A stretch of DNA of 64,000 nucleotides, taken from contig DBLZ01000042.1 of assembly GCA_002297545.1 (NCBI GenBank), forward strand, positions 2,374-66,373, read 5' to 3'. Position numbers and translations under genes: made by a program. Under the pieces are notes generated by a model, which was not told the origin of the DNA, ran no database searches, and saw only the letters and a list, made by a program, of their open reading frames with translations. Shown piece after piece: positions 1 to 64,000 of this stretch (positions within the stretch are counted from its first letter, which is position 1; the number at the start of each line of letters is the position of its first letter). This stretch comes from Prevotellaceae bacterium UBA711 (GTDB taxonomy: Bacteria > Bacteroidota > Bacteroidia > Bacteroidales > Bacteroidaceae).

Positions 1-413
1 AGTACCTGCCTCGCTTCGACTATGACGACGAGGAACTGGAACAGGCCGTGCAATGGTACGACGGTCTGGCACGCATGATCAACGAGGAAGGATGCCGCCA
101 GGCGGGCCACGTGCAGGTTATCCGCAACACCATATTCCTGCTGACCGACCGCCATCGCGAACTACTGGCCGACCCTCAGGAGGCTATCTACAATGCCGCC
201 TACTACAAGGCGCTGCCCTTCATCGTGGAGCTTCGCAGCAAGGGAAACGGAAAAATGAGGCCCGAACTGGAAACCGCCCTGGACGCCATGTACGGAGTGA
301 CGCTGTTGCGCATGCAGGGCAAACCGGTCAGCGCCGAAACATCGGCAGCCATATCGGCCATAAGCCACTTCCTGAACATGCTGGCAGAGAAATACACGCC
401 GGAGCATCCCTGA
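1..413 (+). CDS. hypothetical protein, C-terminal part (reading frame open to the window edge)
   Basis: The frame of ORF 48..413 stays open back to nt 3 (YLPRFDYDDEELEQAVQW...). No motif recognised. Confidence 0.45.
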   Translation, partial: YLPRFDYDDEELEQAVQWYDGLARMINEEGCRQAGHVQVIRNTIFLLTDRHRELLADPQEAIYNAAYYKALPFIVELRSKGNGKMRPELETALDAMYGVTLLRMQGKPVSAETSAAISAISHFLNMLAEKYTPEHP

Positions 414-502
414 GACGACAGACACCGGCACATCGCAGACACAACGAACATACCGTATAACGAAACACTATTATAGAGAGTACGTAGCATATTGCATAAG
501 AC

Positions 503-2101
503 ATGACAGAGGAAATACTACGCAGACGCACATTCGCCATCATCGCACACCCCGACGCGGGTAAGACCACACTGACCGAGAAGTTTCTGCTCTTCGGCGG
601 ACAGATACAGGTGGCCGGAGCTGTAAAGAGCAACAAAATAAAGAAGACCGCCACGTCCGACTGGATGGAGATAGAGAAGCAGCGCGGTATCTCGGTGACC
701 ACCTCGGTGATGGAGTTCGAGTATGCCCCCGAGGGCACACCGGCCGCCAAGCCCTATAAGATAAACATCCTGGACACACCCGGTCACCAGGACTTTGCCG
801 AAGACACGTTCCGCACGCTCACTGCCGTGGACAGCGCCATCATCGTGGTGGATGGTGCCAAGGGTGTGGAGGCACAGACACGCAAGTTGATGGAAGTCTG
901 CCGCATGCGCAAGACACCCGTCATCATCTTCATCAACAAGATGGACCGCGAGGGTCGCGACCCGTTCGACCTGCTCGACGAGTTGGAGAATGAGTTGAAA
1001 ATAGCGGTGCGCCCCCTCTCCTGGCCTATCAATCAGGGGCAACGCTTCAAGGGCGTCTATAACATATACGAGCAGAGGCTGAATCTCTTTCAGGCCAACA
1101 AGCAGAAAGTGACCGAGAAGGTGGAAGTGGACATCGTTGGCGAAGAGCTGGACCAATGGGTAGGCCAAGCGGATGCCGCCAAGTTGCGCGAGGACCTGGA
1201 GATGATAGAGGGTGTGTATCCTGCCTTTGACGAAGCGGAATACAAGGAGGCACACCTGGCACCCGTGTTCTTCGGCTCTGCACTGACCAACTTTGGCGTG
1301 CAGGAACTGCTGGACTGCTTCTGCAAGATAGCACCCGCACCACGCCCGGTGATGGCCGAGGAGCGAGAAGTCGACCCGGACGAGAAGAAGTTCACGGGCT
1401 TCATCTTCAAGATAACGGCCAACATCGACCCCAACCACCGCTCCTGCATAGCCTTTTGCAAGGTGTGCTCGGGCCGCTTCGTCCGCAACGCACCCTACCT
1501 GCACGTCCGCAACGGCAAGACGGTGCGTTTCTCCAGCCCCACACAGTTCATGGCCCAGCGCAAGGAGACCATCGACGAGGCCTGGGCCGGCGACATCGTA
1601 GGCCTGCCGGACAACGGCATCTTCAAGATAGGCGACACGCTCACGGAAGGTGAGCAACTGCACTTCCGCGGCCTGCCTTCATTCTCGCCCAAAATGTTCA
1701 AGTACATAGAGAACGCCGACCCGATGAAGACCAAGCAACTGGAAAAGGGCATCAACCAACTGATGGACGAGGGCGTGGCACAGTTGTTCGTCAACCAGTT
1801 CAACGGGCGCAAGATCATAGGCACCGTGGGACAGTTGCAGTTCGAAGTGATCCAGTACCGTCTGGAAAACGAGTACGGAGCCAAATGCCGCTGGGAACCC
1901 ATCCATCTGCACAAGGCATGCTGGATATCATGCGAGCCTGGCTACGAGGCCGAGATGGAGAACTTCAAGAAACGCAAGTACCAGTACATGGCCAAAGACC
2001 GCGATGGGCGCGACGTCTTCCTGGCCGACAGCGGCTATGTCCTGAGCATGGCACAGCAGGACTTCGAGCATCTGTTGTTCCACTTTTCGAGCGAGTTTTA
2101 A
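503..2101 (+). CDS. prfC: peptide chain release factor 3 (translational GTPase)
   Basis: 532 aa. N-terminal G domain [26 protein letters not shown]. Length and overall sequence are typical of RF3. Confidence 0.95.
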
Positions 2102-2200
2102 GGCCACACACACGAAACACACCGGCATCGGTCATACCTTATATTATAATACGCGCGCACGAACAGGACAAACCTGCAGACGCGCATCACAATCAAGCAC

Positions 2201-2767
2201 ATGAACTGCGAAATAGACATCAAGCAAGCCGTGGACTGCCTCCGCAAGGGGGGCGTCATCCTATACCCCACCGACACGGTATGGGGGCTGGGATGCGATG
2301 CCACCAACGAGGCGGCCGTGAGACGTATCTATGAAATCAAGCAGCGCCAGGACGCCAAGGCCATGCTGTGCCTTGTGGACAAGCCCGACCGCATACAGCG
2401 CTACTTCCGCACCATCCCCGACGTGGCATGGGACATCTTCGACTCAGCCAACTCGCCTGTGAGCGTAATACTGGACGGTGCCGAGGGCGTGGCTCCCAGC
2501 CTGGTGGCTGAGGACGGATCGTTGGGAATAAGGGTGACGCGAGAGCAATTCTCGCATGACATCTGCTACCGCCTGCAACGCCCCCTCGTGAGCACCAGTG
2601 CCAACATCAGCGGAGAACCCACGGCACGCACCTTCCGCGAAATAAGTGAGGAGATCAAGTCACAGGTGGACTACATCTGCTCCTTCCGCCGCGGCGACAA
2701 CATTCCCGGCGCGCCAAGCCGCATAATCAAGCTGGGGCTGGACAGTAGCGTGAAGATCATCCGATAA
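2201..2767 (+). CDS. tsaC: L-threonylcarbamoyladenylate synthase (YrdC/TsaC/Sua5 domain protein)
   Basis: 188 aa. YPTDTVWGLGCDATN and STSANISGEP are typical YrdC-domain motifs. Confidence 0.85.
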   Translation: MNCEIDIKQAVDCLRKGGVILYPTDTVWGLGCDATNEAAVRRIYEIKQRQDAKAMLCLVDKPDRIQRYFRTIPDVAWDIFDSANSPVSVILDGAEGVAPSLVAEDGSLGIRVTREQFSHDICYRLQRPLVSTSANISGEPTARTFREISEEIKSQVDYICSFRRGDNIPGAPSRIIKLGLDSSVKIIR

Positions 2768-2841
2768 AGGGTTGTGAGGCTATCGCCTCCACGCAAGCCT
2801 TTCCTCCCCCCTCACCACCCCTGCCACAAATAGCACACCAC

Positions 2842-4638
2842 ATGAATACACGCAATACTGCCGCAGCCATGCTACGCTGGCGCAGACGCCACTTAGACAA
2901 GATAAGCGATGAACGCCTGGTGCTGTTCATCAGTTTCCTGGTGGGCATATTCACAGCCCTGGCGGGATGGTTGCTGAAGTGGATCATCCACAACATAGAG
3001 CACGTACTGACATACAGTTACTCCAGCACCGGAGCCAACTGGCTCAACCTGATATTCCCTGTGGTGGGCATAGGCATCACCATGCTCTTCATACGCTATG
3101 TCGTGCGCGACGACATCAGCCATGGCGTTACCAAAATACTGTTTGCCCTGGCACGCAACAAAAGTAAGATAAAACTCCACAACACCTACACCTCGCTACT
3201 TGCCTCGGCCATCACCATCGGCTTTGGCGGCAGCGTGGGTGCCGAGGCTCCCATCGTGCTCACCGGCAGTGCCATAGGCAGCAACCTGGGGCGTCTGTTC
3301 CATTTGTCGGGCAGGCACATGATGCTACTGGTGGGATGCGGTGCGGCAGGTGCTGTGGCAGGTATATTCAAGGCTCCTATAGCCGGTCTGGTATTCGTAT
3401 TGGAAGTACTGATGATAGACCTGACCATGGGGTCCCTGCTGCCCTTGCTGGTCAGCTGCGTAACAGCGGCCGCCGTTACCTTCAGCCTCTCCGGAATGGG
3501 GGCGGTGTTCGAGTTCCACCTGATAGACCCCTTCGTCGTAAAACGCATACCGGCCTATCTGTCACTGGGAATATGCTGTGGTTTGGTGGCCCTGTACTTC
3601 ACGCGTACCATGAACTGGCTGGAAGGTATCTTCCGCGACTTGCAACTACCCTACAAGAAGTTCCTCTTGGGCGGTGCCATGCTGAGCATACTCATATTCC
3701 TCTTCCCGTCGCTCTACGGTGAAGGCTACACTCTGATAGAACTGCTGCTCAACGGCAAGAGCATGGAGGACTGGCAACAGGCCATGGACGGATCCTTCTT
3801 CGCAGGCCACACCAAAATGCTCATTCCATACCTGGTGTTGGTCATACTGATGAAAGTGTTTGCCTCCACGGCCACCAATGGCGGAGGCGGTTGCGGCGGC
3901 ATATTTGCCCCCTCCCTCTTCCTGGGATGCGTGGCCGGCTTCGTGTTCTCACGCCTATGGAACTACTACACGCCACTCGGTATAGAAGTATCAGAATGTA
4001 ACTTCGCCATGATGGGCATGTGCGGACTTATGAGCGGCGTGATGCACGCCCCACTGACAGGCATTTTCCTGATTGCCGAGCTGACAGGCGGCTACGGCAT
4101 GTTCGTCCCACTGATGATGGTGGCCGTGATGGCATACCTCACCATAAAGGCGTTCGAACCTCACAGCATCTATGCCATGCGCCTGGCCAGACGTGGCGAA
4201 CTGCTCACCCACCACACCGACCGCTCCGTGCTGACGCTCATGAGCATGGACTCTGTGATTGAGAAAAGCGACAAGGTGCTGTATCCCGACCAAACCCTCG
4301 GCGACGTGGCAAACCTGGTGGCAAACAGCAAGGGCTACATCTTCCCTGTTGTCAACCGGCAGATGCAACTGGTAGGTATCATGCGCCTGGACGACATACG
4401 CCACCTGGTCTTCCGCCCGGAGTTGTTCCAGCGCTTCCGCGTGTCCCAACTGATGATACAGCCCCCGGCCATTCTTGGCATGGACAGCAATATGGATGCC
4501 GTGATACGCACCTTCGACAACACTCACTCATGGAATCTGCCCGTAGCGGACAAAGACGGCATCTTCGTGGGATTCATACGCAAGAGCACCATATTGTCGG
4601 TGTACAGACGCATATTGTCCGACTACTCCAACGACTGA
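2842..4638 (+). CDS. ClC-family chloride channel / H+-Cl- antiporter with C-terminal CBS pair
   Basis: 598 aa polytopic protein. ClC selectivity motifs GSVGAEAP and GGIFAPSLFLG. The C-terminal ~150 aa are CBS-like. Confidence 0.9.
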   Translation: MNTRNTAAAMLRWRRRHLDKISDERLVLFISFLVGIFTALAGWLLKWIIHNIEHVLTYSYSSTGANWLNLIFPVVGIGITMLFIRYVVRDDISHGVTKILFALARNKSKIKLHNTYTSLLASAITIGFGGSVGAEAPIVLTGSAIGSNLGRLFHLSGRHMMLLVGCGAAGAVAGIFKAPIAGLVFVLEVLMIDLTMGSLLPLLVSCVTAAAVTFSLSGMGAVFEFHLIDPFVVKRIPAYLSLGICCGLVALYFTRTMNWLEGIFRDLQLPYKKFLLGGAMLSILIFLFPSLYGEGYTLIELLLNGKSMEDWQQAMDGSFFAGHTKMLIPYLVLVILMKVFASTATNGGGGCGGIFAPSLFLGCVAGFVFSRLWNYYTPLGIEVSECNFAMMGMCGLMSGVMHAPLTGIFLIAELTGGYGMFVPLMMVAVMAYLTIKAFEPHSIYAMRLARRGELLTHHTDRSVLTLMSMDSVIEKSDKVLYPDQTLGDVANLVANSKGYIFPVVNRQMQLVGIMRLDDIRHLVFRPELFQRFRVSQLMIQPPAILGMDSNMDAVIRTFDNTHSWNLPVADKDGIFVGFIRKSTILSVYRRILSDYSND

Positions 4639-4872
4639 CGATATTCTCTGTCCGTGCCCCTGTGCATAGACAAAGGCCCTGACATTTATCCCACCGGGCG
4701 TTCATCAGGGTCTCCATCCAAGACAACCTCCGAAGTCCCTGTTTTGCCCTTACAGACTTACATTCAAACACCTATATATATGACAAGAACAGCAATACAA
4801 CTGCCTCCAATAGACATTATTTATTCCCAAACATACCGACACTCCAGATGGCTGTGGACAACAGTATGAGGA

Positions 4873-4940
4873 CTTACGTGAGTTCGGGATAAGAAACATG
4901 TTATAAAAGTTGGTAATATCTTGTCCCGAACTCACGTAAG
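4873..4940. repeat. perfect 17-bp inverted repeat (cttacgtgagttcggga / tcccgaactcacgtaag) with a 34-nt loop
   Basis: Read directly: 4873-4889 is the reverse complement of 4924-4940. It lies in the AT-rich spacer downstream of the ClC gene. Confidence 0.7.
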
Positions 4941-5195
4941 ATATAACCGTACAAGGACTGGGCACAACCACATTATTCTCCACTGTAGACTCTCCACTAT
5001 GCGGCATGGATCCTAATAATTCTGATTATAGACGTGGATATAGTAGCTCAACGCCAGATGCCAATGGAGGAATCAGATTAGCCACAAAATGCATTCATAT
5101 CATTTCCAACCTGTCTGGCAGATCCTATAATATGTGGTATCCTTGTAAACCAGAAGAAGTACAATGGAAATATAATTTGATAAACATGTAATAAT

Positions 5196-5693
5196 ATGTT
5201 TAGAATCAAGAGTAATATCATATTGTCTCTATTCTTTATTTTTGCATCTGCATCATGCAACAACACCGAAGTACCTACTACTAATGCCATACACATAGGA
5301 CACACATTTGAACCAATCGTAACCTCCATGGTGCCTACTTCAATTATATCCCTACCTAATGGTGTATCATTTGAGGGTATCATAATAAATTCCGCATCAG
5401 AGCTCATTAACAAAGTGCATCCAGATATAATCAACACAGACCATCAATATGAAACAATGAATTACTCGGATAGTAGTCTCATCTCTTTGAGATTTAGGTT
5501 ATTCTACTCTCCTATTGATAGTAAGCATAACATATTACAGGATGCGAATGGTGACATAATCGTGCAGCAATTGCTATCTGTTAATGAAACCATGAATAAG
5601 GACGGTTACTTCATCATGATTAATATGTCAACAAGCAAACTTCCATCCAATGCCAATGTCCGCATAGAGCAGTCGCTTACATTTATTCCATAA
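5196..5693 (+). CDS. hypothetical lipoprotein (AT-rich islet)
   Basis: 165 aa. N-terminal signal plus lipobox (LFFIFASASC). Markedly lower GC than the flanking genes. Confidence 0.5.
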   Translation: MFRIKSNIILSLFFIFASASCNNTEVPTTNAIHIGHTFEPIVTSMVPTSIISLPNGVSFEGIIINSASELINKVHPDIINTDHQYETMNYSDSSLISLRFRLFYSPIDSKHNILQDANGDIIVQQLLSVNETMNKDGYFIMINMSTSKLPSNANVRIEQSLTFIP

Positions 5694-5711
5694 CCTGTCG
5701 ATAATAATATG

Positions 5712-5755
5712 ACGGCAAATGGCTTCCGACACAATAATCGGAAGCCATTTGCCGT
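5712..5755. terminator. bidirectional hairpin terminator between convergent genes
   Basis: 18-bp perfect inverted repeat acggcaaatggcttccga / tcggaagccatttgccgt with an 8-nt loop, flanked by A/T runs. Confidence 0.6.
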
Positions 5756-5955
5756 TATATCAATAGAGTAGCAAAAACGCCTGCACATGATGGGACGCTA
5801 CATGACACAGACCGGACCAAGTCACCACACAAAACACTACACGCCTATGCCACAATCTCTACCCCAACCCATCCTTTTACCTAAACAAGAAGTACTGGAC
5901 GCGCTGCGGCGCTTTGCACGCGAATACCGCCCGGCATAGTCGGGAGCACCAAGTC

Positions 5956-6546
5956 CTACACGGCCAAGTCGAGGCTGTTCTCCATAATCATCTTGCGCAG
6001 ATTGAGCGTGGCATAACGCATGCGCCCCAAGGCCGTATTGATGCTCACGTTGGTAATGCGCGCAATCTCCTTGAAGGACAACTCCTCGTAGAAGCGCAGG
6101 TGTACTATTTCCTGCTGCACCATGGGCAAGCGTGAGATCATATTGCCCAAGGTCTGCACGTCAGCCATACGCAACATTTCCTCCTCGTGGCATTCCTGTG
6201 CAAACCCGGAATTGTTGTATATCACATCCATCTGCCCGTCAGTGTCCAGCCTGAATGTGCTTTTATTGCTTCTCGTGGCATCAACCACCAGGTTATGGGC
6301 AATGCGCATGAGCCAAGCCGAGAACTTACCCGTGGTGCGATACTGATGCCCACGGATACACATTATGGCCTTCATGAAAGTCTCCTGAAACACGTCATTG
6401 GCCCTGTCCACGTCCTGAGTCAGGCGCACAATGTATGCAAAAACACGTTCCTGATTACGTGACAACAATACATCGAAAGCCTCGTCTACACCTTGCTCAT
6501 ACAATCCCACCAGATCATGGTCGGTCATTGCAGCGTACTTGCTCAT
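5956..6546 (-). CDS. RNA polymerase sigma-70 factor, ECF subfamily
   Basis: 196 aa. Region 2 (DVFQETFMKA...FSAWLMRIAHNLVVD) and region 4 HTH (LSFKEIARITNVSINTALGRMRYA). Confidence 0.9.
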   Translation of the reverse strand: MSKYAAMTDHDLVGLYEQGVDEAFDVLLSRNQERVFAYIVRLTQDVDRANDVFQETFMKAIMCIRGHQYRTTGKFSAWLMRIAHNLVVDATRSNKSTFRLDTDGQMDVIYNNSGFAQECHEEEMLRMADVQTLGNMISRLPMVQQEIVHLRFYEELSFKEIARITNVSINTALGRMRYATLNLRKMIMENSLDLAV

Positions 6547-6928
6547 TCTTCTATGCTATTTCAATTAAGGAGTAGACATTTCTCTATAGGCTTCTGCTTG
6601 TGTTTGGTTGTACGTTACGGTTGTCTCCATGCCTGTTTTCACAGACACCGGCAGCAAAGTACGCCTTTTTTCATGAAACCAGCAAGCATTTGCCACTAAA
6701 AGTTGCGCTTTTCCCCACTCCAAGGAAACATTTCTGCCATACGTACGCCCAATTGCATCATTCTATGCCCACTCTGTGCAATATATAGCGTGGAAATACC
6801 GTTCGCACGTTTTTACATCGCTCATTCAACTTTCCCCTTGCCCCATGGCCATATTACGGACAAAAATACATAACTTTGTCTCAGCTAACAAACAACCGGG
6901 ACATTTCATCCGTAAAACATCTATAGAT

Positions 6929-7945
6929 ATGAGCAGACACACACACCTTGCAACAGCCCTGCTATGCATAGGGCTGATGGCTATGAGCACAGCATGCGGC
7001 ACAGGCAGACATAGCACCGGCACCCCCGACAACTGGGTAACAATCACCAACGGCCAACTGTGGCTCACCCCCGAGGGCGACACCGTGCAGGCCCACGCTC
7101 CCGGCTTCCTGCGCCAGGGCAACACGTGGTACATGGTGGGAGAAGATCGGGGAAAGGAATATAATCCAGACGTGAATCTATATAGCAGCACCGACCTGCA
7201 AACGTGGCACTTCGTCAAGAAGATTATCCGGAACGGCGTCACAAGCCCCGACCTTGGCACAAAGCGCATGATAGAGCGGGCCAAAATCCTCTACAATGCC
7301 AAGACCAAGCGCTACGTGGTGTGGTGCCATTGGGAGGCGAGCAACTACGGTGCCTCTGAGGCGGCATGCTTCTCCAGCGACCGCATCGATGGCGACTACC
7401 GTTTGGAATGGAGCGGTCGCCCCATGGGCATCAAGAGCCGCGACTGCAACGTATTCGTGGACAACGACGGTACGGCATACTTCATCGCCACCACAGAGGA
7501 AAACCAGCACCTCGGCCTTTTCCGTCTCTCCGACAACTATCTATCCGCTGCCGCCCACACGCAGCTCTTCCCCGGGCAACAGCGCGAGGCACCGGCCATC
7601 GTACGCCTGGGCAACCGCTACTTCATGTTCTCTTCGGCCTGCACTGGCTGGGCGCCCAACCAATGCAAACTATCATGGACCGATGACCTACACCGTGGAT
7701 GGAGCGATCTGGAGCCTATAGGAGACAGCAAGGCATTCCGCACCCAACCCGCCGCCATACTGGAGATACGCGGCACCCGCGCCACCACCTACCTCTACGT
7801 GGGCGACCGTTGGAAGGACCCCACCCTGGCCGAGACCAAGACCATCATGTTTCCCGTCACCTTCACCGACACGTCATGCGACTTCCAGTACCGCGACTCT
7901 TTCCAGATCAACTTCAAGACCGGAGAATGGCGCGAAAAGAGGTAA
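6929..7945 (+). CDS. glycoside hydrolase family 43-like lipoprotein
   Basis: Start chosen at the internal ATG that gives a signal peptide/lipobox (MSRHTHLATALLCIGLMAMSTAC). Five-bladed-propeller GH43-like blocks (WYMVGEDRG, YSSTDLQTWHF, RDCNVFVDNDGTAYF). Confidence 0.75.
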   Translation: MSRHTHLATALLCIGLMAMSTACGTGRHSTGTPDNWVTITNGQLWLTPEGDTVQAHAPGFLRQGNTWYMVGEDRGKEYNPDVNLYSSTDLQTWHFVKKIIRNGVTSPDLGTKRMIERAKILYNAKTKRYVVWCHWEASNYGASEAACFSSDRIDGDYRLEWSGRPMGIKSRDCNVFVDNDGTAYFIATTEENQHLGLFRLSDNYLSAAAHTQLFPGQQREAPAIVRLGNRYFMFSSACTGWAPNQCKLSWTDDLHRGWSDLEPIGDSKAFRTQPAAILEIRGTRATTYLYVGDRWKDPTLAETKTIMFPVTFTDTSCDFQYRDSFQINFKTGEWREKR

Positions 7946-8033
7946 CAAAACAGCCTTAGACTTCAAATCCGTATCTCAGACGAAACAAGACTCTGCCCAC
8001 AGTCCCTTTTACAATTGTGCTGGATTATAAAAC

Positions 8034-8065
8034 AACGCGGCCGATTTTACAAAATCGGCCGCGTT
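8034..8065. terminator. bidirectional hairpin terminator
   Basis: aacgcggccgatttt-ac-aaaatcggccgcgtt, a 15-bp perfect stem between convergent genes. Confidence 0.7.
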
Positions 8066-8101
8066 GTAAGTATAGACTAATAGTCCCCATTCATTCGGCT
8101 G

Positions 8102-8860
8102 TTACCACACTCTTTTCTTGGATGCCGTGATATACAAATGTCCCTTTGCCGGGTTGACAACGCGTCTTCCCATAAGGTCGTACACAGCCTCGCGCTGACA
8201 TTTGTCCGATGTCACTCCATCTATGCCGGTTACAAGTTTGTCAAAATTTGCTTTGGAGAATATAAGTCTGTCGCCATCGTAGCACTCTGACAGGTATCTT
8301 ACACTGCCATCTGTCACGATTGTTCCGCAGGTGATATAATCAAGGTTTGGAGAGCCTATTCCCTCTATCCAGTAGCCCTCTCCCGCATCGCTATAGTCAC
8401 GATACTTTGTAATGAGAACACGCCGGTCTATACCCTCTATACAATATGTCCTTTCGTCTGCAATTATCATGGCAGGTATCTCAACATCATCGTTTGATTC
8501 ATTGTCAAGGTATGGAACTACCGGATAAAAGACGTCACCTGAATGCAGGCTGAAATCCATCAATGGCCAGACTTTGCCATCTTCATCGAGACTATAGATT
8601 AGTCCATTATCTTCGTATTGAACGAACTTCCAAATATCATGGTCATCGTCCAAAGTTTCCCCGCAGAGAATTGTAGCATTGGCACCATTGATAACAGTGT
8701 CACCGACAACAGATATTTTCCAATAATAATCATTACATGGCATAAGCGTGTTTTTGTTATGATATATCCACGTTTTGCCCGGAGTATATAGCTTCTGCTG
8801 AGCTTGGATGCATAGACCGGCAGACAGAAGCATCATGACGATAATTGCAATTTGTTTCAT
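8102..8860 (-). CDS. secreted hypothetical protein with T9SS C-terminal sorting domain
   Basis: Start at the internal Met gives signal peptide MKQIAIIVMMLLSAGLCIQAQQ. The C-terminus VYDLMGRRVVNPAKGHLYITASKKRVW matches the Por/T9SS CTD pattern. Confidence 0.65.
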   Translation of the reverse strand: MKQIAIIVMMLLSAGLCIQAQQKLYTPGKTWIYHNKNTLMPCNDYYWKISVVGDTVINGANATILCGETLDDDHDIWKFVQYEDNGLIYSLDEDGKVWPLMDFSLHSGDVFYPVVPYLDNESNDDVEIPAMIIADERTYCIEGIDRRVLITKYRDYSDAGEGYWIEGIGSPNLDYITCGTIVTDGSVRYLSECYDGDRLIFSKANFDKLVTGIDGVTSDKCQREAVYDLMGRRVVNPAKGHLYITASKKRVW

Positions 8861-9428
8861 AGTTGTTGATGTTAAGGTTAAACTTTGAGATTGCAACTGT
8901 GACTGCAAAAATACAAAAATATATCAAACAATTGTGTAAGTTATCTATTTTTCATAGAAATACTCTATATTTCTTATCATGAGGCTATTATTATAGGTAG
9001 CTCTAAGCCGTTAATCATAGTTTGCAAATAAAAACAAGAAGATACTCATTATCCTTCATAAGTTAGGTTTCCATTTCGTTCTTATAGTACCGTTTAGTAG
9101 AAAGTATTGCGAACTATGTCGAGACAAAACAGAAAGCAATACAGCATATATAAAGACTAAACGCTTGAAAAGGCAATTACAAAGCACTCCCCCCATTGTC
9201 GGTCTAATGAACAGTTTTCCTCTATAAACAGAACAGACCACCCAATCCATTCCGGTAACAAACGTTGATTTAGGGTTAAATAGAGAATGATTTTTACCGG
9301 ACAGGCGTTATTATCAGGCCGAAAGGGGGCTTAGCCACTATCAAAATCAGCAAGAACAAGGCATTAAAGTCATTTACCGGACACCAATGATGGCGTGTAG
9401 CCGCTTCTTGTAGCAACGACGCAAAATA

Positions 9429-9505
9429 AACCGGTTTATTCCATCAAATGAACCGGTTTATTCTGCACAAAGAACCGGTTTATTCAATTGAACAAACCGG
9501 TTTTT
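9429..9505 (+). repeat. four direct repeats with exact 22-bp phasing and a palindromic AACCGGTT core
   Basis: aaccggtttatt at 9429, 9451 and 9473, and aaccggttttt at 9495. Conserved 12-13 nt followed by ~9 variable nt. Confidence 0.75.
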
Positions 9506-9675
9506 GCATTCACTCGGCCATGGAATGTGCTTTCCATGGCCATGGGGCGTGCGCTCCACGACCACGGAGAATATGCCGAAACCACACGTCAACCACCTTG
9601 GAGCTCCAATATGGAATGGAGTCCAACGCTGCAACTTTGGGGCGAGTACAGGCAGACATGCCCCTTCGCAAATGG

Positions 9676-10540
9676 TCACCTTCCACCCTTTGCCTTGGGG
9701 GTGAACCTATACCTGAACGTCAACGTTGCATATTGATGTAGGAAGCGTTCGCCACCCTCGGTGTGGGTGGTGGCAGTGATGTCGGCATAGACATGCTTCT
9801 GGTTGTTGAGGAGGTCATGACCATAGAGTATCAGCTCAGCACGGTTCTGCATGAAGGAGAAGTCCACCTGTGCATTCAGCAACACCTGGCTACCGTTCAG
9901 GATGGCAGAGTCATACCCACGGTCGAGAATGTACCGGGGCGAGAGGGTAAACTTCCACTGTCCCAGCTTGTAGCGCAGTCGCAACTCCGTGGTATAGTTG
10001 AACAAGTTGCGCGTGGTCTGGGCCGGGTCGCTATAGGAATGACGGTTCCACCGAAAAGTATGGAACGAATAGGCCAGCCAGTCGCCGCCGGTGTACATGA
10101 GCGCAAGTTTGTCCTGCAGCAGCGACTGTCCATGACGGTTGTACGTCATGCCCGTGGCATCGTCCACTATGGTCATGATACCATAGCGCCCGTCATACGT
10201 TCCTGAGACGACATTGCTCAGCATCAGCTCCTTGGCCGGGTTGCACTCGTAGGAAAGGCGTGCACTCCACACGTCGCCACCGCGCACGTTGCGCTTCTGT
10301 TCGGTGTAGGCACCTACATGTGAATCGTAGTGCAGGACGGTGGCAATGGGGTCAATGCTCCGTTGATAATTGAACGAGAATGACAAGGCCTGACTGTGCT
10401 TTGCCCGCATCATGGAGAACTGCAGTCCTATGTCGATTGTATAGGACTTTTCCAGGTCGGGATTGCCCTTGCGTATGTACAGAGGATTAGTATTGTCGGT
10501 GTAGGCTATGCAGTCCATAATGTCGGCAGGTTTTATAATC
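9676..10540 (-). pseudogene. C-terminal fragment of an outer-membrane beta-barrel (OMP_b-brl_3 / TonB-receptor-like) gene split by the prophage
   Basis: Beta-barrel-type alternating sequence, ..IIKPADIMDCIAYTDNTNPLYIRKGNPDLE.. motif, C-terminal ...TLTFRYRF. There is no plausible N-terminus. The matching N-terminal fragment is at 50676-52525. Confidence 0.75.
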
Positions 10541-10606
10541 CGCAAAACGAAATGTTCACGCGTTTTGAAACGAAACGTATATTTTATCAAAACGAAGTGT
10601 ACCGCT
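10541..10606 (+). promoter_or_regulatory. attR-like prophage end: three contiguous putative transposase-binding repeats
   Basis: The motif aaACGAAnnGT has its ACGAA core at 10547, 10570 and 10592 (22-23 bp phasing). This resembles the contiguous R1-R3 sites of Mu. Confidence 0.6.
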
Positions 10607-10664
10607 GAGGGATATTCTGACTTTCAAAAATCGAACGACTTACGTCGGTATTTGTATTACATTT

Positions 10665-10697
10665 GAACGGCATCCGAACACAATTCGGGTGCCGTTC
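10665..10697. terminator. hairpin downstream of the giant tail gene
   Basis: gaacggcatccgaa-cacaa-ttcgggtgccgttc (13/14 bp stem), ~30 nt beyond the stop at 10727. Confidence 0.4.
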
Positions 10698-10726
10698 TTC
10701 TTTCTATTTGTCGCTTTGCTCCAGCT

Positions 10727-13700
10727 TTACGCTACTTCGACTATCGCCTTATACGCGACCACGCTTTCGGCCTTCACGATTTTGCCGCGGAAGGCGAGAC
10801 GCGACCCCATATTCGTGTTAGCGAACGACGCATCATAACCCGCATTCACGCACAACACACCGCCACTCGGGTACGCGCTGGTGACGCTACGGTAAACCGC
10901 ACGCGCTGAGGATAAGCCTATCAAGTACTTGTCTCCATAGTAGGTAGAGCTACTGCCGTTGACAGTACCTACAGGAACTACATCCATGTATTTGCCATGG
11001 TAGACTGCCGTTATCCACTGGTCATTGGCGGTCTTACCCTGGACCATACGTGTGGTGCCGTCGGGCATCCATATACGCCATTTGCCGACATTGCCACTGT
11101 CGTTGGGTAGGTCTACATTGTCCATCATGTCGCACTTGTGACCGTATATATCTTCGTAACCGAGACAGCTGATATTGTTGACCTGGGTCACTGTCGTCCT
11201 GCCGAAATCTTCCTTGATCAGATACCATGCGTATTGGTGGACTACACCATCTACCATGCTGTTGGTGATGCCGTGGTCTATGGCGTAGGCTTCATCAAAG
11301 CCAATGGTATCCTGCATGCCGTATTTGGCCGTGCCGCCGGTAATCCTGCTATTGGTATTAGAGCCTGCGCCGCACTGCTCCTGGCTATTTCTGCGGCCAT
11401 ACTTGGCATAGAACAGGTTGGCTATACGAGAATGCATCATGGCGTCTATTTGCTGCATGCCTCTGCTCACGCTGTAGTAGTGGAAGTCGGTCCATGTCAT
11501 GCTGGCGGCTGTACTGCCGCCACTGATGACGGCACGGAGCGTGGTACCTACTAAGCTGGAGCCAACTATGGCACACATATGTTCGTCATAGGCTACCCAG
11601 TCGGGTTCCATATCCTCTATCCTGTCGCTGTTGCTCAGTACTACTTTGTCAAACTCTGCCGTGTTCAGAATGGAAAAATGGAGCAGTACGGAATTCTTTG
11701 GCACATCTGATATGATGTACATACCAGGTTCAAATTTGCAACCCAATATGGGCACAATGACCGTATCCACTACCCTACCCTCTGCATCGGTAAAGACACT
11801 GCCCACAAGGTTGGTACCGGGTACTGTCGGGAAACGTACCCTCTTATGTACTGAGACATCCACCTTGCAGACGGAATAGATGCTGTCTGTACTTATAGAG
11901 TCCATTATGGTAGCTTTACCGGCCATGACCTTCTTTCCAGGAATGTAGCCTCCACTCAACTTCTTAATGTCATCCAATGTCAATACCGTGGCTTCAGGAA
12001 TCGCCGGCATCCTGTCTTTGGAATTGGCGCTGAAACAACTATAGTGCTTATTTCTAAGATAGTCATTGATACCCTTTCCCCAGTAGAACGGTTCGTACAT
12101 CATAAAGTCGCCTTCACTGCCATCCAGCCTGGCCGGTGTGCCATCTGTATAGTAGTTAGAGTTGGTGTCATCCAACGGACTGTAGGTCATCTCGCCGTCC
12201 AAATTATTCATTATGGTATCCACGCCTACCATCTTCACGTTGCGTGTGGAGGCTTTCCTTGTAACCTTGGCCAGGACACGGTGGCGCTTCTTCAGTATGG
12301 CCGAGATGTGACCACTTGGCACGTACTCTGTGCCACTGTTGCTGCCAGTGCCGTTGTCAAGATTGGTGACATTAGCGTCATCGGTAATACTGTCGTCAAA
12401 CTCTATCATAGTGTACTCGGGCAACACGATATTCAACTCGTCATAGTGAGCCGTCCATTTGGCAAGGTCTTCGTCTGAGGGATACCGATTAAGCCTGTAT
12501 GTTCCTATTAGCTTGCATTCAGGCGTGAAGTTACTCTTTGCATCCACTCCTCCTGCGGTCATATACCTATTAAGCAGCGTGCCGTCTCCTTCCATATCCA
12601 CACCGGTGATACGCATGTTCTTTATGTTGGCACACCTGCCCAGCAACGTCTGCCAGTCAAGATTTGGACATCCGGCGAAGATGAATGTACCGATATTGGC
12701 ATAGCTCTCTATCAAAAGGCCATCTGGTTTCAGTTGGGCAAGATACTCCAGCCTCAACGCTGTAAGCGTGCGTGGCAAGTATGCAGTGGCCAACGGGGCG
12801 CCATGGGCGAAGTTCACACTCTCAACCTCAGTACCTCCTGCGTCAAGGAACTCCAGCTTATTTTGGTTACTCAAGTCAAGTTCTTTGGATGTGCTGCTGC
12901 CCGTCTTGGCATGCTTCTGGTTTCTGACATTGAGCCTGCGCAGAGACCTGCAGGAATCTATGACAAGCCACCAGCCTGTAGAACCGCCGGTCTTTGCTTC
13001 CAGGTTCAGTTCACGCAACACCTTGCATTTGCCAAGGTCCAAGCCGTTCTTGAGGTGTTCGGCTGCGTCTGTCATGTCAAGGACCTCCATGCGGCTTGCG
13101 CCATAGAGCCTGACGGGGTCGTTCACCGTAAGGTTACGTGTGATACTCAAGTCTGCGGTCTCGCCTTCCTGTACGATACCTGTGTTGGCTATGTTGGGCG
13201 AATTATTCGTTCCGTAGCCAAAGGCGTAAACCTCGTTGGCGGTGATACGTATCACATCAGCATCATCGGAGGCGGAACGGGACAAGTACATGTCCACGTT
13301 GTCGGAGGTAAAGGTGCTTGTGCCGTACTTTGCGTCCAACAAGGCAAAACGGTTACGGATGAAGAACTCCCGGTGTGCCCTGTTGGAACCTTGCAGAGCG
13401 TATATGAACGGCCATACCTTGCCGTACATCTCCTGAATGGCAGGACGGATGTACTTTATCTCGCCAGACTTGTTGAAGGCTCTATCCGACCAGTTGCCTG
13501 CCTGCTCGTTGTTGAACATGTCAAGCACGCGTTCATCTGTCATCACGCCACGGAGGTTGTTAGCCAGGCGTCTGAGGTCTTCCTGCAGGTTGGCCAGGAC
13601 GAGGTTCCAAAGCCAGCTGTCCCTGCCCTCGAAGGCATACTTGGCGGCCTCGGCATCATAGGTGTCGCGGTCTGTGGTGTACTGATATACGAGGAAACAG

Positions 13701-16700
13701 TCATTACGCTTGCCCAACTGTGTGTCACCATCGTAATAGGTAATGTACCACTTCAATCCGTCCCAGGTACGGAGCATCATGTTCTTGGCACGCTGGTCCA
13801 CAGAGAGGTAGTAGTCGGTCCATAGATAGTATGTCAGGATGAAGTCCTTGTCAAAGTACTGGTCTATCTCGTCCTTGAATTTCTGGCTGACGAAGGTGGA
13901 CAGGTCATTGGAGTCGGCTCCAGCGGGCACACAATTCCTTATCCATCCGAACAAACGCCTTACAGCATTACGTTGAGCTTCGGTCAGGCCAGCCCATTTC
14001 ACGTCGTCCGGGTAATTCGTTTCCAGCCCGGCATCGAAATTGGCCGCCACATCATCATCACTGTCGCTTTGGAACAAGCACAGTTTCTCACCGTTGTTCA
14101 ACGTCTCAAAGGTCATGGGCATGGACGGATTGAAGCCGCTGACATTCGTCATGCCGAACAAATCCTCGCTCTTGGACTTTTCATTGTTAAAATTATACTG
14201 GCCGTAATACTCGCTTTCCCCATCCACGGTCTCGGCACAGAATACGTCTATGGGGAAACCATCTATGGCTGTCCTGACGTTAATGGCGGACAACTGATTG
14301 CCTCCGTTCTCATACTGGTGACGCTGCGGAGGGGTGAGCAGTCCAAGTTCCTTCATGGAATCATTGAATAGCTTGGCTCCACCGGTATTCATGGACATGG
14401 AACTGTCGGAATAGTCTGACTTCAACGTATACAGATTCATAGGGATTGCTCCGGGGCGCATGGGGTACCTGTTCTCCCCGTAAGGGTCCTTCACACCGTT
14501 TACGGTGAAGCTGAGGAGTTCACCGCCTTTGGCGTAGTAGATGCGGATGTTCTTGCTCGGGTACTTAGTAGACGATGTTCCCTGTATGCGGATGTAGCAG
14601 TCCCGCAGGACGAAATCATACTCTTTGCCAAACGGGGAGTAGAAATACACGTCGGCCTTGAAGTCGGTCTTCTTGTTGTTCTCAGCATACACGTCATCCA
14701 GCTTGTTTTTGCGAACAATGCGGAGGACGCCCTTGCCCTTGGCACGCAGTTTGTCGATATCCACACCACCCTTGTCTCCAAGGATGTCGTTATCATCAAA
14801 GAGCGTCATCATCTCATCAGAACTTTCGGCATCAACTATGCGGTTGTCAAGCTCCTCGTCATCAGATATGGCACGATTGTAGATGCGGATGCTGCGTATC
14901 TCCACATCTGCCTCCGAACTATCTATGACAATACTCTGCGGTACGTCTTGGGCGAAATTGAATGAGGTATCATACACGTCAGCACCTGTCCTGTTGCCGT
15001 CCACATAGATGTGCATGAGCCTGTTGTCGTCACGGGTACAGACAGTGAAGGCTACCTTCATCCAACGGTCGGAGACATAGTTGGTGCCCAGCTTTATTTC
15101 ACGTGTCACAAGTTCATCGTCCTCGTTGGTGTAGTCCACGGTCTGTCCTGTCTTGAAACTTGCGTTCTCGGCGGTAAAGAGTAGCCCCTTGCCGTCGTGG
15201 ATGCAGCTGACCACATTGGCGCTGCGCTTCATGACGTTGCTCACCTTCATGGTCATCTCTATTGTGATGCCAGTAGACTTGATATCGGAAGCAAAGGGCT
15301 TGTAGTCTATCGTGGCTTTGGCCCCGTTGGTGAGCCTGAGGCTCCCGCCCGTCCATCCGTTGGAGTTCCAGTCAAAGTCCTCGAATATGGTCTTGATGCC
15401 ATTGGACTCCCATCGCGCTGGGTCACTTTCGCTGTTGCTGCGTCCGGCCGCATCAAACTTGGCTATTATGCCGTACAGAGCCTCCGACAGGTCTATGCTA
15501 CTATCCTTAACGTCAATGTTCAGGGTATAGCTTTTCGAACCGACCTTCATCATGAGGGTGTTGGTACCCTTGGAAGTGAAGCGGTTAATATACTTCTGCA
15601 TCTGACGCGGGGCATTGATGGTACTGGTATGCTTGCCGTTAAGGTACACATCTACTTTAGCCGGGGTAGCCGCAGGGTCGTAAGCAATGTAGTCAAAGCT
15701 CATCTGCTCGTACTGGGCTGCAGTGAGAACAGGGGGGATATGTGCGGATTCAAGTATCCTGCTTAACGTGTCAGTATACTTTATACCTATAAAGGGGGCA
15801 TTCTGCCCGGCCTTGAGGATGTCAATGTAAATGCTGTCGCTCTTCAGGCCGTTGCGCTCAGCTACAAGCTGGACGGAATGCCAACCGGGGGTGAGGGACG
15901 AGCCGTTGATGGAGAACGACCCATTGACCGTGCCACTCTTGTTGATGGTCTGCGATATTGGTGTTGTCGCCCCGTCCAAATACATGGACACGTCTTTCGT
16001 TCCGCTGCCTGTTATCGTAAAGGGTATCTCTATGATGTCGGAACTTTTGTATCCACCTCCAGAAATGGTGTCGGCAAGGTTGTAGCTGCTCGTCAACGTC
16101 AAGGTTATCACGTTGATGCTGGTATAGGCCTGCTTGGTCTGCCTGGTGCCGTCTTCCGTAGTAACGTTGGCCTTTACATATATGTCAGTGGTGCCTACAA
16201 GAAGATAGTCGGATATATCAAGGTGGTATGTGCCTGCGCTTACGCCCTTGATAGTCTGCTCGTATGTAGTGGTAGTACCACGGCTAACAATGATTGTGAG
16301 ATCGGCCTTGATGCCGGTGGCATCTCCTTCGGAGTTTACGTGGTTATAAGTATAAGCCAGTTCTGCATGTCCGCCTTCCTTCACCTGCGCCTTATCAAGG
16401 GCTGCTGTCAGGATGATACGGCTTGCCGTGGTACCACCACTGCCACCACCGCCAGTGAACTCCGCAGATGCTATGACGCCGCCCTGCTTGTTCAAGATGT
16501 TCAGGGTGTTCTTGTCACCGTCAGGGATGACCTCAACTCCTCCCACTGCAGCATCCCCTATTTCCTTAATCCTACGAGTAACAACTGCATTCTGCACAGG
16601 ATTGGTGCTGTCTTCGTCAAGACTCTCGTCCACCTGTACCTGGTCTATTCTGAGAGACACGTTACCGTCCGCATCCGGGGATACCTCCTCTCCGTTGAGA

Positions 16701-17617
16701 GAGATGGACTTTATCTTGCCGCCGCCATACTCTTCCCAACTGGCAGGGATGAGAAAACTGGATATATCACTGCCCACAAAGCGATAGTCCTTCCATTTGC
16801 CCGCACTCTCCTCAAAGGTGATTATCATACCAGGCTTGTCCTCGTCATCAATACCGGCATCTACCAACGCTGCGATGGCGCTGTCCTTGGTATAGTAGCC
16901 TTCGACAAGCGGTTGCTCGGAGGTCACGTTGTAGAAACCACTGCCGGAACCACTACTGCAGAATTCTACAAGTGTTCCCTCATTATCATCCCACACATAG
17001 CCTGTGCCACCCAAAAGATATACCTTGTCCTTCTGTATGCTGTCTTTGCTTTCATTAAGATACAGGTCTACAGTGGGCCAATCCAGATGGTACTCCACTC
17101 CTGTTGCTCCGTCTGTCCGGCAGGCAAAAAGCTTCTTAGCCTGTACATAGACTATACTACCACCATCAGGTGCTGCTGTCATGGCCAGTTGGGCATCTGG
17201 AACCATCTCATCAAACCTTGCTGTGGTTCCGCCCTCCGCCATACTTATACGGCTGTCATATCGGCCAATGTTTGAAGCAGCCTCGTTGGCCGCTTCAGTT
17301 GCCTCCAATGCCGTCTGAGCAGCCCGAGAGGCCGTATCGGCTGCCGACTCCGCAACGCCAGAGGCCTGGATGGCCATCTCGGAGGATGTATTCGCATTCT
17401 TCGCTGCTGCATTAGCCACTCCTGCTGCATCGGTGGCAGGCTTTGACAATAGCGACAACGGTGCCAGTACAAGGCTGTCACCCTGCATGGCTGGAAGGCC
17501 GGTAAGTCCATTCAATGATGTGGCCACGCCCAACTCCTTTATGTCTGTACTCTCTGCTTTGATGTCATTGAGAATCTCTTTCTTAATGTCGTTCTTCTCT
17601 TGTTCGGTTAGTGCCAT
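10727..17617 (-). CDS. giant multidomain receptor-binding/tail fibre protein (DGR target); ~2296 aa from ATG 17617
   Basis: Longest ORF in the window (alternative start 17671). Motif-level recognition of a ConA/LamG-like block (WMKVAFTV..MHIYVDGNRTG), a CotH-like block (IRIQGTSSTKYPSKN, DQRAKNMMLRTWDG..YYDGDTQLG) and an LRR-like block. The C-terminal segment carries the VR. Confidence 0.8.
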   Translation of the reverse strand: MALTEQEKNDIKKEILNDIKAESTDIKELGVATSLNGLTGLPAMQGDSLVLAPLSLLSKPATDAAGVANAAAKNANTSSEMAIQASGVAESAADTASRAAQTALEATEAANEAASNIGRYDSRISMAEGGTTARFDEMVPDAQLAMTAAPDGGSIVYVQAKKLFACRTDGATGVEYHLDWPTVDLYLNESKDSIQKDKVYLLGGTGYVWDDNEGTLVEFCSSGSGSGFYNVTSEQPLVEGYYTKDSAIAALVDAGIDDEDKPGMIITFEESAGKWKDYRFVGSDISSFLIPASWEEYGGGKIKSISLNGEEVSPDADGNVSLRIDQVQVDESLDEDSTNPVQNAVVTRRIKEIGDAAVGGVEVIPDGDKNTLNILNKQGGVIASAEFTGGGGSGGTTASRIILTAALDKAQVKEGGHAELAYTYNHVNSEGDATGIKADLTIIVSRGTTTTYEQTIKGVSAGTYHLDISDYLLVGTTDIYVKANVTTEDGTRQTKQAYTSINVITLTLTSSYNLADTISGGGYKSSDIIEIPFTITGSGTKDVSMYLDGATTPISQTINKSGTVNGSFSINGSSLTPGWHSVQLVAERNGLKSDSIYIDILKAGQNAPFIGIKYTDTLSRILESAHIPPVLTAAQYEQMSFDYIAYDPAATPAKVDVYLNGKHTSTINAPRQMQKYINRFTSKGTNTLMMKVGSKSYTLNIDVKDSSIDLSEALYGIIAKFDAAGRSNSESDPARWESNGIKTIFEDFDWNSNGWTGGSLRLTNGAKATIDYKPFASDIKSTGITIEMTMKVSNVMKRSANVVSCIHDGKGLLFTAENASFKTGQTVDYTNEDDELVTREIKLGTNYVSDRWMKVAFTVCTRDDNRLMHIYVDGNRTGADVYDTSFNFAQDVPQSIVIDSSEADVEIRSIRIYNRAISDDEELDNRIVDAESSDEMMTLFDDNDILGDKGGVDIDKLRAKGKGVLRIVRKNKLDDVYAENNKKTDFKADVYFYSPFGKEYDFVLRDCYIRIQGTSSTKYPSKNIRIYYAKGGELLSFTVNGVKDPYGENRYPMRPGAIPMNLYTLKSDYSDSSMSMNTGGAKLFNDSMKELGLLTPPQRHQYENGGNQLSAINVRTAIDGFPIDVFCAETVDGESEYYGQYNFNNEKSKSEDLFGMTNVSGFNPSMPMTFETLNNGEKLCLFQSDSDDDVAANFDAGLETNYPDDVKWAGLTEAQRNAVRRLFGWIRNCVPAGADSNDLSTFVSQKFKDEIDQYFDKDFILTYYLWTDYYLSVDQRAKNMMLRTWDGLKWYITYYDGDTQLGKRNDCFLVYQYTTDRDTYDAEAAKYAFEGRDSWLWNLVLANLQEDLRRLANNLRGVMTDERVLDMFNNEQAGNWSDRAFNKSGEIKYIRPAIQEMYGKVWPFIYALQGSNRAHREFFIRNRFALLDAKYGTSTFTSDNVDMYLSRSASDDADVIRITANEVYAFGYGTNNSPNIANTGIVQEGETADLSITRNLTVNDPVRLYGASRMEVLDMTDAAEHLKNGLDLGKCKVLRELNLEAKTGGSTGWWLVIDSCRSLRRLNVRNQKHAKTGSSTSKELDLSNQNKLEFLDAGGTEVESVNFAHGAPLATAYLPRTLTALRLEYLAQLKPDGLLIESYANIGTFIFAGCPNLDWQTLLGRCANIKNMRITGVDMEGDGTLLNRYMTAGGVDAKSNFTPECKLIGTYRLNRYPSDEDLAKWTAHYDELNIVLPEYTMIEFDDSITDDANVTNLDNGTGSNSGTEYVPSGHISAILKKRHRVLAKVTRKASTRNVKMVGVDTIMNNLDGEMTYSPLDDTNSNYYTDGTPARLDGSEGDFMMYEPFYWGKGINDYLRNKHYSCFSANSKDRMPAIPEATVLTLDDIKKLSGGYIPGKKVMAGKATIMDSISTDSIYSVCKVDVSVHKRVRFPTVPGTNLVGSVFTDAEGRVVDTVIVPILGCKFEPGMYIISDVPKNSVLLHFSILNTAEFDKVVLSNSDRIEDMEPDWVAYDEHMCAIVGSSLVGTTLRAVISGGSTAASMTWTDFHYYSVSRGMQQIDAMMHSRIANLFYAKYGRRNSQEQCGAGSNTNSRITGGTAKYGMQDTIGFDEAYAIDHGITNSMVDGVVHQYAWYLIKEDFGRTTVTQVNNISCLGYEDIYGHKCDMMDNVDLPNDSGNVGKWRIWMPDGTTRMVQGKTANDQWITAVYHGKYMDVVPVGTVNGSSSTYYGDKYLIGLSSARAVYRSVTSAYPSGGVLCVNAGYDASFANTNMGSRLAFRGKIVKAESVVAYKAIVEVA
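10794..10906 (-). repeat. DGR variable repeat (VR) including a 14-nt GC-rich IMH-like end (gggtcgcgtctcgc)
   Basis: 89/113 nt identical to the TR at 37044-37156 when read on the minus strand. 12 of 20 core mismatches fall on TR adenines. Encodes ARAVYRSVTSAYPSGGVLCVNAGYDASFANTNMGSRLA. Confidence 0.8.
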
Positions 17618-17655
17618 AATTGTATATGTGATATAATCATTTGTATTGATCTTGG

Positions 17656-20085
17656 TTATTCTCCCGTCCACAGTCCATCTACCGCATACCAGGCTCCAAG
17701 CATGGACTTTAATTTGATGACCATATTGGGTTGCATCATAAGATAAGAGCCTCTACGTTCCGTATAAGGCACATTCATGTTTTCAAGCACGGCATCGCTT
17801 CCTTGTGGAGCATACGGATTCAACTTGTAAAACAAGGACTCACCGTCTGCCGTTTTTATATAAGTAGCATTCTTCTCAATGTCCCACTTTGTATTCTTAA
17901 TGAAGAACGAAAGTTCCAGACCATCATACAAGGTAGCCTGTGGTAAGTGTATATACTGTACTGTTGTCGGCTCGTTTATCAAAAACCAGTTGTATGGTTC
18001 CTGTAACGGGTCAATGGTATATGTCACTTCGGATATTGTCCGGGTCTTGGCATAATAAAGGCTGCTATTGAGCACGCCATAGAATTGCCCGTTCTTGGCC
18101 ACTATACTTCCATCGTCCAATACCTTGAAGTTGCCGTTGGCAGTAACAAGGCCCTCCAGTCGGATATTCTCTGCAGTGAGCTTGATTACAGTCTTTCCAT
18201 CCTCCTCTACAGCCACGCCTATGAGAGCCAGTTTACCGTCTGCTGTCTGCATGTATATGCCGGAACCCTCTGGCCTAATCATAAGCCCGGTCTCCTTCAA
18301 CGCCTCGTCATCCTTGTCGAATACCGCTGCCGATATTTTAACAAGACGCTCGCTCTGTTCGAGCAATGTCCGATAGGTATGCGTAAGGGTTTCGATACGG
18401 TCCGTGCTGAGCACAAGCATATATACCAGAACCTCCCCCGTAAAACGGAGCGAAAAATCACCCGTACCGTTCCATAGACCCGATAATGTCATCTGCTGAT
18501 ACCCCTCTGTCACATCCAAATCATCGGTATATGACATTGGCTGGTATACCACGAAACCGTCATTATTGATATTGCTGAAGCCGATGGTCATAGTTCCGGG
18601 CTTGCGAACCTTGTAGAAGAATGAAAGATATACAGCTGCCGGTTCTTTCATGCCGTCCGCATTGGTCTTAATTTCCGGCAAGCCGCGATAGTCCGTGAAT
18701 TTCTGCGTAATGGCGTCGTTCTTTATCCTTACCACACGTCGTCCTTCATCCGTATATATATTCGCTCCGTCCCCTTGGCTTGTCAGGACATTGCCGTTGG
18801 CGAATATCCATCGCTTGCCCAACAGGAAGAACGTGGTCTCATTATTGACATCCCAATGCTTCATGCCATCCCCGAATGTGGGATTGGAAAGGAAGCCCTT
18901 GTCCTGCAGGAAATCCTTGCGCACCGCCTCCACGGCAGAGTTTATCTTGCCCTCGGTAATCTCGAACTGGGTCCTCACGTCCGTACCTGTCGTAAGCAGG
19001 AATGTGCCACGCAAATAGACATTGTCAGAGTAAAGGCCGTTGCCGTGGGGACGGTTGTCCGTCGGGAACATGTCATCTTGAATGCCGTCCAGATTACCTA
19101 ACCTTGCACGCAGGCATCCGTCAAGGTTTGTCGTACTGACACCGTCATAGACATCCACGCGTGGATGTCCGTCCTCTGTAGCGCTTATGAGGATGAAGTT
19201 CTGACGCTTTGCATCGCTGAGGCTACCCATCAATACACACTCATCATCTTTCTCCGGCACACTCTTCCACTTCTCAAATTCGCGCTTTTCAACCAGTATT
19301 CCATCTGCAAAACTATGACTGACACTCACCCAGTAGCTCTTCACTCTATCAACGCTGAAGGTCTGGCAGCGGATGAGATCACCGGACAGAAAGGTATTCT
19401 CCTGTTCAAATTTGATGAGATATACCGTTTCATCGTAGTCCACGACCTCCTTTATCTTTCCATTGGCCGCAGAGACACATATCTGACCTCCCACGCTACG
19501 TACCTTGGAAATGAGCAACTCCAGCAGTACCATCGTCTGTCGGACGGTCAGATTATCAATGGTAAGATGTGTCTTTCCGTTTTCATCGGTCCACATACGG
19601 TATCCACTGCCAAACAAGCCGTCAACAAAATCGACGGTGCCGCCAATACTGTCGGATGTCACCTCGGCATACTCTACTTTGTCCGTAGTACGTACAGGCT
19701 GATCCATACAATCATTGAAAGCGTGGCCACTCCATTTGTCGGAGTCATCGGCATGTGCTGTAGTGTCGGCCTTGTCGGCATGTGCCGCGTCATCGGCATA
19801 TCCGACCTTGGCCTTTTCGGTCTCAATGACGGCCTCGGAACCGTCCTCGCTTTCACGCATCTGGTCTATGTAGACATAGCTGTCCGCGTCTATGCTGATT
19901 TTGTCCAGCGAATACTTGTTGGCATGGGTGTGGCCGGTGCCGTTTCCGCCACCAGGGGCAGACGTGACATTTATCACGGTACTGCCGCCTCCTGACTGCA
20001 CTATTCCGCCCAGTTCACGCAACCTCTCGCTACGCGGGCGGGGAGCACGTCTGGCTATATCCAGTTTATACTTCTTCTCCATCAT
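17656..20085 (-). CDS. large tail fibre/baseplate-associated structural protein
   Basis: 809 aa. Sits between the distal tail protein and the giant fibre. Gly-rich N-terminus. No enzymatic motif recognised. Confidence 0.45.
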   Translation of the reverse strand: MMEKKYKLDIARRAPRPRSERLRELGGIVQSGGGSTVINVTSAPGGGNGTGHTHANKYSLDKISIDADSYVYIDQMRESEDGSEAVIETEKAKVGYADDAAHADKADTTAHADDSDKWSGHAFNDCMDQPVRTTDKVEYAEVTSDSIGGTVDFVDGLFGSGYRMWTDENGKTHLTIDNLTVRQTMVLLELLISKVRSVGGQICVSAANGKIKEVVDYDETVYLIKFEQENTFLSGDLIRCQTFSVDRVKSYWVSVSHSFADGILVEKREFEKWKSVPEKDDECVLMGSLSDAKRQNFILISATEDGHPRVDVYDGVSTTNLDGCLRARLGNLDGIQDDMFPTDNRPHGNGLYSDNVYLRGTFLLTTGTDVRTQFEITEGKINSAVEAVRKDFLQDKGFLSNPTFGDGMKHWDVNNETTFFLLGKRWIFANGNVLTSQGDGANIYTDEGRRVVRIKNDAITQKFTDYRGLPEIKTNADGMKEPAAVYLSFFYKVRKPGTMTIGFSNINNDGFVVYQPMSYTDDLDVTEGYQQMTLSGLWNGTGDFSLRFTGEVLVYMLVLSTDRIETLTHTYRTLLEQSERLVKISAAVFDKDDEALKETGLMIRPEGSGIYMQTADGKLALIGVAVEEDGKTVIKLTAENIRLEGLVTANGNFKVLDDGSIVAKNGQFYGVLNSSLYYAKTRTISEVTYTIDPLQEPYNWFLINEPTTVQYIHLPQATLYDGLELSFFIKNTKWDIEKNATYIKTADGESLFYKLNPYAPQGSDAVLENMNVPYTERRGSYLMMQPNMVIKLKSMLGAWYAVDGLWTGE

Positions 20086-22382
20086 GTGCCTGCCTTATCA
20101 TATTCATCTGGACGCAGTTCAACAAAACTTGCCTCCATCGTGTCGTCCTGTACATTCTCCACGCTCCCTGTCATCATCAGTACGGTACCATCCGGCTGAC
20201 TGGCGTCTCTGTAGGTCTGTAGACTGCCGCTCATTATTTCCACTGTGCCATCCAATCGCGTCTTGCGCGAGGCGAACTGACTGTAGAGTGTGCCAATAAG
20301 CAACTCTTCGGTCTGGGTGGTGCGTCCGGCACGTGAAAGTTCCGTTATCTGTGCCCCCGTCTTGGTATTGAAATACGCGCCACGTGCCGTAGGAACTCCC
20401 TTCGCGCTGGTGCCGCACACCGTTTCTATCTCTATTGGTTCTTTTGCCGATTCATTCAGTTTGGCCGAGTATTCCACATCGTCCGTATCTATGGCCTTGT
20501 CAAATTGTGTGCTGTTCATTATCTCCAGTTCCGGCATCTTCATCAGTACCCAATTGACCGATGAGTACAGATTGCGCATGGTGTCGGTAATACTCAAGTC
20601 TTGGCCGGACTTGGCTATCATCCAGCCGCCGCCTCTGACCTCTATCCACAGCTTGCCTCCGCCACCGCCAAAATTTGGGTACGGTATGTATTGCCCTGCC
20701 TCGGCCTTGGAGAGAATGGACAGGAGGCGTTGCCTATGTGGATTGATGGCCGGACGGTTCTTCTTCCATCCAAGGACCCCGCATTTCTTTTCTCTGTCGT
20801 CAGCATCATAGTAGGCCAGATAGCCCCAGGTGGTGGTTTTGGCATCCTTTGAATAACGTACCCAGCGACCATAGGTGTCACGTAAGGTCGTAATAGGGTA
20901 TTTGACCGGGTACTTTACAGCATCGCGGTTGTCCCACACGTATATGTCATCACTGCCGTCGGGCTGGAACTTGACCATGATGGGGACGTATACGAAATTA
21001 CCGTCTTTCTCAAATTCGTCATACCACTTGTCCTGTTCTTCAAATTTTATGTTGCCTTCCGCCCAAAGCGTCTCAGCCTGCTCAAACGGATTGAAACGTG
21101 GGTCCATCATCATCTCTATGGCTATGCGCAACACGAGGTTGTCCGCTTCCATCACAGGCGGCGCCCATATCGGTGTTGTTCTGAACAGAGGCAGGTCCAC
21201 GCGGTCTATGTCCTCCGCCATTAGGGCACGCCATCCGTAGGGCCTGTTGTAATAAGTGACATGCTTTGGATTGAACGGATCCAGGACAGCCTGCACACCT
21301 TCCCAGTATATGGCGATGCCCTCACTTTCAGTACCATCATACTGTGGGACAATCTTGAAAAAGCGGGTGTATCTGTCTTTGCTCTCGCCAAGCTCGGCAT
21401 TCCTGCCGTCCAAGGCCGTCCAAATTGTAAAACCGCAATCGGTACTGTCAGTCCAGTCATTAAGTTTGGAACTGTAATGATATGAATAGTACTTCACTCC
21501 ACCGTCCTTGAAGCCTCCGTCCTGAGTATTAAGTGCCGTTTCGTTTGCAGGCGTCTCAATATCGCCCCAGCACTCTTCCGGCAGGAGGTTGCCGCTTTGT
21601 GCATAGGTGCTCCATGTTATTTTGGCATCATTGTACACTTTATCCACACCTAACGTCTGGTCATCGGACATCCAGCGTAGTTCCCGGCTCTTACCATTCA
21701 TATATAGGCCATTCAGGTCATATACCCAAATTCGTCCATCCCGTTGTATCATACGCATGGCCAGCGGCTGAAAGATACCCTCAAGCACCTTCCTAAGGCT
21801 CATAGCCTCGCCGTCCTCATCATAGAAATTGTCGGAACGGACTTTCAAATCCGCAAGGCCGATGCTCTTGAAGCTATGTGCAAGACAGGTACTAACCATG
21901 CTACTGTCAATATCCACATAATTGATATTGCTGCGGCTAAGAGCATTCTGTAATATATCATGCAGAGACTGCATACCTGCAAGGTCATACCTTAGACGGT
22001 CAAGCACACCGAAATCCGAAAAGGTAAGCAGCACCTCATAGTTTTCCACTTGAGAGTATGGTTCCTCATAGAACTCGGTATCCATGCATCCGCTCCAGTA
22101 CAGGGTACCATTGCGATATACATCCAGCCTCACAGCCGTAGGGTCATCTGTGTACAGGCCAGTATATGTCCTGTCGCCCGGACTGAGGACAGTAAGCGTT
22201 GCTGTGCTTCCACATAGTGGCACTTCCTTACTCTCCTCAGTCCATTCAAACACTAATGGCTCCGTACCAGGAAAATGCAGCAAACCTATGCTATCAGGTT
22301 CATAATCCTGGTTGCGGAGTAGCTGCACTTCCCAACGGACATTCTCCCTCGAATAGAATTTTCCTATATATATAAGTTCCAT
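20082..22382 (-). CDS. distal tail / tail-tip structural protein
   Basis: Start ATG 22382 lies 1 nt after the tape-measure stop (TGAcATG). ~766 aa. Assigned by position directly after the tape measure gene. Confidence 0.5.
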   Translation of the reverse strand: MELIYIGKFYSRENVRWEVQLLRNQDYEPDSIGLLHFPGTEPLVFEWTEESKEVPLCGSTATLTVLSPGDRTYTGLYTDDPTAVRLDVYRNGTLYWSGCMDTEFYEEPYSQVENYEVLLTFSDFGVLDRLRYDLAGMQSLHDILQNALSRSNINYVDIDSSMVSTCLAHSFKSIGLADLKVRSDNFYDEDGEAMSLRKVLEGIFQPLAMRMIQRDGRIWVYDLNGLYMNGKSRELRWMSDDQTLGVDKVYNDAKITWSTYAQSGNLLPEECWGDIETPANETALNTQDGGFKDGGVKYYSYHYSSKLNDWTDSTDCGFTIWTALDGRNAELGESKDRYTRFFKIVPQYDGTESEGIAIYWEGVQAVLDPFNPKHVTYYNRPYGWRALMAEDIDRVDLPLFRTTPIWAPPVMEADNLVLRIAIEMMMDPRFNPFEQAETLWAEGNIKFEEQDKWYDEFEKDGNFVYVPIMVKFQPDGSDDIYVWDNRDAVKYPVKYPITTLRDTYGRWVRYSKDAKTTTWGYLAYYDADDREKKCGVLGWKKNRPAINPHRQRLLSILSKAEAGQYIPYPNFGGGGGKLWIEVRGGGWMIAKSGQDLSITDTMRNLYSSVNWVLMKMPELEIMNSTQFDKAIDTDDVEYSAKLNESAKEPIEIETVCGTSAKGVPTARGAYFNTKTGAQITELSRAGRTTQTEELLIGTLYSQFASRKTRLDGTVEIMSGSLQTYRDASQPDGTVLMMTGSVENVQDDTMEASFVELRPDEYDKAGT

Positions 22383-22383
22383 G

Positions 22384-25300
22384 TCATGACCTTTTGTGTA
22401 GTTTGTTTTCCCGTGCCAGCACGCCTTCCAGACGCCTGCCACGTATCTTGAAATCCACAATGCCATCCATATTGCCACTTCCGTTGCCATCGGCAATAAG
22501 TGATTTCAGTTTGTCCAAAGGTGCTACCACCTCAGGATTACTTGACGCGCCACCATACTCACCCATCAATGCCAGTGTCGGGCCGTAAATGAGGCCACCG
22601 TTGGCAAAAGGGGTTACGGCCACACTGGCGACCAGACCCTCCATGGCCGCGATGAAGCCGGATGCAATGCCAAAACCGACAAATGGTATGGCGGCATGGG
22701 CAGCCATGAATGCCGATGCGGCAAGCTCGCGGTAAGCCATGGCCTGCATTTTGGTTGCTGCCGTAACGGCTGCAGAGGCGGCCACCTCGGCAGGTGCTGC
22801 CGCTGTCTTGGCTGTTGCCGACGTGGTGGCCGCCACTCCACTGGCAGTAGTGACGGCTGTAGAGGCAGTGGTGACGGCTGTCAGCGTGTCTATAATCTGG
22901 ATTATGGAATTGATGCCCTGGTATATCTGTATCGCAGAGTCTATCACCGCCACAACCGTCTCCCAAGCGTTGCCATTTCCTCTTATCGCCTCGGTAAGAC
23001 CTTGGATGCCGTTGCCTACGCCTTTTACTGATGACCATGTGTTCTCAAATGTTATCCTGTTCTTCTTAAGTATCCTCTCATAGTCCTCGTATGTGGCAAG
23101 TAATGACTGTACCTCCTTGCGATGTGACACATCCAACGGGTTCTTGGTGTCGGCAAGCATATTCTGTAGGCTGCGTATCTTGTCCTTCACACCTTCAAGC
23201 CCTATCAGTTCCAGTTCCATCTTCAGCTCCTTGCCGGAGAGTCCTGCCAGCTGGGCAAGTTCCTGCTGCATATCGGGTATCTCCGTCAGGCGCATCAAAG
23301 CGGTACGCTTGTTCTGAAGGGCTATGATTGTCCGCTGTATGTTCCCCACCTCGGTGGCAGAGGCCTTGTGTTGCTTGTCCCCGTAGTATGACAGTGCCTT
23401 GTCCAGCGCATCAATGGTATCTAAGCGAGATATGTCTTCGGGTACATCCAAGGAGGACAGTGTTTCGTCCCATGCCTCGCGTAGTTTCTTGAGTTCGATT
23501 ATCCGCTTCTGTATCTCCAGACGCTCAGATTCACCGACGGTTTTCAACTTCTTCTCATAGAAGGACAGTTCCGTTTCAAGTTTGGAGTATGTATCAATCT
23601 GGTCTATGCCTATGGATACATGCGAACTTTCTTCTAATACTGTTTTAAGTTCGTTCAAACGTTGTATCTCGGCATCGATGCCAGAAATACTTTCGGCTGT
23701 GGCCTTGCGCCGAAGTGACTGTTGGTACTGTATCTCCTTGTCGATGTTCTCCAGTGTATTCAACTCGGTCGGACGTCCGGCGACATCAAGCATACCCTTT
23801 ATCGCATCACGGGCATCCTCACATGCCTTTTTCAAACCGGCCAGGCGCTGTATCTCCGCTGTCTCACTGGGAGAGGTCTTTTCAAGTTGGGTCTGATAAT
23901 AAGCAATGTTATTCTCCAATGCCTTGTATGATTCTGCATTGGCAATTAGTTTCTTTCCGTCAAATTCATTCTTATTGGAGTTCAGGGCCACCAATCCGTA
24001 CGCCTCACCGAGTTTCTTGTACCTTGCCTCCATCTGGCGCAACTTGTCCGATTCGGACTTGGCATTGGCCGCGCCTGTTCCAGCAAGGGTTCCAACAAGG
24101 GTCTTCTGTTTCTCTATGGCCTTGCCGAGGTCATTATAACTCATTTTCTGCCATGTCACTGACTGGGTAGTAGTCTTAACAGCGGCATCGAGTTCGTTTT
24201 GGGCGGACACCATACGCGCTATGCAGGCATCATATTGTTTCTGGCATTCCTGTATTTCCGACGACAGGCGTGTAACGTCTGACACAGTTGCCTTGTAAGC
24301 ATTCTCTCCGACACCTTCCTTTTGCCAACCATATTGAACCTTGCCGCCAGCACTCATATATTGTTGTCCAAGTTGCTGCATCCGGCGCTGCTTCTCATCT
24401 CTCTCCAATTCCTTGGCAGCTATCTGTGATGCGAGCACCCTTGCCTGCGCCTCATAGCCTATCTGCGTACAGTAGGCCTTACTCTTGGCCACAAGGGTGT
24501 CGTACCATTCTGCTGCGGTCTTGTGGTGTCCGAGTGCCTCTCCATACCTATTGTTTAATTCCTGTACCTTGTCTGCTTCTTCTCTCTGCTGTTTGATGAG
24601 ATTGGACAGGGAGACTATCTCCATGTCCAATTCTGCCTTGGTGTCGGATGCAGCCCGACTGAAGGCATCCGTTGACTCCTTGAGCACATCCACCTTATCT
24701 GCTGTGTTCTCCGCCTCGTTACCCATGGACGTGAACAATGTCACCAGCCCGGTAATAACGGCGGAGATACCCAATGTCAATGTAGCATACAGTGCACCCA
24801 CGGCCACGTTCAAGGCCCAGGTGCCTGCCGTGGCCGTAGCGGAACTTGCGGCCAGCAGACGTTGAGCCAGGGCCACTACCTTTGTATGCACGGCAGCCAA
24901 CGCTGCCACTACAGCATTGCTCTTGTGTGCCCTGCCGAGTGCCACGATAGCCACCGCCGCCTTCCTGGCCGCCGAGGTCATCAGCACCAGACCAGCTATA
25001 GCCTGGCCACTGACGGCCACAAATGTCATGTATGGCTGTATGCCGCTGGCGATACCACCCACCCAGTCCAACATAGTGGCCAGCTGGTTCCTGAGCATGA
25101 CAGCAACATTCTCGCCGCTTCCGGCCATCTCTTCAAAGGCTGCGTCCATGGTTCCGGCACTGCCTGCCATGGCCTCTACATTAGTACTAAAAGTGTCGGC
25201 CAGCTCACCGGTAATAGGTATCAGGGCACGCAAGGCCTCTGCACTGCCGAAGAGTTTTCCGTATATTTCCTGCTCCAGCATGCCGTGGGCTGCAGCATAC

Positions 25301-26163
25301 CTCTGTATGTCAGTGTTCAGTTTGGTGAGGAAATTGTGCATCCCCCCAGCCGCCCTGATGGATGCGGCATCAAACTCTATGCCCATCTGCCGAGCCATCT
25401 CGGTGGCCTCACTTGACGGCTTCACAAGAGCTGTGAAGATGGCAGAAAGCTGTGTGCTCACTTCTGCCGTATTGCCACTGACGCCTGTAAGCGTGGCAAA
25501 GGAGGCCATCAGCTCATCGATGGTGACACCCAAGGTGGCAGCATTACCCGTCACCCTCGGCAGGGCTGCGGCCAACTGCTCAAAGCTGGTGACGCCGTTC
25601 CTGGCAGTCATCTGTATTTTGTCCTGAATTTCTCCTACCGCACTCCATTCCAGACCGTAGTTCTTGATGACAGTACTGGTTACCGTGACAGTCTGCCCAA
25701 TGTCTGCGATACCTCCCACCGCACTCCTGGCACTCTTGTTCAAGAAATCTATCCAGTTGTCCTCGGGCACACCATTAGAGATTACCTGGTAAAGGCCATC
25801 GGCAAGCTCCTTTCTGGTCAAGGGTATGGCGGAGGCCAAATCCTCTACCTGCCCCTTCAAGACAGCCAGACCTCCGGCATCCTTACCGGCCATAGTATTG
25901 ACAGCACGCATGCCCTTGTCAAAGGTATTGTACTCGTCGGCCAGGCTACCCACTGCACCACTCAGTTGGTCAATGATGGTATTCATGGAACTAAGCAGCA
26001 GACTCTTCTCGGTCAAGTCTTTCAATGAGTTGTCCAAAGTCCGTGTCTCCTTGACAGCCTCACCTATTGCGTCCTTGAACTCTTCAACACGCATGCTGAG
26101 ATTAGCCAACACCTTCTGGCCGTTGGTTTCCAGTTCAATCCTAAATCTTACAGATTTGTCCAT
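22384..26163 (-). CDS. tail tape measure protein
   Basis: 1259 aa. Long coiled-coil and Ala/Gly-rich hydrophobic segments. The N-terminal core block resembles TP901-family tape measure proteins. Preceded by a chaperone pair. Confidence 0.9.
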   Translation of the reverse strand: MDKSVRFRIELETNGQKVLANLSMRVEEFKDAIGEAVKETRTLDNSLKDLTEKSLLLSSMNTIIDQLSGAVGSLADEYNTFDKGMRAVNTMAGKDAGGLAVLKGQVEDLASAIPLTRKELADGLYQVISNGVPEDNWIDFLNKSARSAVGGIADIGQTVTVTSTVIKNYGLEWSAVGEIQDKIQMTARNGVTSFEQLAAALPRVTGNAATLGVTIDELMASFATLTGVSGNTAEVSTQLSAIFTALVKPSSEATEMARQMGIEFDAASIRAAGGMHNFLTKLNTDIQRYAAAHGMLEQEIYGKLFGSAEALRALIPITGELADTFSTNVEAMAGSAGTMDAAFEEMAGSGENVAVMLRNQLATMLDWVGGIASGIQPYMTFVAVSGQAIAGLVLMTSAARKAAVAIVALGRAHKSNAVVAALAAVHTKVVALAQRLLAASSATATAGTWALNVAVGALYATLTLGISAVITGLVTLFTSMGNEAENTADKVDVLKESTDAFSRAASDTKAELDMEIVSLSNLIKQQREEADKVQELNNRYGEALGHHKTAAEWYDTLVAKSKAYCTQIGYEAQARVLASQIAAKELERDEKQRRMQQLGQQYMSAGGKVQYGWQKEGVGENAYKATVSDVTRLSSEIQECQKQYDACIARMVSAQNELDAAVKTTTQSVTWQKMSYNDLGKAIEKQKTLVGTLAGTGAANAKSESDKLRQMEARYKKLGEAYGLVALNSNKNEFDGKKLIANAESYKALENNIAYYQTQLEKTSPSETAEIQRLAGLKKACEDARDAIKGMLDVAGRPTELNTLENIDKEIQYQQSLRRKATAESISGIDAEIQRLNELKTVLEESSHVSIGIDQIDTYSKLETELSFYEKKLKTVGESERLEIQKRIIELKKLREAWDETLSSLDVPEDISRLDTIDALDKALSYYGDKQHKASATEVGNIQRTIIALQNKRTALMRLTEIPDMQQELAQLAGLSGKELKMELELIGLEGVKDKIRSLQNMLADTKNPLDVSHRKEVQSLLATYEDYERILKKNRITFENTWSSVKGVGNGIQGLTEAIRGNGNAWETVVAVIDSAIQIYQGINSIIQIIDTLTAVTTASTAVTTASGVAATTSATAKTAAAPAEVAASAAVTAATKMQAMAYRELAASAFMAAHAAIPFVGFGIASGFIAAMEGLVASVAVTPFANGGLIYGPTLALMGEYGGASSNPEVVAPLDKLKSLIADGNGSGNMDGIVDFKIRGRRLEGVLARENKLHKRS

Positions 26164-26191
26164 AGTCTTTATGCTTTATGCCACGTACTCG

Positions 26192-26470
26192 TCAAACCAA
26201 CCCAAATCGTTTCTTCGCTGCCTTATATCGTTTGCGCAGCTCATCGTCAGTGACAGTAACAGCAGTTTTCTTTTCCTCCTTCTCCCAGGGAAATTCCATT
26301 ATATCACGTGCCTGCAAGCTCTTCTTCGAGTATGGCTGCAGTACGCACAGGCACTGCATTCTCACACGCTCCCATTCTCCCCGCTCCCTCTGCTCTTCCT
26401 GATGTTTCCAGCGGTCAAAGACTGCGCGGAACTCAGACGGGGTGCATCGTTCAAAATCACGAAGACTCAT
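26192..26470 (-). CDS. tail assembly chaperone, T-like part (probably expressed as a -1 frameshift fusion)
   Basis: This frame stays open upstream to the A9 slippery run at 26538-26546. Located immediately upstream of the tape measure gene. Confidence 0.5.
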   Translation of the reverse strand: MSLRDFERCTPSEFRAVFDRWKHQEEQRERGEWERVRMQCLCVLQPYSKKSLQARDIMEFPWEKEEKKTAVTVTDDELRKRYKAAKKRFGLV

Positions 26471-26514
26471 CCCGATACACCCCGATGCAATACCTATAAG
26501 TTCCTCTATGTCAG

Positions 26515-26811
26515 CTACGACTTCTCCGGGTCCATCGTTTTTTTTTGAGCTTCCGACATGCTATCATAGAAACCGGATATGTCACCTGGTTCAAGATGGT
26601 CGGCAAACGACTCGAATGAGTACGGGAACTCCTGCTCGTCTGCGGCACAGGCCGCCTTAACAATGCACCAGAGAAATAATACAAGGTCACTGACATCGGA
26701 CTTGCTTATCTCACTCACATCCTTGCCGCTCTCTCGTTTGAAGCGCACCATGGCTCCCATGGTGATGCGGCAAGGATATTCCTTACCTTTTATGGTTATC
26801 TTCTTCATCAC
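26515..26811 (-). CDS. tail assembly chaperone, G-like
   Basis: 98 aa acidic protein between the major tail and tape measure genes. Ends 8 codons after an A9 run. Confidence 0.6.
   Translation of the reverse strand: MMKKITIKGKEYPCRITMGAMVRFKRESGKDVSEISKSDVSDLVLFLWCIVKAACAADEQEFPYSFESFADHLEPGDISGFYDSMSEAQKKTMDPEKS
26538..26546 (-). other. putative -1 programmed ribosomal frameshift slippery site (A9 on the coding strand)
   Basis: The minus strand reads gct caa aaa aaa acg. The -1 frame reads ..NDGPGEVVADIEELIGIASGCIGMSLRDFERC.. without a stop into ORF 26192..26470. Confidence 0.55.
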
Positions 26812-26833
26812 TGATTACGTTTTTCGTTGGACA

Positions 26834-27298
26834 TTATACATCCCCGGTAGAAGGTGAAGTCAGCCCGGTACCTATCTTTTCCACCTTACCGCTGTTCTCC
26901 AGGGAGACGCTGTACTTGGCATCGTCTCCCGCCTGGCCGTCAAGTTCGAGGCTGGTAATGATATACTTTCCCTTGTAGCCGCCTTCGGTCTTGCCGGTAC
27001 GCTTGTCACCTTCACGCAGGCTGTAGCTCGCCTCGATAGGGGTACCCGCCAGCATCATGTCCTTAAGCTGGTCATAGGTCGGGATTTCGCTGTCTCCGTC
27101 GGTGAGCACACAGCCATCAGCGGTAATACTCTCGCTGAAGCTCTTTACAAACTTTTCCTTCCACTTGCCACTTGAGGCTTCCTTGGTCACACGCTCTCCT
27201 GTCTCCGTGGTAGTACTGACTTTACAACCTGTACTGAACCCGAGAGCCGCACCGCCCATACTGAGTATGAGGTCGGTGCCGTCTAATACGCTTTTCAT
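26834..27298 (-). CDS. major tail protein (siphovirus type)
   Basis: 154 aa. Position upstream of the chaperones, and a sequence pattern resembling TP901-1/phi13-type major tail proteins. Confidence 0.65.
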   Translation of the reverse strand: MKSVLDGTDLILSMGGAALGFSTGCKVSTTTETGERVTKEASSGKWKEKFVKSFSESITADGCVLTDGDSEIPTYDQLKDMMLAGTPIEASYSLREGDKRTGKTEGGYKGKYIITSLELDGQAGDDAKYSVSLENSGKVEKIGTGLTSPSTGDV

Positions 27299-27876
27299 TT
27301 CTTACAAATTAAAACTGCTATTGCCATACCGGCTGCGACACCGGCAATAAAGGCTGCCAATACATTATATATATTATAAGAACGCACAGTCTCTTTCACT
27401 TTTGTATGCAGGCTCTGCCCATTCTGTGCGTCTTTGTGGGTGGCCAGTTCATGCTCGTAGTACTCGCACAGCCGCTGAAGGCTGTCGCACGTGGCATGCA
27501 CAACTATGGTGTCTCCACGGGCACGCACATCCACATTGGCTCTGCCGTTCCTGGCATGATACCCGGCACCTGGCGGCAGGCTACGGAGACTGTCCACAGG
27601 TATCGACAGCCCCACATCCGACATCGGTACAGGCTCGGCTTTGAATACAGCCAGCTTGCAAATCAGGCTGTCCGCGCACAGACGTACCTCGGACGCAGAC
27701 ATGTCCAGGCTCTCCTTTCGGGATGTCGCGCAACTTGACAAGAACAGGACAATCAGCACTGTACTTACAACTGTTGGCACTTTCCACCGCCTTGCGAAAA
27801 CGGGCCATCTCGCGCGTGTTCCTGGCAAGTTCCTTCTTGGTGTCTCCAAGTTCTTTTTTCGTCTCGTTGAATTCAT
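27295..27876 (-). CDS. lipoprotein with C-terminal transmembrane helix (unimolecular-spanin-like); start uncertain (GTG 27780 or TTG upstream possible)
   Basis: Lipobox LFLSSC, C-terminal TM YNVLAAFIAGVAAGMAIAVLICKK. Overlaps the 3' third of the upstream gene in another frame. Confidence 0.45.
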   Translation of the reverse strand: MNSTRRKKNLETPRRNLPGTRARWPVFARRWKVPTVVSTVLIVLFLSSCATSRKESLDMSASEVRLCADSLICKLAVFKAEPVPMSDVGLSIPVDSLRSLPPGAGYHARNGRANVDVRARGDTIVVHATCDSLQRLCEYYEHELATHKDAQNGQSLHTKVKETVRSYNIYNVLAAFIAGVAAGMAIAVLICKK

Positions 27877-28099
27877 CCTTCAATGGTTTGACTATGTTTT
27901 CCATCAATATCCGGGTGGCGTGTTCAGCGTTGTCTATCCTGACACTCTCGGCTTCGGCCTTAGCCTTGTCGGCATCTGCCTTGGCACGTTCAGCCTCGGC
28001 ATTCGATTTTGCTACGGTCGCTTTCAATGTGGTCACGCCTATGACAGCCGCCAACAGGCCTCCACCCAGTATCCAGTTTAGTAAAACGCTGAACTCCAT
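27581..28099 (-). CDS. N-terminal TM plus coiled-coil lysis protein (holin or i-spanin-like)
   Basis: TM LLNWILGGGLLAAVIGVTTL followed by a charged coiled coil. Starts 13 nt after the amidase stop. The C-terminal third overlaps 27295..27876. Confidence 0.45.
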   Translation of the reverse strand: MEFSVLLNWILGGGLLAAVIGVTTLKATVAKSNAEAERAKADADKAKAEAESVRIDNAEHATRILMENIVKPLKDEFNETKKELGDTKKELARNTREMARFRKAVESANSCKYSADCPVLVKLRDIPKGEPGHVCVRGTSVRGQPDLQAGCIQSRACTDVGCGAVDTCGQSP

Positions 28100-28111
28100 T
28101 TCTCCACTCAG

Positions 28112-28597
28112 TTATTGTTTGATACCAATCTCATTAAGCCATGCTTGCACATCGAAACAGGGACAGGCTTTAGAACTGACCTCGTTGTGGCCGATGATGC
28201 GGACATCTGGAAAACGTTGGTGAAAGTCCTTTACATAATGCTCCAGTGCTTTCTTCTGCTCCGGGGTTCTGGTGTCCTTTGAGGTCTTACCATTCCGAGC
28301 AGTACCACCAGCATATACGATGTGCCGACTTACGCTATTATAGCCCCGGACTCCGTTGGTGATTTCCCATGAGTCCACATTGGCATCCTCGTTGTTTCCG
28401 ACCATCCGCTCCACCCTACCGTCCAAATGGATGAGGTCAGTATAGCCCACCTGCTTCCACCCACGCCCACCCTTGCTTACCGGGTCGGTGTGCCAATGGC
28501 GTATCTCATCGGTAGATACCTCACGGCCTTCGGGCGTGGCGGTGCAGTGGATGACCAGATATTTCAGTTTGGACATATCATGCAGCCTCGTGTTCAC
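28112..28597 (-). CDS. N-acetylmuramoyl-L-alanine amidase endolysin (Amidase_2/PGRP type)
   Basis: 161 aa. LVIHCTATPEG, ..HNEVSSKACPCFDV.. Zn-amidase pattern. Confidence 0.85.
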   Translation of the reverse strand: MNTRLHDMSKLKYLVIHCTATPEGREVSTDEIRHWHTDPVSKGGRGWKQVGYTDLIHLDGRVERMVGNNEDANVDSWEITNGVRGYNSVSRHIVYAGGTARNGKTSKDTRTPEQKKALEHYVKDFHQRFPDVRIIGHNEVSSKACPCFDVQAWLNEIGIKQ

Positions 28598-29636
28598 TCA
28601 TGATGACCACGCCGGCATCTGCCTTCGTGGGCATAGCGATGAAGCGATGACGGAAGTTGACCTTGTTGCGCTGGTACTCGGGATCGTTTTCTGCCGCACT
28701 CCAGTACATCTTGGTGCTACCGGTGGCTTTAAACACACGCTTGACATAGAAAGCGAACGAGCACTGGTACTCTCCTGCTGCCGGCGTAGAGCCCACGGCC
28801 TTCTTCTTACCTGCTGTGGTATATACGGGATTGTTGGCAAACTCGTAGATGTCGAAACCATACTGTCTGCCGACAGTACCGTCCGTTCGGTTGATGTTAT
28901 ACTGCTCACGGAAAGACTGGGATTCGCCCAAAAGGTCATTGACATGGTCGCTGCACAACACCAGACGACGATTGGCTGCCGGAACTCCCAACTTGTCCAT
29001 TGCTCGCTTCATCTCAATAACGTCTGCCATTCGCATTTTCACACGACCTGTGACAGCATCTCTTTCACCACTGGTCTTCAATATCGGCGTCTTAGCAGTA
29101 TCCTCCTGTGCACACATTGCATGGGCTGCCTTTGTAAACTTTGCATCGTTGATGGCATTGCCGTGACTTTCCTTGACACGACTGATCTTGTCATAGCTGA
29201 TGGCATACAACTCGTCATCGGTGATAGGAGTCACCTTGGTCTGGAATTTGTCCAGACTAATAGCGATGTCCTTGTCATCCAATGCCTGCAGTGGAATAGG
29301 ATAAGTGGTGTTATTTATCAAGACATCCGGGTCTACACCAACATCCACGAGATGGATAACATCATTGTTAACAAGAGAGGAATGGTCAGGAATGCCGTCA
29401 AGCCAGGTCGATTCCAATCCACGACGCAGGTACTTCACAAGTTCACCTGTCCATATCTCCTTGTACACTCCGGCACGAAGGACGGGGGTGCCCTGCCCTA
29501 CCATGCCCATCATGATGCCCAAAGCATTCATCCCTACCGCACCGGCCACAGGGGATAAACCGGCCAGAGCCGCCAACGTACCGCCTGTCACTGTGTTGAA
29601 CAGGACGGCAATCAGAATAGTTACAATCAGATTCAT
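28578..29636 (-). CDS. major capsid protein (start uncertain)
   Basis: 352 aa, directly downstream of the protease/scaffold gene. Size and position support the call. The N-terminal hydrophobic stretch suggests the true start may be an internal Met. Confidence 0.6.
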   Translation of the reverse strand: MNLIVTILIAVLFNTVTGGTLAALAGLSPVAGAVGMNALGIMMGMVGQGTPVLRAGVYKEIWTGELVKYLRRGLESTWLDGIPDHSSLVNNDVIHLVDVGVDPDVLINNTTYPIPLQALDDKDIAISLDKFQTKVTPITDDELYAISYDKISRVKESHGNAINDAKFTKAAHAMCAQEDTAKTPILKTSGERDAVTGRVKMRMADVIEMKRAMDKLGVPAANRRLVLCSDHVNDLLGESQSFREQYNINRTDGTVGRQYGFDIYEFANNPVYTTAGKKKAVGSTPAAGEYQCSFAFYVKRVFKATGSTKMYWSAAENDPEYQRNKVNFRHRFIAMPTKADAGVVIMSEHEAA

Positions 29637-29666
29637 TGCTGTCTGTTTCTTTTATTGGTTATACAT

Positions 29667-30605
29667 TCAAATCTCACACTCCATGCCATACTCGGCCTTG
29701 TACAGACGCTTGTATTCGTCAGGCTGCTTCTCACGCAACTCAGGTAGCTTGTCCGACGGCACTTCGCTCAACTTTTGGTATGTCATCGGGGCACCGGTGG
29801 GCAGACCACCGTGATGGCCAAGTGTCTGGCTGAGCTTCATCTGGGGGGACATGGCGGCAAAGACCTTCTGCAATTCGTCACTGCCGACTTTCTTTCCAAG
29901 CTCAATGAACTGCTCCTTCTTGTCAGGTGAGATGCGCTTCTCTCCTATGGCAGCCTCCACCGTCTTGGTGATGGCTGCAAGGGTAAGGGTCTCCTTGTCC
30001 TTCTTCAGGCCCTCGTTCTCCGCCTTAGCGGTCTTCAACTGTTCGATGGCGGTCTCAATGGCCGCCTCGTCGGCCGTTTCCGGCAGGCCTAACTGTAAGG
30101 CCAGTTTCTTCTGTTCCATTTCTTTGTAATTGTTTTGGTTGGTATTCAATAGAGGCAAAGGGCACTCTCCGTCCTTGCCGAGGGTAATGCGTTGTCCATC
30201 TTTATGCAATACGATAGCATCGTCATTGGCACCTATGTCCACCAGCGAGACCTCAAAGAGCTTGCTCTTGGTGATAGTGGGACGCGTCTGGCCCTGAACA
30301 AGATGCTGCGGCTCATCACTCAGCTCCAATATGTCAAGTCCGACACTTACCATGCGGAGGCTGCCAAATTCGTACTGTTTCTTGCAGCGTATTGACAGTT
30401 CTGAGGCTTCATCAAACATTGGTTCACCCGTCACCTCGTCATTCTCCACCTTTAGGTCTTTTACATAACCTATGACGTTCCCACGCTCATGCTGATACAA
30501 TAATACGGGATTACGGCAATACTGCTCCACATTCATGCCTGATGTCAATGCACGTGTACCATAGCTATTCAGGCTGTCGTTACTGATTCTTACTCTCTTT
30601 CCCAT
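29667..30605 (-). CDS. prohead protease fused to a scaffold-like coiled coil (Mu gpI/Z-like arrangement)
   Basis: The N-terminal ~150 aa have the HK97-type S78 protease pattern (..LYQHERGNVIGY.., FEVSLVDIGANDDA). The C-terminal half is a coiled coil. Confidence 0.7.
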   Translation of the reverse strand: MGKRVRISNDSLNSYGTRALTSGMNVEQYCRNPVLLYQHERGNVIGYVKDLKVENDEVTGEPMFDEASELSIRCKKQYEFGSLRMVSVGLDILELSDEPQHLVQGQTRPTITKSKLFEVSLVDIGANDDAIVLHKDGQRITLGKDGECPLPLLNTNQNNYKEMEQKKLALQLGLPETADEAAIETAIEQLKTAKAENEGLKKDKETLTLAAITKTVEAAIGEKRISPDKKEQFIELGKKVGSDELQKVFAAMSPQMKLSQTLGHHGGLPTGAPMTYQKLSEVPSDKLPELREKQPDEYKRLYKAEYGMECEI

Positions 30606-30800
30606 TATCTATATATGATTAGAACATTATTGGAATGGCGTTTTGAGGCCTTTCGCACTGCAAGTTTACGGACTTATTTTCACCTGCCGAAATAAGTATG
30701 AAACGCTTGCACACAAGTGTGAAGCCGCTGCAGCATTATTTGTCATGTCCAGTAAAAAACCGCAACTTTGCAAGTGGATTTCAACTTATTACATCTTTTT

Positions 30801-31265
30801 ATGACAAAGGCTGAGAACGAAAAAAGAAAATCACTGGCCAGGTCTCTTTACATGGCCGGTATGGAACAGACCGAGATTGCAGAGAAGGTGGACGTATCAC
30901 GTGTCACCATATCCAAATGGTGCAATACCGAGGGATGGAAGGAGGCGCGTGCGGCAAAGAACGTGACACGTCCGGAACTGGTAAACAAGCTGCTGCTTAC
31001 AATCGACACGCTGATTACACAGGTGAACGCATCGGAAGACCCTACACTGATTGCCGGACTTGGTGACAAGCTGGCCAAACTGTCTGCCGTCATTGACAAA
31101 CTGGACAAGAAGGCGAATGTGGTAGATGCCATCGAGGTATTCATGGCTTTCTCCAAGTGGATAGAATTCCGTTCTACCATAGACCCGGAGGTAACGCCGG
31201 AACTTATCAAGGCTATCAACAAGTACCAGGACATGTATATCACAGAACAAATGGGTATAAAGTAA
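30801..31265 (+). CDS. HTH protein, putative terminase small subunit
   Basis: ATG at 30801. HTH MEQTEIAEKVDVSRVTISKW. The stop lies 1 nt before the large terminase ATG. Confidence 0.5.
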   Translation: MTKAENEKRKSLARSLYMAGMEQTEIAEKVDVSRVTISKWCNTEGWKEARAAKNVTRPELVNKLLLTIDTLITQVNASEDPTLIAGLGDKLAKLSAVIDKLDKKANVVDAIEVFMAFSKWIEFRSTIDPEVTPELIKAINKYQDMYITEQMGIK

Positions 31266-31266
31266 C

Positions 31267-32823
31267 ATGGCAACACTGGCAGAAAAAAAACAGGCATACG
31301 AGGAATGGCGCGAACATTGTAAACGGGTTCAGTCCATCACCGACACAGCATTGCTGGCAAACGAGACACCGGCAGAGCGTGACCGCCGTATTGCCCGACT
31401 GCAATCCAACTATGCTGCCTTCTGCGAGTATTACTTCCCGCACTTCCTCACCCTGCGAGATAAGAGCACCGGCGAGGTCATACGTACCATTCACAATGCT
31501 CCTTTTCACAACGAAGCGGCACGAAAAATACGTTCTACACCTGACCTCAAGGCGGTATTCATGTGGCCGCGTGGACACGCCAAATCCACCCACATGGACA
31601 TCTTCGTTCCTCTATGGCTCATGTTCCAGCCCAAGAGGCTCATCAACTTCATGGTGGTGGTCGGCAAGAGCGAGGATAGTGCCAAGCGTCTGCTGGGCGA
31701 CATCCAAGCAGAACTGGAGTACAACCAGCGCCTCATTGCCGACTTCGGAAAGCAGAAGGGCAGCGCGTCGTGGCAGGAAGGAGAGTTCAAGGCAGCAAAC
31801 GGGGTAAAATTCCTTGCCTGCGGTCGTGGACAGTCACCCCGTGGCCTGCGCGACCGCGAAGCACGACCCGACTACATCGTCATTGACGACCTCGACGACG
31901 ATGAACTTTGCCGCAACGATAAACGCGTGCGTGAACTGACGGACTGGGTCAAGGAGGCTCTCTTCGGTTCACTTGATGTAGGCCGTGGACGTTTCATTAT
32001 GGTGGGAAATCTCATCAGCAAGACATCCGTATTGGCCAACATTTCAAAGGCAAAAGGCGTGTTTCTCTCCGAGGTCAAGGCGGTGGACAAAAATGGCGAA
32101 CCCGTGTGGCGCGAGAAGTGGACCAGGGAGGAAGCCGAAGCCTACCGCGACTTCGTGGGATACCGCGCATGGCAGAAGGAGATGATGCACAATCCCATAG
32201 TCAGCGGCACCATATTCCACGCCGAATGGATACAGTGGCGCAAGGTACTGCCACTGCGCGACTATGTGAAGCTCATCTGCTACACCGACCCATCGTTCAA
32301 GGCACGTAAGAATGACTACAAGGCTTCCGTTCTGCTGGGCAAACGCCGCGACGGCAGCATCGATGTTATCAGAGCCATGTGCCGACAATGCTCCGTGACC
32401 GAGATGGTGCGCTGGCAATACAACCTCTACGACGAGAACCCGGATGCAGCAATCCTCTACATGATGGAGGCCATCTTCGCTCAAGACATCCTACTCGACG
32501 ACTTCGAGTCTGAGGGGAAGACACGGGGCTATCAGTTGCCGCTCACGCCCGACTTCCGACAGAAGCCCGACAAACTGGCACGCATAGAATCCATATCCCC
32601 CCTGTGGGAACGTGGCTTCGTATGGTACAACGAGAAATACAAGGACACCCCAGACATGCAGACGCTCATTGAACAGACACTGGCACTGGAGCGCGGAGGT
32701 ACCGCACACGACGATGGCCCGGACGCTTGTGAGGGAGGCATGTACTACCTACAGCGCGACACCAGGCAAAAAAACAACAAACCCATATTCGGCAAAAGGC
32801 CGAGTCCCAAAAACGGATGGTAG
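31267..32823 (+). CDS. terminase large subunit
   Basis: 518 aa. ATPase motifs (WPRGHAKST, YIVIDDLDDDE) followed by an RNaseH-like nuclease half. Sits upstream of the portal gene. Confidence 0.8.
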   Translation: MATLAEKKQAYEEWREHCKRVQSITDTALLANETPAERDRRIARLQSNYAAFCEYYFPHFLTLRDKSTGEVIRTIHNAPFHNEAARKIRSTPDLKAVFMWPRGHAKSTHMDIFVPLWLMFQPKRLINFMVVVGKSEDSAKRLLGDIQAELEYNQRLIADFGKQKGSASWQEGEFKAANGVKFLACGRGQSPRGLRDREARPDYIVIDDLDDDELCRNDKRVRELTDWVKEALFGSLDVGRGRFIMVGNLISKTSVLANISKAKGVFLSEVKAVDKNGEPVWREKWTREEAEAYRDFVGYRAWQKEMMHNPIVSGTIFHAEWIQWRKVLPLRDYVKLICYTDPSFKARKNDYKASVLLGKRRDGSIDVIRAMCRQCSVTEMVRWQYNLYDENPDAAILYMMEAIFAQDILLDDFESEGKTRGYQLPLTPDFRQKPDKLARIESISPLWERGFVWYNEKYKDTPDMQTLIEQTLALERGGTAHDDGPDACEGGMYYLQRDTRQKNNKPIFGKRPSPKNGW

Positions 32824-32824
32824 C

Positions 32825-33055
32825 ATGATACAACTGATAAAAAAAATCATTTTCGCTTGGAAATACAAGCGTGCCGTAAAAAAGGCGAACAATCTGTCCA
32901 AGCTCACTGGCTTGCGCTATTTTGTAATTTACATGAACGGTAGCCTGAAGGTCGTGCCTAAAATGGTTATCAAGGAAATGGTAAACAGACATCGCTTCCG
33001 TAAGGGTGTGAGAATGGCCGACATTGAAAAGCGGGCACTATTTGTGACCAAATAA
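32825..33055 (+). CDS. small basic hypothetical protein
   Basis: The ATG at 32825 follows the terminase stop. 76 aa. No motif recognised. Confidence 0.35.
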   Translation: MIQLIKKIIFAWKYKRAVKKANNLSKLTGLRYFVIYMNGSLKVVPKMVIKEMVNRHRFRKGVRMADIEKRALFVTK

Positions 33056-33070
33056 AGAAGGAGGTGGACC

Positions 33071-33490
33071 ATGTTTATCACAGAAGAGGATTATAAAGTT
33101 GTAATCGGTGACACTGCCTTAAAGGTCATCTCCCAGGTCAGTGCAGAGAACAGGGCTAACGCCGAGGCGGAGGCACAGGAAGAAATAGCAGGGTACTTGC
33201 GCCCAAAGTACGACTGTAATGCCATATTTGCGACTGAGGGTGCGGAACGTAACAGGCTGGTGGTGATGTACACATGCGACATTGCCCTCTACCACATGAG
33301 TGCCGCACAGCCGCAGAAAATGGGTAGCGAGGTAAGAGAGGAGCGGTACAAACGTGCTATCCAATGGCTGGAAGGGGTACAGGCAGGCAAGATTATACCA
33401 GACCTGCCTTTGGCAGTGGACGAGGATGGCAACAATACCGGGAATACATTTTTATATGCGTCACAGCATCAACTTAGACATAACTGGTAA
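33071..33490 (+). CDS. DUF1320/Mu gp36-like head-tail adaptor candidate
   Basis: 139 aa. Pattern ..AEEEIAGYLRPKYD..YHM..ERYKRAIQWLEGVQAGKI resembles the gp36 family. Confidence 0.45.
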   Translation: MFITEEDYKVVIGDTALKVISQVSAENRANAEAEAQEEIAGYLRPKYDCNAIFATEGAERNRLVVMYTCDIALYHMSAAQPQKMGSEVREERYKRAIQWLEGVQAGKIIPDLPLAVDEDGNNTGNTFLYASQHQLRHNW

Positions 33491-33496
33491 TATAAT

Positions 33497-34801
33497 ATGG
33501 GGATAAAGGATTTCTTTCACGGAATAACAGGCAAGCCTAACAATGTGCTGCACACTCCTTTTGGGGATTTCACCATGGCCAAGGGTGATCGCAAACGTGC
33601 GCAGAAGATGGTCATTGAACTGCAAAGGGCTACGGATGCCCTTACCCGTCAGGACATGCAGGACTGGCGCAACGCATGGCAGAGAGCCATCAATGTGGAC
33701 AGCCCGAACCGTCAATGTCTATACGACATCTACCGGGACGCGTTGGTGGACCTGCACTTGTCTGGATGTATAGACCAACGCATGGGATTTGTCATGTCGC
33801 GCACGTTCAAGTTAGTGGATGCTTCCGGCAATGAGGACGAAAAAACTCTGCACTATTTTGAGCAGGCATGGTTCAAACAGCTGCTCAAACTGTCACTGGA
33901 TTCAGTCTATTGGGGACATTCGCTCATAGAACTGGGAGACATCACCACCGATGGGGACGGATGCATCTGTTACGATGGTGTCAAGCTGATACCTCGTAAG
34001 CATGTAATCCCGGAATATGGACGTGTCATTTCGGATTTGGGACAGGATTGGACAACAGGGGTGGAATACCGCCAGCCTCCATTCTCGGACTGGCTCATAG
34101 AGGCCGGACAACCCGATGACCTCGGCAAACTGCTCAAGGCGGCGACACAGACCATTCCCAAAAAGAACATGCTCGCCTTCTGGGACACATTCGGTGAGAT
34201 ATTCGGGATGCCGATGCGTATAGCACGCACCACATCGCGCGATGAGAAAGAGCAAAACAGACTGCTGGACATGCTCAACAATTCTGGCAACAAGCTCTCA
34301 ATGGTAGCGCCCATGGATACGGAGATACAGTTCGTGGAGTCCGGCAAGAGTGATGCCTACAATGTATATGACAAACGCATAGACCGCTCCAACTCGGAAC
34401 TGTCCAAACTCATCATCGGGCAGACCATGACCATCGAGGACGGTTCCAGTCTGTCGCAGTCACAGACACATCTGGAAGTGTTCGAGAACCTGGTGGAGAG
34501 CGACCGCGACATGCTGCGCGACATAGTAAACAATCAGCTCATCCCACGTATGGTGAAGCATGGTTTCCCTGTCAAGGGGCTGCGTTTCGAGTGGGACGAT
34601 GCTGTGGACTACACGCCGGAACAGCAGGTAGCCTACGAGACAATGATTGCGGACAGGTACGAGGTAGACCCTCAGTATTTCGCGGAGAAATACAGCATGC
34701 CGGTGGGCGAACGCAGACAGGCTGCCATGCCTATGCCCACAGGCAACAAGGAAGAGGAGAAGAATACCAAGCAGAAGACCCAAAGGCCTTTTTTCGACTG
34801 A
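33497..34801 (+). CDS. portal protein (Mu gp29/DUF935-like)
   Basis: 434 aa, between terminase and MuF as in Mu. Family assignment rests on gene order and general sequence similarity. Confidence 0.7.
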   Translation: MGIKDFFHGITGKPNNVLHTPFGDFTMAKGDRKRAQKMVIELQRATDALTRQDMQDWRNAWQRAINVDSPNRQCLYDIYRDALVDLHLSGCIDQRMGFVMSRTFKLVDASGNEDEKTLHYFEQAWFKQLLKLSLDSVYWGHSLIELGDITTDGDGCICYDGVKLIPRKHVIPEYGRVISDLGQDWTTGVEYRQPPFSDWLIEAGQPDDLGKLLKAATQTIPKKNMLAFWDTFGEIFGMPMRIARTTSRDEKEQNRLLDMLNNSGNKLSMVAPMDTEIQFVESGKSDAYNVYDKRIDRSNSELSKLIIGQTMTIEDGSSLSQSQTHLEVFENLVESDRDMLRDIVNNQLIPRMVKHGFPVKGLRFEWDDAVDYTPEQQVAYETMIADRYEVDPQYFAEKYSMPVGERRQAAMPMPTGNKEEEKNTKQKTQRPFFD

Positions 34802-34890
34802 GCCCCACGGACTATGTGGGGCTGCACCATAGGTATGCAAGCCTGTTGAAGGGAGTGCAAGACACACTGAATGCCGGACGCGAAGAGGAA

Positions 34891-36192
34891 ATGGCCCAAC
34901 TGCGTGCACAAATCTCGCATGCCTTCGATGGCATGATGCAGGCTCTATACTCACAGAAGGGGGCACAATTCAACATCTCCATCCTGGAGACACCAAAGGT
35001 ACAGGAGTTTATCGAAACACACAGCTCCGCCCTTGACTCGTCATTCCAACAGATAGAAATGTCCAACACTATGCGCGACAGGCTACAGCGTTCCGACTAC
35101 ATCTTCTCCGGCATGAAGGCCTTTCATGAGCTTAACGAGGCATTCCCTTCCCTATTGGATGAGAACGGCAATAGAAAACCGTTCGAACGGTTCCTGAACG
35201 ATGTACGGAAGATTGACAGCACGTACAACGCCAACTACCTCCGGGCCGAATACAACTTCGTACACGCCTCTGCAGAGATGGCTGCCAAATGGGAGGAGTA
35301 CATGGAGGACGGCGACCGCTACAACCTGCAGTACCGCACCGCCGCAGATGACCATGTGCGCCCGGAGCATGCCGCGCTGCACGGGGTGACGCTGCCTCCT
35401 TCGGACCCGTTCTGGGAGGTATACTATCCGCCAAACGGTTGGGGCTGCAGATGTGACGTGGTGCAGGTGCGCAAGTCCAAGTACCAGGTGACCGGGCATG
35501 ACGAGGCGATGAAGCTCGGGGAACAGGCTACAAGCAGGGACAAGAAAGGCATCTTCCGCTTCAACTCCGGCAAGCAGGGGAAGACCGTGCCGGACTACAA
35601 TCCGTACACCATCAGCCGGTGCCGGAACTGCGATATTGCCAAAGGGAAACTGAAACTGGCATTCGTGCCGGAGAATGAGTTGTGCGAGGCATGCCAGCTC
35701 ATCCGCCAATGCGAGCGGCTCCGTAGCGAAATCATCAAGCATGGCAAAGGGACTATCGAAATAAGCCACCACGTCAACCGGGAGGACAACGATTTTGAGC
35801 GTCTCATGCAGGTGGCACAGTTCTTCGCCAAGGATGGTGCAAAAGTAGTCCTTACGCCTAAAATGTCACGTCCGCCCAAGTTTGACTATGACTGCGTGTA
35901 TGGATCGCTCAAGGATACACCTTATTATGGAAAATGCCCTGACCTCAAAATTGGGGAGTTTTGGTATGAGCACGAGGGGTTTGTTACCTCAAATCCCAAG
36001 CGTGCATTCTCTAATATGCTTGGCCATGGACTTAAACAGTCTGACAGGGTGATTATTGATAAGCCCGACTTGACCGATGCCTACATGAAACGTATCATCG
36101 CGCAAAGAATCATTGATGGCCAACACATCACAGAAGTATGGGTGAAAGAAGGCAATAAACTAAGATGCCTATATAAAAAGTCAGAGGAGTGA
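34891..36192 (+). CDS. MuF-like minor head protein fused to a C-terminal nuclease-toxin-like domain
   Basis: Phage_Mu_F signature DDHVRPEHAALHGV...PPNGWGCRCDV. The additional ~230 aa C-terminal region ends in ..CPDLKIGEFWYEHEGF..KQSDRVIIDKPDL... An upstream GTG at 34816 is an alternative start. Confidence 0.8.
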   Translation: MAQLRAQISHAFDGMMQALYSQKGAQFNISILETPKVQEFIETHSSALDSSFQQIEMSNTMRDRLQRSDYIFSGMKAFHELNEAFPSLLDENGNRKPFERFLNDVRKIDSTYNANYLRAEYNFVHASAEMAAKWEEYMEDGDRYNLQYRTAADDHVRPEHAALHGVTLPPSDPFWEVYYPPNGWGCRCDVVQVRKSKYQVTGHDEAMKLGEQATSRDKKGIFRFNSGKQGKTVPDYNPYTISRCRNCDIAKGKLKLAFVPENELCEACQLIRQCERLRSEIIKHGKGTIEISHHVNREDNDFERLMQVAQFFAKDGAKVVLTPKMSRPPKFDYDCVYGSLKDTPYYGKCPDLKIGEFWYEHEGFVTSNPKRAFSNMLGHGLKQSDRVIIDKPDLTDAYMKRIIAQRIIDGQHITEVWVKEGNKLRCLYKKSEE

Positions 36193-36334
36193 TTGCTCAC
36201 TCCTCCTTCTGCAACGAGTCGGTAGTCATTAGCTACGGAATCGTTGATGCAAATATACGAACTTATTTTCGAATAACATCATTATGAAGCGAAAAAAAGA
36301 CACACTGAAAGAAAAAGAGTATGCCGGGTACGTG

Positions 36335-36673
36335 TTATCCGTATATCTGGCAAATGAGTGCTACCAAAGAGAGCAAGAGACCCAACAGACTGCAAACAGC
36401 AGCTATAATGGTACTATACGCCAGGCGACGCTCGCGTCTGTCCTTGCCGACAAAGCCGCCGTCACGCAGCATCGCCTTACCGCGATAGGTTATCTCATAA
36501 TAATCTTCAAACTCTTTCAGGTAGCCTTCCTCCGTAAGAAAATCAATGGCACACAGCCAGTCTTTAGGGGCTTTTTCGTCGTCCAATAATAAATTGGATG
36601 GTATCCTGCCCGTCTGTACGCCATTAAACATCCCCAAAACTTCATCAAGACGTATGCTGTCAAACCAATCCAT
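36335..36673 (-). CDS. tail-anchored hypothetical protein (only minus-strand gene in the plus-strand block)
   Basis: Start taken at the internal ATG 36673 (MDWFDSIRL..). C-terminal TM AYSTIIAAVCSLLGLLLSLVALI. Confidence 0.4.
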   Translation of the reverse strand: MDWFDSIRLDEVLGMFNGVQTGRIPSNLLLDDEKAPKDWLCAIDFLTEEGYLKEFEDYYEITYRGKAMLRDGGFVGKDRRERRLAYSTIIAAVCSLLGLLLSLVALICQIYG

Positions 36674-36745
36674 ATCCTTTTTTGGCTGCAAAGATAGCGA
36701 AAACCAAGCAGTAACTGACCAAACATTTATCAAAACAACAACGCT

Positions 36746-36979
36746 ATGAACAAAATTATCACCTTTCTCAAACAAAGTAACCGCTACAAGCACCTCATCG
36801 GTGGTCTGCTGGTCGGCATCGTGGCTCTCAATCCGTGGACGGCCATGTATTCATCCCTGATAGCAGCATCATGCCTTGAGCTAAAGGACAAGCTCAAAGG
36901 ATGCTACTGGGATTGGGTAGACTGGCTGATGACAATCATCGGCGGATTGATTTCCACCATTATTTGGTGCCTTGTATGA
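36746..36979 (+). CDS. small two-TM membrane protein (holin-like size)
   Basis: 77 aa with two hydrophobic helices. Immediately upstream of the DGR TR. Confidence 0.4.
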   Translation: MNKIITFLKQSNRYKHLIGGLLVGIVALNPWTAMYSSLIAASCLELKDKLKGCYWDWVDWLMTIIGGLISTIIWCLV

Positions 36980-37009
36980 TTTCTTACCTGTAAACAGCCA
37001 TTTATTCCG

Positions 37010-37017
37010 TAACTTTG
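37010..37017 (+). promoter_or_regulatory. Bacteroides-type -7 promoter element (TAACTTTG) upstream of TR-RT
   Basis: Matches the TAnnTTTG consensus, 27 nt upstream of the TR homology. Confidence 0.4.
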
Positions 37018-37043
37018 CACCCCGAACGGTGGAGTTCCCCATA

Positions 37044-37156
37044 GCCCGTGTGGTCTATCGTGGCAACAACAACGCGAACCCGAATGGCGGTGTGTCGTAC
37101 GCGAATGCGAATAACGATGCGTCGAATGCGAACACGAATGTCGGGTCGCGTCTCGC
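37044..37156 (+). repeat. DGR template repeat (TR)
   Basis: Adenine-rich AAC/AAT codon run (..GNNNANPNGGVSYANANNDASNANTN..), homologous to the VR at 10794-10906, ends in gggtcgcgtctcgc. Lies 208 nt upstream of the RT. Confidence 0.8.
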
Positions 37157-37363
37157 AAACAGCAAATTACTAAATCGGCGTACAACACCGGGGACGTGTC
37201 CCCACAGTGGTGCCGAGGGGAACAAACCACAGCAACAGCAGCCTCATGGCTGGAAAGCTGAAAAACTAACAGGATGAGCAGGGTTTGGTAGGTCGCCACC
37301 AGGCGATTCGAAGAAGCCGGGCTCAAGAATTGAAGGCTCATAGCCTCATTACACTTAACACCA

Positions 37364-38665
37364 ATGCGCAGAGAAGGCCATATCATAGAGGAAATAGTGG
37401 ACTACGCCAATATGGCGGAGGCCTTCAAACAGGTGCTACGCGGCAAAAAGCGAAAACTATCGCGTCAAGGACGGAACATGCTTGCACATAAGGAGGATGT
37501 CATCGCGGAACTGTCCGCACAAATTGCCGAAGGCACATTCATGATCAGCGGTTATCGGGAAAGAACTATCACGGAGGGAGGAAAGCTCCGCCGCATACAA
37601 GTTCTCACCATGAAAGACCGCATCGCCGTACACGCCATCATGGCGATAGTGGACAGGCATCTGCGCAAACGTTTCATACGCACCACCTCCGCCAGCATCA
37701 AGAACCGGGGGATGCACGACCTACTGGACTACATCTGCAGGGACATGGAGCAAGACCCTAAAGGAACAAGGTTCTGCTACAAGTTCGACATCTCCAAGTT
37801 CTATGAGAGTACCGGGCAGGATTTCGTGATGTATTGTGTCCGAAGGGTATTCAAGGACAAAAAGCTCATCTCCATGCTGGACGGTTTCGTTCACATGATG
37901 CCGCAGGGGCTCAGCATCGGGTTGCGTTCCTCCCAGGGACTGGGCAACCTGCTCTTGTCTGTGTATCTGGACCATTACCTCAAGGACAAGTACGGCATAC
38001 GCTATTTCTACCGCTATTGTGATGACGGTGTCGTGCTTTGTGAAACGAAAGCGGAACTGTGGACAATTCGTGACATCATCCATTCTCTGGTGGAACAGAT
38101 AGACCTCAAGGTGAAAGCCAACGAGCGTGTGTTCCCTGTAACCGAGGGTATCGACTTTCTGGGATATGTCATCTATCCCGACCATGTGCGTCTGCGTAAG
38201 CGCATAAAGCAGAAATTCGCCCGCAAGATGCACGATGTGAAGAGCAGGAAAAGACGGCGTGTATTGACAGCAAGTTTCTACGGAATGGCAAAACATGCCG
38301 ACTGTATAATGTTGTTTCATAAATTAACAGGCAAACAAATGAAATCCTTTAAAGATTTGAATGTCGCTTACAAGCCGGAAGACGGCAAGAAGCGGTTTGC
38401 GGGTGCGGTGGTGAGCATCCGCGAGTTGGTAAACCTCCCCATCGTGGTCAAGGACTTCGAGACGGGTGTCAAAACAAGCCAGGGCGAAGACCGCTGCGTA
38501 GTGGCCATCGAAGTATCGGGTGAGCCAAAGAAATTCTTTACCAACTCGGAGGAAATGAAGAACATCCTCCAGCAAGTGAGTGAAGTGCCGGACGGTTTTC
38601 CCTTTGAAACCACCATCAAGTCGGAAACATTCGGCAAGGGTCGAACAAAATACATTTTCACATGA
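37364..38665 (+). CDS. DGR-type reverse transcriptase with a ~100-aa C-terminal extension
   Basis: 433 aa. Motif A FDISKFYES, IGLRSSQ (aa 185-191, the IGxxxSQ signature) and YCDD (aa 218-221, nt 38015-38026). Confidence 0.9.
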   Translation: MRREGHIIEEIVDYANMAEAFKQVLRGKKRKLSRQGRNMLAHKEDVIAELSAQIAEGTFMISGYRERTITEGGKLRRIQVLTMKDRIAVHAIMAIVDRHLRKRFIRTTSASIKNRGMHDLLDYICRDMEQDPKGTRFCYKFDISKFYESTGQDFVMYCVRRVFKDKKLISMLDGFVHMMPQGLSIGLRSSQGLGNLLLSVYLDHYLKDKYGIRYFYRYCDDGVVLCETKAELWTIRDIIHSLVEQIDLKVKANERVFPVTEGIDFLGYVIYPDHVRLRKRIKQKFARKMHDVKSRKRRRVLTASFYGMAKHADCIMLFHKLTGKQMKSFKDLNVAYKPEDGKKRFAGAVVSIRELVNLPIVVKDFETGVKTSQGEDRCVVAIEVSGEPKKFFTNSEEMKNILQQVSEVPDGFPFETTIKSETFGKGRTKYIFT

Positions 38666-39144
38666 GAAGAATTGAAGGAACAGCCGGGGTTAAGCCCATC
38701 GAATGCACCCACCCGGCCAAAAACAAATGGCGCATACGCTGGAATATCCAACCGAATAACGACGGCTCGGCCACATACATGGAGGAGGAGTTCAACCACC
38801 GCCCCACTGACGAGGAAATCAGACAGACCATCATCGGCTGGTACAACGCCCAGACAGAGGAAAACATTCTGTCCGGCTTTGAATGGAACGGCATGAAAGT
38901 GTGGCTCTCCACGGAAAACCAGTTCAACTACAAGGCTGCCTATGACCTCGCCATACAGACTGACGGGGCAACGCTGCCTGTCACGTTCAAGTTCGGTACT
39001 GACGATACGCCATGCTATCACACATTCAACTCGGTCGGAGAACTGGCAGACTTCTATACCAAAGCTATGACGCACATACAGTCGTCACTGGAAAGAGGCT
39101 GGAACAATAAGGATGCCTTCCGCCCGGATACATACACGCTATGA
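38662..39144 (+). CDS. DUF4376-like protein, translationally coupled to the RT
   Basis: ATGA start/stop overlap with the RT. Pattern ..ILSGFEWNGMKVWLSTENQFNYKAAYDLA..LPVTFKFG.. resembles DUF4376. Confidence 0.45.
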   Translation: MRRIEGTAGVKPIECTHPAKNKWRIRWNIQPNNDGSATYMEEEFNHRPTDEEIRQTIIGWYNAQTEENILSGFEWNGMKVWLSTENQFNYKAAYDLAIQTDGATLPVTFKFGTDDTPCYHTFNSVGELADFYTKAMTHIQSSLERGWNNKDAFRPDTYTL

Positions 39145-39220
39145 CAATAGTCCCTTCGGGGGAGGGATAAAAAAGCCCCCGGCCTGTTAAAAATCATCTC
39201 ACCTACTTTTAACCAAAACA

Positions 39221-39271
39221 CCTGCACGGCGCACGACCGGGGGCTGTATGCCCTCGCTCGCGCCGTGCAGG
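39221..39271. repeat. 12-bp perfect inverted repeat (cctgcacggcgc / gcgccgtgcagg), 27-nt loop
   Basis: Read directly. Nested inside a second 8-bp pairing, catctcac (39195-39202) / gtgagatg (39313-39320). Confidence 0.6.
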
Positions 39272-39344
39272 CTGCGTTTGGTATTGCTGCGCACAGAATG
39301 CGCATAAGTAAGTGAGATGGTGCAAAGATACATATATTTTCCTT

Positions 39345-39599
39345 ATGAAGGTATTTGAGATAGTATATTTGAACAAAGATTTGCTGAAAATCTTTCAAGA
39401 AACAGGCATAAGATCCGATGACGTGCGATACATTGAGCTGTTCAATGAATACCGCACGATGGTGGCCAATAAGTATAAGGTGTCATATATAGTGGCTTCG
39501 CTCGCCACAAAATATGGCATCAGTGAGCGCAAGGTATATTACCTTATCAAACTGTTCAAATCGGACTGCATCCTGCATGCAGCGCAAAACGCGACATAA
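39345..39599 (+). CDS. Mor/C-family-like transcription activator
   Basis: C-terminal HTH VASLATKYGISERKVYYLIK resembles the Mor family. Start taken at the internal ATG 39345. Confidence 0.45.
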   Translation: MKVFEIVYLNKDLLKIFQETGIRSDDVRYIELFNEYRTMVANKYKVSYIVASLATKYGISERKVYYLIKLFKSDCILHAAQNAT

Positions 39600-39625
39600 A
39601 CGCCTCTTTTAAGCTGCAGTCGTAC

Positions 39626-39633
39626 TACCTTTG
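39626..39633 (+). promoter_or_regulatory. Bacteroides-type -7 promoter element (TACCTTTG)
   Basis: TAnnTTTG match, 24 nt upstream of the ATG at 39657. Confidence 0.4.
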
Positions 39634-39656
39634 CACATGTTTTCAAAAGTACGACC

Positions 39657-40295
39657 ATGAACAAGTATCATCAATTACTACACAGGATTCTCCTTGAGGG
39701 GAAGAACCAGACCAACAAGAAAGGCAATATCCGCTACCTGCTCAATGAGCTATTGAGCCTTACCCCTGCCGACCTCCTTGAGATATTCGAAGGCCACGGC
39801 ATCGCCAGGAAGAAGCTGCGCTCAGAGCTGCGTCTCTTCATGCAGGGTGAGCGCAACGTGGATAAGTATCGCGACGCAGGCATACACTGGTGGGACTATT
39901 GTGGCTCCATCCTCGTAAATTCATATCCCACATATTTCGAGAAGCTGCCGCCGCTCATTGACAAGATAAACCTGGAGAAACGCAACAGCAAAAACTATGT
40001 GCTGTTCCTCGGCTCCACCAACGTGGAGAGCAATCAGGCTCCATGCCTTAGCCTTGTGCAGTTCCAGATTGACGACGGGGAACTGGTGATATCGGCATAC
40101 CAGCGCAGTTCTGATGCCAACCTGGGACTGCCTGCCGACATATACCATCTGTATCTTATAGCCCGGCAGATAAACCTGCCGCTAAAGTCCATCACCATAC
40201 ATCTTGCCAACGTACACATCTACAATAACAACATCGATCATACACGCTCGCTGCTGGACGGCAACGAGGATGTAAAATTTGAACTGAACGTATAA
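39657..40295 (+). CDS. thymidylate synthase-family enzyme, predicted deoxycytidylate C5-modifying (hydroxymethylase/methylase-like)
   Basis: 212 aa. QAPCLSLVQFQ..YQRSSDANLGLPADIYHL aligns to ThyA APCHAFFQFY..YQRSCDVFLGLPFNIASY. The catalytic Cys is at aa 130. Asp161 occupies the Asn177 position. Confidence 0.75.
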   Translation: MNKYHQLLHRILLEGKNQTNKKGNIRYLLNELLSLTPADLLEIFEGHGIARKKLRSELRLFMQGERNVDKYRDAGIHWWDYCGSILVNSYPTYFEKLPPLIDKINLEKRNSKNYVLFLGSTNVESNQAPCLSLVQFQIDDGELVISAYQRSSDANLGLPADIYHLYLIARQINLPLKSITIHLANVHIYNNNIDHTRSLLDGNEDVKFELNV

Positions 40296-41150
40296 ATGAG
40301 AAAGCACTATCTGTCTGCCCCACTCCCTTTTGTGGGACAAAAGCGAATGTTCGCACGTGAGTTTATCAATGTCCTGAAGCAATTTCCCGAGGATACCGTC
40401 TTTGTCGACTTATTTGGCGGTTCCGGCTTGCTGTCGCATATCGCCAAATGCCAGAAGCCAAAGGCGACTGTTGTTTACAATGATTTTGACAATTATCGGA
40501 AGAGGTTGGATGCCGTACCACAGACAAACGAGCTGCTGGCCGATTTGCGAAAGATTGTATCAGGCATTCCACGCCTCAAGCCCATCACTGGTGAAAAACG
40601 AGACGACGTGCTTGAGTGTATCAAAGGATATGAACGGCGCTATGGCTATGTTGACTACATCACTCTGTCGCCATCGCTCCTGTTCTCCATGAAATATAAG
40701 CTGTGCATAGAGGACATACAAAAGGAGACGTTCTATAATAAAATCAGGGCTACTGACTATCCATTGTGCACGGACTACCTTGACGGCATCACCGTGGTAT
40801 CTTGTGATTACAGGAAATTGTACCGACAGTACAAGGACAATCCCGACGTAGTATTTCTGGTAGACCCTCCATACCTGAGTACCGATGTTGGCACATATAA
40901 CATGTACTGGAAAATGTCCGACTATCTGGATGTATTGAGCATCCTTGCCGGGTATCGCTTTGTGTACTTCACTTCTAACAAGTCCTCCATCCTGGAGCTG
41001 TGCGAATGGCTCGGAAGGAACCGCACCTTGGGCAATCCGTTTGAGCACTGTAAAAAAGTGGAATTCAACACCACCATGAACTACAATTCCTCCTATACGG
41101 ACATGATGCTATACACCAATACGGAGGATGGCATTAGGATTGCGTCCTAA
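40296..41150 (+). CDS. Dam-family (D12 class) N6-adenine DNA methyltransferase
   Basis: 284 aa. PFVGQKR, SAM motif DLFGGSG, catalytic DPPY. The ATG directly abuts the upstream TAA. Confidence 0.8.
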   Translation: MRKHYLSAPLPFVGQKRMFAREFINVLKQFPEDTVFVDLFGGSGLLSHIAKCQKPKATVVYNDFDNYRKRLDAVPQTNELLADLRKIVSGIPRLKPITGEKRDDVLECIKGYERRYGYVDYITLSPSLLFSMKYKLCIEDIQKETFYNKIRATDYPLCTDYLDGITVVSCDYRKLYRQYKDNPDVVFLVDPPYLSTDVGTYNMYWKMSDYLDVLSILAGYRFVYFTSNKSSILELCEWLGRNRTLGNPFEHCKKVEFNTTMNYNSSYTDMMLYTNTEDGIRIAS

Positions 41151-41170
41151 TGGCATTTTATTCCCGTTCT

Positions 41171-41223
41171 AACGCAACAGAAGGGCGTCCCAAGCAATTC
41201 CCGGGACGCCCTTCTGTTGCGTT
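41171..41223. terminator. bidirectional terminator, 21-bp perfect stem
   Basis: aacgcaacagaagggcgtccc / gggacgcccttctgttgcgtt between convergent transcription units. Confidence 0.7.
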
Positions 41224-41230
41224 TGTGTGG

Positions 41231-41668
41231 CTAATTTTGGCGCGTACAGCGCAACTCATACACTTCTATGCTCTCCACTATCTCGTCATGGTCGTGGTTG
41301 GTGTGGGTCTCTTTCAGTGTTAGGGCGGAATATGTCTGCCCTTGCATGCCCTCCAAAGCCCGCTGAATGTCCGCCGAGTAATCAAATACCTCCAGCAACT
41401 CGTCCTGATGGGGACTGCCGTCTGCAGCAGAACCGCTCCAATCCGTCACTACATGCAGCTTCAGCCTGCATGTCCCACGCAATGCCGCACGGCCTGTGAA
41501 TGGCTGCCATTCTATCGGACCAAACTCCACAAACACGGCAGGACGCGGCCAGTTGTCTTCCTGCTCTATGTATTCCACATTGCGGTTCCACAGGTCTATG
41601 TGCTTTATCTTGCCTTCGCCCACTGTCTTCAGGCGTTCACACAGGGCTTTGTACAGTTCTTTTCTCAT
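41231..41668 (-). CDS. head-tail joining / tail terminator-like protein
   Basis: 145 aa. Pattern ..IKHIDLWN....PAVFVEF...RLKLHVV resembles head-tail joining proteins. Coupled to the gpG-like gene (ATGA overlap). Confidence 0.4.
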   Translation of the reverse strand: MRKELYKALCERLKTVGEGKIKHIDLWNRNVEYIEQEDNWPRPAVFVEFGPIEWQPFTGRAALRGTCRLKLHVVTDWSGSAADGSPHQDELLEVFDYSADIQRALEGMQGQTYSALTLKETHTNHDHDEIVESIEVYELRCTRQN

Positions 41669-42219
41669 CTCAGTTCAAATTCATGGTTAAAATAGTCATT
41701 GAGGTTCTCTTCTATAATCTCTTTTACAAGTTTCTCCACCTCTGGGGACTGGCCGATGAACCGTCGGCGGGGTATGACTATGCTCTTGCCAACCTTCATC
41801 AGAGCCATCAGTCTCCAGAACTCAGCCTCGGTACTCAGGCGAATGGTGCGCTTGTCGTTTCTGCGCTCTCCGTTCTTCTTGCGTCCGAATGCCCCTGTGG
41901 CCTCGTAGTATTTTGCCCAGAAAAAACGCTTCATCTTTGCCGTCACCTTTATCTCGCCTCCATCGTTATGTATTCCGGCATAAGGCAGGTCGGAATGGAA
42001 TGTGATGCTGTTTTCCGAGGACTTGCTCTTGATGCTCCTGCGAAGTTGGCCAGTATGTACCAGTGTGGCTCCGCCGGAGCGCATGGGAGACTTGCGCCGG
42101 GTCCAAGCCTCTGAAAAGAAAGCCTGACGTTCAAAGTTCTTGTCAAACTCGTCCGTCAGGTCAACCCGTATATCCTTCAGTATATTGCGGACTATCCGCT
42201 GCATATCATTTGTTGCCAT
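41665..42219 (-). CDS. Mu gpG-like virion morphogenesis protein
   Basis: Start at the internal ATG 42219 (MATNDMQRIV). ..LVHTGQLRRSI...LPYAGIHNDGG.. matches the pattern of the phage virion morphogenesis family. Confidence 0.6.
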   Translation of the reverse strand: MATNDMQRIVRNILKDIRVDLTDEFDKNFERQAFFSEAWTRRKSPMRSGGATLVHTGQLRRSIKSKSSENSITFHSDLPYAGIHNDGGEIKVTAKMKRFFWAKYYEATGAFGRKKNGERRNDKRTIRLSTEAEFWRLMALMKVGKSIVIPRRRFIGQSPEVEKLVKEIIEENLNDYFNHEFELR

Positions 42220-42490
42220 GGTCAAAATCAAAAAACATTTGTACGTCCTCAGGCATGGTGTTTTTTGTCTCACAGGAGGCGTTGAGTATGTTATAAAATG
42301 TACGCTCGGATATACCATAAGTAGGATATACGTATCTGCGCCATATCTCGCGGTTGGAAACACCGTCTTTGGCGTGATCATCGTATATCCTATTTATGTC
42401 CTGGACTCTTTTCTGATAACTTACTCCGCGTCTCGGCATCGTGTCGTGTCTGTTTAGGATTCCGTCATGCCTAATGGAATTGGCTTCCAC
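42206..42490 (-). CDS. HTH protein, second Mor/C-like regulator candidate (alternative start 42439)
   Basis: ..YPTYGISERTFYNILN HTH, the same pattern as 39345..39599. Confidence 0.4.
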   Translation of the reverse strand: MEANSIRHDGILNRHDTMPRRGVSYQKRVQDINRIYDDHAKDGVSNREIWRRYVYPTYGISERTFYNILNASCETKNTMPEDVQMFFDFDHGNK

Positions 42491-43128
42491 TCTCCATTGT
42501 CGCCCTTCACCTCGGCACGGACAAACTGCTTGCTCACCGCAGGCTGGTAGCTTTCCTCTATGACTTGTACTCCTTCAAGGAAGCGTTCGTCACCTGTCTC
42601 CTGTGCCACTTTTCTCAGCTGCACGATGCGTGAGGCCTTCAGCGTGCCCTTGGCATCCCGGCTCAACAGTCTCAGCACCATGCTCACCAACGATTTGGTT
42701 TTCTCGTCCTTGGCAAGACTCTGGATGTATTCCTTCACTATAGCTATGCCCTCCTCCACCGTGTCGCGGTAACCGTCTGTCACATACACTCCCAGTGTGA
42801 TGCGCTTGTTTCCCTCGCTGTTGGTAAAGGTATGGCTGCGCTGGTCGGCCTTGATTTTTGTTTTGAAGAGGTCGGACTTCATCTCCAGTATGGTTTTGAA
42901 GTTGTCCATCACCTGTTGCTTGCTCTCCTTTATCTGCTCGCTGATACCCATCAACACGGGGATTGAACTCTCTATCTCCTCATCCACCATCTTGCGGTAC
43001 ATTTCACGGTCGGCCTTGGCCTTCTCCTCTGTAGCCCTCTTGGCCTTTGCAATCTGGAAAGCCTCGAATTCGGCCTTCTCTTCTGCCGTCATCATGACGG
43101 TTTGCTTGTTGTTGTCTTTCATATTCAA
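42454..43128 (-). CDS. DUF3164-like Mu-type early protein
   Basis: 224 aa, coiled-coil N-terminus. Position and general resemblance to DUF3164 proteins of Mu-like phages. Confidence 0.4.
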   Translation of the reverse strand: MNMKDNNKQTVMMTAEEKAEFEAFQIAKAKRATEEKAKADREMYRKMVDEEIESSIPVLMGISEQIKESKQQVMDNFKTILEMKSDLFKTKIKADQRSHTFTNSEGNKRITLGVYVTDGYRDTVEEGIAIVKEYIQSLAKDEKTKSLVSMVLRLLSRDAKGTLKASRIVQLRKVAQETGDERFLEGVQVIEESYQPAVSKQFVRAEVKGDNGEWKPIPLGMTES

Positions 43129-43142
43129 TACTGTTTTAATGT

Positions 43143-43325
43143 TTAGTCTTCCTCATAGTTCTGCATCTCCGCTTCCTGACAAAGTAATGTCTCTTCATAC
43201 TTGCCGTATGCCCACTCATGGAGGTCATTGTAAAACTCCTCACGTTCTTCAAGTGACAGCCATGTGCCGGCATCAAGTATCTGCACCTTCACTCTGTCCA
43301 GGAACTCTCGCGCTTGTTTTCTCAT
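43143..43325 (-). CDS. small acidic hypothetical protein
   Basis: 60-aa ORF co-oriented and tightly packed in the early operon. Confidence 0.3.
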   Translation of the reverse strand: MRKQAREFLDRVKVQILDAGTWLSLEEREEFYNDLHEWAYGKYEETLLCQEAEMQNYEED

Positions 43326-43330
43326 AGTAT

Positions 43331-43810
43331 TTAGTTTTTCGTGGCATTGGGATTGACAAAGATACCTGTCACCGCAACCGATTGTTGTTCGTTATTATTT
43401 CCATGTCTCAGCCCGCCTTTGCGCCAAATGGTGCGCAATTTGACAGCCAATGCCTCCAGATCTTCTACTGATAGCCTCGCAAATGGCTTTCCGGCGATTC
43501 GTGGGTCCTGGCAGAAACTGTTGATGCGTGCCCAACACGTGGTATCTATCCCCAACCTCTGCATCAGCTTCAGGCACTCACTGCGCCTCTTCTTCCGTTC
43601 ATCCTTCAGCCCGGCCAGTTCCTCCAGCACATCACAGCATCTGTTGTACTCATCGCGTGTCATCTCGCGGAGGCTGTCTGTGCGGTTCCAAGTGTACTGC
43701 AAGACAAGGCTTTTCTTGAACTCCTCCCTCTCACCATCGTATGCCAGCTTGTTGAATGCGGTGTAGAACCGGGCAAAATTGGTTATTTCCTGTGCCATAT
43801 CACTTTCCAT
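43331..43810 (-). CDS. GemA/gp16 (DUF1018)-like regulatory protein
   Basis: 159 aa. ..SLREMTRDEYNRCCDVLEEL.. and ..LSVEDLEALAVKLRTIWRKG resemble the Mu gp16 family. Confidence 0.45.
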   Translation of the reverse strand: MESDMAQEITNFARFYTAFNKLAYDGEREEFKKSLVLQYTWNRTDSLREMTRDEYNRCCDVLEELAGLKDERKKRRSECLKLMQRLGIDTTCWARINSFCQDPRIAGKPFARLSVEDLEALAVKLRTIWRKGGLRHGNNNEQQSVAVTGIFVNPNATKN

Positions 43811-44069
43811 TAAGGATTAACTCACACTCTGTTGTTTTTGTACTCACCCGATAAACAATTTTATCCGGCTTTATTGGGGATGCCTCATATTCCTTTTCGT
43901 GCTGTCTGACATATAGCTTCTTGAACTCTTTGCTCATCTTAGACAGTGTCTCTTTGCTGTATGTACCAGCAAATCCGATACGCGAGCTATACATCTTGCG
44001 GTACTTTCCCTCATACACTGTTGCTGTCAATGTTATTACCACAACACCAGACTTTATTTTACTCCCCAT
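43800..44069 (-). CDS. hypothetical early protein
   Basis: 89-aa ORF in the early operon. No motif recognised. Confidence 0.3.
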   Translation of the reverse strand: MGSKIKSGVVVITLTATVYEGKYRKMYSSRIGFAGTYSKETLSKMSKEFKKLYVRQHEKEYEASPIKPDKIVYRVSTKTTECELILNGK

Positions 44070-44070
44070 A

Positions 44071-44295
44071 TCAGCCTCCCTTCTTTGGTTTCCATTCTAT
44101 CGTCACTACCGCATCCACCTGGCCAGAGCCTCCACATATCGGACACGTTTTGGGTTCATCATGCCTGCACCATACTCCTTTGAAATAGCCCCGTCCTCCG
44201 CAATACCTACACGTGTGCCCTGGGCTTGTCATCAGTTCCTTGGTGCTACATCCTTTGGGCGGAGTCAGTTCCACCATTCTTGTCACCTTGCTCAT
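44071..44295 (-). CDS. small DnaJ-type zinc-finger protein
   Basis: Two CxxCxGxG repeats (CRYCGGRG, CPICGGSG). Confidence 0.5.
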   Translation of the reverse strand: MSKVTRMVELTPPKGCSTKELMTSPGHTCRYCGGRGYFKGVWCRHDEPKTCPICGGSGQVDAVVTIEWKPKKGG

Positions 44296-44300
44296 AATTG

Positions 44301-44516
44301 TTATTCCTTTATATTAACTTGACTATTCGGATAGCTTCTCTTTATCCGGGCTGCAAACAAAACATCTTTCGTTTCAATGACGACATGACCGTTTGTCTTG
44401 GCCCGTCGTACTCTTATGTCCGACTGCATGTTTCTCTCTGCCCAATCGTCTATTATCAAGCTCGCCTCGTGGATCTTCACCAGCAATTGGAAAGTCTCTG
44501 TCCCCTTGTATGCCAT
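44301..44516 (-). CDS. hypothetical early protein
   Basis: 71-aa ORF in the early operon. Confidence 0.3.
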   Translation of the reverse strand: MAYKGTETFQLLVKIHEASLIIDDWAERNMQSDIRVRRAKTNGHVVIETKDVLFAARIKRSYPNSQVNIKE

Positions 44517-44537
44517 TGCCCGTCTCCTTTCTATTTG

Positions 44538-45164
44538 TTATTGCACAAGATTGTTGCTTGTCTGTATTATACCTTCCTCCCATACCACGAAATAGCTGCC
44601 TGCCTCACCGATGGCACGTCCTTGGCAGTATGCCTTGTACCCGACCACACGCACCTTCATGTCGCATATATACCTAAGTTTGATGGCACCACCTCCCATC
44701 GGCTGGCTCTTTTTCTCCTGGCTTACCCAGATAAAGCACTTCCTTGGAAAAAGTTTCATCAAATCTACAGCATTGGGATAATCCCAAGGAGCAACCTGGA
44801 AGGAGTCTACAATAATGAACTTCGGGCTCTTGGGCTTTTTCAGCCTGGCAATGACTTCCTCATAACTCTCATCCACCGCCACTCGGAACTTGCCTTGTAC
44901 CTCGTTCATCTTCAAATACCCACATCTCCGCTGAAAACTTTGGTTCACTCCCTCCTCATAGCTAAGATACAGCACCGTCCCATAGTTGCACAGCTCCTTA
45001 CCCAACTGCATCACGAAGCTGCTCTTGCCTGCTGCACTGGCTCCACTGATGAACCAGGAGGCGGTATCCGCTGGGAAACCGAATGGCTTGCTCCACTTTT
45101 CTTCCCACGGCAACGTTACCCATTTCTTGGAGGCTATGTCTTTAGGACTATATGCTCGTTTCAT
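44538..45164 (-). CDS. RecA/KaiC-like P-loop NTPase
   Basis: Walker A GASAAGKSSF, Walker B KFIIVDSF. 208 aa. ATGA-type overlap with the MuB-like gene. Confidence 0.55.
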   Translation of the reverse strand: MKRAYSPKDIASKKWVTLPWEEKWSKPFGFPADTASWFISGASAAGKSSFVMQLGKELCNYGTVLYLSYEEGVNQSFQRRCGYLKMNEVQGKFRVAVDESYEEVIARLKKPKSPKFIIVDSFQVAPWDYPNAVDLMKLFPRKCFIWVSQEKKSQPMGGGAIKLRYICDMKVRVVGYKAYCQGRAIGEAGSYFVVWEEGIIQTSNNLVQ

Positions 45165-46039
45165 ACCATCGCCATTTTAAGCTTCTCTATCTCTGTATAT
45201 ACTCGCCTCAACCCTCCATGTGTCTTGCGTACTATTTGAGCCACGTCGGCACCTTCGGGAGCATTCACCCTGGCCACAATACGTGCCTGTGCATTTATGA
45301 AGGCCTCACGCTCCTTTCCGTCATCGGGTGTCACTTTACTATAACGGTCACCATAACGGCTCAACATCTCGGTATAACCAACCTTCTTGCATTCTATGGA
45401 GCGGTTTATCTTCTCCTTCAAACCGTCAGCACCCATCATATACCAGGCGCAGCATCGCTCGGTGGCGTTCCACAGGGCTTTTAACTCCAGGAATGCCTCA
45501 TACTGCAAGTCACCGGCCTCGTCCAAAATGATAAGCGGGTTCTCCATGGAGCGCAGATAGTACACCAAATCCTCGTAAACATCAGCATACCTGCCCTTGG
45601 CATCCACACCGAACTCCGAGGCTATCTTACGTACCAGCTTCAGCTTTGTCTTTACCTGCGAACAGTCCACATACACAGCGTTGCGGTGGTTCTGCACATA
45701 ATAGCGTGCCGTGAATGTCTTGCCTATGTTGGGAATATCACAAAGTATGGCTGAAAGACATGACCTCTGAGAGAACTCCAGCTGTGCGGTGATATACTCA
45801 AATGTGGCTGTCTTGGCTGCTTTCCACTCCATATTGGCACGTAGGCTCACACCCAAACGCCTGGCGATACCAATCCATGAACCTTCACTCAGGGCCTTGT
45901 CTGTCTGCCCGTTCTTGATGGCACTGTAAACCGAGGTGCTGATACCGAGGGAGGCAGCATGTTTCGCGTCACTCGGATAGTTCACACGGTTAGCGGCTAT
46001 CGCTTCCAAAATCTTCTGTTTCTGTGCTTCTGTAATCAT
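45161..46039 (-). CDS. MuB-like AAA+ transposition ATPase
   Basis: N-terminal HTH, Walker A DIPNIGKTF, Walker B LIILDEAG. Immediately downstream of the transposase gene. Confidence 0.75.
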   Translation of the reverse strand: MITEAQKQKILEAIAANRVNYPSDAKHAASLGISTSVYSAIKNGQTDKALSEGSWIGIARRLGVSLRANMEWKAAKTATFEYITAQLEFSQRSCLSAILCDIPNIGKTFTARYYVQNHRNAVYVDCSQVKTKLKLVRKIASEFGVDAKGRYADVYEDLVYYLRSMENPLIILDEAGDLQYEAFLELKALWNATERCCAWYMMGADGLKEKINRSIECKKVGYTEMLSRYGDRYSKVTPDDGKEREAFINAQARIVARVNAPEGADVAQIVRKTHGGLRRVYTEIEKLKMAMV

Positions 46040-46077
46040 AGTTCAAACGCCGTTATAATGTTGTTCTAATCATATTC

Positions 46078-48087
46078 TTATATGTCCCCAACAGCTTGTG
46101 CTGCCATATTTGTGGGCTGCCATTCGCAAGTCTCTTCTGTTTCATCTTGCACCGATGGTGTTGGCAACACAAGTTCTTCGGCCTCCTCTTCTTCCTCCTC
46201 ATGCCGGACCGGTGCCACTCCCACCCTACCGATGGCATGGTCGCTCAAGTATTTGTCAAAATGGCTCACAATCTTATTCTGCTCGGTATTCTTGCGCTTA
46301 TCATCCTCTGTCTGTTCAGCCAGTACTCGGTTGAAGGTTTCTACCGGGCGTACCTTGTCAATATATCGGTCATTCTGGTACAGGAAGACATCCGTGGGCT
46401 TTCCCTCTTCATCCGGCAGGTAGTAGGCTGTCACTTTGCGATTGTTTGGTTCCAGTTTCTCCAGCACCTCCGGGCCGCTCAGCCACCAGTCTCCGTATGC
46501 CACACGCACCGTACTGTTCCGTCTGATGCTTGTCTCCACTCTCTCGCCAATATATCGGCTCAGAGTCAATTTGTCCAACGGACGCAAGGTCGGATTTATT
46601 TTGGCCACCAGAACATCCCAGCGGGTCATGCCCGGATATTTCTTCTGGTTAGGGTGCAGCGTGTGGTTCCACTCTGCGCAGTCCCGGCGGTCATCAGCCA
46701 CCAGTTCCTCAAAGGTGTAGTATTTCCTGTCCTCGTATGTGTGGTTGTCACTGTCGCTCACTTTCTTTGGGTCCACACGCCTTGCTCCCTTGTTGTGCCA
46801 ACGGCCGATACATTCGTGATTCTTGTGTGCTATGGTGGTCTTGAACGCACCGTTCAAAGCCTCTGCATATTTCTCCTGTGAGTTCTGAGGGGCGCAAAAG
46901 CGCACAAAGCGGAACATTTCACCGGCTTTCAGAAAGCCCTCCTTATATTGGCTCATCAGATGCTGCTCTACCTCTATACCCGCAGGCATTCCCCAGCCAT
47001 TGCGCTCTATCAGGCGGAACATATCCCTGAAACAGGCCACCACCAGGGCATCGTCTTTCTTTCTGCCATAGGCCAGACCCACACGGCACTGGCTCACCAC
47101 ATCGTAGGCATAGTATGCGTGGACATATTCGCCGCCCTTCATGCGACGTGGCAGGTCCACGTCATCCATAGTAATCTGCGACAAGCTGAACTCACCACCA
47201 TGGCGGTGCATGTGTGGCATTTGCTCATGGTAGAACTCACTCCAGCCACGACGAACTTTCTCCAGCAGCACGCTGTTGGAAGGCTTGTTCAGTATGTTTC
47301 GGATAGTACTCTCGCTCAATTCCTTCGGGTCACCGTTCTTGTCGGTAAATTCGTCTGGATTAAAAACCTCGCCGGTCTCCATATCCCATACGTCCAATTC
47401 TCCACATACAAAGGAAATATACATCTCATGTACATCGCTGCCGTATGGCTGATTGGGCAGGGCGGAGATGCTCATCACCAGACGCTCGGTCTTGTGGTCC
47501 ACCTTTCTCGCACATTGATTGCCGAACTTACCACTGATAAGGCACTCGTAGCCATACTGCTTATATTCGTTCACTTTCTTGCGGAAACGCAGGGGACTGG
47601 CCGGAAGGTCGTGCCCGAATTCCTCACGCAGTGTCTCTATGGTAGTGGCCATCTTGCCCCAGTCATACTTCTCGCCCATCAGCTTCCTGTAGTCCCTACT
47701 GCGGTTGTACAGTTTGATGCAAGTGTTCAGTACCGAGGCATTTACCGCATACTTCTGTGCGAGTCTGGCAGAAGCCTTGTCGCTGCGCTGCCTGGCTGAC
47801 CAATCCATAAAATAAGCAACGGCTGCCTGGTCAAGCTCATAATTGGACACTATCCAACCACGCAGCAGCACGGCATCGCCACCAGGATACTTTTCCTCAA
47901 CCTTTTTCTTATAGGTGGTAGGCAGACTATCTACAACAACCAGAGCATAGTTGCCTTTGCCCCCGCCGGGACGGGCTACTTTCAGCCTATTACGTGCGGC
48001 AAGCTGGCGACAGTAATCCTGTGTCAGGATACCGTCAGTCTCAAGTTCACGTACCGATATGCAAAGTTTGTTGTCGAAAAACTCCAT
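46078..48087 (-). CDS. MuA-like DDE transposase
   Basis: 669 aa, N-terminal winged-HTH-like region. Position between the Ner-like and MuB-like genes. The central region resembles an rve/DDE core. Catalytic residues not assigned. Confidence 0.75.
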   Translation of the reverse strand: MEFFDNKLCISVRELETDGILTQDYCRQLAARNRLKVARPGGGKGNYALVVVDSLPTTYKKKVEEKYPGGDAVLLRGWIVSNYELDQAAVAYFMDWSARQRSDKASARLAQKYAVNASVLNTCIKLYNRSRDYRKLMGEKYDWGKMATTIETLREEFGHDLPASPLRFRKKVNEYKQYGYECLISGKFGNQCARKVDHKTERLVMSISALPNQPYGSDVHEMYISFVCGELDVWDMETGEVFNPDEFTDKNGDPKELSESTIRNILNKPSNSVLLEKVRRGWSEFYHEQMPHMHRHGGEFSLSQITMDDVDLPRRMKGGEYVHAYYAYDVVSQCRVGLAYGRKKDDALVVACFRDMFRLIERNGWGMPAGIEVEQHLMSQYKEGFLKAGEMFRFVRFCAPQNSQEKYAEALNGAFKTTIAHKNHECIGRWHNKGARRVDPKKVSDSDNHTYEDRKYYTFEELVADDRRDCAEWNHTLHPNQKKYPGMTRWDVLVAKINPTLRPLDKLTLSRYIGERVETSIRRNSTVRVAYGDWWLSGPEVLEKLEPNNRKVTAYYLPDEEGKPTDVFLYQNDRYIDKVRPVETFNRVLAEQTEDDKRKNTEQNKIVSHFDKYLSDHAIGRVGVAPVRHEEEEEEAEELVLPTPSVQDETEETCEWQPTNMAAQAVGDI

Positions 48088-48099
48088 ACCTAAATCTCC

Positions 48100-48471
48100 C
48101 TATCTCAATGCAGCAGCAAATTCCTGTATCCCGTCAATATCTGTAAGGGCCACGTTCTCATACGTCTTCACTCTTCTTCCCTTATATATCACAGCACCTG
48201 TACCGTTGTTACGGTCAAGTTCCACGTGTGCCCCATTAGGGTAGTACTGGTGCATCACCTTGTCATAGTCGTGGAACATCTCCATCACCGGAGAAGTTGC
48301 CATCAGTATGCCGCCTCTCTCAAATGCTATGCTACGTATTTTCTTCGCCTTGTCTGCATTGCAGCGCTTCTCATCAAAATGCAACGCATACAATACGTAA
48401 CGCTCCGTCACTCCAAATGCCTTCGCGATAAACGCGCGGTCTGTCTTCGCAATGTGAATGTACTTATCCAT
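48100..48471 (-). CDS. Ner/Cro-like early regulator
   Basis: First gene of the early operon, divergent from the repressor. N-terminal HTH FIAKAFGVTERYVLYAL. Confidence 0.5.
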   Translation of the reverse strand: MDKYIHIAKTDRAFIAKAFGVTERYVLYALHFDEKRCNADKAKKIRSIAFERGGILMATSPVMEMFHDYDKVMHQYYPNGAHVELDRNNGTGAVIYKGRRVKTYENVALTDIDGIQEFAAALR

Positions 48472-48532
48472 ATCTCACTTATTTTGTTGGTTGATTTAAT
48501 CCTTAAAATTCGCTAATCTCGCCTTTTTTCTG

Positions 48533-48574
48533 TACCTTTGGGGGCGCGTTCTCTCTGAACACGCTGCAAAGATA
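48533..48574. promoter_or_regulatory. lysis-lysogeny switch: face-to-face TAnnTTTG elements flanking an imperfect palindrome
   Basis: TACCTTTG (+, 48533-48540) and TATCTTTG (-, 48567-48574). Between them lies gcgcgttc-tctct-gaacacgc (48544-48564, 7/8 arms). Confidence 0.4.
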
Positions 48575-48591
48575 CAATACTTTTCGCCATT

Positions 48592-49272
48592 ATGCAAGAC
48601 CAAGAGCAATATATTTCGCCAATAAAGCAAAGAATTTTGCATTTTGCCTCTACTTTAGGCATTAGCAAGCGTGATTTCTACACAAAAATTGGGGTTTCAA
48701 GGGGTACGCTTGAAAGTAAAACTGGCATAACCGAGGATGTGATAACAAAATTTTTCACCACCTATCCCAATGTAAGTATTGTGTGGCTTATGACTGGTAG
48801 GGGGGGAATGCTTAGCCAAACAGAACTTTCCGAAGCAACAACAGACATTCCTGTGGCACATCACACGGACGACCCCAAGGATGGCATCCCCCTCATCCCA
48901 TTAGAAGCAATGGCAGGAGAACTCACAGGAGAACTGCCTGTATTAGAATACGAATGTGAGCGTTATGTTGTCCCAGTATTCAAAGGTGCAGACTACCTTA
49001 TACCAGTGAAAGGTTCAAGCATGTATCCCAAATACAGCTCTGGAGATATTGTAGCATGCCAACGCGTACCAATGTCCAACCTCTTTTTTCAGTGGAACAA
49101 AGTCTACGTCATCAACACAAATCAAGGTCCGCTCATCAAACGTATCAAACCAGGTAACACACCGGACCATGTCCTCATCGTTTCCGACAATGAGAAATAT
49201 GACCCTTTTGAACTCCCTCTCTCTGCCATCTACTCCGTTTCACTTGTCATAGGCGTCATCAGATTAGAATAG
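48592..49272 (+). CDS. prophage repressor, XRE-type HTH plus S24 (LexA-like) peptidase domain
   Basis: 226 aa. N-terminal HTH. C-terminal VKGSSMYP (Ser) and LIKRIK (Lys) dyad. Confidence 0.8.
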   Translation: MQDQEQYISPIKQRILHFASTLGISKRDFYTKIGVSRGTLESKTGITEDVITKFFTTYPNVSIVWLMTGRGGMLSQTELSEATTDIPVAHHTDDPKDGIPLIPLEAMAGELTGELPVLEYECERYVVPVFKGADYLIPVKGSSMYPKYSSGDIVACQRVPMSNLFFQWNKVYVINTNQGPLIKRIKPGNTPDHVLIVSDNEKYDPFELPLSAIYSVSLVIGVIRLE

Positions 49273-49279
49273 CATTATT

Positions 49280-49984
49280 ATGGGAGCAGTCATTATCATC
49301 CTTGTCATAGTACTATTCTTCCTTCTTGTAAGCCTAAAAGGAAAGAATGGAATGATTGATACTACAGCACAAACGCAGGACTCCAGACACATGCAATGGA
49401 AAGATAACCCCAATGAGTCTGTTGTTAAAATAAAAGTGGTACCTACATACAGTTCCAATAGGGAGAAACGCAATAAGCGAGATAAAAGACATAAAAGACA
49501 ACATCGAATATGGACTGTATTACATTTTATGGAAGCTTATGACAAGTTAATGTATAGCCAAAATTTTTATGACCTTACATCTAACACCAACGAGTATAAT
49601 GATGCCAAGGCTCAAATGCGCAAAGAGCATATTACCCAAGAAGACATAGAAGTAGCTGTACGATTCTGTCGTATGGAATGTTTCTATGGCACATGCGACC
49701 ATCCACTCAGCCCCCAAGAGGTAAGCGACATACAAAACTGGCAAAACATAGCTATTGACGAGGAAGCACTTCTGAATAATGTTCTTTTGGCGTATGAAAA
49801 GTATTGGAATAGCGTCCTAAATGCTTACAAAAGAACATACGCAAGAAAAAATAGATTATCATACTTAGTCATTAACCTTGATGAACTCATGACATCGCCA
49901 CAAATACAAAAGTACCCTACAATAATCACCAAGATGTCAGAACTCCAAAGCAGGTATGCAGATGAGCTCAACAAAGAGGGCTAA
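49280..49984 (+). CDS. membrane-anchored hypothetical protein co-oriented with the repressor (moron candidate)
   Basis: 234 aa. N-terminal TM AVIIILVIVLFFLLV. AT-rich relative to the rest of the prophage. Starts 8 nt after the repressor stop. Confidence 0.45.
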   Translation: MGAVIIILVIVLFFLLVSLKGKNGMIDTTAQTQDSRHMQWKDNPNESVVKIKVVPTYSSNREKRNKRDKRHKRQHRIWTVLHFMEAYDKLMYSQNFYDLTSNTNEYNDAKAQMRKEHITQEDIEVAVRFCRMECFYGTCDHPLSPQEVSDIQNWQNIAIDEEALLNNVLLAYEKYWNSVLNAYKRTYARKNRLSYLVINLDELMTSPQIQKYPTIITKMSELQSRYADELNKEG

Positions 49985-50269
49985 CCACTTTTACAGCGAT
50001 GCTTTTACTCTTCCTCCAGACCACACATCGTCTTGAGTAGTACGAAGCGTATCACCCCCTCCCCCTCCAAAACGCATAAATTCCCCTTAGCCCCCCCTCC
50101 GCACTTCGCCAAAAAGCCACGAATTATCTTGATTTATGCGACATTACGAGCTTCGTCCTACAAAACTGTATGGCTTTTAGGGTAGGTCTATCACGCGAAA
50201 AAACGGGGGTATCTTTGAAAAAGTAGTACTTTTGCCCCCCTCCCGTGCGTACCCTCAAAACCCACTTTT

Positions 50270-50324
50270 GTCACTCCAAACATAAAAAAGTGTCACTCCA
50301 AAGTGTCACCCCTTTTGTCACCCC
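50270..50324 (+). repeat. four direct TGTCAC(T/C)CC repeats
   Basis: gtcactcc at 50270 and 50292; gtcacccc at 50305 and 50317. Confidence 0.7.
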
Positions 50325-50564
50325 ACTCCCTCAAAACGCGACTTTTGGGCACCACTCCGCACACCACACCAACCCAGCACCCAAGAGTGCCAACAAAACC
50401 CCACGCACAGCCCCTACACACGCATTTATCTATATGTATCAATAGATTAGCCCTGCGGGCATAAAAAAGGCCATAGGCGTAAACCTACAGCCAACAGAAG
50501 TAAAGCAGATGCAAGCCCCTCCCCCCACTCTACTCCATCAAAAGTAAACCAAAATTAAAGCAAT

Positions 50565-50675
50565 GTAAACGCTTCGTTTTACGCCACCATTCCCCCCATC
50601 CCACTCTAACTCTTTAAGTACTAGAGTATTTAGGCTACGCTAAGGCACAATCGAACATATACGCTTCGTTCTGTG
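50565..50675 (-). promoter_or_regulatory. attL-like prophage end: terminal and sub-terminal transposase-site repeats
   Basis: On the minus strand: cagaACGAAgcGTatatg (core 50665-50669) and aaaaACGAAgcGTttaca (core 50573-50577), 92 bp apart. This resembles the split L1/L2 spacing of Mu attL. Confidence 0.55.
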
Positions 50676-52525
50676 CCCCATAGTTTGTTGTCGAAGGCCA
50701 ACGTACCCTTGAGCATCATCTGCGGCCTCAACAAATAGTCTGCCTCCATGAACGAACGCATAAGCGCAAGTGTGCGTGTGGCAAGTGTATCCAGCGCAGC
50801 TCTGCGATAACGTGTCCGCTCGCGTATGATGCTTGCCCTCATGGAGCGTTTCATGCTGAATCGCCCCTTCTTGTAGGTGGACTCCATCGTAAAGGAGTTG
50901 TCCCAATTGTTGTCCCTGCGGCACGCGCTGTTCTCCAGGTCGGGAGTACCGTCGCGCCATCGCCGGTCGTCGAGGCTGCTGTATATGTAGGACGACTCCC
51001 ACATGCCGTGGAACATGGTACGCTTGCCCGTAGCACCGTTGAAGTCCAGCCCCATAGTCGCGTTCAAGCGGTGGTGCGGCGTACTGAAACGCTGGCTGTC
51101 CGTGATGACCGTGCCATGCCTGAAGTACTGATATTCGCCCTGCGACCATCCTTCTTCCTTGGCGTTGTCGTAGTCCACACGCACGATGGCCGCCACGGAG
51201 CTTTTCTTGAAATAGTGTGTCAGGCGGGTGTTGCCCTTCACGTTGACGCCCTCGGTTGTGGCCATAGCATTACAGGTGGATGCGTTGACCTCAGTTCCCG
51301 GGCCCTCTGCCTCCATGGTCTCCAGTTCGGAGAAATCATCCCTGCGTCCACGCGCGTAAGCGACATTCATGTCCACGGTGAGCGTGTTCCTCTGTCCAAG
51401 GTTAAAGTACGAGGCAAAGTCCAAAGGCACCTTCAGGTTGTGCGTGTAAACCCGCGACGTGGTCATCCGCCGTATGGGCGTGGCATCGTGGACAAAGGCA
51501 AGCATACTCTCCCACCCCTCCCCGGTCTCGTCCCAATGGTTGGCACCCGCGGTGATGTCCCATCGGCTGTCGCGCTTCACCTCGTAGCCGGGCTTCCACA
51601 GGTGGCGGTAGGCCACGGCTCCCACCTGCTGGCGTATGGGAAGACAGGCCTGACGGAAGCCGCGTCCGTTTATCGTCCTGTAGTCCACACGCTCGGGGTC
51701 GTTGGCCACGCGAGCGTAGACCATAAAGGGATCTGTGTCGCTCAACTTCGTCGCATCGATGTTGACGGCATACTCCTTGCCGGCATATACCTTGGCCTGT
51801 GCCTCGGTATGGAACCTGTCCATGAAGCCGGGCTTTATCCTGACGTCCAGCACACGCTCCTCGTTGCCATCCGCCACTCCGGTCCTCTCCTGCAACTCGC
51901 CGGAGCGGCCATACGCCTGAACGCTCTCCACGGCCTTCACTGGCACCATGTTCAGCAGCATGGCCTCGTCCAGGGCGTCACGACCATTCATCATCATCTT
52001 CAGCGACTCACCGTCCCACAGGAGCTTGCCATCCCGTATGCTCACGCCGGGCAGCCTCTCTATCAGGGCCACGAGCCTGTCGCCTTCCTCCATATTGAAG
52101 GCATCGGGATTGAACACCACAGTATCGCCCCTCATGTAGAAGCGCCTCATCCGGGCATCCACGGCCACCTCGCGCATCAACTCTGCACCGGGTCGCAGGT
52201 ATATGGTGTCCGGACTTATGGTATCGTTTCCACTCATGCCTATCCGTCGGACCGGCTCGGAACCGTAGCCAAAGTACTTGGCCGTTATGGCAAGGATGTT
52301 TCCGGCCTGCATCGGACAATAGAAGCATCCGGCCGTGTCCGCCGTCAGCGTATAGCTCATGTTGCCCTTTTCCGAGGCACTCTCCGTCACCTCTATTCGT
52401 ACCCCGGAGAGCTGTTCCCCGGTTTCAGCATCCACAACACGGCCTTTGAGGATCTCGGCCCTGGCAGACAGCAATGCCACAGACATGATGGCGAAGAGCA
52501 ACCACGCCTTCTTCATCGGCATCAT
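50676..52525 (-). pseudogene. N-terminal fragment of the outer-membrane beta-barrel gene split by the prophage
   Basis: Signal peptide, then a carboxypeptidase-regulatory-like domain (ILKGRVVDAETGEQLSGVRIEV), then barrel strands. The frame runs into the prophage end and stops at 50630. Confidence 0.75.
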
Positions 52526-52526
52526 G

Positions 52527-52973
52527 TCACAACAGGACCTTCACTATCAGCTTGCGCTGGCGTCCCCGGCCTATGAGCGGAGCATGGGCGTCCTCGGGGA
52601 AGACGGCCATAAACTCGCCCGGATGCACGGGAATGTGCGTCACGTCCGTATCGGCATAGAGGGCAAAGTCTCCGGCCTCGTCAAAGGGAGCTTCGCTGTC
52701 GCCCAGATCGGAGAGGTGCTTCCACCCTATAGTTTCGGTCTGTGCCAGGGGCACGTGGATGTCTATGTAGCGGCGATGCACTTCCAACTTCTGGCTCTCG
52801 GGAGCCAGCAGTTCCGTCTCGCAGACGTTGATGAACAGGCGATCGCCGTCCAGCTCTATGCGCCCGGCGGGCACAGCGGAAAGGTCGTGGGAAGTGATGT
52901 ACTCGAATGCCCGGCGGAACAATGGGTGCATGGCCTCATAACGCGGGCTGTCACATAGTTTTGCTAATATCAT
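52527..52973 (-). CDS. YhcH/YjgK/YiaL family protein (sialic-acid-associated, NanQ-like)
   Basis: 148 aa. ..GRIELDGDRLFINV...HRRYIDIHV.. family pattern. Located in the nan context. Confidence 0.75.
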   Translation of the reverse strand: MILAKLCDSPRYEAMHPLFRRAFEYITSHDLSAVPAGRIELDGDRLFINVCETELLAPESQKLEVHRRYIDIHVPLAQTETIGWKHLSDLGDSEAPFDEAGDFALYADTDVTHIPVHPGEFMAVFPEDAHAPLIGRGRQRKLIVKVLL

Positions 52974-53030
52974 ATCGGTATGTTTCTTTTTGGGGGTGTA
53001 TTGTGTATGTTTCTTGCATGCGCGTGGAGG

Positions 53031-54272
53031 CTACTGAAGGTCTGTCCCTACCTCGCCACGACGTTCGTACATCTCCGCCGTGGCGGTGAAGATGACATCG
53101 GCACTGGAGTTGATGGCCGTCTCCACAGAGTCCTGTACCACGCCGATGATGAAGCCCACGGCCACCACCTGCATGGCTATATCATTGCTGATGCCAAACA
53201 GTGCGCAGGCCATGGGGATGAGCAGCAGCGACCCTCCGGCCACGCCCGAGGCTCCGCAAGCTCCCAGCGTTGCCAAAATGCAGAGCACCAGCGCACTGGC
53301 CAAAGACACATCTATACCCATGGTATAGCACGTGGCCATGGTCATGGTGGTGATGGTCACGGCCGCACCGTTCATGTTGATGGTACAGCCCAAGGGGATG
53401 CTGACGGAGTAGAAGTTCTCGTCCAGCCCCATACTTTTGCACAAGGCCATGTTCACAGGGATGTTGGCAGCCGAGGAGCGCGTGAAGAATGCGCTGACGG
53501 CACTCTCGCGCAGGCAACGGAGCACCAGAGGATAGGGATTGCGACGGAGCATGACGGCCACTATAAGCGGATTGACCACCAGGGCCACCAGCAACATGCA
53601 GCCAACCAGCAGCAGGAGCAACCGACCGTAGGTGGTGAAAATGTGCAGACCACTCTCCGACACGGTGCTGAAGACCAAACCCATAATGCCGAAAGGGGCA
53701 CACTGGATGACCCACCGCACCACGGTGGATATGGTCTCGGCCCACTCCGCCACGATGTCTATAGTGCCGGGCGAGGCGGTCTTCTTCAGGGCCAGCCCTA
53801 TGATGATGGCCCATAGCAGTATGCTCAGGTAGTTGGCCCCGGCCACAGCCTCCACAGGGTTGCTCATGAGATTGCGGGCTATGGTGGAGAAGACATCACC
53901 CAGCTGCTGCGGTGCCTGACTTTCGGCGCCGGAGATTCCCGTCAGGATCATCTCCACGGGGAGCAGGCGGCTGGCCATGACAGCCAGGGTGGCGGCCAAC
54001 AGGGTGCTGACCATATATAGTCCGATGACGGTACGGAAGCGGCCGCCGATGCCGGCACGTGCCCGGGCTACTGAGGATACCACCAGCACAGCCACCAGCA
54101 CCGGGGCTATGGCCTTCAGGGCACCTACGAACAAGATACCGGGAATGGCCACGGGGTGGAACCCAGGCACTGTGAGCGCCAGAACAGTGCCCACGGCTAT
54201 GCCTATGACTATCCTCAACATCAGGTTCATGCCCTGCCATGCGCCGACGACGCGCGAAAGAACTTTCTTCAT
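53031..54272 (-). CDS. sstT: serine/threonine:sodium symporter (DAACS family)
   Basis: 413 aa polytopic protein. The N-terminus and the FFTRSSAANIPVN motif are typical of SstT. Confidence 0.85.
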   Translation of the reverse strand: MKKVLSRVVGAWQGMNLMLRIVIGIAVGTVLALTVPGFHPVAIPGILFVGALKAIAPVLVAVLVVSSVARARAGIGGRFRTVIGLYMVSTLLAATLAVMASRLLPVEMILTGISGAESQAPQQLGDVFSTIARNLMSNPVEAVAGANYLSILLWAIIIGLALKKTASPGTIDIVAEWAETISTVVRWVIQCAPFGIMGLVFSTVSESGLHIFTTYGRLLLLLVGCMLLVALVVNPLIVAVMLRRNPYPLVLRCLRESAVSAFFTRSSAANIPVNMALCKSMGLDENFYSVSIPLGCTINMNGAAVTITTMTMATCYTMGIDVSLASALVLCILATLGACGASGVAGGSLLLIPMACALFGISNDIAMQVVAVGFIIGVVQDSVETAINSSADVIFTATAEMYERRGEVGTDLQ

Positions 54273-54321
54273 GTGTATGTCATTTATGACGGCACTCGGG
54301 AACCCGCTCCCACGAGCACGC

Positions 54322-54984
54322 TCAATCTATGAAACGGTACTTGAACTTGTCACGCGGCTTGGCCTCGGGAGCCTCATCAGCATAGCCGAATCCTACGCAG
54401 AGGCTCAGCTCGTAGCCCTCGCTGAAGCCCAGGCGCTGCAAGAGCGGAGCGCACAGGTCGTTGTCGGTGAGGAAGCGTACGGGACTGCCAAGACAAACGG
54501 AGCCTACGCCCTTGCTCCAGGCCGAAAGCATCATGTTCCCGGCCAGCAGGCCACAGTCGTAAGCAGAAAAGTCGTAGGACAGATCGCGGGCGATGAACAC
54601 CATCACCGGGGCACCGCGAAAGCATCCGCCCACCATGGCGGAGTCAAGTTGCGGGTGTGCCTGTGCCATGGCGCGTGACATGTCGCCCAGCAAGCCGGGA
54701 TCATCCACCACACGTATCTCCCATGACTGCTTGTTCTGCCCGTTGGGTGCGTTTATGCCACAGTCCAGTATCTCGGTCATCAGTTCGCGAGGGACGGCCT
54801 CATCCTTGTACTTGCGTATGCTGCGGCGTGCCATGATGGTCTCCACAACCTGGTTGCGTTCCTCGCGAAGCTCTTCCTTGGCCATAGCGGTGTATGTCCA
54901 CCCGAACAGGCGGTCGCCCAGCAGCAGGAGCAGCATGAGGAGCGGCAGCCATGTGGTTATCATCTTAAGTTTCTTCATATCCAT
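54322..54984 (-). CDS. nitroreductase family protein
   Basis: 220 aa. ..IMARRSIRKYKDE...NAPNGQNKQSW.. nitroreductase fold motifs. N-terminal signal/TM. Confidence 0.8.
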   Translation of the reverse strand: MDMKKLKMITTWLPLLMLLLLLGDRLFGWTYTAMAKEELREERNQVVETIMARRSIRKYKDEAVPRELMTEILDCGINAPNGQNKQSWEIRVVDDPGLLGDMSRAMAQAHPQLDSAMVGGCFRGAPVMVFIARDLSYDFSAYDCGLLAGNMMLSAWSKGVGSVCLGSPVRFLTDNDLCAPLLQRLGFSEGYELSLCVGFGYADEAPEAKPRDKFKYRFID

Positions 54985-55054
54985 ATAGACGTGTTGATAC
55001 CGGACGTGTGCCCTGCCTATACATTATATAATAGGGCAAGGCACACGCACCTTG

Positions 55055-56230
55055 TTACTGTTTTTCGGCTATCCGCTCCAGAGTCTGGTAGACCTGCATC
55101 AGACCGCGGGGCACATGGAAGCAGCCCTTCCACTTGCCGCCTTTGAGGGTCAGGAGCACCTCACCGCGACGATTGAGGTAGCCATACCACTCCGGATACT
55201 CAGGATCCATGAAGTGGCTCCATACGTAGTCGTGCACCCGCTCGAACCACTCCAGGCAGCGCGCGTCGCCTGTAAGCTCGTAACCCTTGATCATGGTGAT
55301 GAGGGTCTCGATGTGTACCCACCACAACTTCTGATCCCATTCAAGCTGCTGCAGAGGGCGGCCCAGACGATCCATGAAGTAGAAGATGCCTCCATACTGC
55401 TTGTCCCATCCGTACTCTGCCTCGGCCAAAGCGATATTCTTAGCCTTCTCTATCAATGCCGGGTCGCCCAGACGCTTGCCCAGGTCCATGATGAACCACA
55501 TGGCCTCGATGGCGTGCCCGGGGTTCAGCTGGCGGCCGTCCATACAGTCTACCAGCTGATTGTCCGTGCCCAGGTGCTCCACTATAAGGCCCAGTTCGGG
55601 GCGATAGAATACGTCCATCACCTCGTGTACGCAGGTCTGTATGGTCTTGTCAAGAAAATCCTTGTCCAACAGAGGCTCTATCTCCAGGGCCACGTTGCAC
55701 AGTATCATGGGCAGGGCGAAACTCTTCAGGGCACGCGCCCCGGGGGCAGCCTTGGACCAGCGCCCCTTGGGATTGTCCACCTTGGACAGAACGATGTCAA
55801 AGGTTTTCTTGGCTATCTCGGCATACTCCCGATTGCCGGTGGCTATGGACAGCTGGCCGAAGGCAAGGACGGCAAACGTATAGGAGAAGATGTTGTAAGG
55901 CTCCACCAGCGGGTGTCCCTCGCGGTCGAGGGCGAAGTACCAGTTGAGCCGGCCGTCGTGGCCATGCTTCTTCAGGAACTCGGCACCCTGTATGGCAGCA
56001 TCGAGCCACTCCCGGCGCTTCTCCACCTTGTTGTAGAGAGTGGCAAGCATCCACACTTCGCGGCCCTGCAGCCAAACGAACTTGTCGGTATCGAACACCT
56101 CGCCGTCGCGTTCCAGGCACGTGAAGTATCCACCGAACTCACTATCTATGCTCTTCTCCATCCAGAAGGGCATCACACGGTCCAACAGCTCACTCTTGTA
56201 CTGCCGGGCCAATTGCTTAAAGTCTATCAT
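55055..56230 (-). CDS. N-acylglucosamine 2-epimerase (AGE/RnBP family)
   Basis: 391 aa. ..VMPFWMEKSIDSEFGGYFTCLERDG.. and (alpha/alpha)6 repeats. Located in the nan context. Confidence 0.85.
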   Translation of the reverse strand: MIDFKQLARQYKSELLDRVMPFWMEKSIDSEFGGYFTCLERDGEVFDTDKFVWLQGREVWMLATLYNKVEKRREWLDAAIQGAEFLKKHGHDGRLNWYFALDREGHPLVEPYNIFSYTFAVLAFGQLSIATGNREYAEIAKKTFDIVLSKVDNPKGRWSKAAPGARALKSFALPMILCNVALEIEPLLDKDFLDKTIQTCVHEVMDVFYRPELGLIVEHLGTDNQLVDCMDGRQLNPGHAIEAMWFIMDLGKRLGDPALIEKAKNIALAEAEYGWDKQYGGIFYFMDRLGRPLQQLEWDQKLWWVHIETLITMIKGYELTGDARCLEWFERVHDYVWSHFMDPEYPEWYGYLNRRGEVLLTLKGGKWKGCFHVPRGLMQVYQTLERIAEKQ

Positions 56231-56248
56231 CCGTGTATTGGGTATTGG

Positions 56249-58786
56249 TTATTTTCGTTCAATTTTGACCTCTATGGAGCATAAGGACAGCAACCATGCC
56301 ACCGCCACGCTTACCACCATGCCGGTGGCGCCGAAGAGGAAGAAGTTGGCATCCGTGCACCAGTTCATCCAGAAGACCACAGCCTCGCCCACCAGGAAAC
56401 CGATGAGGGCGGCATAGCCACGGACACGCGGCATGAACACTGCCATGAAGAACAGGCCGCCCAGTCCGCTTGTCAGCAGGCCGAGGATGGTGTTGAAGTA
56501 GTCCAGCAGGGACTGTATGTTCCACGTGACCATGAGCAGAGCGATGACCAGACCGATCAGGCCACTGACCATGGAGGCTATGCGGGCTATGCGAAGCAAC
56601 GAGGTATCCGACGTTGACGGACGGAAGCGCTTGTAGAAGTCTATGGAGAAGGACGTGGACACACTGTTGATGTTGCTGGAAATGGTGCTCATGGTGGCCG
56701 CAAAAATGGCGGCTATCAGCACACCGGCCACACCGGCCGGCATCTGGCTCATCATGAAGAAGGGGAAGATGGCATCGGACTGTGTCATGGTCACGTCCAG
56801 CTCTGCGGGGTGCGTCTTGTAGAACGTATACAGGCCGGTGCCTATCATATAGAAGGCGACGGACACGAATACACTCATCAGACCGTTCACCAGGATACCG
56901 CGCCCGGCCGACTTCTCGTCGGGTGTGGTGAGGTAACGCTGTATGACAGTCTGGTCCGAGGTGTAGGAGATGAGGTTATTGGCCAGTCCGCCCACAATGA
57001 TCACCCACCATGTGGCCTGCGACCAGGAGTTGCTCCAGTCGAAGAGACGCAGCTTGTCGTTCGCCATGGCCAGTTCCAGGCATCCGTTCAGTCCGCCCTC
57101 GGTATTCACGACCAGATACACCACAGAGAATATGGCACCTCCGACAAGAATCAGCCCCTGAATGACATCGCCCCAAATGACAGCTTCCACGCCGCCCATG
57201 GTACAGTATATGATGGTAACCAAACCCATCAGCACCACGCACAGGTATATGTCTATGCCGGTGACAGCCGTCAGTGCCAAGGAGGGCAGATAGAGCACCA
57301 AGGCCATGCGGGCTATCATGAAGATGCAGAACAGAGCCGAAGCCATCATGCGTGTGGCCAGGTTGAAGCGCTGCTCCAGTATCTCGTAGGCACTGGTGAC
57401 ATTGAGCTTGCGGAAATAAGGCAGATAGTACCATATCACCGGGAAACTGACCACCAGTATCATCCACAGCATGGGGTAATAGGTCCAGTCTGTGGTGTAT
57501 GCCTTGGCGGGTATGGCCATATAGGTGATGGCCGAGAGCATGGTGGCATAGATGCTGATGCCCGCCGCCCACCAGGGTATGCGGCCGCCACCCTTGAAGA
57601 AGTCGTCCGTGCCGCCCTCCCTGCGCATGAAGTATATGCCCATGCCAAGCATGGCGATGAAGTAGAGCACCAGCACGGTCCAGTTGATCCAGCCAAAATT
57701 TTTCTCGTTGCTCACTTCCACATACGTGACGGCATCGGTACGTATGCCCGGCATGGTCTCGCCGCCACTGTATAGCCAGCCTGTGCCGTTCTCCACCTTG
57801 GTGAGGCAGGCTCCGGCACGTGCAAGCAGGCTGTCTCCTGGCAGCAATGCCCAGGAGTCGGTGACGGTATGATATGTGAGCACATCCCTGCGGAAACGAT
57901 ACCACTCCGGTTCGTGCCGCAAGTACAGGCTATCCTGACGGCCGGCTATGGCACTGAGGAAGATGTCGAAGTCCACTCCTCCGAAGAACAGCACATGGCT
58001 GTAGCCCATGGGGGTGCAGGTGCTGCCCACCACAGCCTGACGGCAGAGGTCGCGTCCGACAAGAGAATCGTTACGCTCCACCCAGACCGATGCCGGTGAG
58101 GTGCGTTTCCAGTTGTCTGCGGAGGCGCTGTCCCGGGTCAACTCGGCAATGTTCATATAAACACCATCAAGATGTACATAAGCCCCCTGCTCCAGGGAAT
58201 CCACCTTGGGCTGATAGCCACCGAAGACAAAGAGGGCATCGCCCGTGGGAGTCTTCTGCACCGTCATGCAGGGTTGCAGACGGCAGGCATCGGGCAATGT
58301 GGCAGCCACCTGCCACCTGTGTATGGTGGTGTCGCAAGGCCATTCCAGACGATAGACATTCCTGTTGGGCACGCCATTGCTTTGCCCGCCGGCCACCCAC
58401 AGCATGCCTTCGTGATAGGTGGCGGCAAAGTTATCAAGTCCCTGTGGAAGCATGGCAACATCCTGATGCCACCCTCCGTTGCAGTCCACCCAGAAACAAC
58501 CGGGCCATGAGTAACGACCATCGGTGCCTCCGATAACCACAACACCGCCCGGCACTTGAACACCGGCACCATAGGCCATTGGATAGTATGCCTTCTGGCC
58601 GCCATCGGCACATGGGACATCGGGGAAGTTGCACCCACCATGTACCCACAGATTATCGTACACCCATCCTGCCATGTGGCCGGAGACGGCCGTGCGCAGA
58701 GGTGGCGTGGGGCGCACAGAAACACGGTTCTGCCCCAAGCACAGCAAGGGACAGAACAGTATAAGCAATAACAGTATCTTCTTCAT
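56249..58786 (-). CDS. fusion of Kelch-type cyclically permuted mutarotase (NanM/YjhT-like) and sodium:solute symporter (sialate transporter-like)
   Basis: The N-terminal ~370 aa are beta-propeller repeats after a signal peptide (start at MKKILLL, 58786). The C-terminal ~470 aa form an SSS-type polytopic domain. Confidence 0.8.
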   Translation of the reverse strand: MKKILLLLILFCPLLCLGQNRVSVRPTPPLRTAVSGHMAGWVYDNLWVHGGCNFPDVPCADGGQKAYYPMAYGAGVQVPGGVVVIGGTDGRYSWPGCFWVDCNGGWHQDVAMLPQGLDNFAATYHEGMLWVAGGQSNGVPNRNVYRLEWPCDTTIHRWQVAATLPDACRLQPCMTVQKTPTGDALFVFGGYQPKVDSLEQGAYVHLDGVYMNIAELTRDSASADNWKRTSPASVWVERNDSLVGRDLCRQAVVGSTCTPMGYSHVLFFGGVDFDIFLSAIAGRQDSLYLRHEPEWYRFRRDVLTYHTVTDSWALLPGDSLLARAGACLTKVENGTGWLYSGGETMPGIRTDAVTYVEVSNEKNFGWINWTVLVLYFIAMLGMGIYFMRREGGTDDFFKGGGRIPWWAAGISIYATMLSAITYMAIPAKAYTTDWTYYPMLWMILVVSFPVIWYYLPYFRKLNVTSAYEILEQRFNLATRMMASALFCIFMIARMALVLYLPSLALTAVTGIDIYLCVVLMGLVTIIYCTMGGVEAVIWGDVIQGLILVGGAIFSVVYLVVNTEGGLNGCLELAMANDKLRLFDWSNSWSQATWWVIIVGGLANNLISYTSDQTVIQRYLTTPDEKSAGRGILVNGLMSVFVSVAFYMIGTGLYTFYKTHPAELDVTMTQSDAIFPFFMMSQMPAGVAGVLIAAIFAATMSTISSNINSVSTSFSIDFYKRFRPSTSDTSLLRIARIASMVSGLIGLVIALLMVTWNIQSLLDYFNTILGLLTSGLGGLFFMAVFMPRVRGYAALIGFLVGEAVVFWMNWCTDANFFLFGATGMVVSVAVAWLLSLCSIEVKIERK

Positions 58787-58806
58787 AGTGTAAGGTGAAG
58801 AAAGCA

Positions 58807-59730
58807 TCAGAACTTGTTGCAACGCTCAAAGAAGTGTATGGCCTCCAACTCGGCACGCAATGCCTTCTCCTCCTCCTCCGTAACGTTTTGGAACGGGGTG
58901 CGATTGGGACCAAGGTCAAGGCCAATGAGCTTCATTATGCGCTTGCCGCCCACAATGTTGCCACGGAAATGGCATATAACGTTGATGACCTCCTGCGAGA
59001 AGTTCTGCAGTTCGCGTGCCTTCTCTATGTCGCCCTGCTTCCAAGCATCGATGATGCCAACGAGATTTATTCCGTTGTAGTTGGTGGTGCCGCCTATACC
59101 GCCCTGTGCGCCGCCCATGGCCAGGGAGGGCAGAATGGTCTCGTCCTGGCCGTGCAACATGTCAAACTTGCCATTGCCATACAAACGGCACTGGTTGTAC
59201 TCGTAGATGCTTTCGTACGTGTACTTGATGCCGGCAAAGTTGGGTATGCGTCCGTCCACGGCCTCCAAGAGCTTCACCATGGGCAGGTAAGCCCCGTTGA
59301 AGGCAGGTATGTGGTAGTAATAGAAAGGCAGATTGGGAGCACCTGCCGCAATTTCCTCACAGTACTTCACCAGCTCCTCTATGCGCCCGATCTTGGGGAA
59401 TGGAGGAGCCATGGCGCCTATACCCCATGCGCCTATCTTCTGTGCATGCTCGGCCAGCATGCGGGAATTGCGCACACAGCATGAACCTACGTGCACGATC
59501 ACCTTGAAGCCCTCGGGGGCGGCCTTCACCCAAGCCTCGGCCAACTGCATGCGTTCCTCCTCGGTGAGCATATAGCCCTCGCCGCTGCTGCCGTTGATGA
59601 ATACGCCCTGCAGGCCGTTCTTCTTCAGCATAGCGGCATAGGCGGGGATGGGTTCCAGGTTAACATCTCCGTTGGCATGGAACGGAGTAAAGGGGGCATC
59701 GATAAGCCCAATGATCTTTTCCATAGTCAA
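58807..59730 (-). CDS. nanA: N-acetylneuraminate lyase (DapA family)
   Basis: 307 aa. ..GVFINGSSGEG.. and the DHDPS/NAL fold pattern. Adjacent to sialate transport and epimerase genes. Confidence 0.85.
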   Translation of the reverse strand: MTMEKIIGLIDAPFTPFHANGDVNLEPIPAYAAMLKKNGLQGVFINGSSGEGYMLTEEERMQLAEAWVKAAPEGFKVIVHVGSCCVRNSRMLAEHAQKIGAWGIGAMAPPFPKIGRIEELVKYCEEIAAGAPNLPFYYYHIPAFNGAYLPMVKLLEAVDGRIPNFAGIKYTYESIYEYNQCRLYGNGKFDMLHGQDETILPSLAMGGAQGGIGGTTNYNGINLVGIIDAWKQGDIEKARELQNFSQEVINVICHFRGNIVGGKRIMKLIGLDLGPNRTPFQNVTEEEEKALRAELEAIHFFERCNKF

Positions 59731-59785
59731 ATTGTTTTTATGTGTTGTCTGTGTTTAATGAGTCTGACATAACGCTCCCCCGTGT

Positions 59786-62305
59786 CTACAGGGAAAAAGC
59801 ACCGGTTTGCCGGGAGACCCTCATTATCTCCGGCGTGTGTATGTATATGGTATAGGTTTCACCAGAGCGCGTCCTGGGAATGATGATGGTGTCGTCATTC
59901 GGAGTCTTGCACTTCACTCTCTTGCCGCGTGCATCGAACACGCGGTGCGAGGCTATGCCCCGGTAGCGTATGTACAGCGGTTGCCCGGCATGGCTGGTTA
60001 TGCTTACCTTGGTCAGGCTACCATTCTGCCACTCCTGGTCCACGGTGAAGTTGCCCACGGCCTTCAGCCCGCATACATGCCCCTTGGCAGCCCAGGCGGA
60101 GGGCAAGGCGGGAAGCAACTGCAGAGTGTCGGTATGGCTTTGGAGCAGCATTTCGGCAATGCCTGCACAGCAACCAAAGTTGCCGTCTATCTGGAACGGG
60201 GCACAGGCGTCGTAGAGATTATAGTATATGCCCCCGGCGTACTGGTTGACGCCGTAAGAGGTAGAGTGACGCAGGGCATTGCGCAGTATCCTGTGTGCGT
60301 GATCACCGTCCAGGGCACGTGCCCACAGGTTCACCTTCCATCCCATGCTCCAGCCGGTGGCCTCATCGCCACGCAGTTTCAGCGAGTTGACAGCCGGCAC
60401 AAAGTAAAGACTGGCCTGAGAAATCTGTGGCAAAGGATACAGGGCCATCATGTGACTCATGTGGCGGTGGCTGGGGTCGTCGCTGACATGGTAGGGACTA
60501 TACTTCCATTCACGCAGAAGCAGGTCGCCCTTCTTCACGCCGTTGCGGCCATCCACCCAGGCGCTATGCTTGTCGGTACGTGCGTCATAGACCTCGGTGT
60601 GCAGGCCGGTATCGGTCTTGGCCAGATAGTTTTTCAACTTGGCCACGTCCTCGGAGGTGAGGCCGGTAACCTTGCAGCCAAGGACATCCTGAGCCTGTGA
60701 CACGCACGAGAAGAGGTAGTGTATCAACTGCTGTGCGTGTGCCGTGCCGTCCTCCTTGGGGTGCGCGTTCTGCTCGGCGCTGTACTCGTCCGGAGCTTCG
60801 TAGGTACCATCGGCAGCAACCTTCATCCTATCGAACCAGAACTGAGCGCATGACCACATGGCAGGAAAAGCCTTGGCCAGGAAGGCCTTGTCCATGGTGT
60901 AGCGATAGTGTTGCCACAGGTGTGAACAATACCAGGCATTGGCCACGAAGTAGTTGGTTCCCCAAATGCTCATGCCGCCGAAGATGGTGGATTCGGTGAA
61001 GACCGTCCAGCCCCGGTCCACTCCGGCATAGCGGCGGGCAGCCTGCTGCCAGTTCTTGTCCCCGGCGTTCTTTATGATGTAGTTCAGCAGGGGCAGGTGC
61101 AGCTCACTCAAATTCGTTGGCTCGGCTGGCCAATAATTCATCTGTATGTTGATGTTCGTATGTATGTCGGCATTCCAGGGTGCATTACTCAGATTGTTCC
61201 AGATGCCCTGCAGATTGTTGGGGGCCTGCAGGTCACGGTTGCTGGAGATGGCCAAATAGCGCCCGAAACAGAAGTAGAGTTGCTCCAGAAAGCGCGCCTC
61301 GGGGTCGTTGAGATCCGTCAGCGTGTTGTAGTGGTCTATAAGCTCGTTCGTGGGACGGTTGCTGTGGGCGTTCAGATCCAGGGAGACGCGCCCAGTATAG
61401 GAAAGGAAGTCAGCACGATGGGCAGAGAGAATGCGTTCATATCCCTTACGACAAGCAGCATCCACACGGCCACGGATTTCCTTGCCGAGAGATGCTGGGG
61501 AAATGCCGGAGATGCGTGTATCAGAATCCGAATCAAAGTCCGTACCGGCCGCCATGTACATCACTACATCGGTGGCACCGAACACCTCTATTCCCCTCTC
61601 GGTGGCACGCACATGGCCTGCGCCAATAGGCACGACACGCATAGCGGTGCTATAGGCCACCGTCTCCAGTTGTCCGTGGAAGGATGCATAGGGCATGCTC
61701 GCGGCATCTGTGGTATAGGTCACCGGAGCGGCATTGATGTCCTCGCCCGGAGCGTAGGAGAAGAGCAGGTGCAAACGTTTGTTGCCCTGAGCCGAGTAAC
61801 GGACAACCATCACACGGTCGGGAGCACTGACGAAGTATGTACGATCGTACGATGTCATGTGTTGCCGAGCCGTACAGCTGACCTGCACAATACCCTCCTG
61901 CAGATCCAGGCTGCGAACATATTCCTCCACCTCTCCATCCTTGCCGGGAAGAAAAACGCCACTGAGGTCTTCCACCATGATGCTGCCGAAATTCTTATAC
62001 TGTCCATAACCAGAGCCGAAGCCCTGCATGTCGCTGGGCTTGCCTGTCCAAAGGGTCTTCTCGTTGAACTGGATTTCATCGCGGTGCAGACCACCGAATA
62101 TGCTGCCGCCCAACTGACCGTTGCCTATGGGCAGGGAGTATTCCATCCATACATTCTGAACCCCTGTAGCAGTAGCCGGCACATCATACCACAATGTCAT
62201 TGGATTGCGGGGGCGAAAACCCTCGGCACTCACCGCCAAGCTGCAACATAGCGCCATGCCCATAAAGCTACGCCTAAGCAATGTTCTCATAGTATTTCTA
62301 TTCAT
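59786..62305 (-). CDS. glycoside hydrolase family 95 (alpha-L-fucosidase type)
   Basis: 839 aa. N-terminal WYDVPA....[17 protein letters not shown]....[12 protein letters not shown] is the GH95 N-domain signature. Confidence 0.85.
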
Positions 62306-62533
62306 GTCTCAAATCAAATGTATTCCAGGTTCACCATCATCACGCCCATCGGATGTGAGCACAGGCCATGCGTCTGCCTGTACACGGCATTATAAAGCCT
62401 CTCGCATGCATTTGCACGTATAAAGTTACGGCATAATTGCGTCAACTCACATAGCAAAGCGCGAAAAGGAGCATACACGGCACGATTTCGACAAAAAAGC
62501 CAACGAACATTTGGATGTTATTCCCAATTGTCA

Positions 62534-62541
62534 TACCTTTG
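62534..62541 (+). promoter_or_regulatory. Bacteroides-type -7 promoter element (TACCTTTG) for the tRNA
   Basis: TAnnTTTG match, 12 nt upstream of the tRNA 5' end. Confidence 0.45.
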
Positions 62542-62552
62542 CACCCGGTTTT

Positions 62553-62624
<72 letters not shown>

Positions 62625-62648
62625 CATAACGGCAAAGAAAGTTATGAT

Positions 62649-62680
62649 GTGCCCCATCCGATTGATTATGGATGGGGCAC
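62649..62680 (+). terminator. hairpin terminator after the tRNA
   Basis: gtgccccatcc / ggatggggcac 11-bp stem followed by a T-rich tract. Confidence 0.6.
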
Positions 62681-62987
62681 ATTGATTTTATATTCCGTTC
62701 CATATAATCTAATGGTTCACCCAATAATGGAGCAACAGGCAAATCACATATGACTAAGCCTATCATGGTTGAGCCAATGCCCCAAAAGCCTTATTGCCCG
62801 TTGGACACCACAAGCCATGGATAAATAAAGAAATGCCTCCTTAAAAGCTTGTGCAGAGGGTATCATCACTTGATGGCCGAACCAACAACAAAGAAAAAAC
62901 GAGTGGCTTGTCCCGAGTCGGCAACGCTGAGATTATCCCATTCACAACAGGCCGCTATCCTTAACCCCTTGTCTTTGGAACGATGAG

Positions 62988-63674
62988 CTACATAAAATGC
63001 TTCACTATATAATTAAGCATGCGCCATCGTTTGGTTACGACACATAGCCTTTGCCTTTTGCTGATGGCACGGACAATTTGTTTTGTAACCTTTTCGAGCG
63101 GCATGACCCAAAACAGGCCGTCACCCTTTGCCATTCTCGTGTCTACCAGCCCCGGCCTTATCTCTGTAATATACAAAGGCACATGCTTGGCCTTAGCCTG
63201 CAACGACCTTGTATAATTGATTTGATAAGCCTTACTTGCACTATATGATGGTGCAGCCGGTGCAGGCAACAGTCCACCGATGGAAGTAACCGACACGATA
63301 TGTCCGTTTCCTTGTGTCTCAAAGTAGTGATATAATGTATCCATCACATTGGTCCAGCCTATGACATTCACTGCAAGGGTTTCCATCTCTTGCGAAATAT
63401 CCAACGCTGGATTCAGTTCACCTACCCCGGCACAGATTATTGCAAGGTCAAGTTGCTTCCAAGAATCAATCACCTTGCACAAAGCACTATTGAACGCCGA
63501 ACAATCAGCCACGTCAACGGCTAACGGAAGCGTAGAAGACGGATTGCCGGTATAGAGTTCATCCAATATCTCTTTACGACGTCCCATTATGGCAACATTG
63601 TTGCCACAGGAAACATAGTGCGAATAAAGAGACTTACCTATACCGGAAGTTGCACCTATTATAAGAATGTTCAT
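62988..63674 (-). CDS. SDR family oxidoreductase
   Basis: 228 aa. N-terminal GATSGIG Rossmann motif. YSASK catalytic motif. Confidence 0.85.
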   Translation of the reverse strand: MNILIIGATSGIGKSLYSHYVSCGNNVAIMGRRKEILDELYTGNPSSTLPLAVDVADCSAFNSALCKVIDSWKQLDLAIICAGVGELNPALDISQEMETLAVNVIGWTNVMDTLYHYFETQGNGHIVSVTSIGGLLPAPAAPSYSASKAYQINYTRSLQAKAKHVPLYITEIRPGLVDTRMAKGDGLFWVMPLEKVTKQIVRAISKRQRLCVVTKRWRMLNYIVKHFM

Positions 63675-63845
63675 AAAAGCAAATGAGCATGGTTATATGT
63701 GGCTACAAATTTAATGAAAAGAAATGAGACTTTGCACTCTTTTCCTCATCGGTTCTGGCAACGCTTGGATATTTTGGCAGAAAATCGTACTTTTGTCCAT
63801 GAACCATTGGAGAAATGGCAAACCCGCAACCTACCCCATCCCGTC

Positions 63846-64000
63846 ATGAACAACAATATAGAACACCACCCTTTTGAACCATTCATACCAGAGAGAGCAA
63901 GGATTCTCATGCTGGGCACATTTCCCCCGGCCCGACACAGATGGTGCATGCCTTTCTACTACCCCAACTTCCAGAACGACATGTGGCGCATCATGGGCCT
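63846..64000 (+). CDS. uracil-DNA glycosylase superfamily protein, N-terminal part (runs off the window)
   Basis: ATG at 63846, translation MNNNIEHHPFEPFIPERARILMLGTFPPARHRWCMPFYYPNFQNDMWRIMG. The LGTFPP and YYPN..N.FW pattern resembles deoxyinosine/UDG-family glycosylases. Confidence 0.5.
   Translation, partial: MNNNIEHHPFEPFIPERARILMLGTFPPARHRWCMPFYYPNFQNDMWRIMG

Follow-up and report, generated by a model that had tools for sequence, protein, structure and literature searches.

A 114-nt repeat in the 3′ end of a large tail-protein gene (positions 10794–10907 of the 64-kb stretch of DNA analyzed here, hereafter the window) is a genuine variable repeat (VR) of a Hankyphage-family diversity-generating retroelement (DGR), which, judged from sequence comparison, has likely drifted and become "stale" since it was last rewritten. 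The DGR of Hankyphage (Bacteroides phage p00, BK010646) was described by Benler et al. 2018 (PMC6199706), and its activity has been shown experimentally (PMC12135933). The original prediction of a DGR VR with a remote and inverted template is supported by an RT-3 RNA, by the motifs of the reverse transcriptase (RT), and by the homology to this active system. The DGR of the window is hence best read as an already known kind in a variant layout. The repeats and their surroundings are as follows:

10794–10907 (−): VR, 114 nt, encoding approximately residues 2256–2293 of the target protein; homologous to the annotated p00 VR
10770–10793 (−): VR-specific 3′ flank CTTCCGCGGCAAAATCGTGAAGGC, where the TR–VR homology ends
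10727–17671 (−): target gene for a large tail/fibre-type protein, 2314-aa ORF from GTG
37043–37156 (+): template repeat (TR); its 27 adenines lie mainly in AAC/AAT codons
10534–50680 (no strand): Mu-like, Hankyphage-related prophage holding both repeats; approximate boundaries from synteny and homology to p00

The repeat pair and its 3′ boundary

The window holds a single repeat pair, arranged as expected of a DGR—a noncoding TR beside an RT and a VR at the 3′ end of a protein-coding gene. The reverse complement of 10794–10907 aligns locally with 37043–37156 over 114 nt without gaps, at 90 identical positions and 24 mismatches (blastn E = 6e-23), and no further TR-like copy is found in the 64-kb window. 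For the pair 10794–10906 and 37044–37156, 89 of 113 identical positions had been counted by hand, a number that the formal alignment reproduces, with one extra nucleotide now included. Mismatches affect 12 of the 27 TR adenines versus 12 of the 87 other positions. The enrichment at adenines, on which the original prediction was meant to stand or fall, is significant over the full repeat (Fisher one-sided p = 0.0014; permutation 0.0014) and for the 95-nt core (p = 0.0003), whose earlier tally of 20 mismatches at 12 of 25 adenine and 8 of 70 non-adenine positions holds. The same is true for the four non-adenine differences in the 18-nt 5′ part and for the asparagine replacements in the encoded protein (N to V, T, S, Y, S, G, Y, and F), to which an additional Y to C change has to be added. 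The 12 non-adenine differences divide into six synonymous and six nonsynonymous ones, and nine of them are transitions.

The 14-mer GGGTCGCGTCTCGC occurs exactly twice in the window, namely at the 3′ ends of TR and VR, with 0.39 matches expected by chance if up to two mismatches are allowed. Both repeats had been described as ending in this identical GC-rich 14-mer with homology stopping there, and the alignment indeed diverges immediately after it. A shared 3′ boundary is expected of a DGR pair, and GGGTCGCGTCTCGC is, by its sequence and position, such a GC-rich, IMH-like boundary. The adjoining flank CTTCCGCGGCAAAATCGTGAAGGC is kept downstream of the VRs in p00 and the IMG/VR relatives and is missing after the TRs; it may be part of a target-recognition (IMH-like) determinant and is also coding (AFRGKIVKA). 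In IMG/VR, the VR 3′ end plus flank was found once, and a search for the exact TR 3′ end plus spacer found none. A BPP-1-like hairpin or cruciform after the VR was considered as well: GCCTTC...GAAGGC can pair, but the predicted fold does not outperform shuffled sequence (z = 0.01), relatives do not retain the pairing, and it was dropped as evidence.

The TR–RT module and the target protein

The TR is embedded in a module of genes and a structured RNA that resembles that of p00:

36746–36979 (+): conserved 77-aa hydrophobic ORF directly upstream of the TR; phrog_38535 at 3.9e-30
37173–37325 (+): RT-3 RNA motif (Rfam RF03068), structured TR–RT spacer
37364–38665 (+): DGR reverse transcriptase, 433 aa, intact ORF
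38662–39144 (+): DUF4376 protein, 160 aa, start overlapping the RT stop; Pfam DUF4376, phrog_19239
39657–41150 (+): thymidylate synthase and N6-adenine methyltransferase genes, accompanying the TR–RT module as in Hankyphage

Identity of the window TR is 87% to the p00 TR as annotated and reaches 95.5% for the TRs of IMG/VR relatives; among 62 distinct TRs, it bears one private state. In the 207 nt between the TR end and the RT start, the RT-3 RNA is matched with 137.7 bits against a gathering score of 40.5, covering the full model (1–148), and the motif takes the same position in p00 and six relatives. It is probably that part of the DGR RNA by which the RT is recruited or primed. The RT itself matches Pfam RVT_1 at 1.6e-12. 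In PDB, it is best matched by 8ub7_A, a reverse transcriptase of 328 aa (E = 1.5e-22), which we take to be the BPP-1 bRT, with RYCDD aligned to RYMDD and IGLRSSQ to IGSLTSQ. These motifs place the window RT in the DGR clade; its YxDD and its SQ motif are both intact, as a DGR calls for. It shares 78% amino acid identity with the p00 RT and 86% with its closest relative, and shows a dN/dS of ~0.09 versus relatives with five private residues only. As the RT evolves at this low dN/dS, the TR carries one private state, and the RT-3 match is full length, the module does not look decayed: RT, TR, and RT-3 RNA all look intact.

The gene for the DUF4376 protein follows the RT in 79 of 80 IMG/VR RT relatives, and this protein is the only candidate for an accessory factor in a module without a recognizable Avd. 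Searches for an Avd-like match in Pfam, PHROG, and PDB returned none for the ORFs 36284–36589 and 36746–36979, the DUF4376 protein, and the small ORF of p00. Homologues of the 77-aa ORF at 36746–36979 are found at the equivalent place in L006, L016, and L026, and this ORF may have nothing to do with the DGR. Thymidylate synthase and N6-adenine methyltransferase are 79% and 65% identical on the amino acid level to the p00 genes, with the order kept.

For the target protein, the true start is likely the Met at 17617, giving ~2296 aa; a relative of 2315 aa that begins with MALTE... shows 61% identity. The VR had been placed 22 codons before the stop of a 2300-aa protein, which agrees with the ~21–22 codons found here (stop at 10727–10729). 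The protein shares 64% amino acid identity over 2081 aa with the p00 DGR target, matches phrog_14959, and weakly matches a tail-protein PHROG. The nearest relative of its C-terminus shows 74% amino acid identity in a collection of 5.8 billion proteins and 72% in IMG/VR. A C-type lectin domain has been reported for the homologous p00 target (PMC6199706). AlphaFold2 models of the window C-terminus (one of 260 aa, the other of 155 aa and built from a more varied alignment) reach a mean pLDDT of 63 and 61, with the VR segment below 50, and a Foldseek search of these low-confidence models for a C-type lectin in PDB and BFVD gave no PDB fold match at E < 0.5. Neither a PDB-sequence profile search nor Pfam at E up to 10 matched the C-terminus.

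Remote layout and origin of the non-adenine differences

TR and VR are 26.1 kb apart and on opposite strands, and it is MuF—not the target—that is found upstream of the TR. Both repeats belong to the same prophage of a Bacteroidota host, with the target gene at one end and MuA/MuB-like genes at 45161–48087; its right end ...TTTGCGGATTATA matches the end of IMG/VR contig 3300018475_000223. Host genes with 54% GC flank it on both sides; a search of GTDB genomes for the empty site, using the split outer-membrane gene as query, found no relatives. The original prediction called a remote, inverted target unusual. This holds only in comparison with textbook cassettes, as the layout is standard in a large clade: of the 80 nearest RT relatives in IMG/VR, about 55 show the MuF–TR–RT arrangement with no VR within 2.7 kb, and the remote VRs of relatives sit at the contig end, on the strand opposite to the TR and ~26 kb away. 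Non-adjacent DGR targets inside prophages have been documented before (PMC5758913). Remote pairs on the same contig have adenine/non-adenine mismatches of 5/0, 12/0, and 15/0 within an unbiased set of five, and further such pairs of 11/0, 10/0, 10/0, 12/1, and 10/1. Since relatives with this layout show adenine-only differences, the remote inverted layout works for homing. A second scan with the target protein added almost no extra remote TR/VR pairs because target genes and RT modules are not co-inherited. The window pair itself departs from the strict rule that TR and VR differ at TR adenines only, with 12 of its 24 differences at other positions. As relatives of the same layout do follow this rule, the departure reflects the state of this copy and not the nature of the system.

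The origin of these 12 differences was assessed against a family library of 62 distinct TRs and 123 distinct VRs—the window VR and 122 others. With 12 non-adenine mismatches to its best TR, the window VR ranks highest of all 123, the other 122 having 0–5. At 42 non-adenine positions that are invariant among the TRs, it deviates seven times, compared with zero deviations in 109 VRs and at most three in the rest. These seven of the 12 differences are private to the window VR, at sites invariant in all 62 TRs and nearly all of the other 122 VRs. At 11 of the 12 sites, it is the window TR that has retained the family state, which places the changes on the VR side. In the protein, the 12 substitutions include the scaffold changes V204A, G208S, S219L, and V/I234M, each of which occurs in 0–2 of 59 homologues. 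The privacy of the seven supports the earlier suggestion that the non-adenine differences mark drift since the last homing event or partial decay.

The mechanism, which we infer from BPP-1 and Hankyphage, would run as follows. The TR would be co-transcribed with the RT-3 spacer RNA, and the adjacent RT would make a TR cDNA, misincorporating opposite template adenines; the cDNA would then replace the VR at the 3′ end of the tail-protein gene and, thereby, recode AAC/AAT codons. With the TR–RT–DUF4376–ThyA–MTase module located between head-morphogenesis and early genes, homing would act in trans within the phage genome. The VR would have kept its adenine-recoding signature and the shared 3′ boundary and then gained ~12 ordinary point substitutions. 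New homing from the resident TR would erase all 12, and hence, the VR is termed stale: it would not have been successfully rewritten for a long time, despite an intact-looking RT, TR, and RT-3 RNA. Against this speaks that the rest of the DGR is intact and has been under purifying selection, which one would not expect after an idle period of the length implied by ~6 synonymous changes in 38 codons.

A rather unlikely competing explanation is a non-cognate pair generated by module exchange. Hereby, the VR would have been last written by the TR of an unsampled phage lineage before recombination joined it to the present module, and the non-adenine differences would be those between two TR lineages and not drift. 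Any family TR differs from the window VR by 12–15 adenine mismatches, so that the adenine bias alone is no proof that the resident TR wrote it. Module exchange is common in the family: among 78 distinct adjacent TR/VR pairs, 11 (14%) carry at least seven non-adenine differences, and each such VR fits another library TR with at most three; the remote pair L048/L110 sets a precedent with 19 non-adenine mismatches, its VR fitting a p00-like TR with one. The genome is also mosaic relative to p00 (RT 78% and target 64% identical versus 23–31% for head and transposition genes), and three to five of the 12 non-adenine VR states (positions 13, 16, 85, and 98) are polymorphisms known from other TR lineages. 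Nevertheless, the resident TR fits the window VR best among all 62 TRs, with 12 non-adenine mismatches as opposed to 15 for the next best. A pattern describing any TR compatible by adenine-only change (the VR base or A at each position, for an 80-nt core plus the 14-mer) had no match in GTDB representative genomes and JGI metagenomes; the better-matching partner that could have overturned the original prediction is thus found neither there nor in the 64-kb window or the 62 distinct TRs. A donor TR would further need seven private changes at family-invariant sites, where TRs show 0–4 and 46 of 62 show none, and the exact 14-nt 3′ boundary is common to the resident TR and VR, though it is variable between lineages. 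As the lineage is poorly sampled (closest RT 86%, closest target C-terminus 74%), an unsampled donor is possible, and so is a second TR elsewhere in the genome, of which 64 kb is visible.

It is improbable that the DGR is active and produces changes beyond adenines—by a relaxed RT, by deamination of cDNA or RNA, or by positive selection on the binding surface. Such activity would fit the fully functional look of RT, TR, and RT-3 RNA, the share of C-to-T or G-to-A changes (half of the non-adenine ones), and the distribution of changes in the protein: where at least 80% of homologues agree on a residue, the window protein departs from it in 4 of 18 columns within the VR versus 4 of 106 outside (p = 0.015). 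These numbers are small, however, and one of the four deviating columns inside the VR is templated by the TR itself. Moreover, relatives with 80–86% identical RTs give strictly adenine-only pairs, homing would reset all non-adenine positions including the two just upstream of the 3′ boundary, and the synonymous half of the 12 changes is fitted better by ordinary drift than by selection. The coexistence of a TR, RT, and RT-3 RNA under purifying selection with a stale VR as the only visible one also leads to the reading that the module is kept for another target in trans—outside the window, in the host genome or a co-resident phage—or that the RT tolerates or produces non-adenine changes, to which we give little credence. 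Finally, a chance or paralogous likeness between a tail-gene fragment and an intergenic sequence has practically no probability: only about half of the mismatches are at adenines, as such a likeness would allow, yet it is ruled out by the repeat E value and the adenine enrichment given above, by the position of the TR directly beside an RT-3 RNA and a DGR-type RT, and by the homology of both repeats to TR and VR as annotated in a DGR whose activity has been shown by experiment (PMC12135933). Drift of a genuine VR hence stays our preferred explanation.

Significance and relation to known DGRs

A whole clade of Hankyphage relatives carries template and RT on the strand opposite to the only target, at a distance of ~26 kb, and recoding is still adenine only. 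This layout constitutes natural evidence that phage DGRs can home without template and target being close together or in a fixed orientation. One pipeline in wide use for DGR detection demands a repeat no more than 20 kb from the RT and, by its own statement, misses remote targets (PMC8144416). Given this limit, this abundant clade of gut phages may be under-annotated. The window pair would be a concrete case of TR and VR getting out of register through drift, which, together with module exchange in 14% of the adjacent pairs, might serve as a calibration for calling DGRs "active" from sequence alone. In addition, RT-3 of Rfam can now be assigned a place, namely that of the TR–RT spacer RNA in the Hankyphage-type DGR family.

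The closest known system is p00, to whose DGR the TR/RT-3/RT module of the window is 75–79% similar. TR, RT-3 RNA, RT, DUF4376, ThyA, and MTase are homologous and in identical order; the targets are homologous, with the VR at an equivalent C-terminal position and with equal repeat length and register, and the host element is a Mu-like transposable prophage in both cases. On the contrary, the p00 target with its VR, a small ORF, TR, and RT are contiguous and co-oriented at the right end of the genome, whereas the window TR–RT is found between MuF and early genes, on the strand opposite to the VR and ~26 kb away from it. For head and transposition genes, identity drops to 23–31%, and the TR/VR mismatches of p00 are 9/0 (adenine/non-adenine) as compared to 12/12 in the window.

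The mechanistic paradigm is the BPP-1 DGR (Mtd/Avd/TR/bRT). The window shares with it an adenine-rich TR that adjoins the RT, a VR in the 3′-terminal part of a gene for tail receptor binding, a GC-rich 3′ boundary that is common to both repeats and beyond which they are no longer homologous, and an RT homologous to that of 8ub7 with catalytic and SQ motifs kept. It differs in bearing neither a recognizable Avd nor a supported hairpin after the VR, and in its remote and inverted target, which is adjacent in BPP-1.

For phage-associated DGRs, VRs that are not beside the RT but within 50 kb in the same prophage have been reported by Wu et al. 2018 (PMC5758913). The window VR—non-adjacent, less than 50 kb away, and in the same prophage—resembles these remote-target DGRs of Treponema denticola and prophages. 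However, the prophage DGRs described there combine one adjacent with one non-adjacent target, whereas in the window and its relatives the only detectable target is the non-adjacent one.

Divergence of the variable repeat

The repeats of this diversity-generating retroelement (DGR) and its target are located as follows:
37043-37156, + strand: template repeat (TR), the adenine-rich copy, 17 nt before the RT-3 RNA match
10794-10907, - strand: variable repeat (VR)
10727-17671, - strand: ORF of the ~2300-aa tail/fibre-type target protein

The reverse complement of 10794-10907 aligns to 37043-37156 without gaps and with 90 of 114 positions identical, a formal reproduction of the hand alignment in the original prediction (89 of 113 on its coordinates). 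Further copies of the TR were sought by blastn across the 64-kb window, and the VR was the only one (E = 6e-23). The 24 mismatches fall on 12 of 27 TR adenines versus 12 of 87 other positions—an enrichment that is significant over the whole repeat (one-sided Fisher p = 0.0014, the same by permutation) and in the 95-nt core (p = 0.0003), for which 12 of 25 adenines versus 8 of 70 other bases had been reported as changed. The recoding of AAC/AAT codons at codon positions 1-2 of the target frame (N to V, T, S, Y, S, G, Y, F), the 14-mer GGGTCGCGTCTCGC closing TR and VR alike with similarity stopping directly beyond, and the placement of the VR near the target C-terminus, ~21 codons ahead of the stop, were found as predicted, so that all elements of the earlier observation are confirmed. 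An origin outside a DGR is excluded for this repeat. A hairpin can be drawn 3' of the VR, yet it is no better than chance.

The 12 non-adenine substitutions in the VR comprise nine transitions and three transversions, six being synonymous and six non-synonymous in the target frame. The resulting scaffold changes V204A, G208S, S219L, and V/I234M each occur in 0-2 of 59 homologues. For comparison, a family library of 62 distinct TRs and 123 distinct VRs, all in register, was used, and every VR was scored against every TR for the fewest non-adenine mismatches.

Fewest non-adenine mismatches of each VR to any TR
0 mismatches: 64 VRs
1 mismatch: 32 VRs
2 mismatches: 15 VRs
3-5 mismatches: 11 VRs
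12 mismatches: 1 VR (the window VR)

The best partner of the window VR is its resident TR; the next best TR needs 15 non-adenine mismatches. A second test counted deviations at the 42 positions that are non-adenine and invariant across all 62 TRs: 109 VRs show none, 11 show one, one shows two, and one shows three. The window VR shows seven (positions 4, 9, 54, 60, 73, 88, and 100), and at all seven the window TR holds the family state. Among the 123 VRs, the window VR is hence the most diverged from any template.

This divergence is best explained by drift after the last homing event, one of the two causes that the original prediction had suggested (the other being a partly decayed element), and the seven private deviations opposite a TR in the family state support it. 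Any homing event from the resident TR would overwrite all 12 non-adenine substitutions, including two that closely precede the 3' boundary; the substitutions would hence have arisen after the last rewriting. Exchange of modules, with the window VR written by the TR of an unsampled donor, is an unlikely alternative, even though such exchange is visible in the family: 11 of 78 distinct adjacent TR/VR pairs (~14%) are out of register by at least seven non-adenine positions, each of these VRs fits another library TR with at most three non-adenine mismatches, and the remote pair L048/L110 behaves likewise (cases in the Hankyphage family: L055, L086, L087, L099, L108, L117, L131, L135, L218, L232, and L048/L110; 7-19 non-adenine mismatches). 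As these VRs fit the TRs of other genomes, tail-gene/VR ends and TR-RT modules swap between lineages, and the window lineage is poorly sampled. However, a donor TR would need seven private changes at invariant sites, while the observed TRs carry at most four private states at any position, and a degenerate search of GTDB representative genomes and JGI metagenomes returned no adenine-only template for the window VR.

Relaxed adenine specificity, or selection focused on the VR, is more improbable still. Conserved columns deviate in the target protein more often inside the VR (4 of 18) than outside (4 of 106; p = 0.015), but one of the four in-VR deviations is templated by the TR itself, and the pairs of close relatives are strictly adenine-only.

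The TR-RT module and the target domain

Downstream of the TR lie the RT-3 RNA motif (RF03068) and the reverse transcriptase (RT), with two small ORFs on the 5' side:
36284-36589, + strand: 101-aa ORF between the MuF-like gene and the TR
36746-36979, + strand: hydrophobic 77-aa ORF (phrog_38535), conserved and adjoining the TR 5' side in genomes of the relocated layout
37173-37325, + strand: RT-3, full-length Rfam match, 137.7 bits versus a gathering score of 40.5
37364-38665, + strand: intact RT of 433 aa (Pfam RVT_1), the next gene after RT-3

Earlier work had described RT-3 only by its association with reverse transcriptase genes (PMC5737381). It is placed exactly between TR and RT in the window, in Bacteroides phage p00 (Hankyphage, BK010646), and in six relatives (L001 6156-6305, L006 2810-2959, L014 2822-2969, and others), and probably serves as the spacer or priming segment within the DGR RNA of the Hankyphage DGR family. 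The best solved relative of the window RT is a 328-aa reverse transcriptase (PDB 8ub7, E = 1.5e-22), which we take to be the DGR enzyme of Bordetella phage BPP-1; the window RYCDD aligns with its RYMDD, and the SQ motif is retained. The RT stop codon is overlapped by a DUF4376 gene, followed by genes for thymidylate synthase (ThyA) and an N6-adenine methyltransferase (MTase). No Avd-like accessory protein was recognised among the neighbour genes in the window, and the conserved DUF4376 gene is the sole candidate for this role. The 77-aa ORF has copies in relatives (L006 2382-2615, L016 2344-2577, L026 2383-2622) and no homologue in p00, while for the 101-aa ORF neither p00 nor the IMG/VR relatives have a homologue, and no protein family matches it.

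Judged by sequence, RT, TR, and RT-3 are not decayed. The RT evolves at a dN/dS of ~0.09 versus relatives—the same as among relatives with perfect TR/VR pairs—and carries five private residues versus 17 in the RT of a relative with an adenine-only pair; the TR has one private state among the 62 distinct TRs, and RT-3 matches at full length with a score like that of its relatives. There looks to be a tension between this functional-looking machinery and a sole visible VR that appears not to have been refreshed.

The VR lies in a C-terminal domain of ~145 aa (10730-11194, - strand) that is also found C-terminally in many phage fibre proteins (proteins P0154-P0266 and P0267-P0385), joined to very different N-terminal parts (PF12789, PF11133, collagen repeats, BspA LRR). 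Pfam has no model for this domain, and a fold match was not obtained; two AlphaFold2 models of the target C-terminus have low confidence across the VR segment, and fold and sequence searches gave no match to known C-type-lectin DGR targets. Support for a C-type-lectin fold comes from a published statement on the homologous p00 protein (PMC6199706).

The remote, inverted layout

The p00 genome has target and VR, a small ORF, TR, and RT side by side in one orientation at its right end. In the window, by contrast, the TR-RT-DUF4376-ThyA-MTase block is flanked by the MuF-like head gene and the early region and points away from the tail genes; hence the VR lies 26.1 kb off the TR on the other strand. 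The original prediction had called this remote, inverted target unusual: the layout stands, its rarity does not. Of the RT relatives in IMG/VR, the 80 closest (77-86% aa identity) divide into ~55 that share it, where a MuF homologue precedes the TR and a VR is absent within 2.7 kb, and ~25 arranged as in Hankyphage, where the VR precedes the TR by ~370 bp.

Where both repeats were recovered on one contig, the VR occupies a contig end, and ~25-27 kb separate it from the TR, which is on the other strand. An unbiased set of five contigs gave adenine/non-adenine mismatches of 5/0, 12/0, 15/0, 11/5, and 8/19; further pairs, from a pattern search biased by its demand for an in-register centre, gave 11/0, 10/0, 10/0, 12/1, 10/1, and 7/2. 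From these pairs, homing in the relocated-layout clade clearly appears to work across ~26 kb and across strands. DGRs are able to act in trans. The proposed cross-strand homing agrees with this and with the non-adjacent DGR targets already documented inside prophages (PMC5758913).

Several IMG/VR phage contigs end inside the VR (L276, 3300045988_027688; L289, 3300045988_012192; L267, 3300029861_000009; L286, 3300045988_064552; L110, 3300045988_050186), consistent with assembly breaks at a hypervariable site near the phage genome end. The relocated layout is the norm in a large clade that is apparently undescribed so far; at ~26 kb it falls outside the 20-kb search radius of a standard DGR detection pipeline (PMC8144416).

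A Mu-like prophage and its kinship to Hankyphage

Both repeats are contained in a prophage:
roughly 10534-50680: Mu-like prophage, ~40 kb
45161-48087: MuA-like and MuB-like genes
48592-49272, + strand: Peptidase_S24 (CI/LexA-like) gene, adjoining the former and likely the counterpart of Hankyphage RepC repressor
9676-10590 and 50630-52525, both - strand: split host ORFs

Host genes flank the prophage on both sides (RF3, ClC channel, ECF sigma factor, GH43, GH95, symporters), and a 40.9-kb IMG/VR contig ends in the same sequence as the prophage does on the right. A host gene for an outer-membrane beta-barrel protein was apparently split when the prophage transposed into it (prophage ends ~10534 and ~50680): the N-terminal part with CarboxypepD_reg is found to one side, the C-terminal part with OMP_b-brl_3 to the other, and both ORFs extend a few codons into phage-end sequence. 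No relatives of this gene were found in GTDB representative genomes. The GC content is 54% in the host flanks (1-10533, 50681-64000) versus 50% in the prophage, and a Bacteroidota species of higher GC is the probable host, rather than one of the known Bacteroides/Phocaeicola hosts of Hankyphage. One flank also bears a tRNA gene (62553-62624, + strand; Rfam tRNA, 71.8 bits).

For Hankyphage, diversification of the tail-fibre VR by the DGR has been demonstrated experimentally (PMC12135933). As a DGR variable repeat the window VR is genuine, and it belongs to this DGR family: window TR and VR align with the annotated p00 repeats, and aa identity to p00 amounts to 78% for RT, 79% for ThyA, 65% for MTase, and 64% over 2081 residues of the target protein. 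Head and transposition genes, on the contrary, reach only 23-31% identity—marking the prophage as a distant mosaic relative of Hankyphage rather than Hankyphage proper. The element belongs to a known type of system, here with a variant architecture.

Follow-up and report, generated by a model that had tools for sequence, protein, structure and literature searches.

A probable Avd-less, trans-acting diversity-generating retroelement with a divergent target allele in a Mu-like Bacteroidaceae prophage

Can a reverse transcriptase that lies 26 kb from a phage tail gene, and in the opposite orientation, serve to diversify that gene? This question is raised by a stretch of 64,000 nucleotides from Prevotellaceae bacterium UBA711 (GCA_002297545.1, DBLZ01000042.1:2374-66373), referred to here as the window. 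An earlier note, made from the sequence alone, had recognized in it the core of a diversity-generating retroelement (DGR) inside a Mu-like prophage, and had taken this as the signature of targeted adenine mutagenesis of a receptor-binding protein. The analysis described below leads us to regard the locus, with good though not complete confidence, as a complete Avd-less CH1-type DGR cassette that acts in trans within a Mu-like prophage, on a target gene with a divergent and probably recombinant 3' allele. The DGR reading was thus sustained for the class of the reverse transcriptase (RT), for the cassette and for the variation among sister phages, but the pair of template repeat (TR) and variable repeat (VR) in the window copy proved not to be clean.

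The prophage comprises 40,149 bp (10534..50682). Its junctions are exact, as they could be read from the empty site in six metagenome contigs (L313-L318), and a GTTT duplication flanks it; the alignment with one sister phage contig (L326) ends precisely at 10534. The insertion site is a gene for an 898-aa outer-membrane beta-barrel protein (OMP_b-brl_3). The Mu-like genes include those for Portal_Mu, Phage_Mu_F, Mu Gp36, an AAA_22 MuB-like protein, an S24 repressor (48592..49272) and a MuA-like protein. The block o77-TR-RT-CH1-Mor-like-ThyS-MTase follows TerS-TerL-portal-MuF on the same strand. The final gene before the prophage end is the target gene (10727..17671, minus strand), which encodes a 2314-aa tail-fibre-like protein (phrog_14959) and has its stop codon 193 nt from that end.

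The TAnnTTTG element that had been reported at 37010-37017 is indeed found there (37010..37017, plus strand); its letters, read directly, are TAACTTTG, a Bacteroidetes-type -7 promoter motif upstream of the TR. Of 108 distinct upstream sequences of the family, 101 have such an element no more than 90 nt from the TR, mostly at 29-38 nt and in varying surroundings, and it is a candidate for the promoter of a TR-RT transcript. The TR itself lies upstream of the RT on the same strand, as claimed before, with its boundaries revised from 37044-37156 (113 nt) to 37043..37156 (114 nt, 27 adenines) and its distance to the RT start measured as 207 nt instead of 208 nt. Its in-frame translation, rich in AAC/AAT codons as had been noticed, reads GNNNANPNGGVSYANANNDASNANTN, and the TR/VR alignment places a GC-rich 14-mer, GGGTCGCGTCTCGC, at its 3' end (37143..37156, plus strand). 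It is followed, all on the plus strand, by a structured spacer RNA (37173..37325), by the 433-aa DGR RT (37364..38665) and by a 160-aa CH1-like accessory candidate (38662..39144). Promoter motif, TR, structured spacer and RT are kept together as a unit in more than 100 relatives. A small hydrophobic ORF of 77 aa (phrog_38535; 36746..36979, plus strand) accompanies the TR-RT cassette; in some Hankyphage-like relatives (L069-L075) it sits between the target gene and the TR.

The motifs that had been named for the RT, FDISKFYES, IGLRSSQ and YCDD (nt 38015-38026), were all verified, and the ORF matches Pfam RVT_1 with an E value of 1.6e-12. Residues 3-318 align end to end with the BPP-1 DGR RT (PDB 8ub7_A; E = 1.5e-22), with IGLRSSQ aligned to IGSLTSQ of bRT, whereas the next-best solved match is a group II RT at 9e-11, and no group II or retron RT does better than that. 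To judge from these alignments, the ORF is a DGR-type RT, the nearest solved relative of which is the BPP-1 bRT. It also looks intact when placed among 140 distinct family RTs: at columns with a conservation of 95% or more it shows only two departures, both conservative (L39M and N385S). Of the 140, 139 have YCDD and 137 have SIGLRSSQ or SFGLRSSQ.

The RT core (residues 1-320) is extended by an additional C-terminal domain of 108 aa (residues 326-433; nt 38339-38662). The AF2 model of this domain (pLDDT 85.7) has the topology b1-b2-b3-a-b4-b5, an OB-fold-like order, and a fold search with this model against the PDB yielded no significant match (best E = 0.16, TM <=0.42) and nothing beyond scattered OB-fold proteins. 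C-terminal extensions are found in about 20% of DGR RTs in the survey by Wu et al. (2018; PMC5758913). The existence of PHROG 19665 and of many database matches of 103-110 aa suggested that the domain might exist as a separate gene, but this was refuted: the 108-aa matches that were inspected (P0121 and P0138) are truncations at contig edges and not stand-alone domain genes, and in L305-L307 a frameshift splits the RT in such a way that the thumb runs on in frame into the C-terminal domain.

The spacer matches the Rfam family RF03068, 'RT-3 RNA', over its full length (model positions 1-148) with 137.7 bits against a gathering threshold of 40.5 (E = 4e-33), and an independent RNAalifold run on 38 relatives gave 34 pairs, 19 of them with compensatory changes. 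Weinberg et al. (PMC5737381) demonstrated that the TR-RT spacer of BPP-1 is the RT-10 motif and raised the speculation that further motifs of this series have the same part in other DGRs; the position of the RT-3 RNA in the TR-RT spacer ties this Rfam family to the present DGR lineage.

None of the ORFs flanking the TR and the RT gave an Avd-like match in Pfam, NCBIfam, PHROGs or the PDB. Among the candidates considered for Avd, o101 and o77 had no matches, and the 84-aa ORF at 39345..39599 is weakly Mor/HTH-like instead. The Lineage 3 DGRs of Wu et al. (2018; PMC5758913) likewise lack Avd. The 160-aa ORF directly 3' of the RT matches Pfam DUF4376 (E = 1.4e-5) and phrog_19239, has a pI of 5.2 and has a start codon that overlaps the RT stop codon (ATGA); no relative of the DUF4376 protein was found in the PDB. 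A DUF4376 gene occupies the same place in nearly all relatives, irrespective of whether the cassette is adjacent to its target or detached. In the survey by Wu et al. (2018; PMC5758913), CH1 is an acidic protein of 160-169 aa, the gene for which adjoins the RT and is restricted to DGRs that lack avd, HRDC and MSL; all its occurrences there belong to Lineage 3a, which is Avd-less and comes from Bacteroides and relatives. The ORF at 38662..39144 fits this description of CH1 by its size, its acidity, its position and the absence of avd.

The homology of the TR to the 3' coding end of the giant tail gene, which had been proposed before, was reproduced by a BLAST search within the window, in which the TR (37043..37156) matches 10907..10794 on the minus strand without gaps over 114 nt, with 78.9% identity and E = 4.6e-23. 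The VR (10794..10907, minus strand) thus lies at the 3' end of the target gene, 64 nt from the stop codon of the 2314-aa ORF, and is inverted and 26,136 nt away from the TR; since the cassette is both remote and inverted, it must act in trans. The 14-mer GGGTCGCGTCTCGC is identical in the TR and the VR (10794-10807) and homology stops right behind it, as at an IMH-like boundary; by analogy with the BPP-1 IMH, it may have the same function. The target protein is 64% identical to the DGR target of Hankyphage p00 over 2083 residues, with 69% identity between the C-termini; the C-terminus of the p00 target has been reported to hold a C-type lectin domain (PMC6199706). The last 240 aa of the window target had no Pfam or PDB sequence match and were modelled by AF2 with a pLDDT of 54.7, and the best relative in a protein search with the C-terminus was 72% identical.

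The adenine signature in this pair is only partial. Of 24 mismatches between TR and VR, 12 fall on TR adenines (12 of 27) and 12 on other bases (12 of 87), so that the enrichment at adenines is significant (Fisher p = 0.002) but not exclusive. The earlier claim of adenine mutagenesis holds for the adenine excess and for the sister phages; that half of the mismatches in the window copy lie at non-adenine positions had been missed. These non-adenine differences are C>T (4), T>C (3), C>G (2), G>A (2) and G>T (1). Read codon by codon, some of them are synonymous third-position changes, and at least seven of the 12 are states specific to the VR that are absent from all the TR sequences read. In L339, which comes from a different run of this lysogen, the assembled VR is identical, with no variation seen. 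Contigs of the lysogen that are 100% identical are present in SRR2191007, SRR2190826 and SRR5325138.

The population signature was obtained from close relatives, the sister phages, retrieved by way of the 90% cluster to which the neighbouring tail protein of 809 aa belongs. In nine sister contigs from eight samples or assemblies the TR is identical at 114 of 114 positions, or at all bases present where a contig ends, and the same TR is found in L323, which together with L324 represents a sister that is 98.8% identical to the window over 21 kb; the assembly holding L325 also carries an identical TR. The VRs of L325-L329, in contrast, differ from the window TR at 6-14 adenines and at only one or two non-adenine positions. 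The contigs L326-L329 are near-identical phages from four runs of one study. When L326 was compared with each of the other three over 12-20 kb, 9-14 mismatches were found, and all but one lay within the VR. Among these four contigs 22 VR columns vary, 21 of which correspond to TR adenines, the remaining change being one of C to A. The alignment of relatives that had been proposed as a check thus disclosed adenine-linked variation, and an invariant TR combined with a hypervariable VR among close relatives is the DGR signature, here observed in the window's own sub-lineage. Contig ends that fall within the VR were also considered as a sign of heterogeneity, but this sign is unreliable because contigs break within the TR too.

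Why, then, does the window VR depart from its TR at so many non-adenine positions? The prophage is 99-100% identical to its sister phages along most of its length, with several divergent patches in the tail region, but the 3' part of the target gene (the last ~3.5 kb, about 13,500-10,534) is only 85-93% identical. The flanks of the window VR are 87-90% identical to L326, about equal to the 86% identity of VR and TR at non-adenine positions. The sister VR opens with 22 nt that are identical to the TR, whereas the same stretch of the window VR has five non-adenine mismatches. From these alignments, the 3' end of the target gene in the window is probably a divergent allele that was acquired by recombination, and the resident TR has probably not rewritten the VR that sits in it: one complete retrohoming event would erase the non-adenine differences, which implies that this TR has performed none on the VR since the gene received the allele. 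By the simplest interpretation, a different, unsampled TR was the last to write the window VR. Foreign TRs among those sampled were rejected as its source, because the window's own TR has 12 non-adenine mismatches to it and the others of the 97 distinct TRs at least 15; as no sampled TR fits better than the resident one, the supposed donor lineage is itself unsampled.

The same differences might instead mean that the DGR is dead toward this target, homing having stopped after the cassette was separated or the allele changed, so that the VR drifted and its adenine bias is a fossil. This would explain why the 12 non-adenine mismatches exceed the maximum of 11 in a survey of 372 DGRs (PMC5758913) and why the VR is identical between independent runs of the same lysogen; the differences private to the VR fit drift as well as recombination, and mismatched TR/VR pairs occur elsewhere in the family (L049, L069, L078, L103/L164 and L125/L214). 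However, the window has an intact RT, TR, RT-3 RNA, promoter motif and CH1-like gene, each of which equals or nearly equals its counterpart in the diversifying sisters, and the GC-rich 3' boundary and the downstream flank of the VR are conserved in the window copy. Furthermore, without recombination one would hardly obtain a drift of about 12% that is limited to the target 3' end in a prophage which is otherwise mostly 99-100% identical to a sister. We therefore consider an inactive DGR to be a rather doubtful explanation, although one that deserves to be kept in mind.

A mutagenic origin of the non-adenine differences would require that the RT of this lineage is less adenine-specific. Non-A-to-N substitutions are present in 23% of surveyed DGRs and have been proposed to reflect a real mutagenic capability (PMC5758913), and the single C-to-A change among the variable sister columns points the same way, but sisters with the same TR and a near-identical RT vary at adenines in the other 21 of these 22 sites. 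The window RT carries no unusual substitutions, the non-adenine differences include synonymous third-position changes and they equal the divergence of the VR flanks, which makes noncanonical mutagenesis very improbable. As for the idea that the TR-like segment is a mere decayed duplicate of the target 3' end and no template, the half of the TR/VR differences that lie at non-adenine positions would be expected from it, but the behaviour of the sisters, in which the TR is invariant and the VR varies, contradicts it. The segment always lies between the conserved promoter motif and the RT-3 RNA and RT, it is rich in AAC/AAT codons with adenines at first and second codon positions, and the adenine enrichment has already been given; we regard a decayed duplicate as practically inconceivable.

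Returning to a trans-acting DGR with a recombinant target allele, the mechanism may be envisaged by analogy with BPP-1. Transcription from the Bacteroidetes-type promoter would yield an RNA with the 114-nt TR and, behind it, the RT-3 RNA, and the 433-aa RT would copy the TR into cDNA, misincorporating opposite adenines, while the structured spacer would probably provide scaffold and primer. The resulting cDNA would then take the place of the VR in the 3' end of the tail-fibre gene. Candidate helpers are the downstream CH1-like protein and the extra C-terminal domain of the RT. In this lineage the cassette has come to lie apart from its target, after the head genes.

The detached arrangement is not confined to the window and its sisters. 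Of the 80 species-representative genomes in which a related RT (69-89% aa identity) occurs, at least 21 have the order portal-MuF-TR-RT with no VR within 10 kb, and about 45 have the arrangement of p00. In about 40 Hankyphage-like relatives the TR/VR pair is adjacent and its mismatches lie nearly all at adenines. Remote inverted pairs on IMG/VR contigs show the same bias, with five of five and 12 of 12 mismatches at adenines, and a partial third pair (78 nt) has all of its mismatches there; two further IMG/VR contigs are mixed, with 11 adenine and five non-adenine mismatches in one and eight and 19 in the other. In the last of these the VR resembles a p00-type TR. By this comparison, the detached inverted TR-RT is a conserved variant and not an assembly oddity, and it appears to be active in the sisters; judged by these sister phages, trans action of a detached cassette works. 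The architecture that had been flagged as deserving a check, namely a remote inverted target, no Avd and an extended RT, is borne out by the gene layout and the searches, and Wu et al. (2018; PMC5758913) had already reported such features in this DGR lineage.

What these results add is that the detached architecture appears to be conserved and active, that the RT-3 RNA is assigned to a DGR spacer and that a hybrid with mismatched TR and VR exists; they also place a divergent Mu-like Bacteroidaceae prophage with the Hankyphage-related family of DGRs. They leave DGR biology, as currently understood, unaltered. In the window copy a resident TR and a foreign VR appear to be combined, and because a single homing event would visibly overwrite 12 non-adenine positions, the lysogen offers a convenient test of the capture of a freshly recombined tail-fibre allele by a DGR. 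It is conceivable, although we rate it well below an even chance, that the Avd-less DGRs of Bacteroidales use a distinct retrohoming machinery, in which the C-terminal beta-barrel of the RT, the translationally coupled CH1/DUF4376 protein and the RT-3 RNA jointly stand in for Avd and for the spacer of BPP-1. If this were the case, the cassette relocated by 26 kb would show that such machinery works fully in trans, and the mismatched hybrids would be natural 'before homing' states in which the retargeting of a new receptor-binding allele could be watched.

Compared with the DGR of BPP-1 (mtd-avd-TR-brt), the window cassette shares full-length homology of the RT core, the IGxxxSQ motif, a TR upstream of the RT, a structured spacer, a VR at the 3' end of a receptor-binding tail gene and a GC-rich 3' boundary. 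It differs in having no Avd, in the extra 108-aa domain of the RT and in the CH1-like gene; furthermore, its spacer is an RT-3 RNA, whereas that of BPP-1 is RT-10 (PMC5737381), and its target is inverted and 26 kb away.

A closer relative is the DGR of Hankyphage p00 (BK010646), which was described by Benler et al. (2018; PMC6199706) and the activity of which has been demonstrated (PMC12135933). Both systems have the same TR length and register, an RT-3-type spacer, a DUF4376/CH1 gene, a module of thymidylate synthase and N6-methyltransferase and a giant target protein with the VR at its C-terminus, and both belong to a Mu-like transposable prophage. In p00, the VR (38049-38164), the TR (38419-38534) and the RT are adjacent and on one strand, in the gene order target-VR-TR-RT-CH1-ThyS-MTase at the right end, whereas the cassette of the window has been relocated to a position after MuF, inverted and 26 kb from the VR. 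All 14 of the 14 TR/VR mismatches of p00 are at adenines, compared with 12 adenine and 12 non-adenine mismatches in the window. The identity between the two is about 76% in nucleotides over TR-RT and 78% in amino acids for the RT, but 31% for the MuA-like protein, and similar nucleotide sequence occurs only in the target gene, two short patches of tail genes, the lysin and an adjacent patch, TR-RT-CH1, ThyS and MTase. Strict hankyphages have more than 70% intergenomic similarity to p00 and its gene order, and the window prophage has neither. The suggestion that the element may belong to the Hankyphage class therefore holds for the DGR family, to which it is related, but the phage is distant and not a hankyphage in the strict sense. 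In the terms in which the preprint describes them, Candidatus Mubacviridae are Mu-like, MuA/MuB-bearing, DGR-encoding Bacteroidales prophages that include the hankyphages (bioRxiv 10.64898/2026.05.11.724261); the window prophage is like them by this description, with p00 as the one reference genome of that family compared.

With Lineage 3/3a, Architecture E (PMC5758913), the window shares Bacteroides-type hosts, the lack of Avd, HRDC and MSL, a small acidic 160-aa gene beside the RT and a C-terminal extension of the RT, a likeness that is drawn by description; the pI of the CH1-like protein, 5.2, compares with 4.7 +/- 0.2 in Wu et al. (2018; PMC5758913). Phage DGRs with a sole target that is non-adjacent, about 20 kb off, had been noted in the same survey (PMC5758913). 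On the sequence comparisons made here, the cassette is a member of the Avd-less, CH1-type, Hankyphage-related family of Bacteroidales DGRs that was already described by Wu et al. (2018; PMC5758913).

The prophage splits an 898-aa outer-membrane beta-barrel gene (CarboxypepD_reg and OMP_b-brl_3 domains) at window positions 10534 and 50682, with the interrupted parts of the host gene lying on the minus strand at 9676..10518 and 50683..52525 and a 4 bp GTTT duplication at the insertion. The same gene is intact, and free of the prophage, in six metagenome contigs. In one of these empty-site contigs, L313, the genes matching the host flank are annotated as GlcNAc 2-epimerase, SDF and DUF386, the first of which has its counterpart in the window ORF at 55055..56230. 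Judged by its gene content, the host flank between 53,000 and 62,305, which includes a NANM–sodium:solute symporter fusion (56249..58822) and a GH95 gene (59786..62305), looks like a region of glycan-related and sialic-acid-related functions. A tRNA gene (62553..62624, plus strand; Rfam tRNA, 71.8 bits) also lies outside the prophage.

Within the prophage, the identity of the region 10,534–26,000 to the sister phages L324, L325 and L326 is strongly mosaic, with blocks of 99–100% alternating with blocks of 83–95%; examples of the latter are found at 25,800–23,700 (tape measure), 20,700–18,900 and 16,200–15,600. This mosaicism points to frequent recombination among tail genes. Many non-adenine mismatches between the template repeat (TR) and the variable repeat (VR) are also present in the family members L049, L069, L078, L103/L164 and L125/L214, and therefore TR/VR-mismatched hybrids recur within the family. 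The pair from Parabacteroides massiliensis shows 13 adenine and 13 non-adenine mismatches. The breaks of short-read assemblies repeatedly fall within the VR (contig L319 starts at window position 10832, and L324 ends 22 nt into its own VR) and within the TR (L333 and L335–L338 end there) in this phage group; VR heterogeneity or shared k-mers may be the cause.

The intergenic region downstream of the CH1-like gene (39145..39345) contains a long GC-rich hairpin at about 39192..39320, with a folding energy of −86.9 kcal/mol (z = −6.3) and no match in Rfam; a role in termination or in regulation of the DGR cassette is possible. The following 84-aa basic ORF (39345..39599, plus strand), which is conserved in the cassette module, was considered as an Avd and rejected; it gives weak Mor transcription-activator/HTH matches instead, as did all 16 of the 16 homologues tested, and is possibly a late-gene activator. 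Further 3′ of the cassette, the genes for thymidylate synthase and N6-methyltransferase stand in reverse order relative to the window in some relatives (L017–L021, L025–L026 and L032–L033).

Because seven separate stretches of the 1261-aa protein P0347 match the C-terminal domain of the RT (29% identity), the fold would appear to occur also as a tandem repeat in other settings. In a distant DGR (L305, 2751–4104), all 18 of the TR/VR mismatches lie at adenines. Its RT is frameshifted identically in three independent samples (L305, L306 and L307), with the thumb and the C-terminal domain carried on in a different frame after the split, which may reflect programmed frameshifting or a recent pseudogene.

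Follow-up and report, generated by a model that had tools for sequence, protein, structure and literature searches.

A thymidylate synthase-fold protein with a predicted cytosine-type active site beside an orphan adenine methyltransferase in a Hankyphage-like prophage

The window analysed here, a stretch of 64,000 nucleotides from Prevotellaceae bacterium UBA711 (contig DBLZ01000042.1), carries a Hankyphage-like transposable prophage of about 40 kb in which two abutting genes encode a protein of the thymidylate synthase (TS) superfamily and a putative N6-adenine DNA methyltransferase (MTase). The active site of the first protein supports the view that it is not a canonical ThyA and has a cytosine-type pocket and, together with the adjacent orphan methylase, suggests that the phage chemically marks DNA or the nucleotide pool. 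The best reading of the residues is C5 modification of dCMP, with a hydroxymethyl product favoured over a methyl one. We see an even chance that the two genes form an accessory nucleic-acid-modification cassette with an anti-restriction role, in which the TS-fold enzyme C5-modifies dCMP and the MTase marks DNA.

The TS-fold protein: structure, active site and relatives

The first gene (39657..40295, + strand) encodes a protein of 212 aa that, judging by its sequence and predicted structure, belongs to the thymidylate synthase superfamily (PF00303 fold). It matches Pfam PF00303 (E=7.2e-20, 71.7 bits for a cutoff of 24.3) and PHROG 160 (E=1.7e-28), and its AlphaFold (AF2) model, built on an alignment of 20 sequences, has a pLDDT of 94.1 and a TMq of 0.80-0.86 to ThyA structures (~0.82 for E. 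coli ThyA; a single-sequence model with a pLDDT of 45 was discarded). Foldseek placed true ThyA structures above gp42-like proteins and, because ThyA structures come first, it was rejected as a discriminator of product class.

The original prediction had described an open reading frame of 212 aa with the catalytic Cys of TS, a YQRS.D block and an Asp at the position that specifies the base, and all of this was confirmed. Cys130 lies in an APC motif (codon at 40044-40046), YQRSSD covers aa 148-153, and the GAC codon at 40137..40139 (+ strand) encodes Asp161 of LGLPAD, at the specificity position held by Asp179 in T4 and by Asn177, which reads the O4/N3 face of uracil, in E. coli. This placement was found with HMMER against the thymidylate synthases of the PDB and with MAFFT alignments including E. 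coli ThyA and T4 gp42; the latter recover the known T4 residues K28, E60, C148, R168 and D179 and the signature of RB69 gp48. Asp161 is invariant in all 104 distinct homologs, as are Cys130, Glu57, Arg150, Ser151, Asp153, Tyr93, His187 and Tyr189 (E. coli Cys146, Glu58, Arg166, Ser167, Asp169, Tyr94, His207 and Tyr209). Positions 177 and 147 are those that best separate cytosine-modified from unmodified phage contigs in MetaGPA (PMC8670742), and the His of position 147 is here Leu131.

Other positions also differ from ThyA. Within QAPC (40035..40046, + strand), which includes the catalytic Cys, the position of E. coli Leu143 is taken by Gln127, which never varies in the Hankyphage group and hardly varies across the wider subfamily. 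Lys112 and Asn113 stand at the positions of the phosphate-clamping Arg126 and Arg127, the former alternating between Lys and Arg across the subfamily, and these replacements point to a phosphate/sugar pocket unlike those of all characterised dNMP enzymes; His187, Tyr189 and Ser151 agree with the set of residues that binds deoxyribose (PMC5175136). At its C-terminus the protein stops at the same point as T4 gp42, some 33 residues short of ThyA and without its folate-closing tail. All homologs keep Asp153, at position 169, whereas the aligned residue of RB69 gp48 is Asn; the protein thus lacks the D169N signature of 5-hydroxy-dCMP synthases. As read from the alignments, the combination of Gln143, Asp177, Leu147, Lys126/Asn127 and a tail-less C-terminus is matched by no characterised class.

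The best score of the protein is 58 bits for a ThyA equivalog cutoff of 327 bits in NCBIfam, and all eight ThyA models of that collection fall far below cutoff (cutoffs of 108-576 bits, scores of 58 or less). The original prediction had proposed placing the protein in a phylogeny with ThyA, dCMP/dUMP hydroxymethylases and dCMP methylases. In a neighbour-joining tree that is small, rough, prone to long-branch attraction and without a verified Xp12 dCMP methylase or SPO1 dUMP hydroxymethylase, the subfamily (84% bootstrap) is sister to T4 gp42 and RB69 gp48 (100%), with the N177 ThyAs outside (98%). Three D177 sequences with Leu143, Arg126/127 and a C-terminal tail (P0241, P0259, P0269) also branch outside the subfamily. 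The residue set and the tree placement together make canonical dTMP synthesis unlikely, and the predicted shift from ThyA towards a cytosine-type enzyme is thus supported by the invariant Asp177, the replacement of His147 by Leu, the low ThyA score and the grouping with gp42 and gp48.

The TS homolog is present in 516 GTDB species genomes, and broad alignment scans for it are dominated by Hankyphage copies. It has the highest median identity of its block of genes (82%, followed by 78% for the reverse transcriptase (RT), 69% for the MTase and 62% for Avd). Distant members of the subfamily are placed in phage replication/recombination modules, one of them beside a PolA-type polymerase gene. IMG/VR scans with P0142, P0140 and P0213 returned no locus, a scan with P0182 returned one, and exact-protein look-ups of distant members gave contigs of only 1-2 kb. 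Fusions of the TS homolog and the MTase were not found; the longer apparent homologs (P0001, P0072, P0126, P0141) reflect chimeric assemblies, duplications or starts extended upstream.

The methyltransferase, the gene pair and its setting

The second gene (40296..41150, + strand) encodes a protein of 284 aa that Pfam, PHROG, PADLOC and its motifs indicate to be an orphan D12-class (alpha-type) N6-adenine DNA methyltransferase. It matches PF02086 over its N-terminal part alone (29.9 bits, cutoff 22), PHROG 56 (2.6e-29) and, end to end, the PADLOC MTase_II model PDLC03268 (5.4e-55, aa 3-273). The motifs FVGQK (aa 12-16), DLFGGSG (aa 38-44) and DPPY (aa 190-193) follow each other in alpha order, and the protein shares with T4 Dam structures a similarity that is collinear but weak. 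The label of Dam-type enzyme given in the original prediction therefore stands at the level of the D12 class (PF02086, motifs, MTase_II) but not at that of the Dam subfamily, whose NCBIfam model TIGR00571 it fails (22.7 bits, cutoff 114.85). GATC is strongly avoided in the prophage (O/E 0.14), which argues against reliance on GATC methylation; given these two results, such methylation is at most a candidate role of the MTase. No endonuclease gene is adjacent to it, its neighbours being the TS homolog and, downstream of the pair, convergent phage morphogenesis genes, so that the adjacent cognate endonuclease that marks a restriction-modification system is lacking at the locus.

The stop codon of the TS homolog (TAA, 40293-40295) is directly followed by the ATG of the MTase (40296; TAAATG), and both this junction and the DPPY and FGGSG motifs are as predicted. 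The two genes are adjacent and co-oriented in 155 of 161 loci, in both gene orders and often abutting. The TS homolog also occurs without the MTase in several prophages and unrelated phages, and the canonical ThyA of the lytic Bacteroides phage B40-8 likewise adjoins an adenine methylase. In the published RNA-seq of Hankyphage jmh43 (PMC12135933 S2 Data), both genes are induced upon repressor silencing and differ in induction kinetics; the TS homolog shows weaker fold induction than the bulk of lytic genes, with considerable read coverage already in the non-induced control. The coupled module of the original prediction is thus only partly supported: adjacency speaks for functional coupling of the two genes, but the solitary copies of the TS homolog and the different kinetics speak against it.

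Homologs of MuA and MuB in the prophage agree with the earlier view of a Mu-like transposable phage. The pair is orthologous to DAC76694 (81% aa identity, labelled 'thymidylate synthase') and DAC76695 (65%, 'DNA methyltransferase N6') of Hankyphage p00 (Bacteroides phage p00, BK010646). Hankyphage records annotate the TS homolog as 'thymidylate synthase / ThyA', and a literature search found no publication treating either of the p00 genes. This kinship was found at the protein level; at the nucleotide level, the 2-kb region gave no megablast match among GenBank phages. In both genomes the order hp44-TS-MTase lies downstream of the RT of a DGR and of Avd, but in the window the RT-Avd-hp44-TS-MTase block is rearranged and mid-genome, whereas in p00 the pair is at the right genome end and its two genes, abutting in the window, are separated by a gap of ~95 bp. 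We set aside the idea that the cassette is linked to the DGR, because seven loci carry hp44-MT-TS right after morphogenesis genes with no RT/Avd in front. Searching the ORFs of the ~40 kb prophage (homology to p00, Pfam), we recognised no dNMP kinase, dCTPase or glycosyltransferase, the same outcome as the original prediction had for dCTPase and kinase partners.

The gene that always lies directly 5' of the pair, in both gene orders, encodes a small HTH protein of 84 aa (39345..39599, + strand) with 53% identity to Hankyphage hp44 and a match to PHROG 17790 (E=2.4e-26). Its sub-threshold similarity to Pfam Mor PF08765 (E=0.0098, and 0.0036 for the p00 version) makes it a possible Mor/C-like activator.

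Between this gene and the pair, 23 nt 5' of the ATG of the TS homolog, TACCTTTG (39626..39633, + strand) is a candidate Bacteroidetes-type -7 promoter box. The pattern TAnnTTTG occurs 45 times in the window for 26 expected, so that one copy alone is weak evidence for the promoter that had been predicted, but an A..TTTG box is kept 15-30 nt 5' of the first ATG of the pair, whichever gene comes first, in 47 of 60 non-redundant homologous upstream regions. An 8-bp inverted repeat, GTCGTACT ... AGTACGAC (39619..39655, + strand), flanks the box and ends 1 nt before the ATG. Folding of the repeat alone gives -10 kcal/mol (z = -1.5); perfect arms of at least 7 bp that stop 0-4 nt short of the ATG occur in 20 of the 60 regions compared with 1.2% of shuffles, and the arm sequences vary among lineages. 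At the other end, between the convergent genes, a perfect hairpin with a 21-bp stem and an 11-nt loop (41171..41223, no strand assigned) reaches -45.3 kcal/mol (z = -7.3, with 0 of 200 shuffles equally stable) and is a probable bidirectional terminator. Its stability fits the strong terminator of the original prediction, but its U-tract is poor and a consensus terminator scan did not list it.

Proposed reaction and competing readings

The TS-fold enzyme would be active, dimeric and folate-dependent. Its substrate would be a deoxynucleotide of cytosine, most likely dCMP, attacked at C6 by Cys130 and read through N3/N4 by Asp161; a one-carbon unit would then be moved to C5. The exocyclic-methylene intermediate would more likely be hydrated to 5-hydroxymethyl-dCMP than reduced to 5-methyl-dCMP, because a polar Gln replaces the water-excluding Leu143 and there is no folate-closing tail for hydride transfer. 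Kinases and the replisome of the host may carry the modified product into DNA, and the MTase would independently mark DNA as an orphan N6-adenine methyltransferase. Turned on in the lytic programme from the promoter in front of the pair, the two genes would jointly protect against restriction at two levels that differ in their chemistry. A transposable phage is copied by the host replisome inside intact host DNA, so modification at the level of the nucleotide pool would be partial and not phage-specific. T4-type systems require kinase/dCTPase-type partners to bring modified dCMP into DNA.

As to the product, among characterised enzymes a hydrophobic residue at position 143 goes with a methyl product and a polar or acidic one with non-methyl products, the rule for methylases being Leu143 with a C-terminal tail and that for T4-type hydroxymethylases Asp/Glu143 (PMC13326640). 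The enzyme of the window, with Gln143, fits neither; characterised hydroxymethylases have Asp/Glu there, so that calling the product here means extrapolating from them. It has the Asp177 and Cys of T4-type dCMP hydroxymethylases and lacks their acidic, water-admitting residue 143 and their partner genes, it shares Asp177 with dCMP methylases and lacks their hydrophobic 143 and C-terminal closure, and set against MilA/BcmA it combines Ser151 (deoxy-type) with Lys112 (ribo-type).

The reading of the database labels, an ordinary thymidylate synthase that turns dUMP into dTMP and boosts dTTP in phage replication next to an unrelated methylase, is very unlikely. The 'thymidylate synthase / ThyA' annotation, the TS fold with ThyA as closest structural matches and the many phages, including B40-8, with a real ThyA beside an adenine methylase would suit it, but Asn177 is replaced by Asp in 104/104 distinct homologs, His147 by Leu, Leu143 by Gln and Arg127 by Asn, there is no C-terminal folate-closing tail, scores of 58 bits or less face ThyA equivalog cutoffs of 108-576 bits, and the tree sets the protein apart from N177 ThyAs with 98% support. 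Moreover, N177D (N229D in L. casei) is reported to convert TS to a dCMP methylase in work cited in PMC8670742. That a single substitution does so favours another reading, an Xp12-like dCMP methylase (5-methyl-dCMP synthase) yielding 5-methylcytosine rather than hydroxymethylcytosine in DNA, as do the TS-like core around Asp177 (Gln165, Arg166, Ser167, Asp169, His207, Tyr209) and the ThyA structural neighbours. We give this a small chance, given the Gln in place of the water-excluding Leu143, the absence of the C-terminal segment for active-site closure and hydride transfer (following the rule in PMC13326640), and the position outside the subfamily of the D177 sequences that keep Leu143, Arg126/127 and the tail (P0241, P0259, P0269). 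An enzyme acting on CMP, as do MilA/BcmA, and making 5-hydroxymethyl-CMP for RNA or a small-molecule pathway is hardly probable at all: the deoxy-type Ser167 never varies, members of the subfamily have either Lys or Arg at position 126, nucleoside-antibiotic genes are absent nearby, and the context is a phage genome, with relatives in replication modules. Its attraction lies in the Lys at Arg126', which is the MilA/BcmA state, and in the MilA A176S mutant, which has the same Ser and Lys pair as the window protein and still hydroxymethylates CMP (PMC5175136).

The enzyme may also modify a cytosine nucleotide whose product is not meant for DNA but manipulates the nucleotide pool, by draining or masking dCMP, by an alternative route to dTMP through deamination of 5-methyl-dCMP, or as a prophage-encoded means of defence or counter-defence aimed at superinfecting phages or at systems that deplete nucleotides. 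We consider this unlikely, though with a chance worth retaining, because all characterised phage TS homologs with Asp177 serve DNA modification (PMC8670742, PMC13326640), a TS homolog expressed alone in the RB69/DLP3 work gave trace incorporation in DNA (PMC13326640), replication modules house distant relatives (one of them next to the PolA-type polymerase gene), and the TS homolog has no match among PADLOC defence models, which thus give no support to a defence-system role. Several traits lean the other way: no kinase/dCTPase partner is recognised in the prophage, solitary copies of the gene are found in other phage contexts of temperate type, the gene has a promoter box of the housekeeping kind to itself, substitution confined to phage DNA is difficult with this mode of replication, and the weak induction and non-induced coverage in jmh43 are compatible with basal, moron-like expression in the lysogen.

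Beyond C5 modification of dCMP, our preferred reading, a more far-reaching proposal can be made, which is speculative and more doubtful than not. The protein with Gln143, Asp177, Leu147, Lys126/Asn127 and no tail might found a distinct branch of the TS superfamily and produce a cytosine nucleotide modified at C5 in a phage that is temperate, transposable and without its own kinase or dCTPase. One of the most prevalent phages of the human gut would then carry partly modified cytosines, marking host DNA too during replicative transposition, or would use the nucleotide off-DNA, and a hairpin embedded in the promoter would insulate the cassette translationally, in a regulatory logic converging on that of Mu com-mom.

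Prophages of the Hankyphage type rank among the most widespread phages in gut Bacteroidales of humans and animals. If they make a modified cytosine nucleotide, the public 'thymidylate synthase' annotation would be wrong for thousands of genomes, and gut virome or methylome data on these phages may hide unrecognised modified bases. They would be a natural example of cytosine modification at the level of the nucleotide pool that dispenses with the classical kinase and dCTPase helpers, in an element transposing inside intact host DNA, raising the question of how, or whether, self is told from host, and the Gln143/tail-less signature would extend the residue rules that predict the products of TS homologs. 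Should the enzyme prove to be simply a dCMP methylase or hydroxymethylase whose product is incorporated in traces, the outcome would be a useful re-annotation and no more.

Comparison with known systems

The protein resembles T4 gp42 in its TS fold, catalytic Cys, Asp at 177/179, non-His residue at 147, lack of a tail and Lys at the Arg21 position, but shares only ~14-16% identity with it and has Gln for Asp at 143 and Lys/Asn for Arg/Arg at 126/127. The genetic setting also differs, as the prophage has no gp1 kinase, gp56 dCTPase or glucosyltransferases and belongs to a temperate transposable phage, whereas T4 is virulent. Compared with E. coli ThyA, the positions of Glu58, Trp80, Tyr94, Cys146, Gln165, Arg166, Ser167, Asp169, His207 and Tyr209 are kept, whereas Leu143Gln, His147Leu, Arg126Lys, Arg127Asn and the loss of ~33 C-terminal residues set the protein apart; the Asp at 177 engineered in the N177D and L. 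casei N229D dCMP methylases is natural here. The flavin-dependent 5-hydroxy-dCMP synthases RB69 gp48 and DLP3 gp80 have Asp177, a polar 143 and a place in the same broad clade in common with it, but they carry Asp169Asn with Glu143 and lie in arabinosylation clusters with a kinase, whereas the window protein keeps Asp169. MilA/BcmA share the Asp at the 177-equivalent and the Lys at Arg126'; MilA differs by Ala at Ser167, Asp at 143, a large C-terminal extension and its place in a Streptomyces antibiotic pathway.

The MTase is similar to T4 Dam and the D12 (alpha) class in having xxGxK, FxGxG and DPPY in alpha order and in being an orphan phage methylase, but falls below the Dam subfamily cutoff (22.7 vs 114.85). 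The pair as a whole recalls com-mom of Mu, in that a Mu-like phage carries a putative accessory function for DNA modification, placed in p00 at the right genome end, with a small regulator-like gene in front and a hairpin abutting the start codon. It has no homology to Mom or Com and its chemistry would be wholly different; the regulatory parallel is drawn by analogy, and on the same footing a Mom-like anti-restriction role for the pair, as the original prediction suggested, would be reasonable.

Gene pair and prophage setting

The thymidylate synthase (TS) homolog (212 aa, Pfam PF00303, 39657-40295, + strand) is followed by a gene for a putative adenine methylase (284 aa, Pfam PF02086, 40296-41150, + strand), and the TAA of the first gene directly abuts the ATG of the second (GTATAAATGAGA). 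The original prediction described this junction correctly, as well as Cys130 and Asp161 of the TS homolog. The latter matches the Thymidylat_synt profile at E=7.2e-20 and 71.7 bits (cutoff 24.3), and also PHROG 'thymidylate synthase' families. The methylase matches PF02086 in its N-terminal part only (29.9 bits, cutoff 22), PHROG 56 at E=2.6e-29, and a PADLOC Type II methyltransferase model from end to end (5.4e-55); its sole solved relatives are T4 Dam structures, to which the match is weak and collinear. It carries FVGQK (aa 12-16), DLFGGSG (aa 38-44) and DPPY (aa 190-193) in alpha-class order. Given these family matches and a score of 22.7 against the NCBIfam Dam subfamily cutoff of 114.85, the 'Dam-type' label is justified in the sense of a D12-class adenine methylase, but not in the sense of Dam (GATC).

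The pair lies in a Mu-like prophage of ~40 kb that interrupts an outer-membrane receptor gene; the gene halves on either side place its limits at about 10.52-50.6 kb. Of the two flanking pieces (9676-10518 and 50630-52525, both - strand), one is the CarboxypepD_reg N-terminal part of a receptor-like gene, and the other covers positions 197-408 of the 408-position OMP_b-brl_3 profile, the C-terminal half of the barrel. A tblastn search with the proteins of Hankyphage (Bacteroides phage p00, BK010646) as queries revealed homologs of MuA, MuB, terminase, portal, lysin, tail proteins and the giant DGR target protein, which bears out the transposable-phage setting. It also revealed a block in the order reverse transcriptase (RT; 78% identity), Avd (61%), the small protein hp44 (53%), 'thymidylate synthase' (81%) and 'DNA methyltransferase N6' (65%). 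In p00 the block occupies the right end of the genome; in the rearranged genome found here it is flanked by the early region and by the packaging genes, having been relocated as one unit. The DGR target (10727-17617, - strand) and the RT/Avd genes (37364-39144, + strand) are ~20 kb apart and mutually inverted, unlike in p00, where they are contiguous; the template repeat is expected just upstream of RT/Avd. The searchable Hankyphage papers do not discuss the TS and methylase genes, the methylase being mentioned only as a right-end landmark.

Active site and relatives of the TS homolog

Two kinds of alignment served to map residues, HMMER against PDB thymidylate synthases and MAFFT with E. coli ThyA, T4 gp42, RB69 gp48 and B40-8 ThyA; their results were mutually consistent. 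The E. coli sequence gave all textbook residue numbers, and T4 K28, E60, C148, R168 and D179 and the published RB69 signature were recovered. The TS homolog keeps (E. coli numbering, window in brackets) Glu58 (Glu57), Trp80 (Trp79), Tyr94 (Tyr93), Cys146 (Cys130), Gln165-Arg166-Ser167 (149-151), Asp169 (Asp153), Gly173, and His207 and Tyr209 (187 and 189). It differs at Asn177 (Asp161), His147 (Leu131), Leu143 (Gln127), Ala142 (Asn), Cys168 (Ser), Arg21 (Lys, as in T4), Arg126 (Lys112) and Arg127 (Asn113). All the residues listed are invariant across 158 full-length sequences, 104 of them distinct, taken from IMG/VR and GTDB genomes, except that the Phe176 position is Ala, Ser or Val. A confident AlphaFold model from a 20-sequence alignment (pLDDT 94.1, pTM 0.91) superposes on ThyA structures with TM 0.80-0.86. 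The C-terminus is ~33 residues short of that of ThyA, whose tail shuts the active site for hydride transfer. T4 gp42 ends at roughly the same point.

The protein fell far short of the cutoffs of all ThyA equivalog models. With Asp at 177 and the other pocket changes, the predicted departure from thymidylate synthases towards a cytosine-type pocket stands on sequence grounds. The Asn177-to-Asp change turns TS into a dCMP enzyme, and positions 177 and 147 best separate cytosine-modified from unmodified phage contigs (PMC8670742); the TS homolog reads as cytosine-specific. Ser167 and Arg126' favour deoxyribose, and Ala and Lys at these positions in MilA/BcmA favour ribose (PMC5175136); specificity for deoxynucleotides is probable here (Ser167, His207, Tyr209), with Lys126 being ambiguous. 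An Asn in place of Asp169 is the mark of the flavin-dependent 5-hydroxy-dCMP synthases (PMC13326640), and the TS homolog does not read as a 5-hydroxylase. Methyl products correlate with a bulky hydrophobic residue at position 143, proposed to keep water out, and hydroxymethyl or hydroxy products with Asp or Glu (PMC13326640). The polar Gln143 and the missing tail make it more likely that the methylene intermediate is hydrated rather than reduced. The protein matches no characterised class exactly, and naming 5-hm- or 5-m-dCMP as its product goes beyond the evidence.

In a search of a 1.84-billion-protein representative set, all full-length neighbours with identities as low as 28% had Asp177. 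Closer neighbours share with the TS homolog Gln143, Ser-Lys/Arg-Asn at 125-127 and the short C-terminus; more distant homologous proteins (P0241, P0259, P0269) have Leu143, Arg-Arg and a ThyA-like tail. In a bootstrapped neighbour-joining tree, the Gln143 subfamily (84%) is sister to T4 gp42 and RB69 gp48 (joint clade 100%), with E. coli and B40-8 ThyA outside (98%), an affinity in line with the original prediction. Being small and distance-based, the tree supports this placement but does not decide it. Distant Gln143/Asp177 members occur in replication modules of other phages without an adjacent methylase, either adjoining a PolA-type 3'-5' exonuclease/polymerase gene (locus L174, 249-1891) or, in an unrelated phage, amid genes for NinG, Erf, SSB and helicase (L090, 2166-8478).

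Association and expression of the two genes

The two genes had been proposed to form a coupled module, a claim that outruns the evidence. They are indeed adjacent and co-oriented in 155 of 161 related loci, in the order TS-methylase in about two thirds and the reverse in about one third, separated by ~0-4 nt in the majority of loci and by ~95-100 nt in those of the p00 type. Yet the TS homolog also occurs alone at a prophage end or beside other genes (loci L129, L146, L037, L158), and the methylase is far less conserved (median identity 69% versus 82%). Nor is such adjacency specific to Asp177 enzymes, since in the lytic B. fragilis phage B40-8 (L171, 2502-3792) an N6-adenine methylase (pfam05869 type) lies directly upstream of a fully canonical ThyA (Asn177, His147, Leu143, Arg126/127, full C-terminus); a second methylase is found nearby. 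In the Hankyphage-like prophage of Bacteroides clarus YIT 12056 (L158, 10926-12495), which has no methylase, the genes after the TS homolog encode an ABC-ATPase/GNAT-acetyltransferase fusion and a protein with a folate-type formyltransferase domain (PF00551, 2.6e-9), which may be an alternative partner set.

Published RNA-seq of another Hankyphage, jmh43, after repressor silencing (PMC12135933) gives log2 fold changes at 1, 2, 6 and 22 h of 1.99, 1.54, 1.77 and 4.37 for 'ThyA' and 3.88, 4.24, 1.62 and 2.40 for the methylase (S2 Data). The time course of 'ThyA' is similar to those of RT, Avd and hp44, and that of the methylase is similar, at 1-2 h, to the bulk of the lytic genes. Both genes are part of the induced programme in jmh43, yet are not co-regulated there. 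The DGR genes, hp44 and 'ThyA' rise by log2 fold changes of ~1.4-2.0 at 1-2 h against ~2.6-4.9 for the remaining phage, and have sizeable coverage in the non-induced control (PMC12135933 S2 and S6 Data), suggesting that the block is expressed at a basal level in lysogens. We conclude that the genes represent two independent functions sharing one accessory slot, with co-transcription probable in the variant of the window.

Upstream of the pair, a candidate -7 box (TACCTTTG, 39626-39633) fits the Bacteroidetes consensus TAnnTTTG. The predicted promoter is favoured by an A..TTTG box at a fixed distance before whichever gene leads in 47 of 60 non-redundant homologous regions, but TAnnTTTG occurs often in the window (45 copies, 26 expected). 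An inverted repeat (GTCGTACT...AGTACGAC, 39619-39655) flanks the box on both sides and ends 1 nt before the ATG. This repeat alone is unremarkable (z = -1.5); equivalent start-codon repeats with differing arms occur in other lineages (GCCGTACT/AGTACGGC, GTCTCGCT/AGCGAGAC, GTCTCAAA/TTTGAGAC, ACCGTTTT/AAAACGGT, and TTTCCTCC/GGAGGAAA in the p00 type). Mismatch-free arms of at least 7 bp are present in 20 of 60 non-redundant regions (loci L010-L170) against 1.2% of shuffles, so the structure is kept across lineages and the arm sequences are not. Because the upstream arm usually precedes the box, the hairpin could form only in read-through transcripts and may mask their translation start, recalling com-mom control in Mu. 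Always directly upstream of the pair, whichever its order, is hp44 (84-aa HTH protein, 39345-39599), which may be a Mor/C-like activator, with sub-threshold matches to the Mor family (E=0.0098 in the window, E=0.0036 in p00). The predicted strong terminator corresponds to a very stable 21-bp hairpin downstream of the methylase (41171-41223), which lacks a good U-tract.

Possible fate of the product and comparison with known systems

GATC is strongly depleted in the prophage (10520-50600; 16 observed, 114 expected, O/E 0.14), and much less so in the host flanks (0.53) and p00 (0.77); CTAG counts are 0/51, 0/37.5 and 1/28 (observed/expected), respectively. The GATC avoidance suggests a lineage-specific restriction pressure that the phage methylase leaves unneutralised.

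No dNMP kinase, dCTPase, glycosyltransferase or similar partner was recognised by p00 homology and Pfam scans of the remaining early-region and unassigned prophage ORFs, in agreement with the original prediction as regards kinases and dCTPases. Transposable phages such as Mu replicate via the host replisome inside intact host DNA. A modification made at the pool level would thus need host kinases, be partial, and leave phage and host DNA undistinguished. When a TS homolog was expressed by itself in the RB69/DLP3 study, incorporation reached trace levels only, and robust levels required the cognate kinase. Mainly for this reason, our confidence in the product reaching DNA is limited, and manipulation of the nucleotide pool is a serious rival. 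An anti-restriction role like that of Mom goes beyond the evidence. A temperate, transposable and extremely prevalent gut phage devoid of helper enzymes is an unusual setting for such a protein, which fits best as a new variant among the phage TS homologs already known for modifying cytosine nucleotides.
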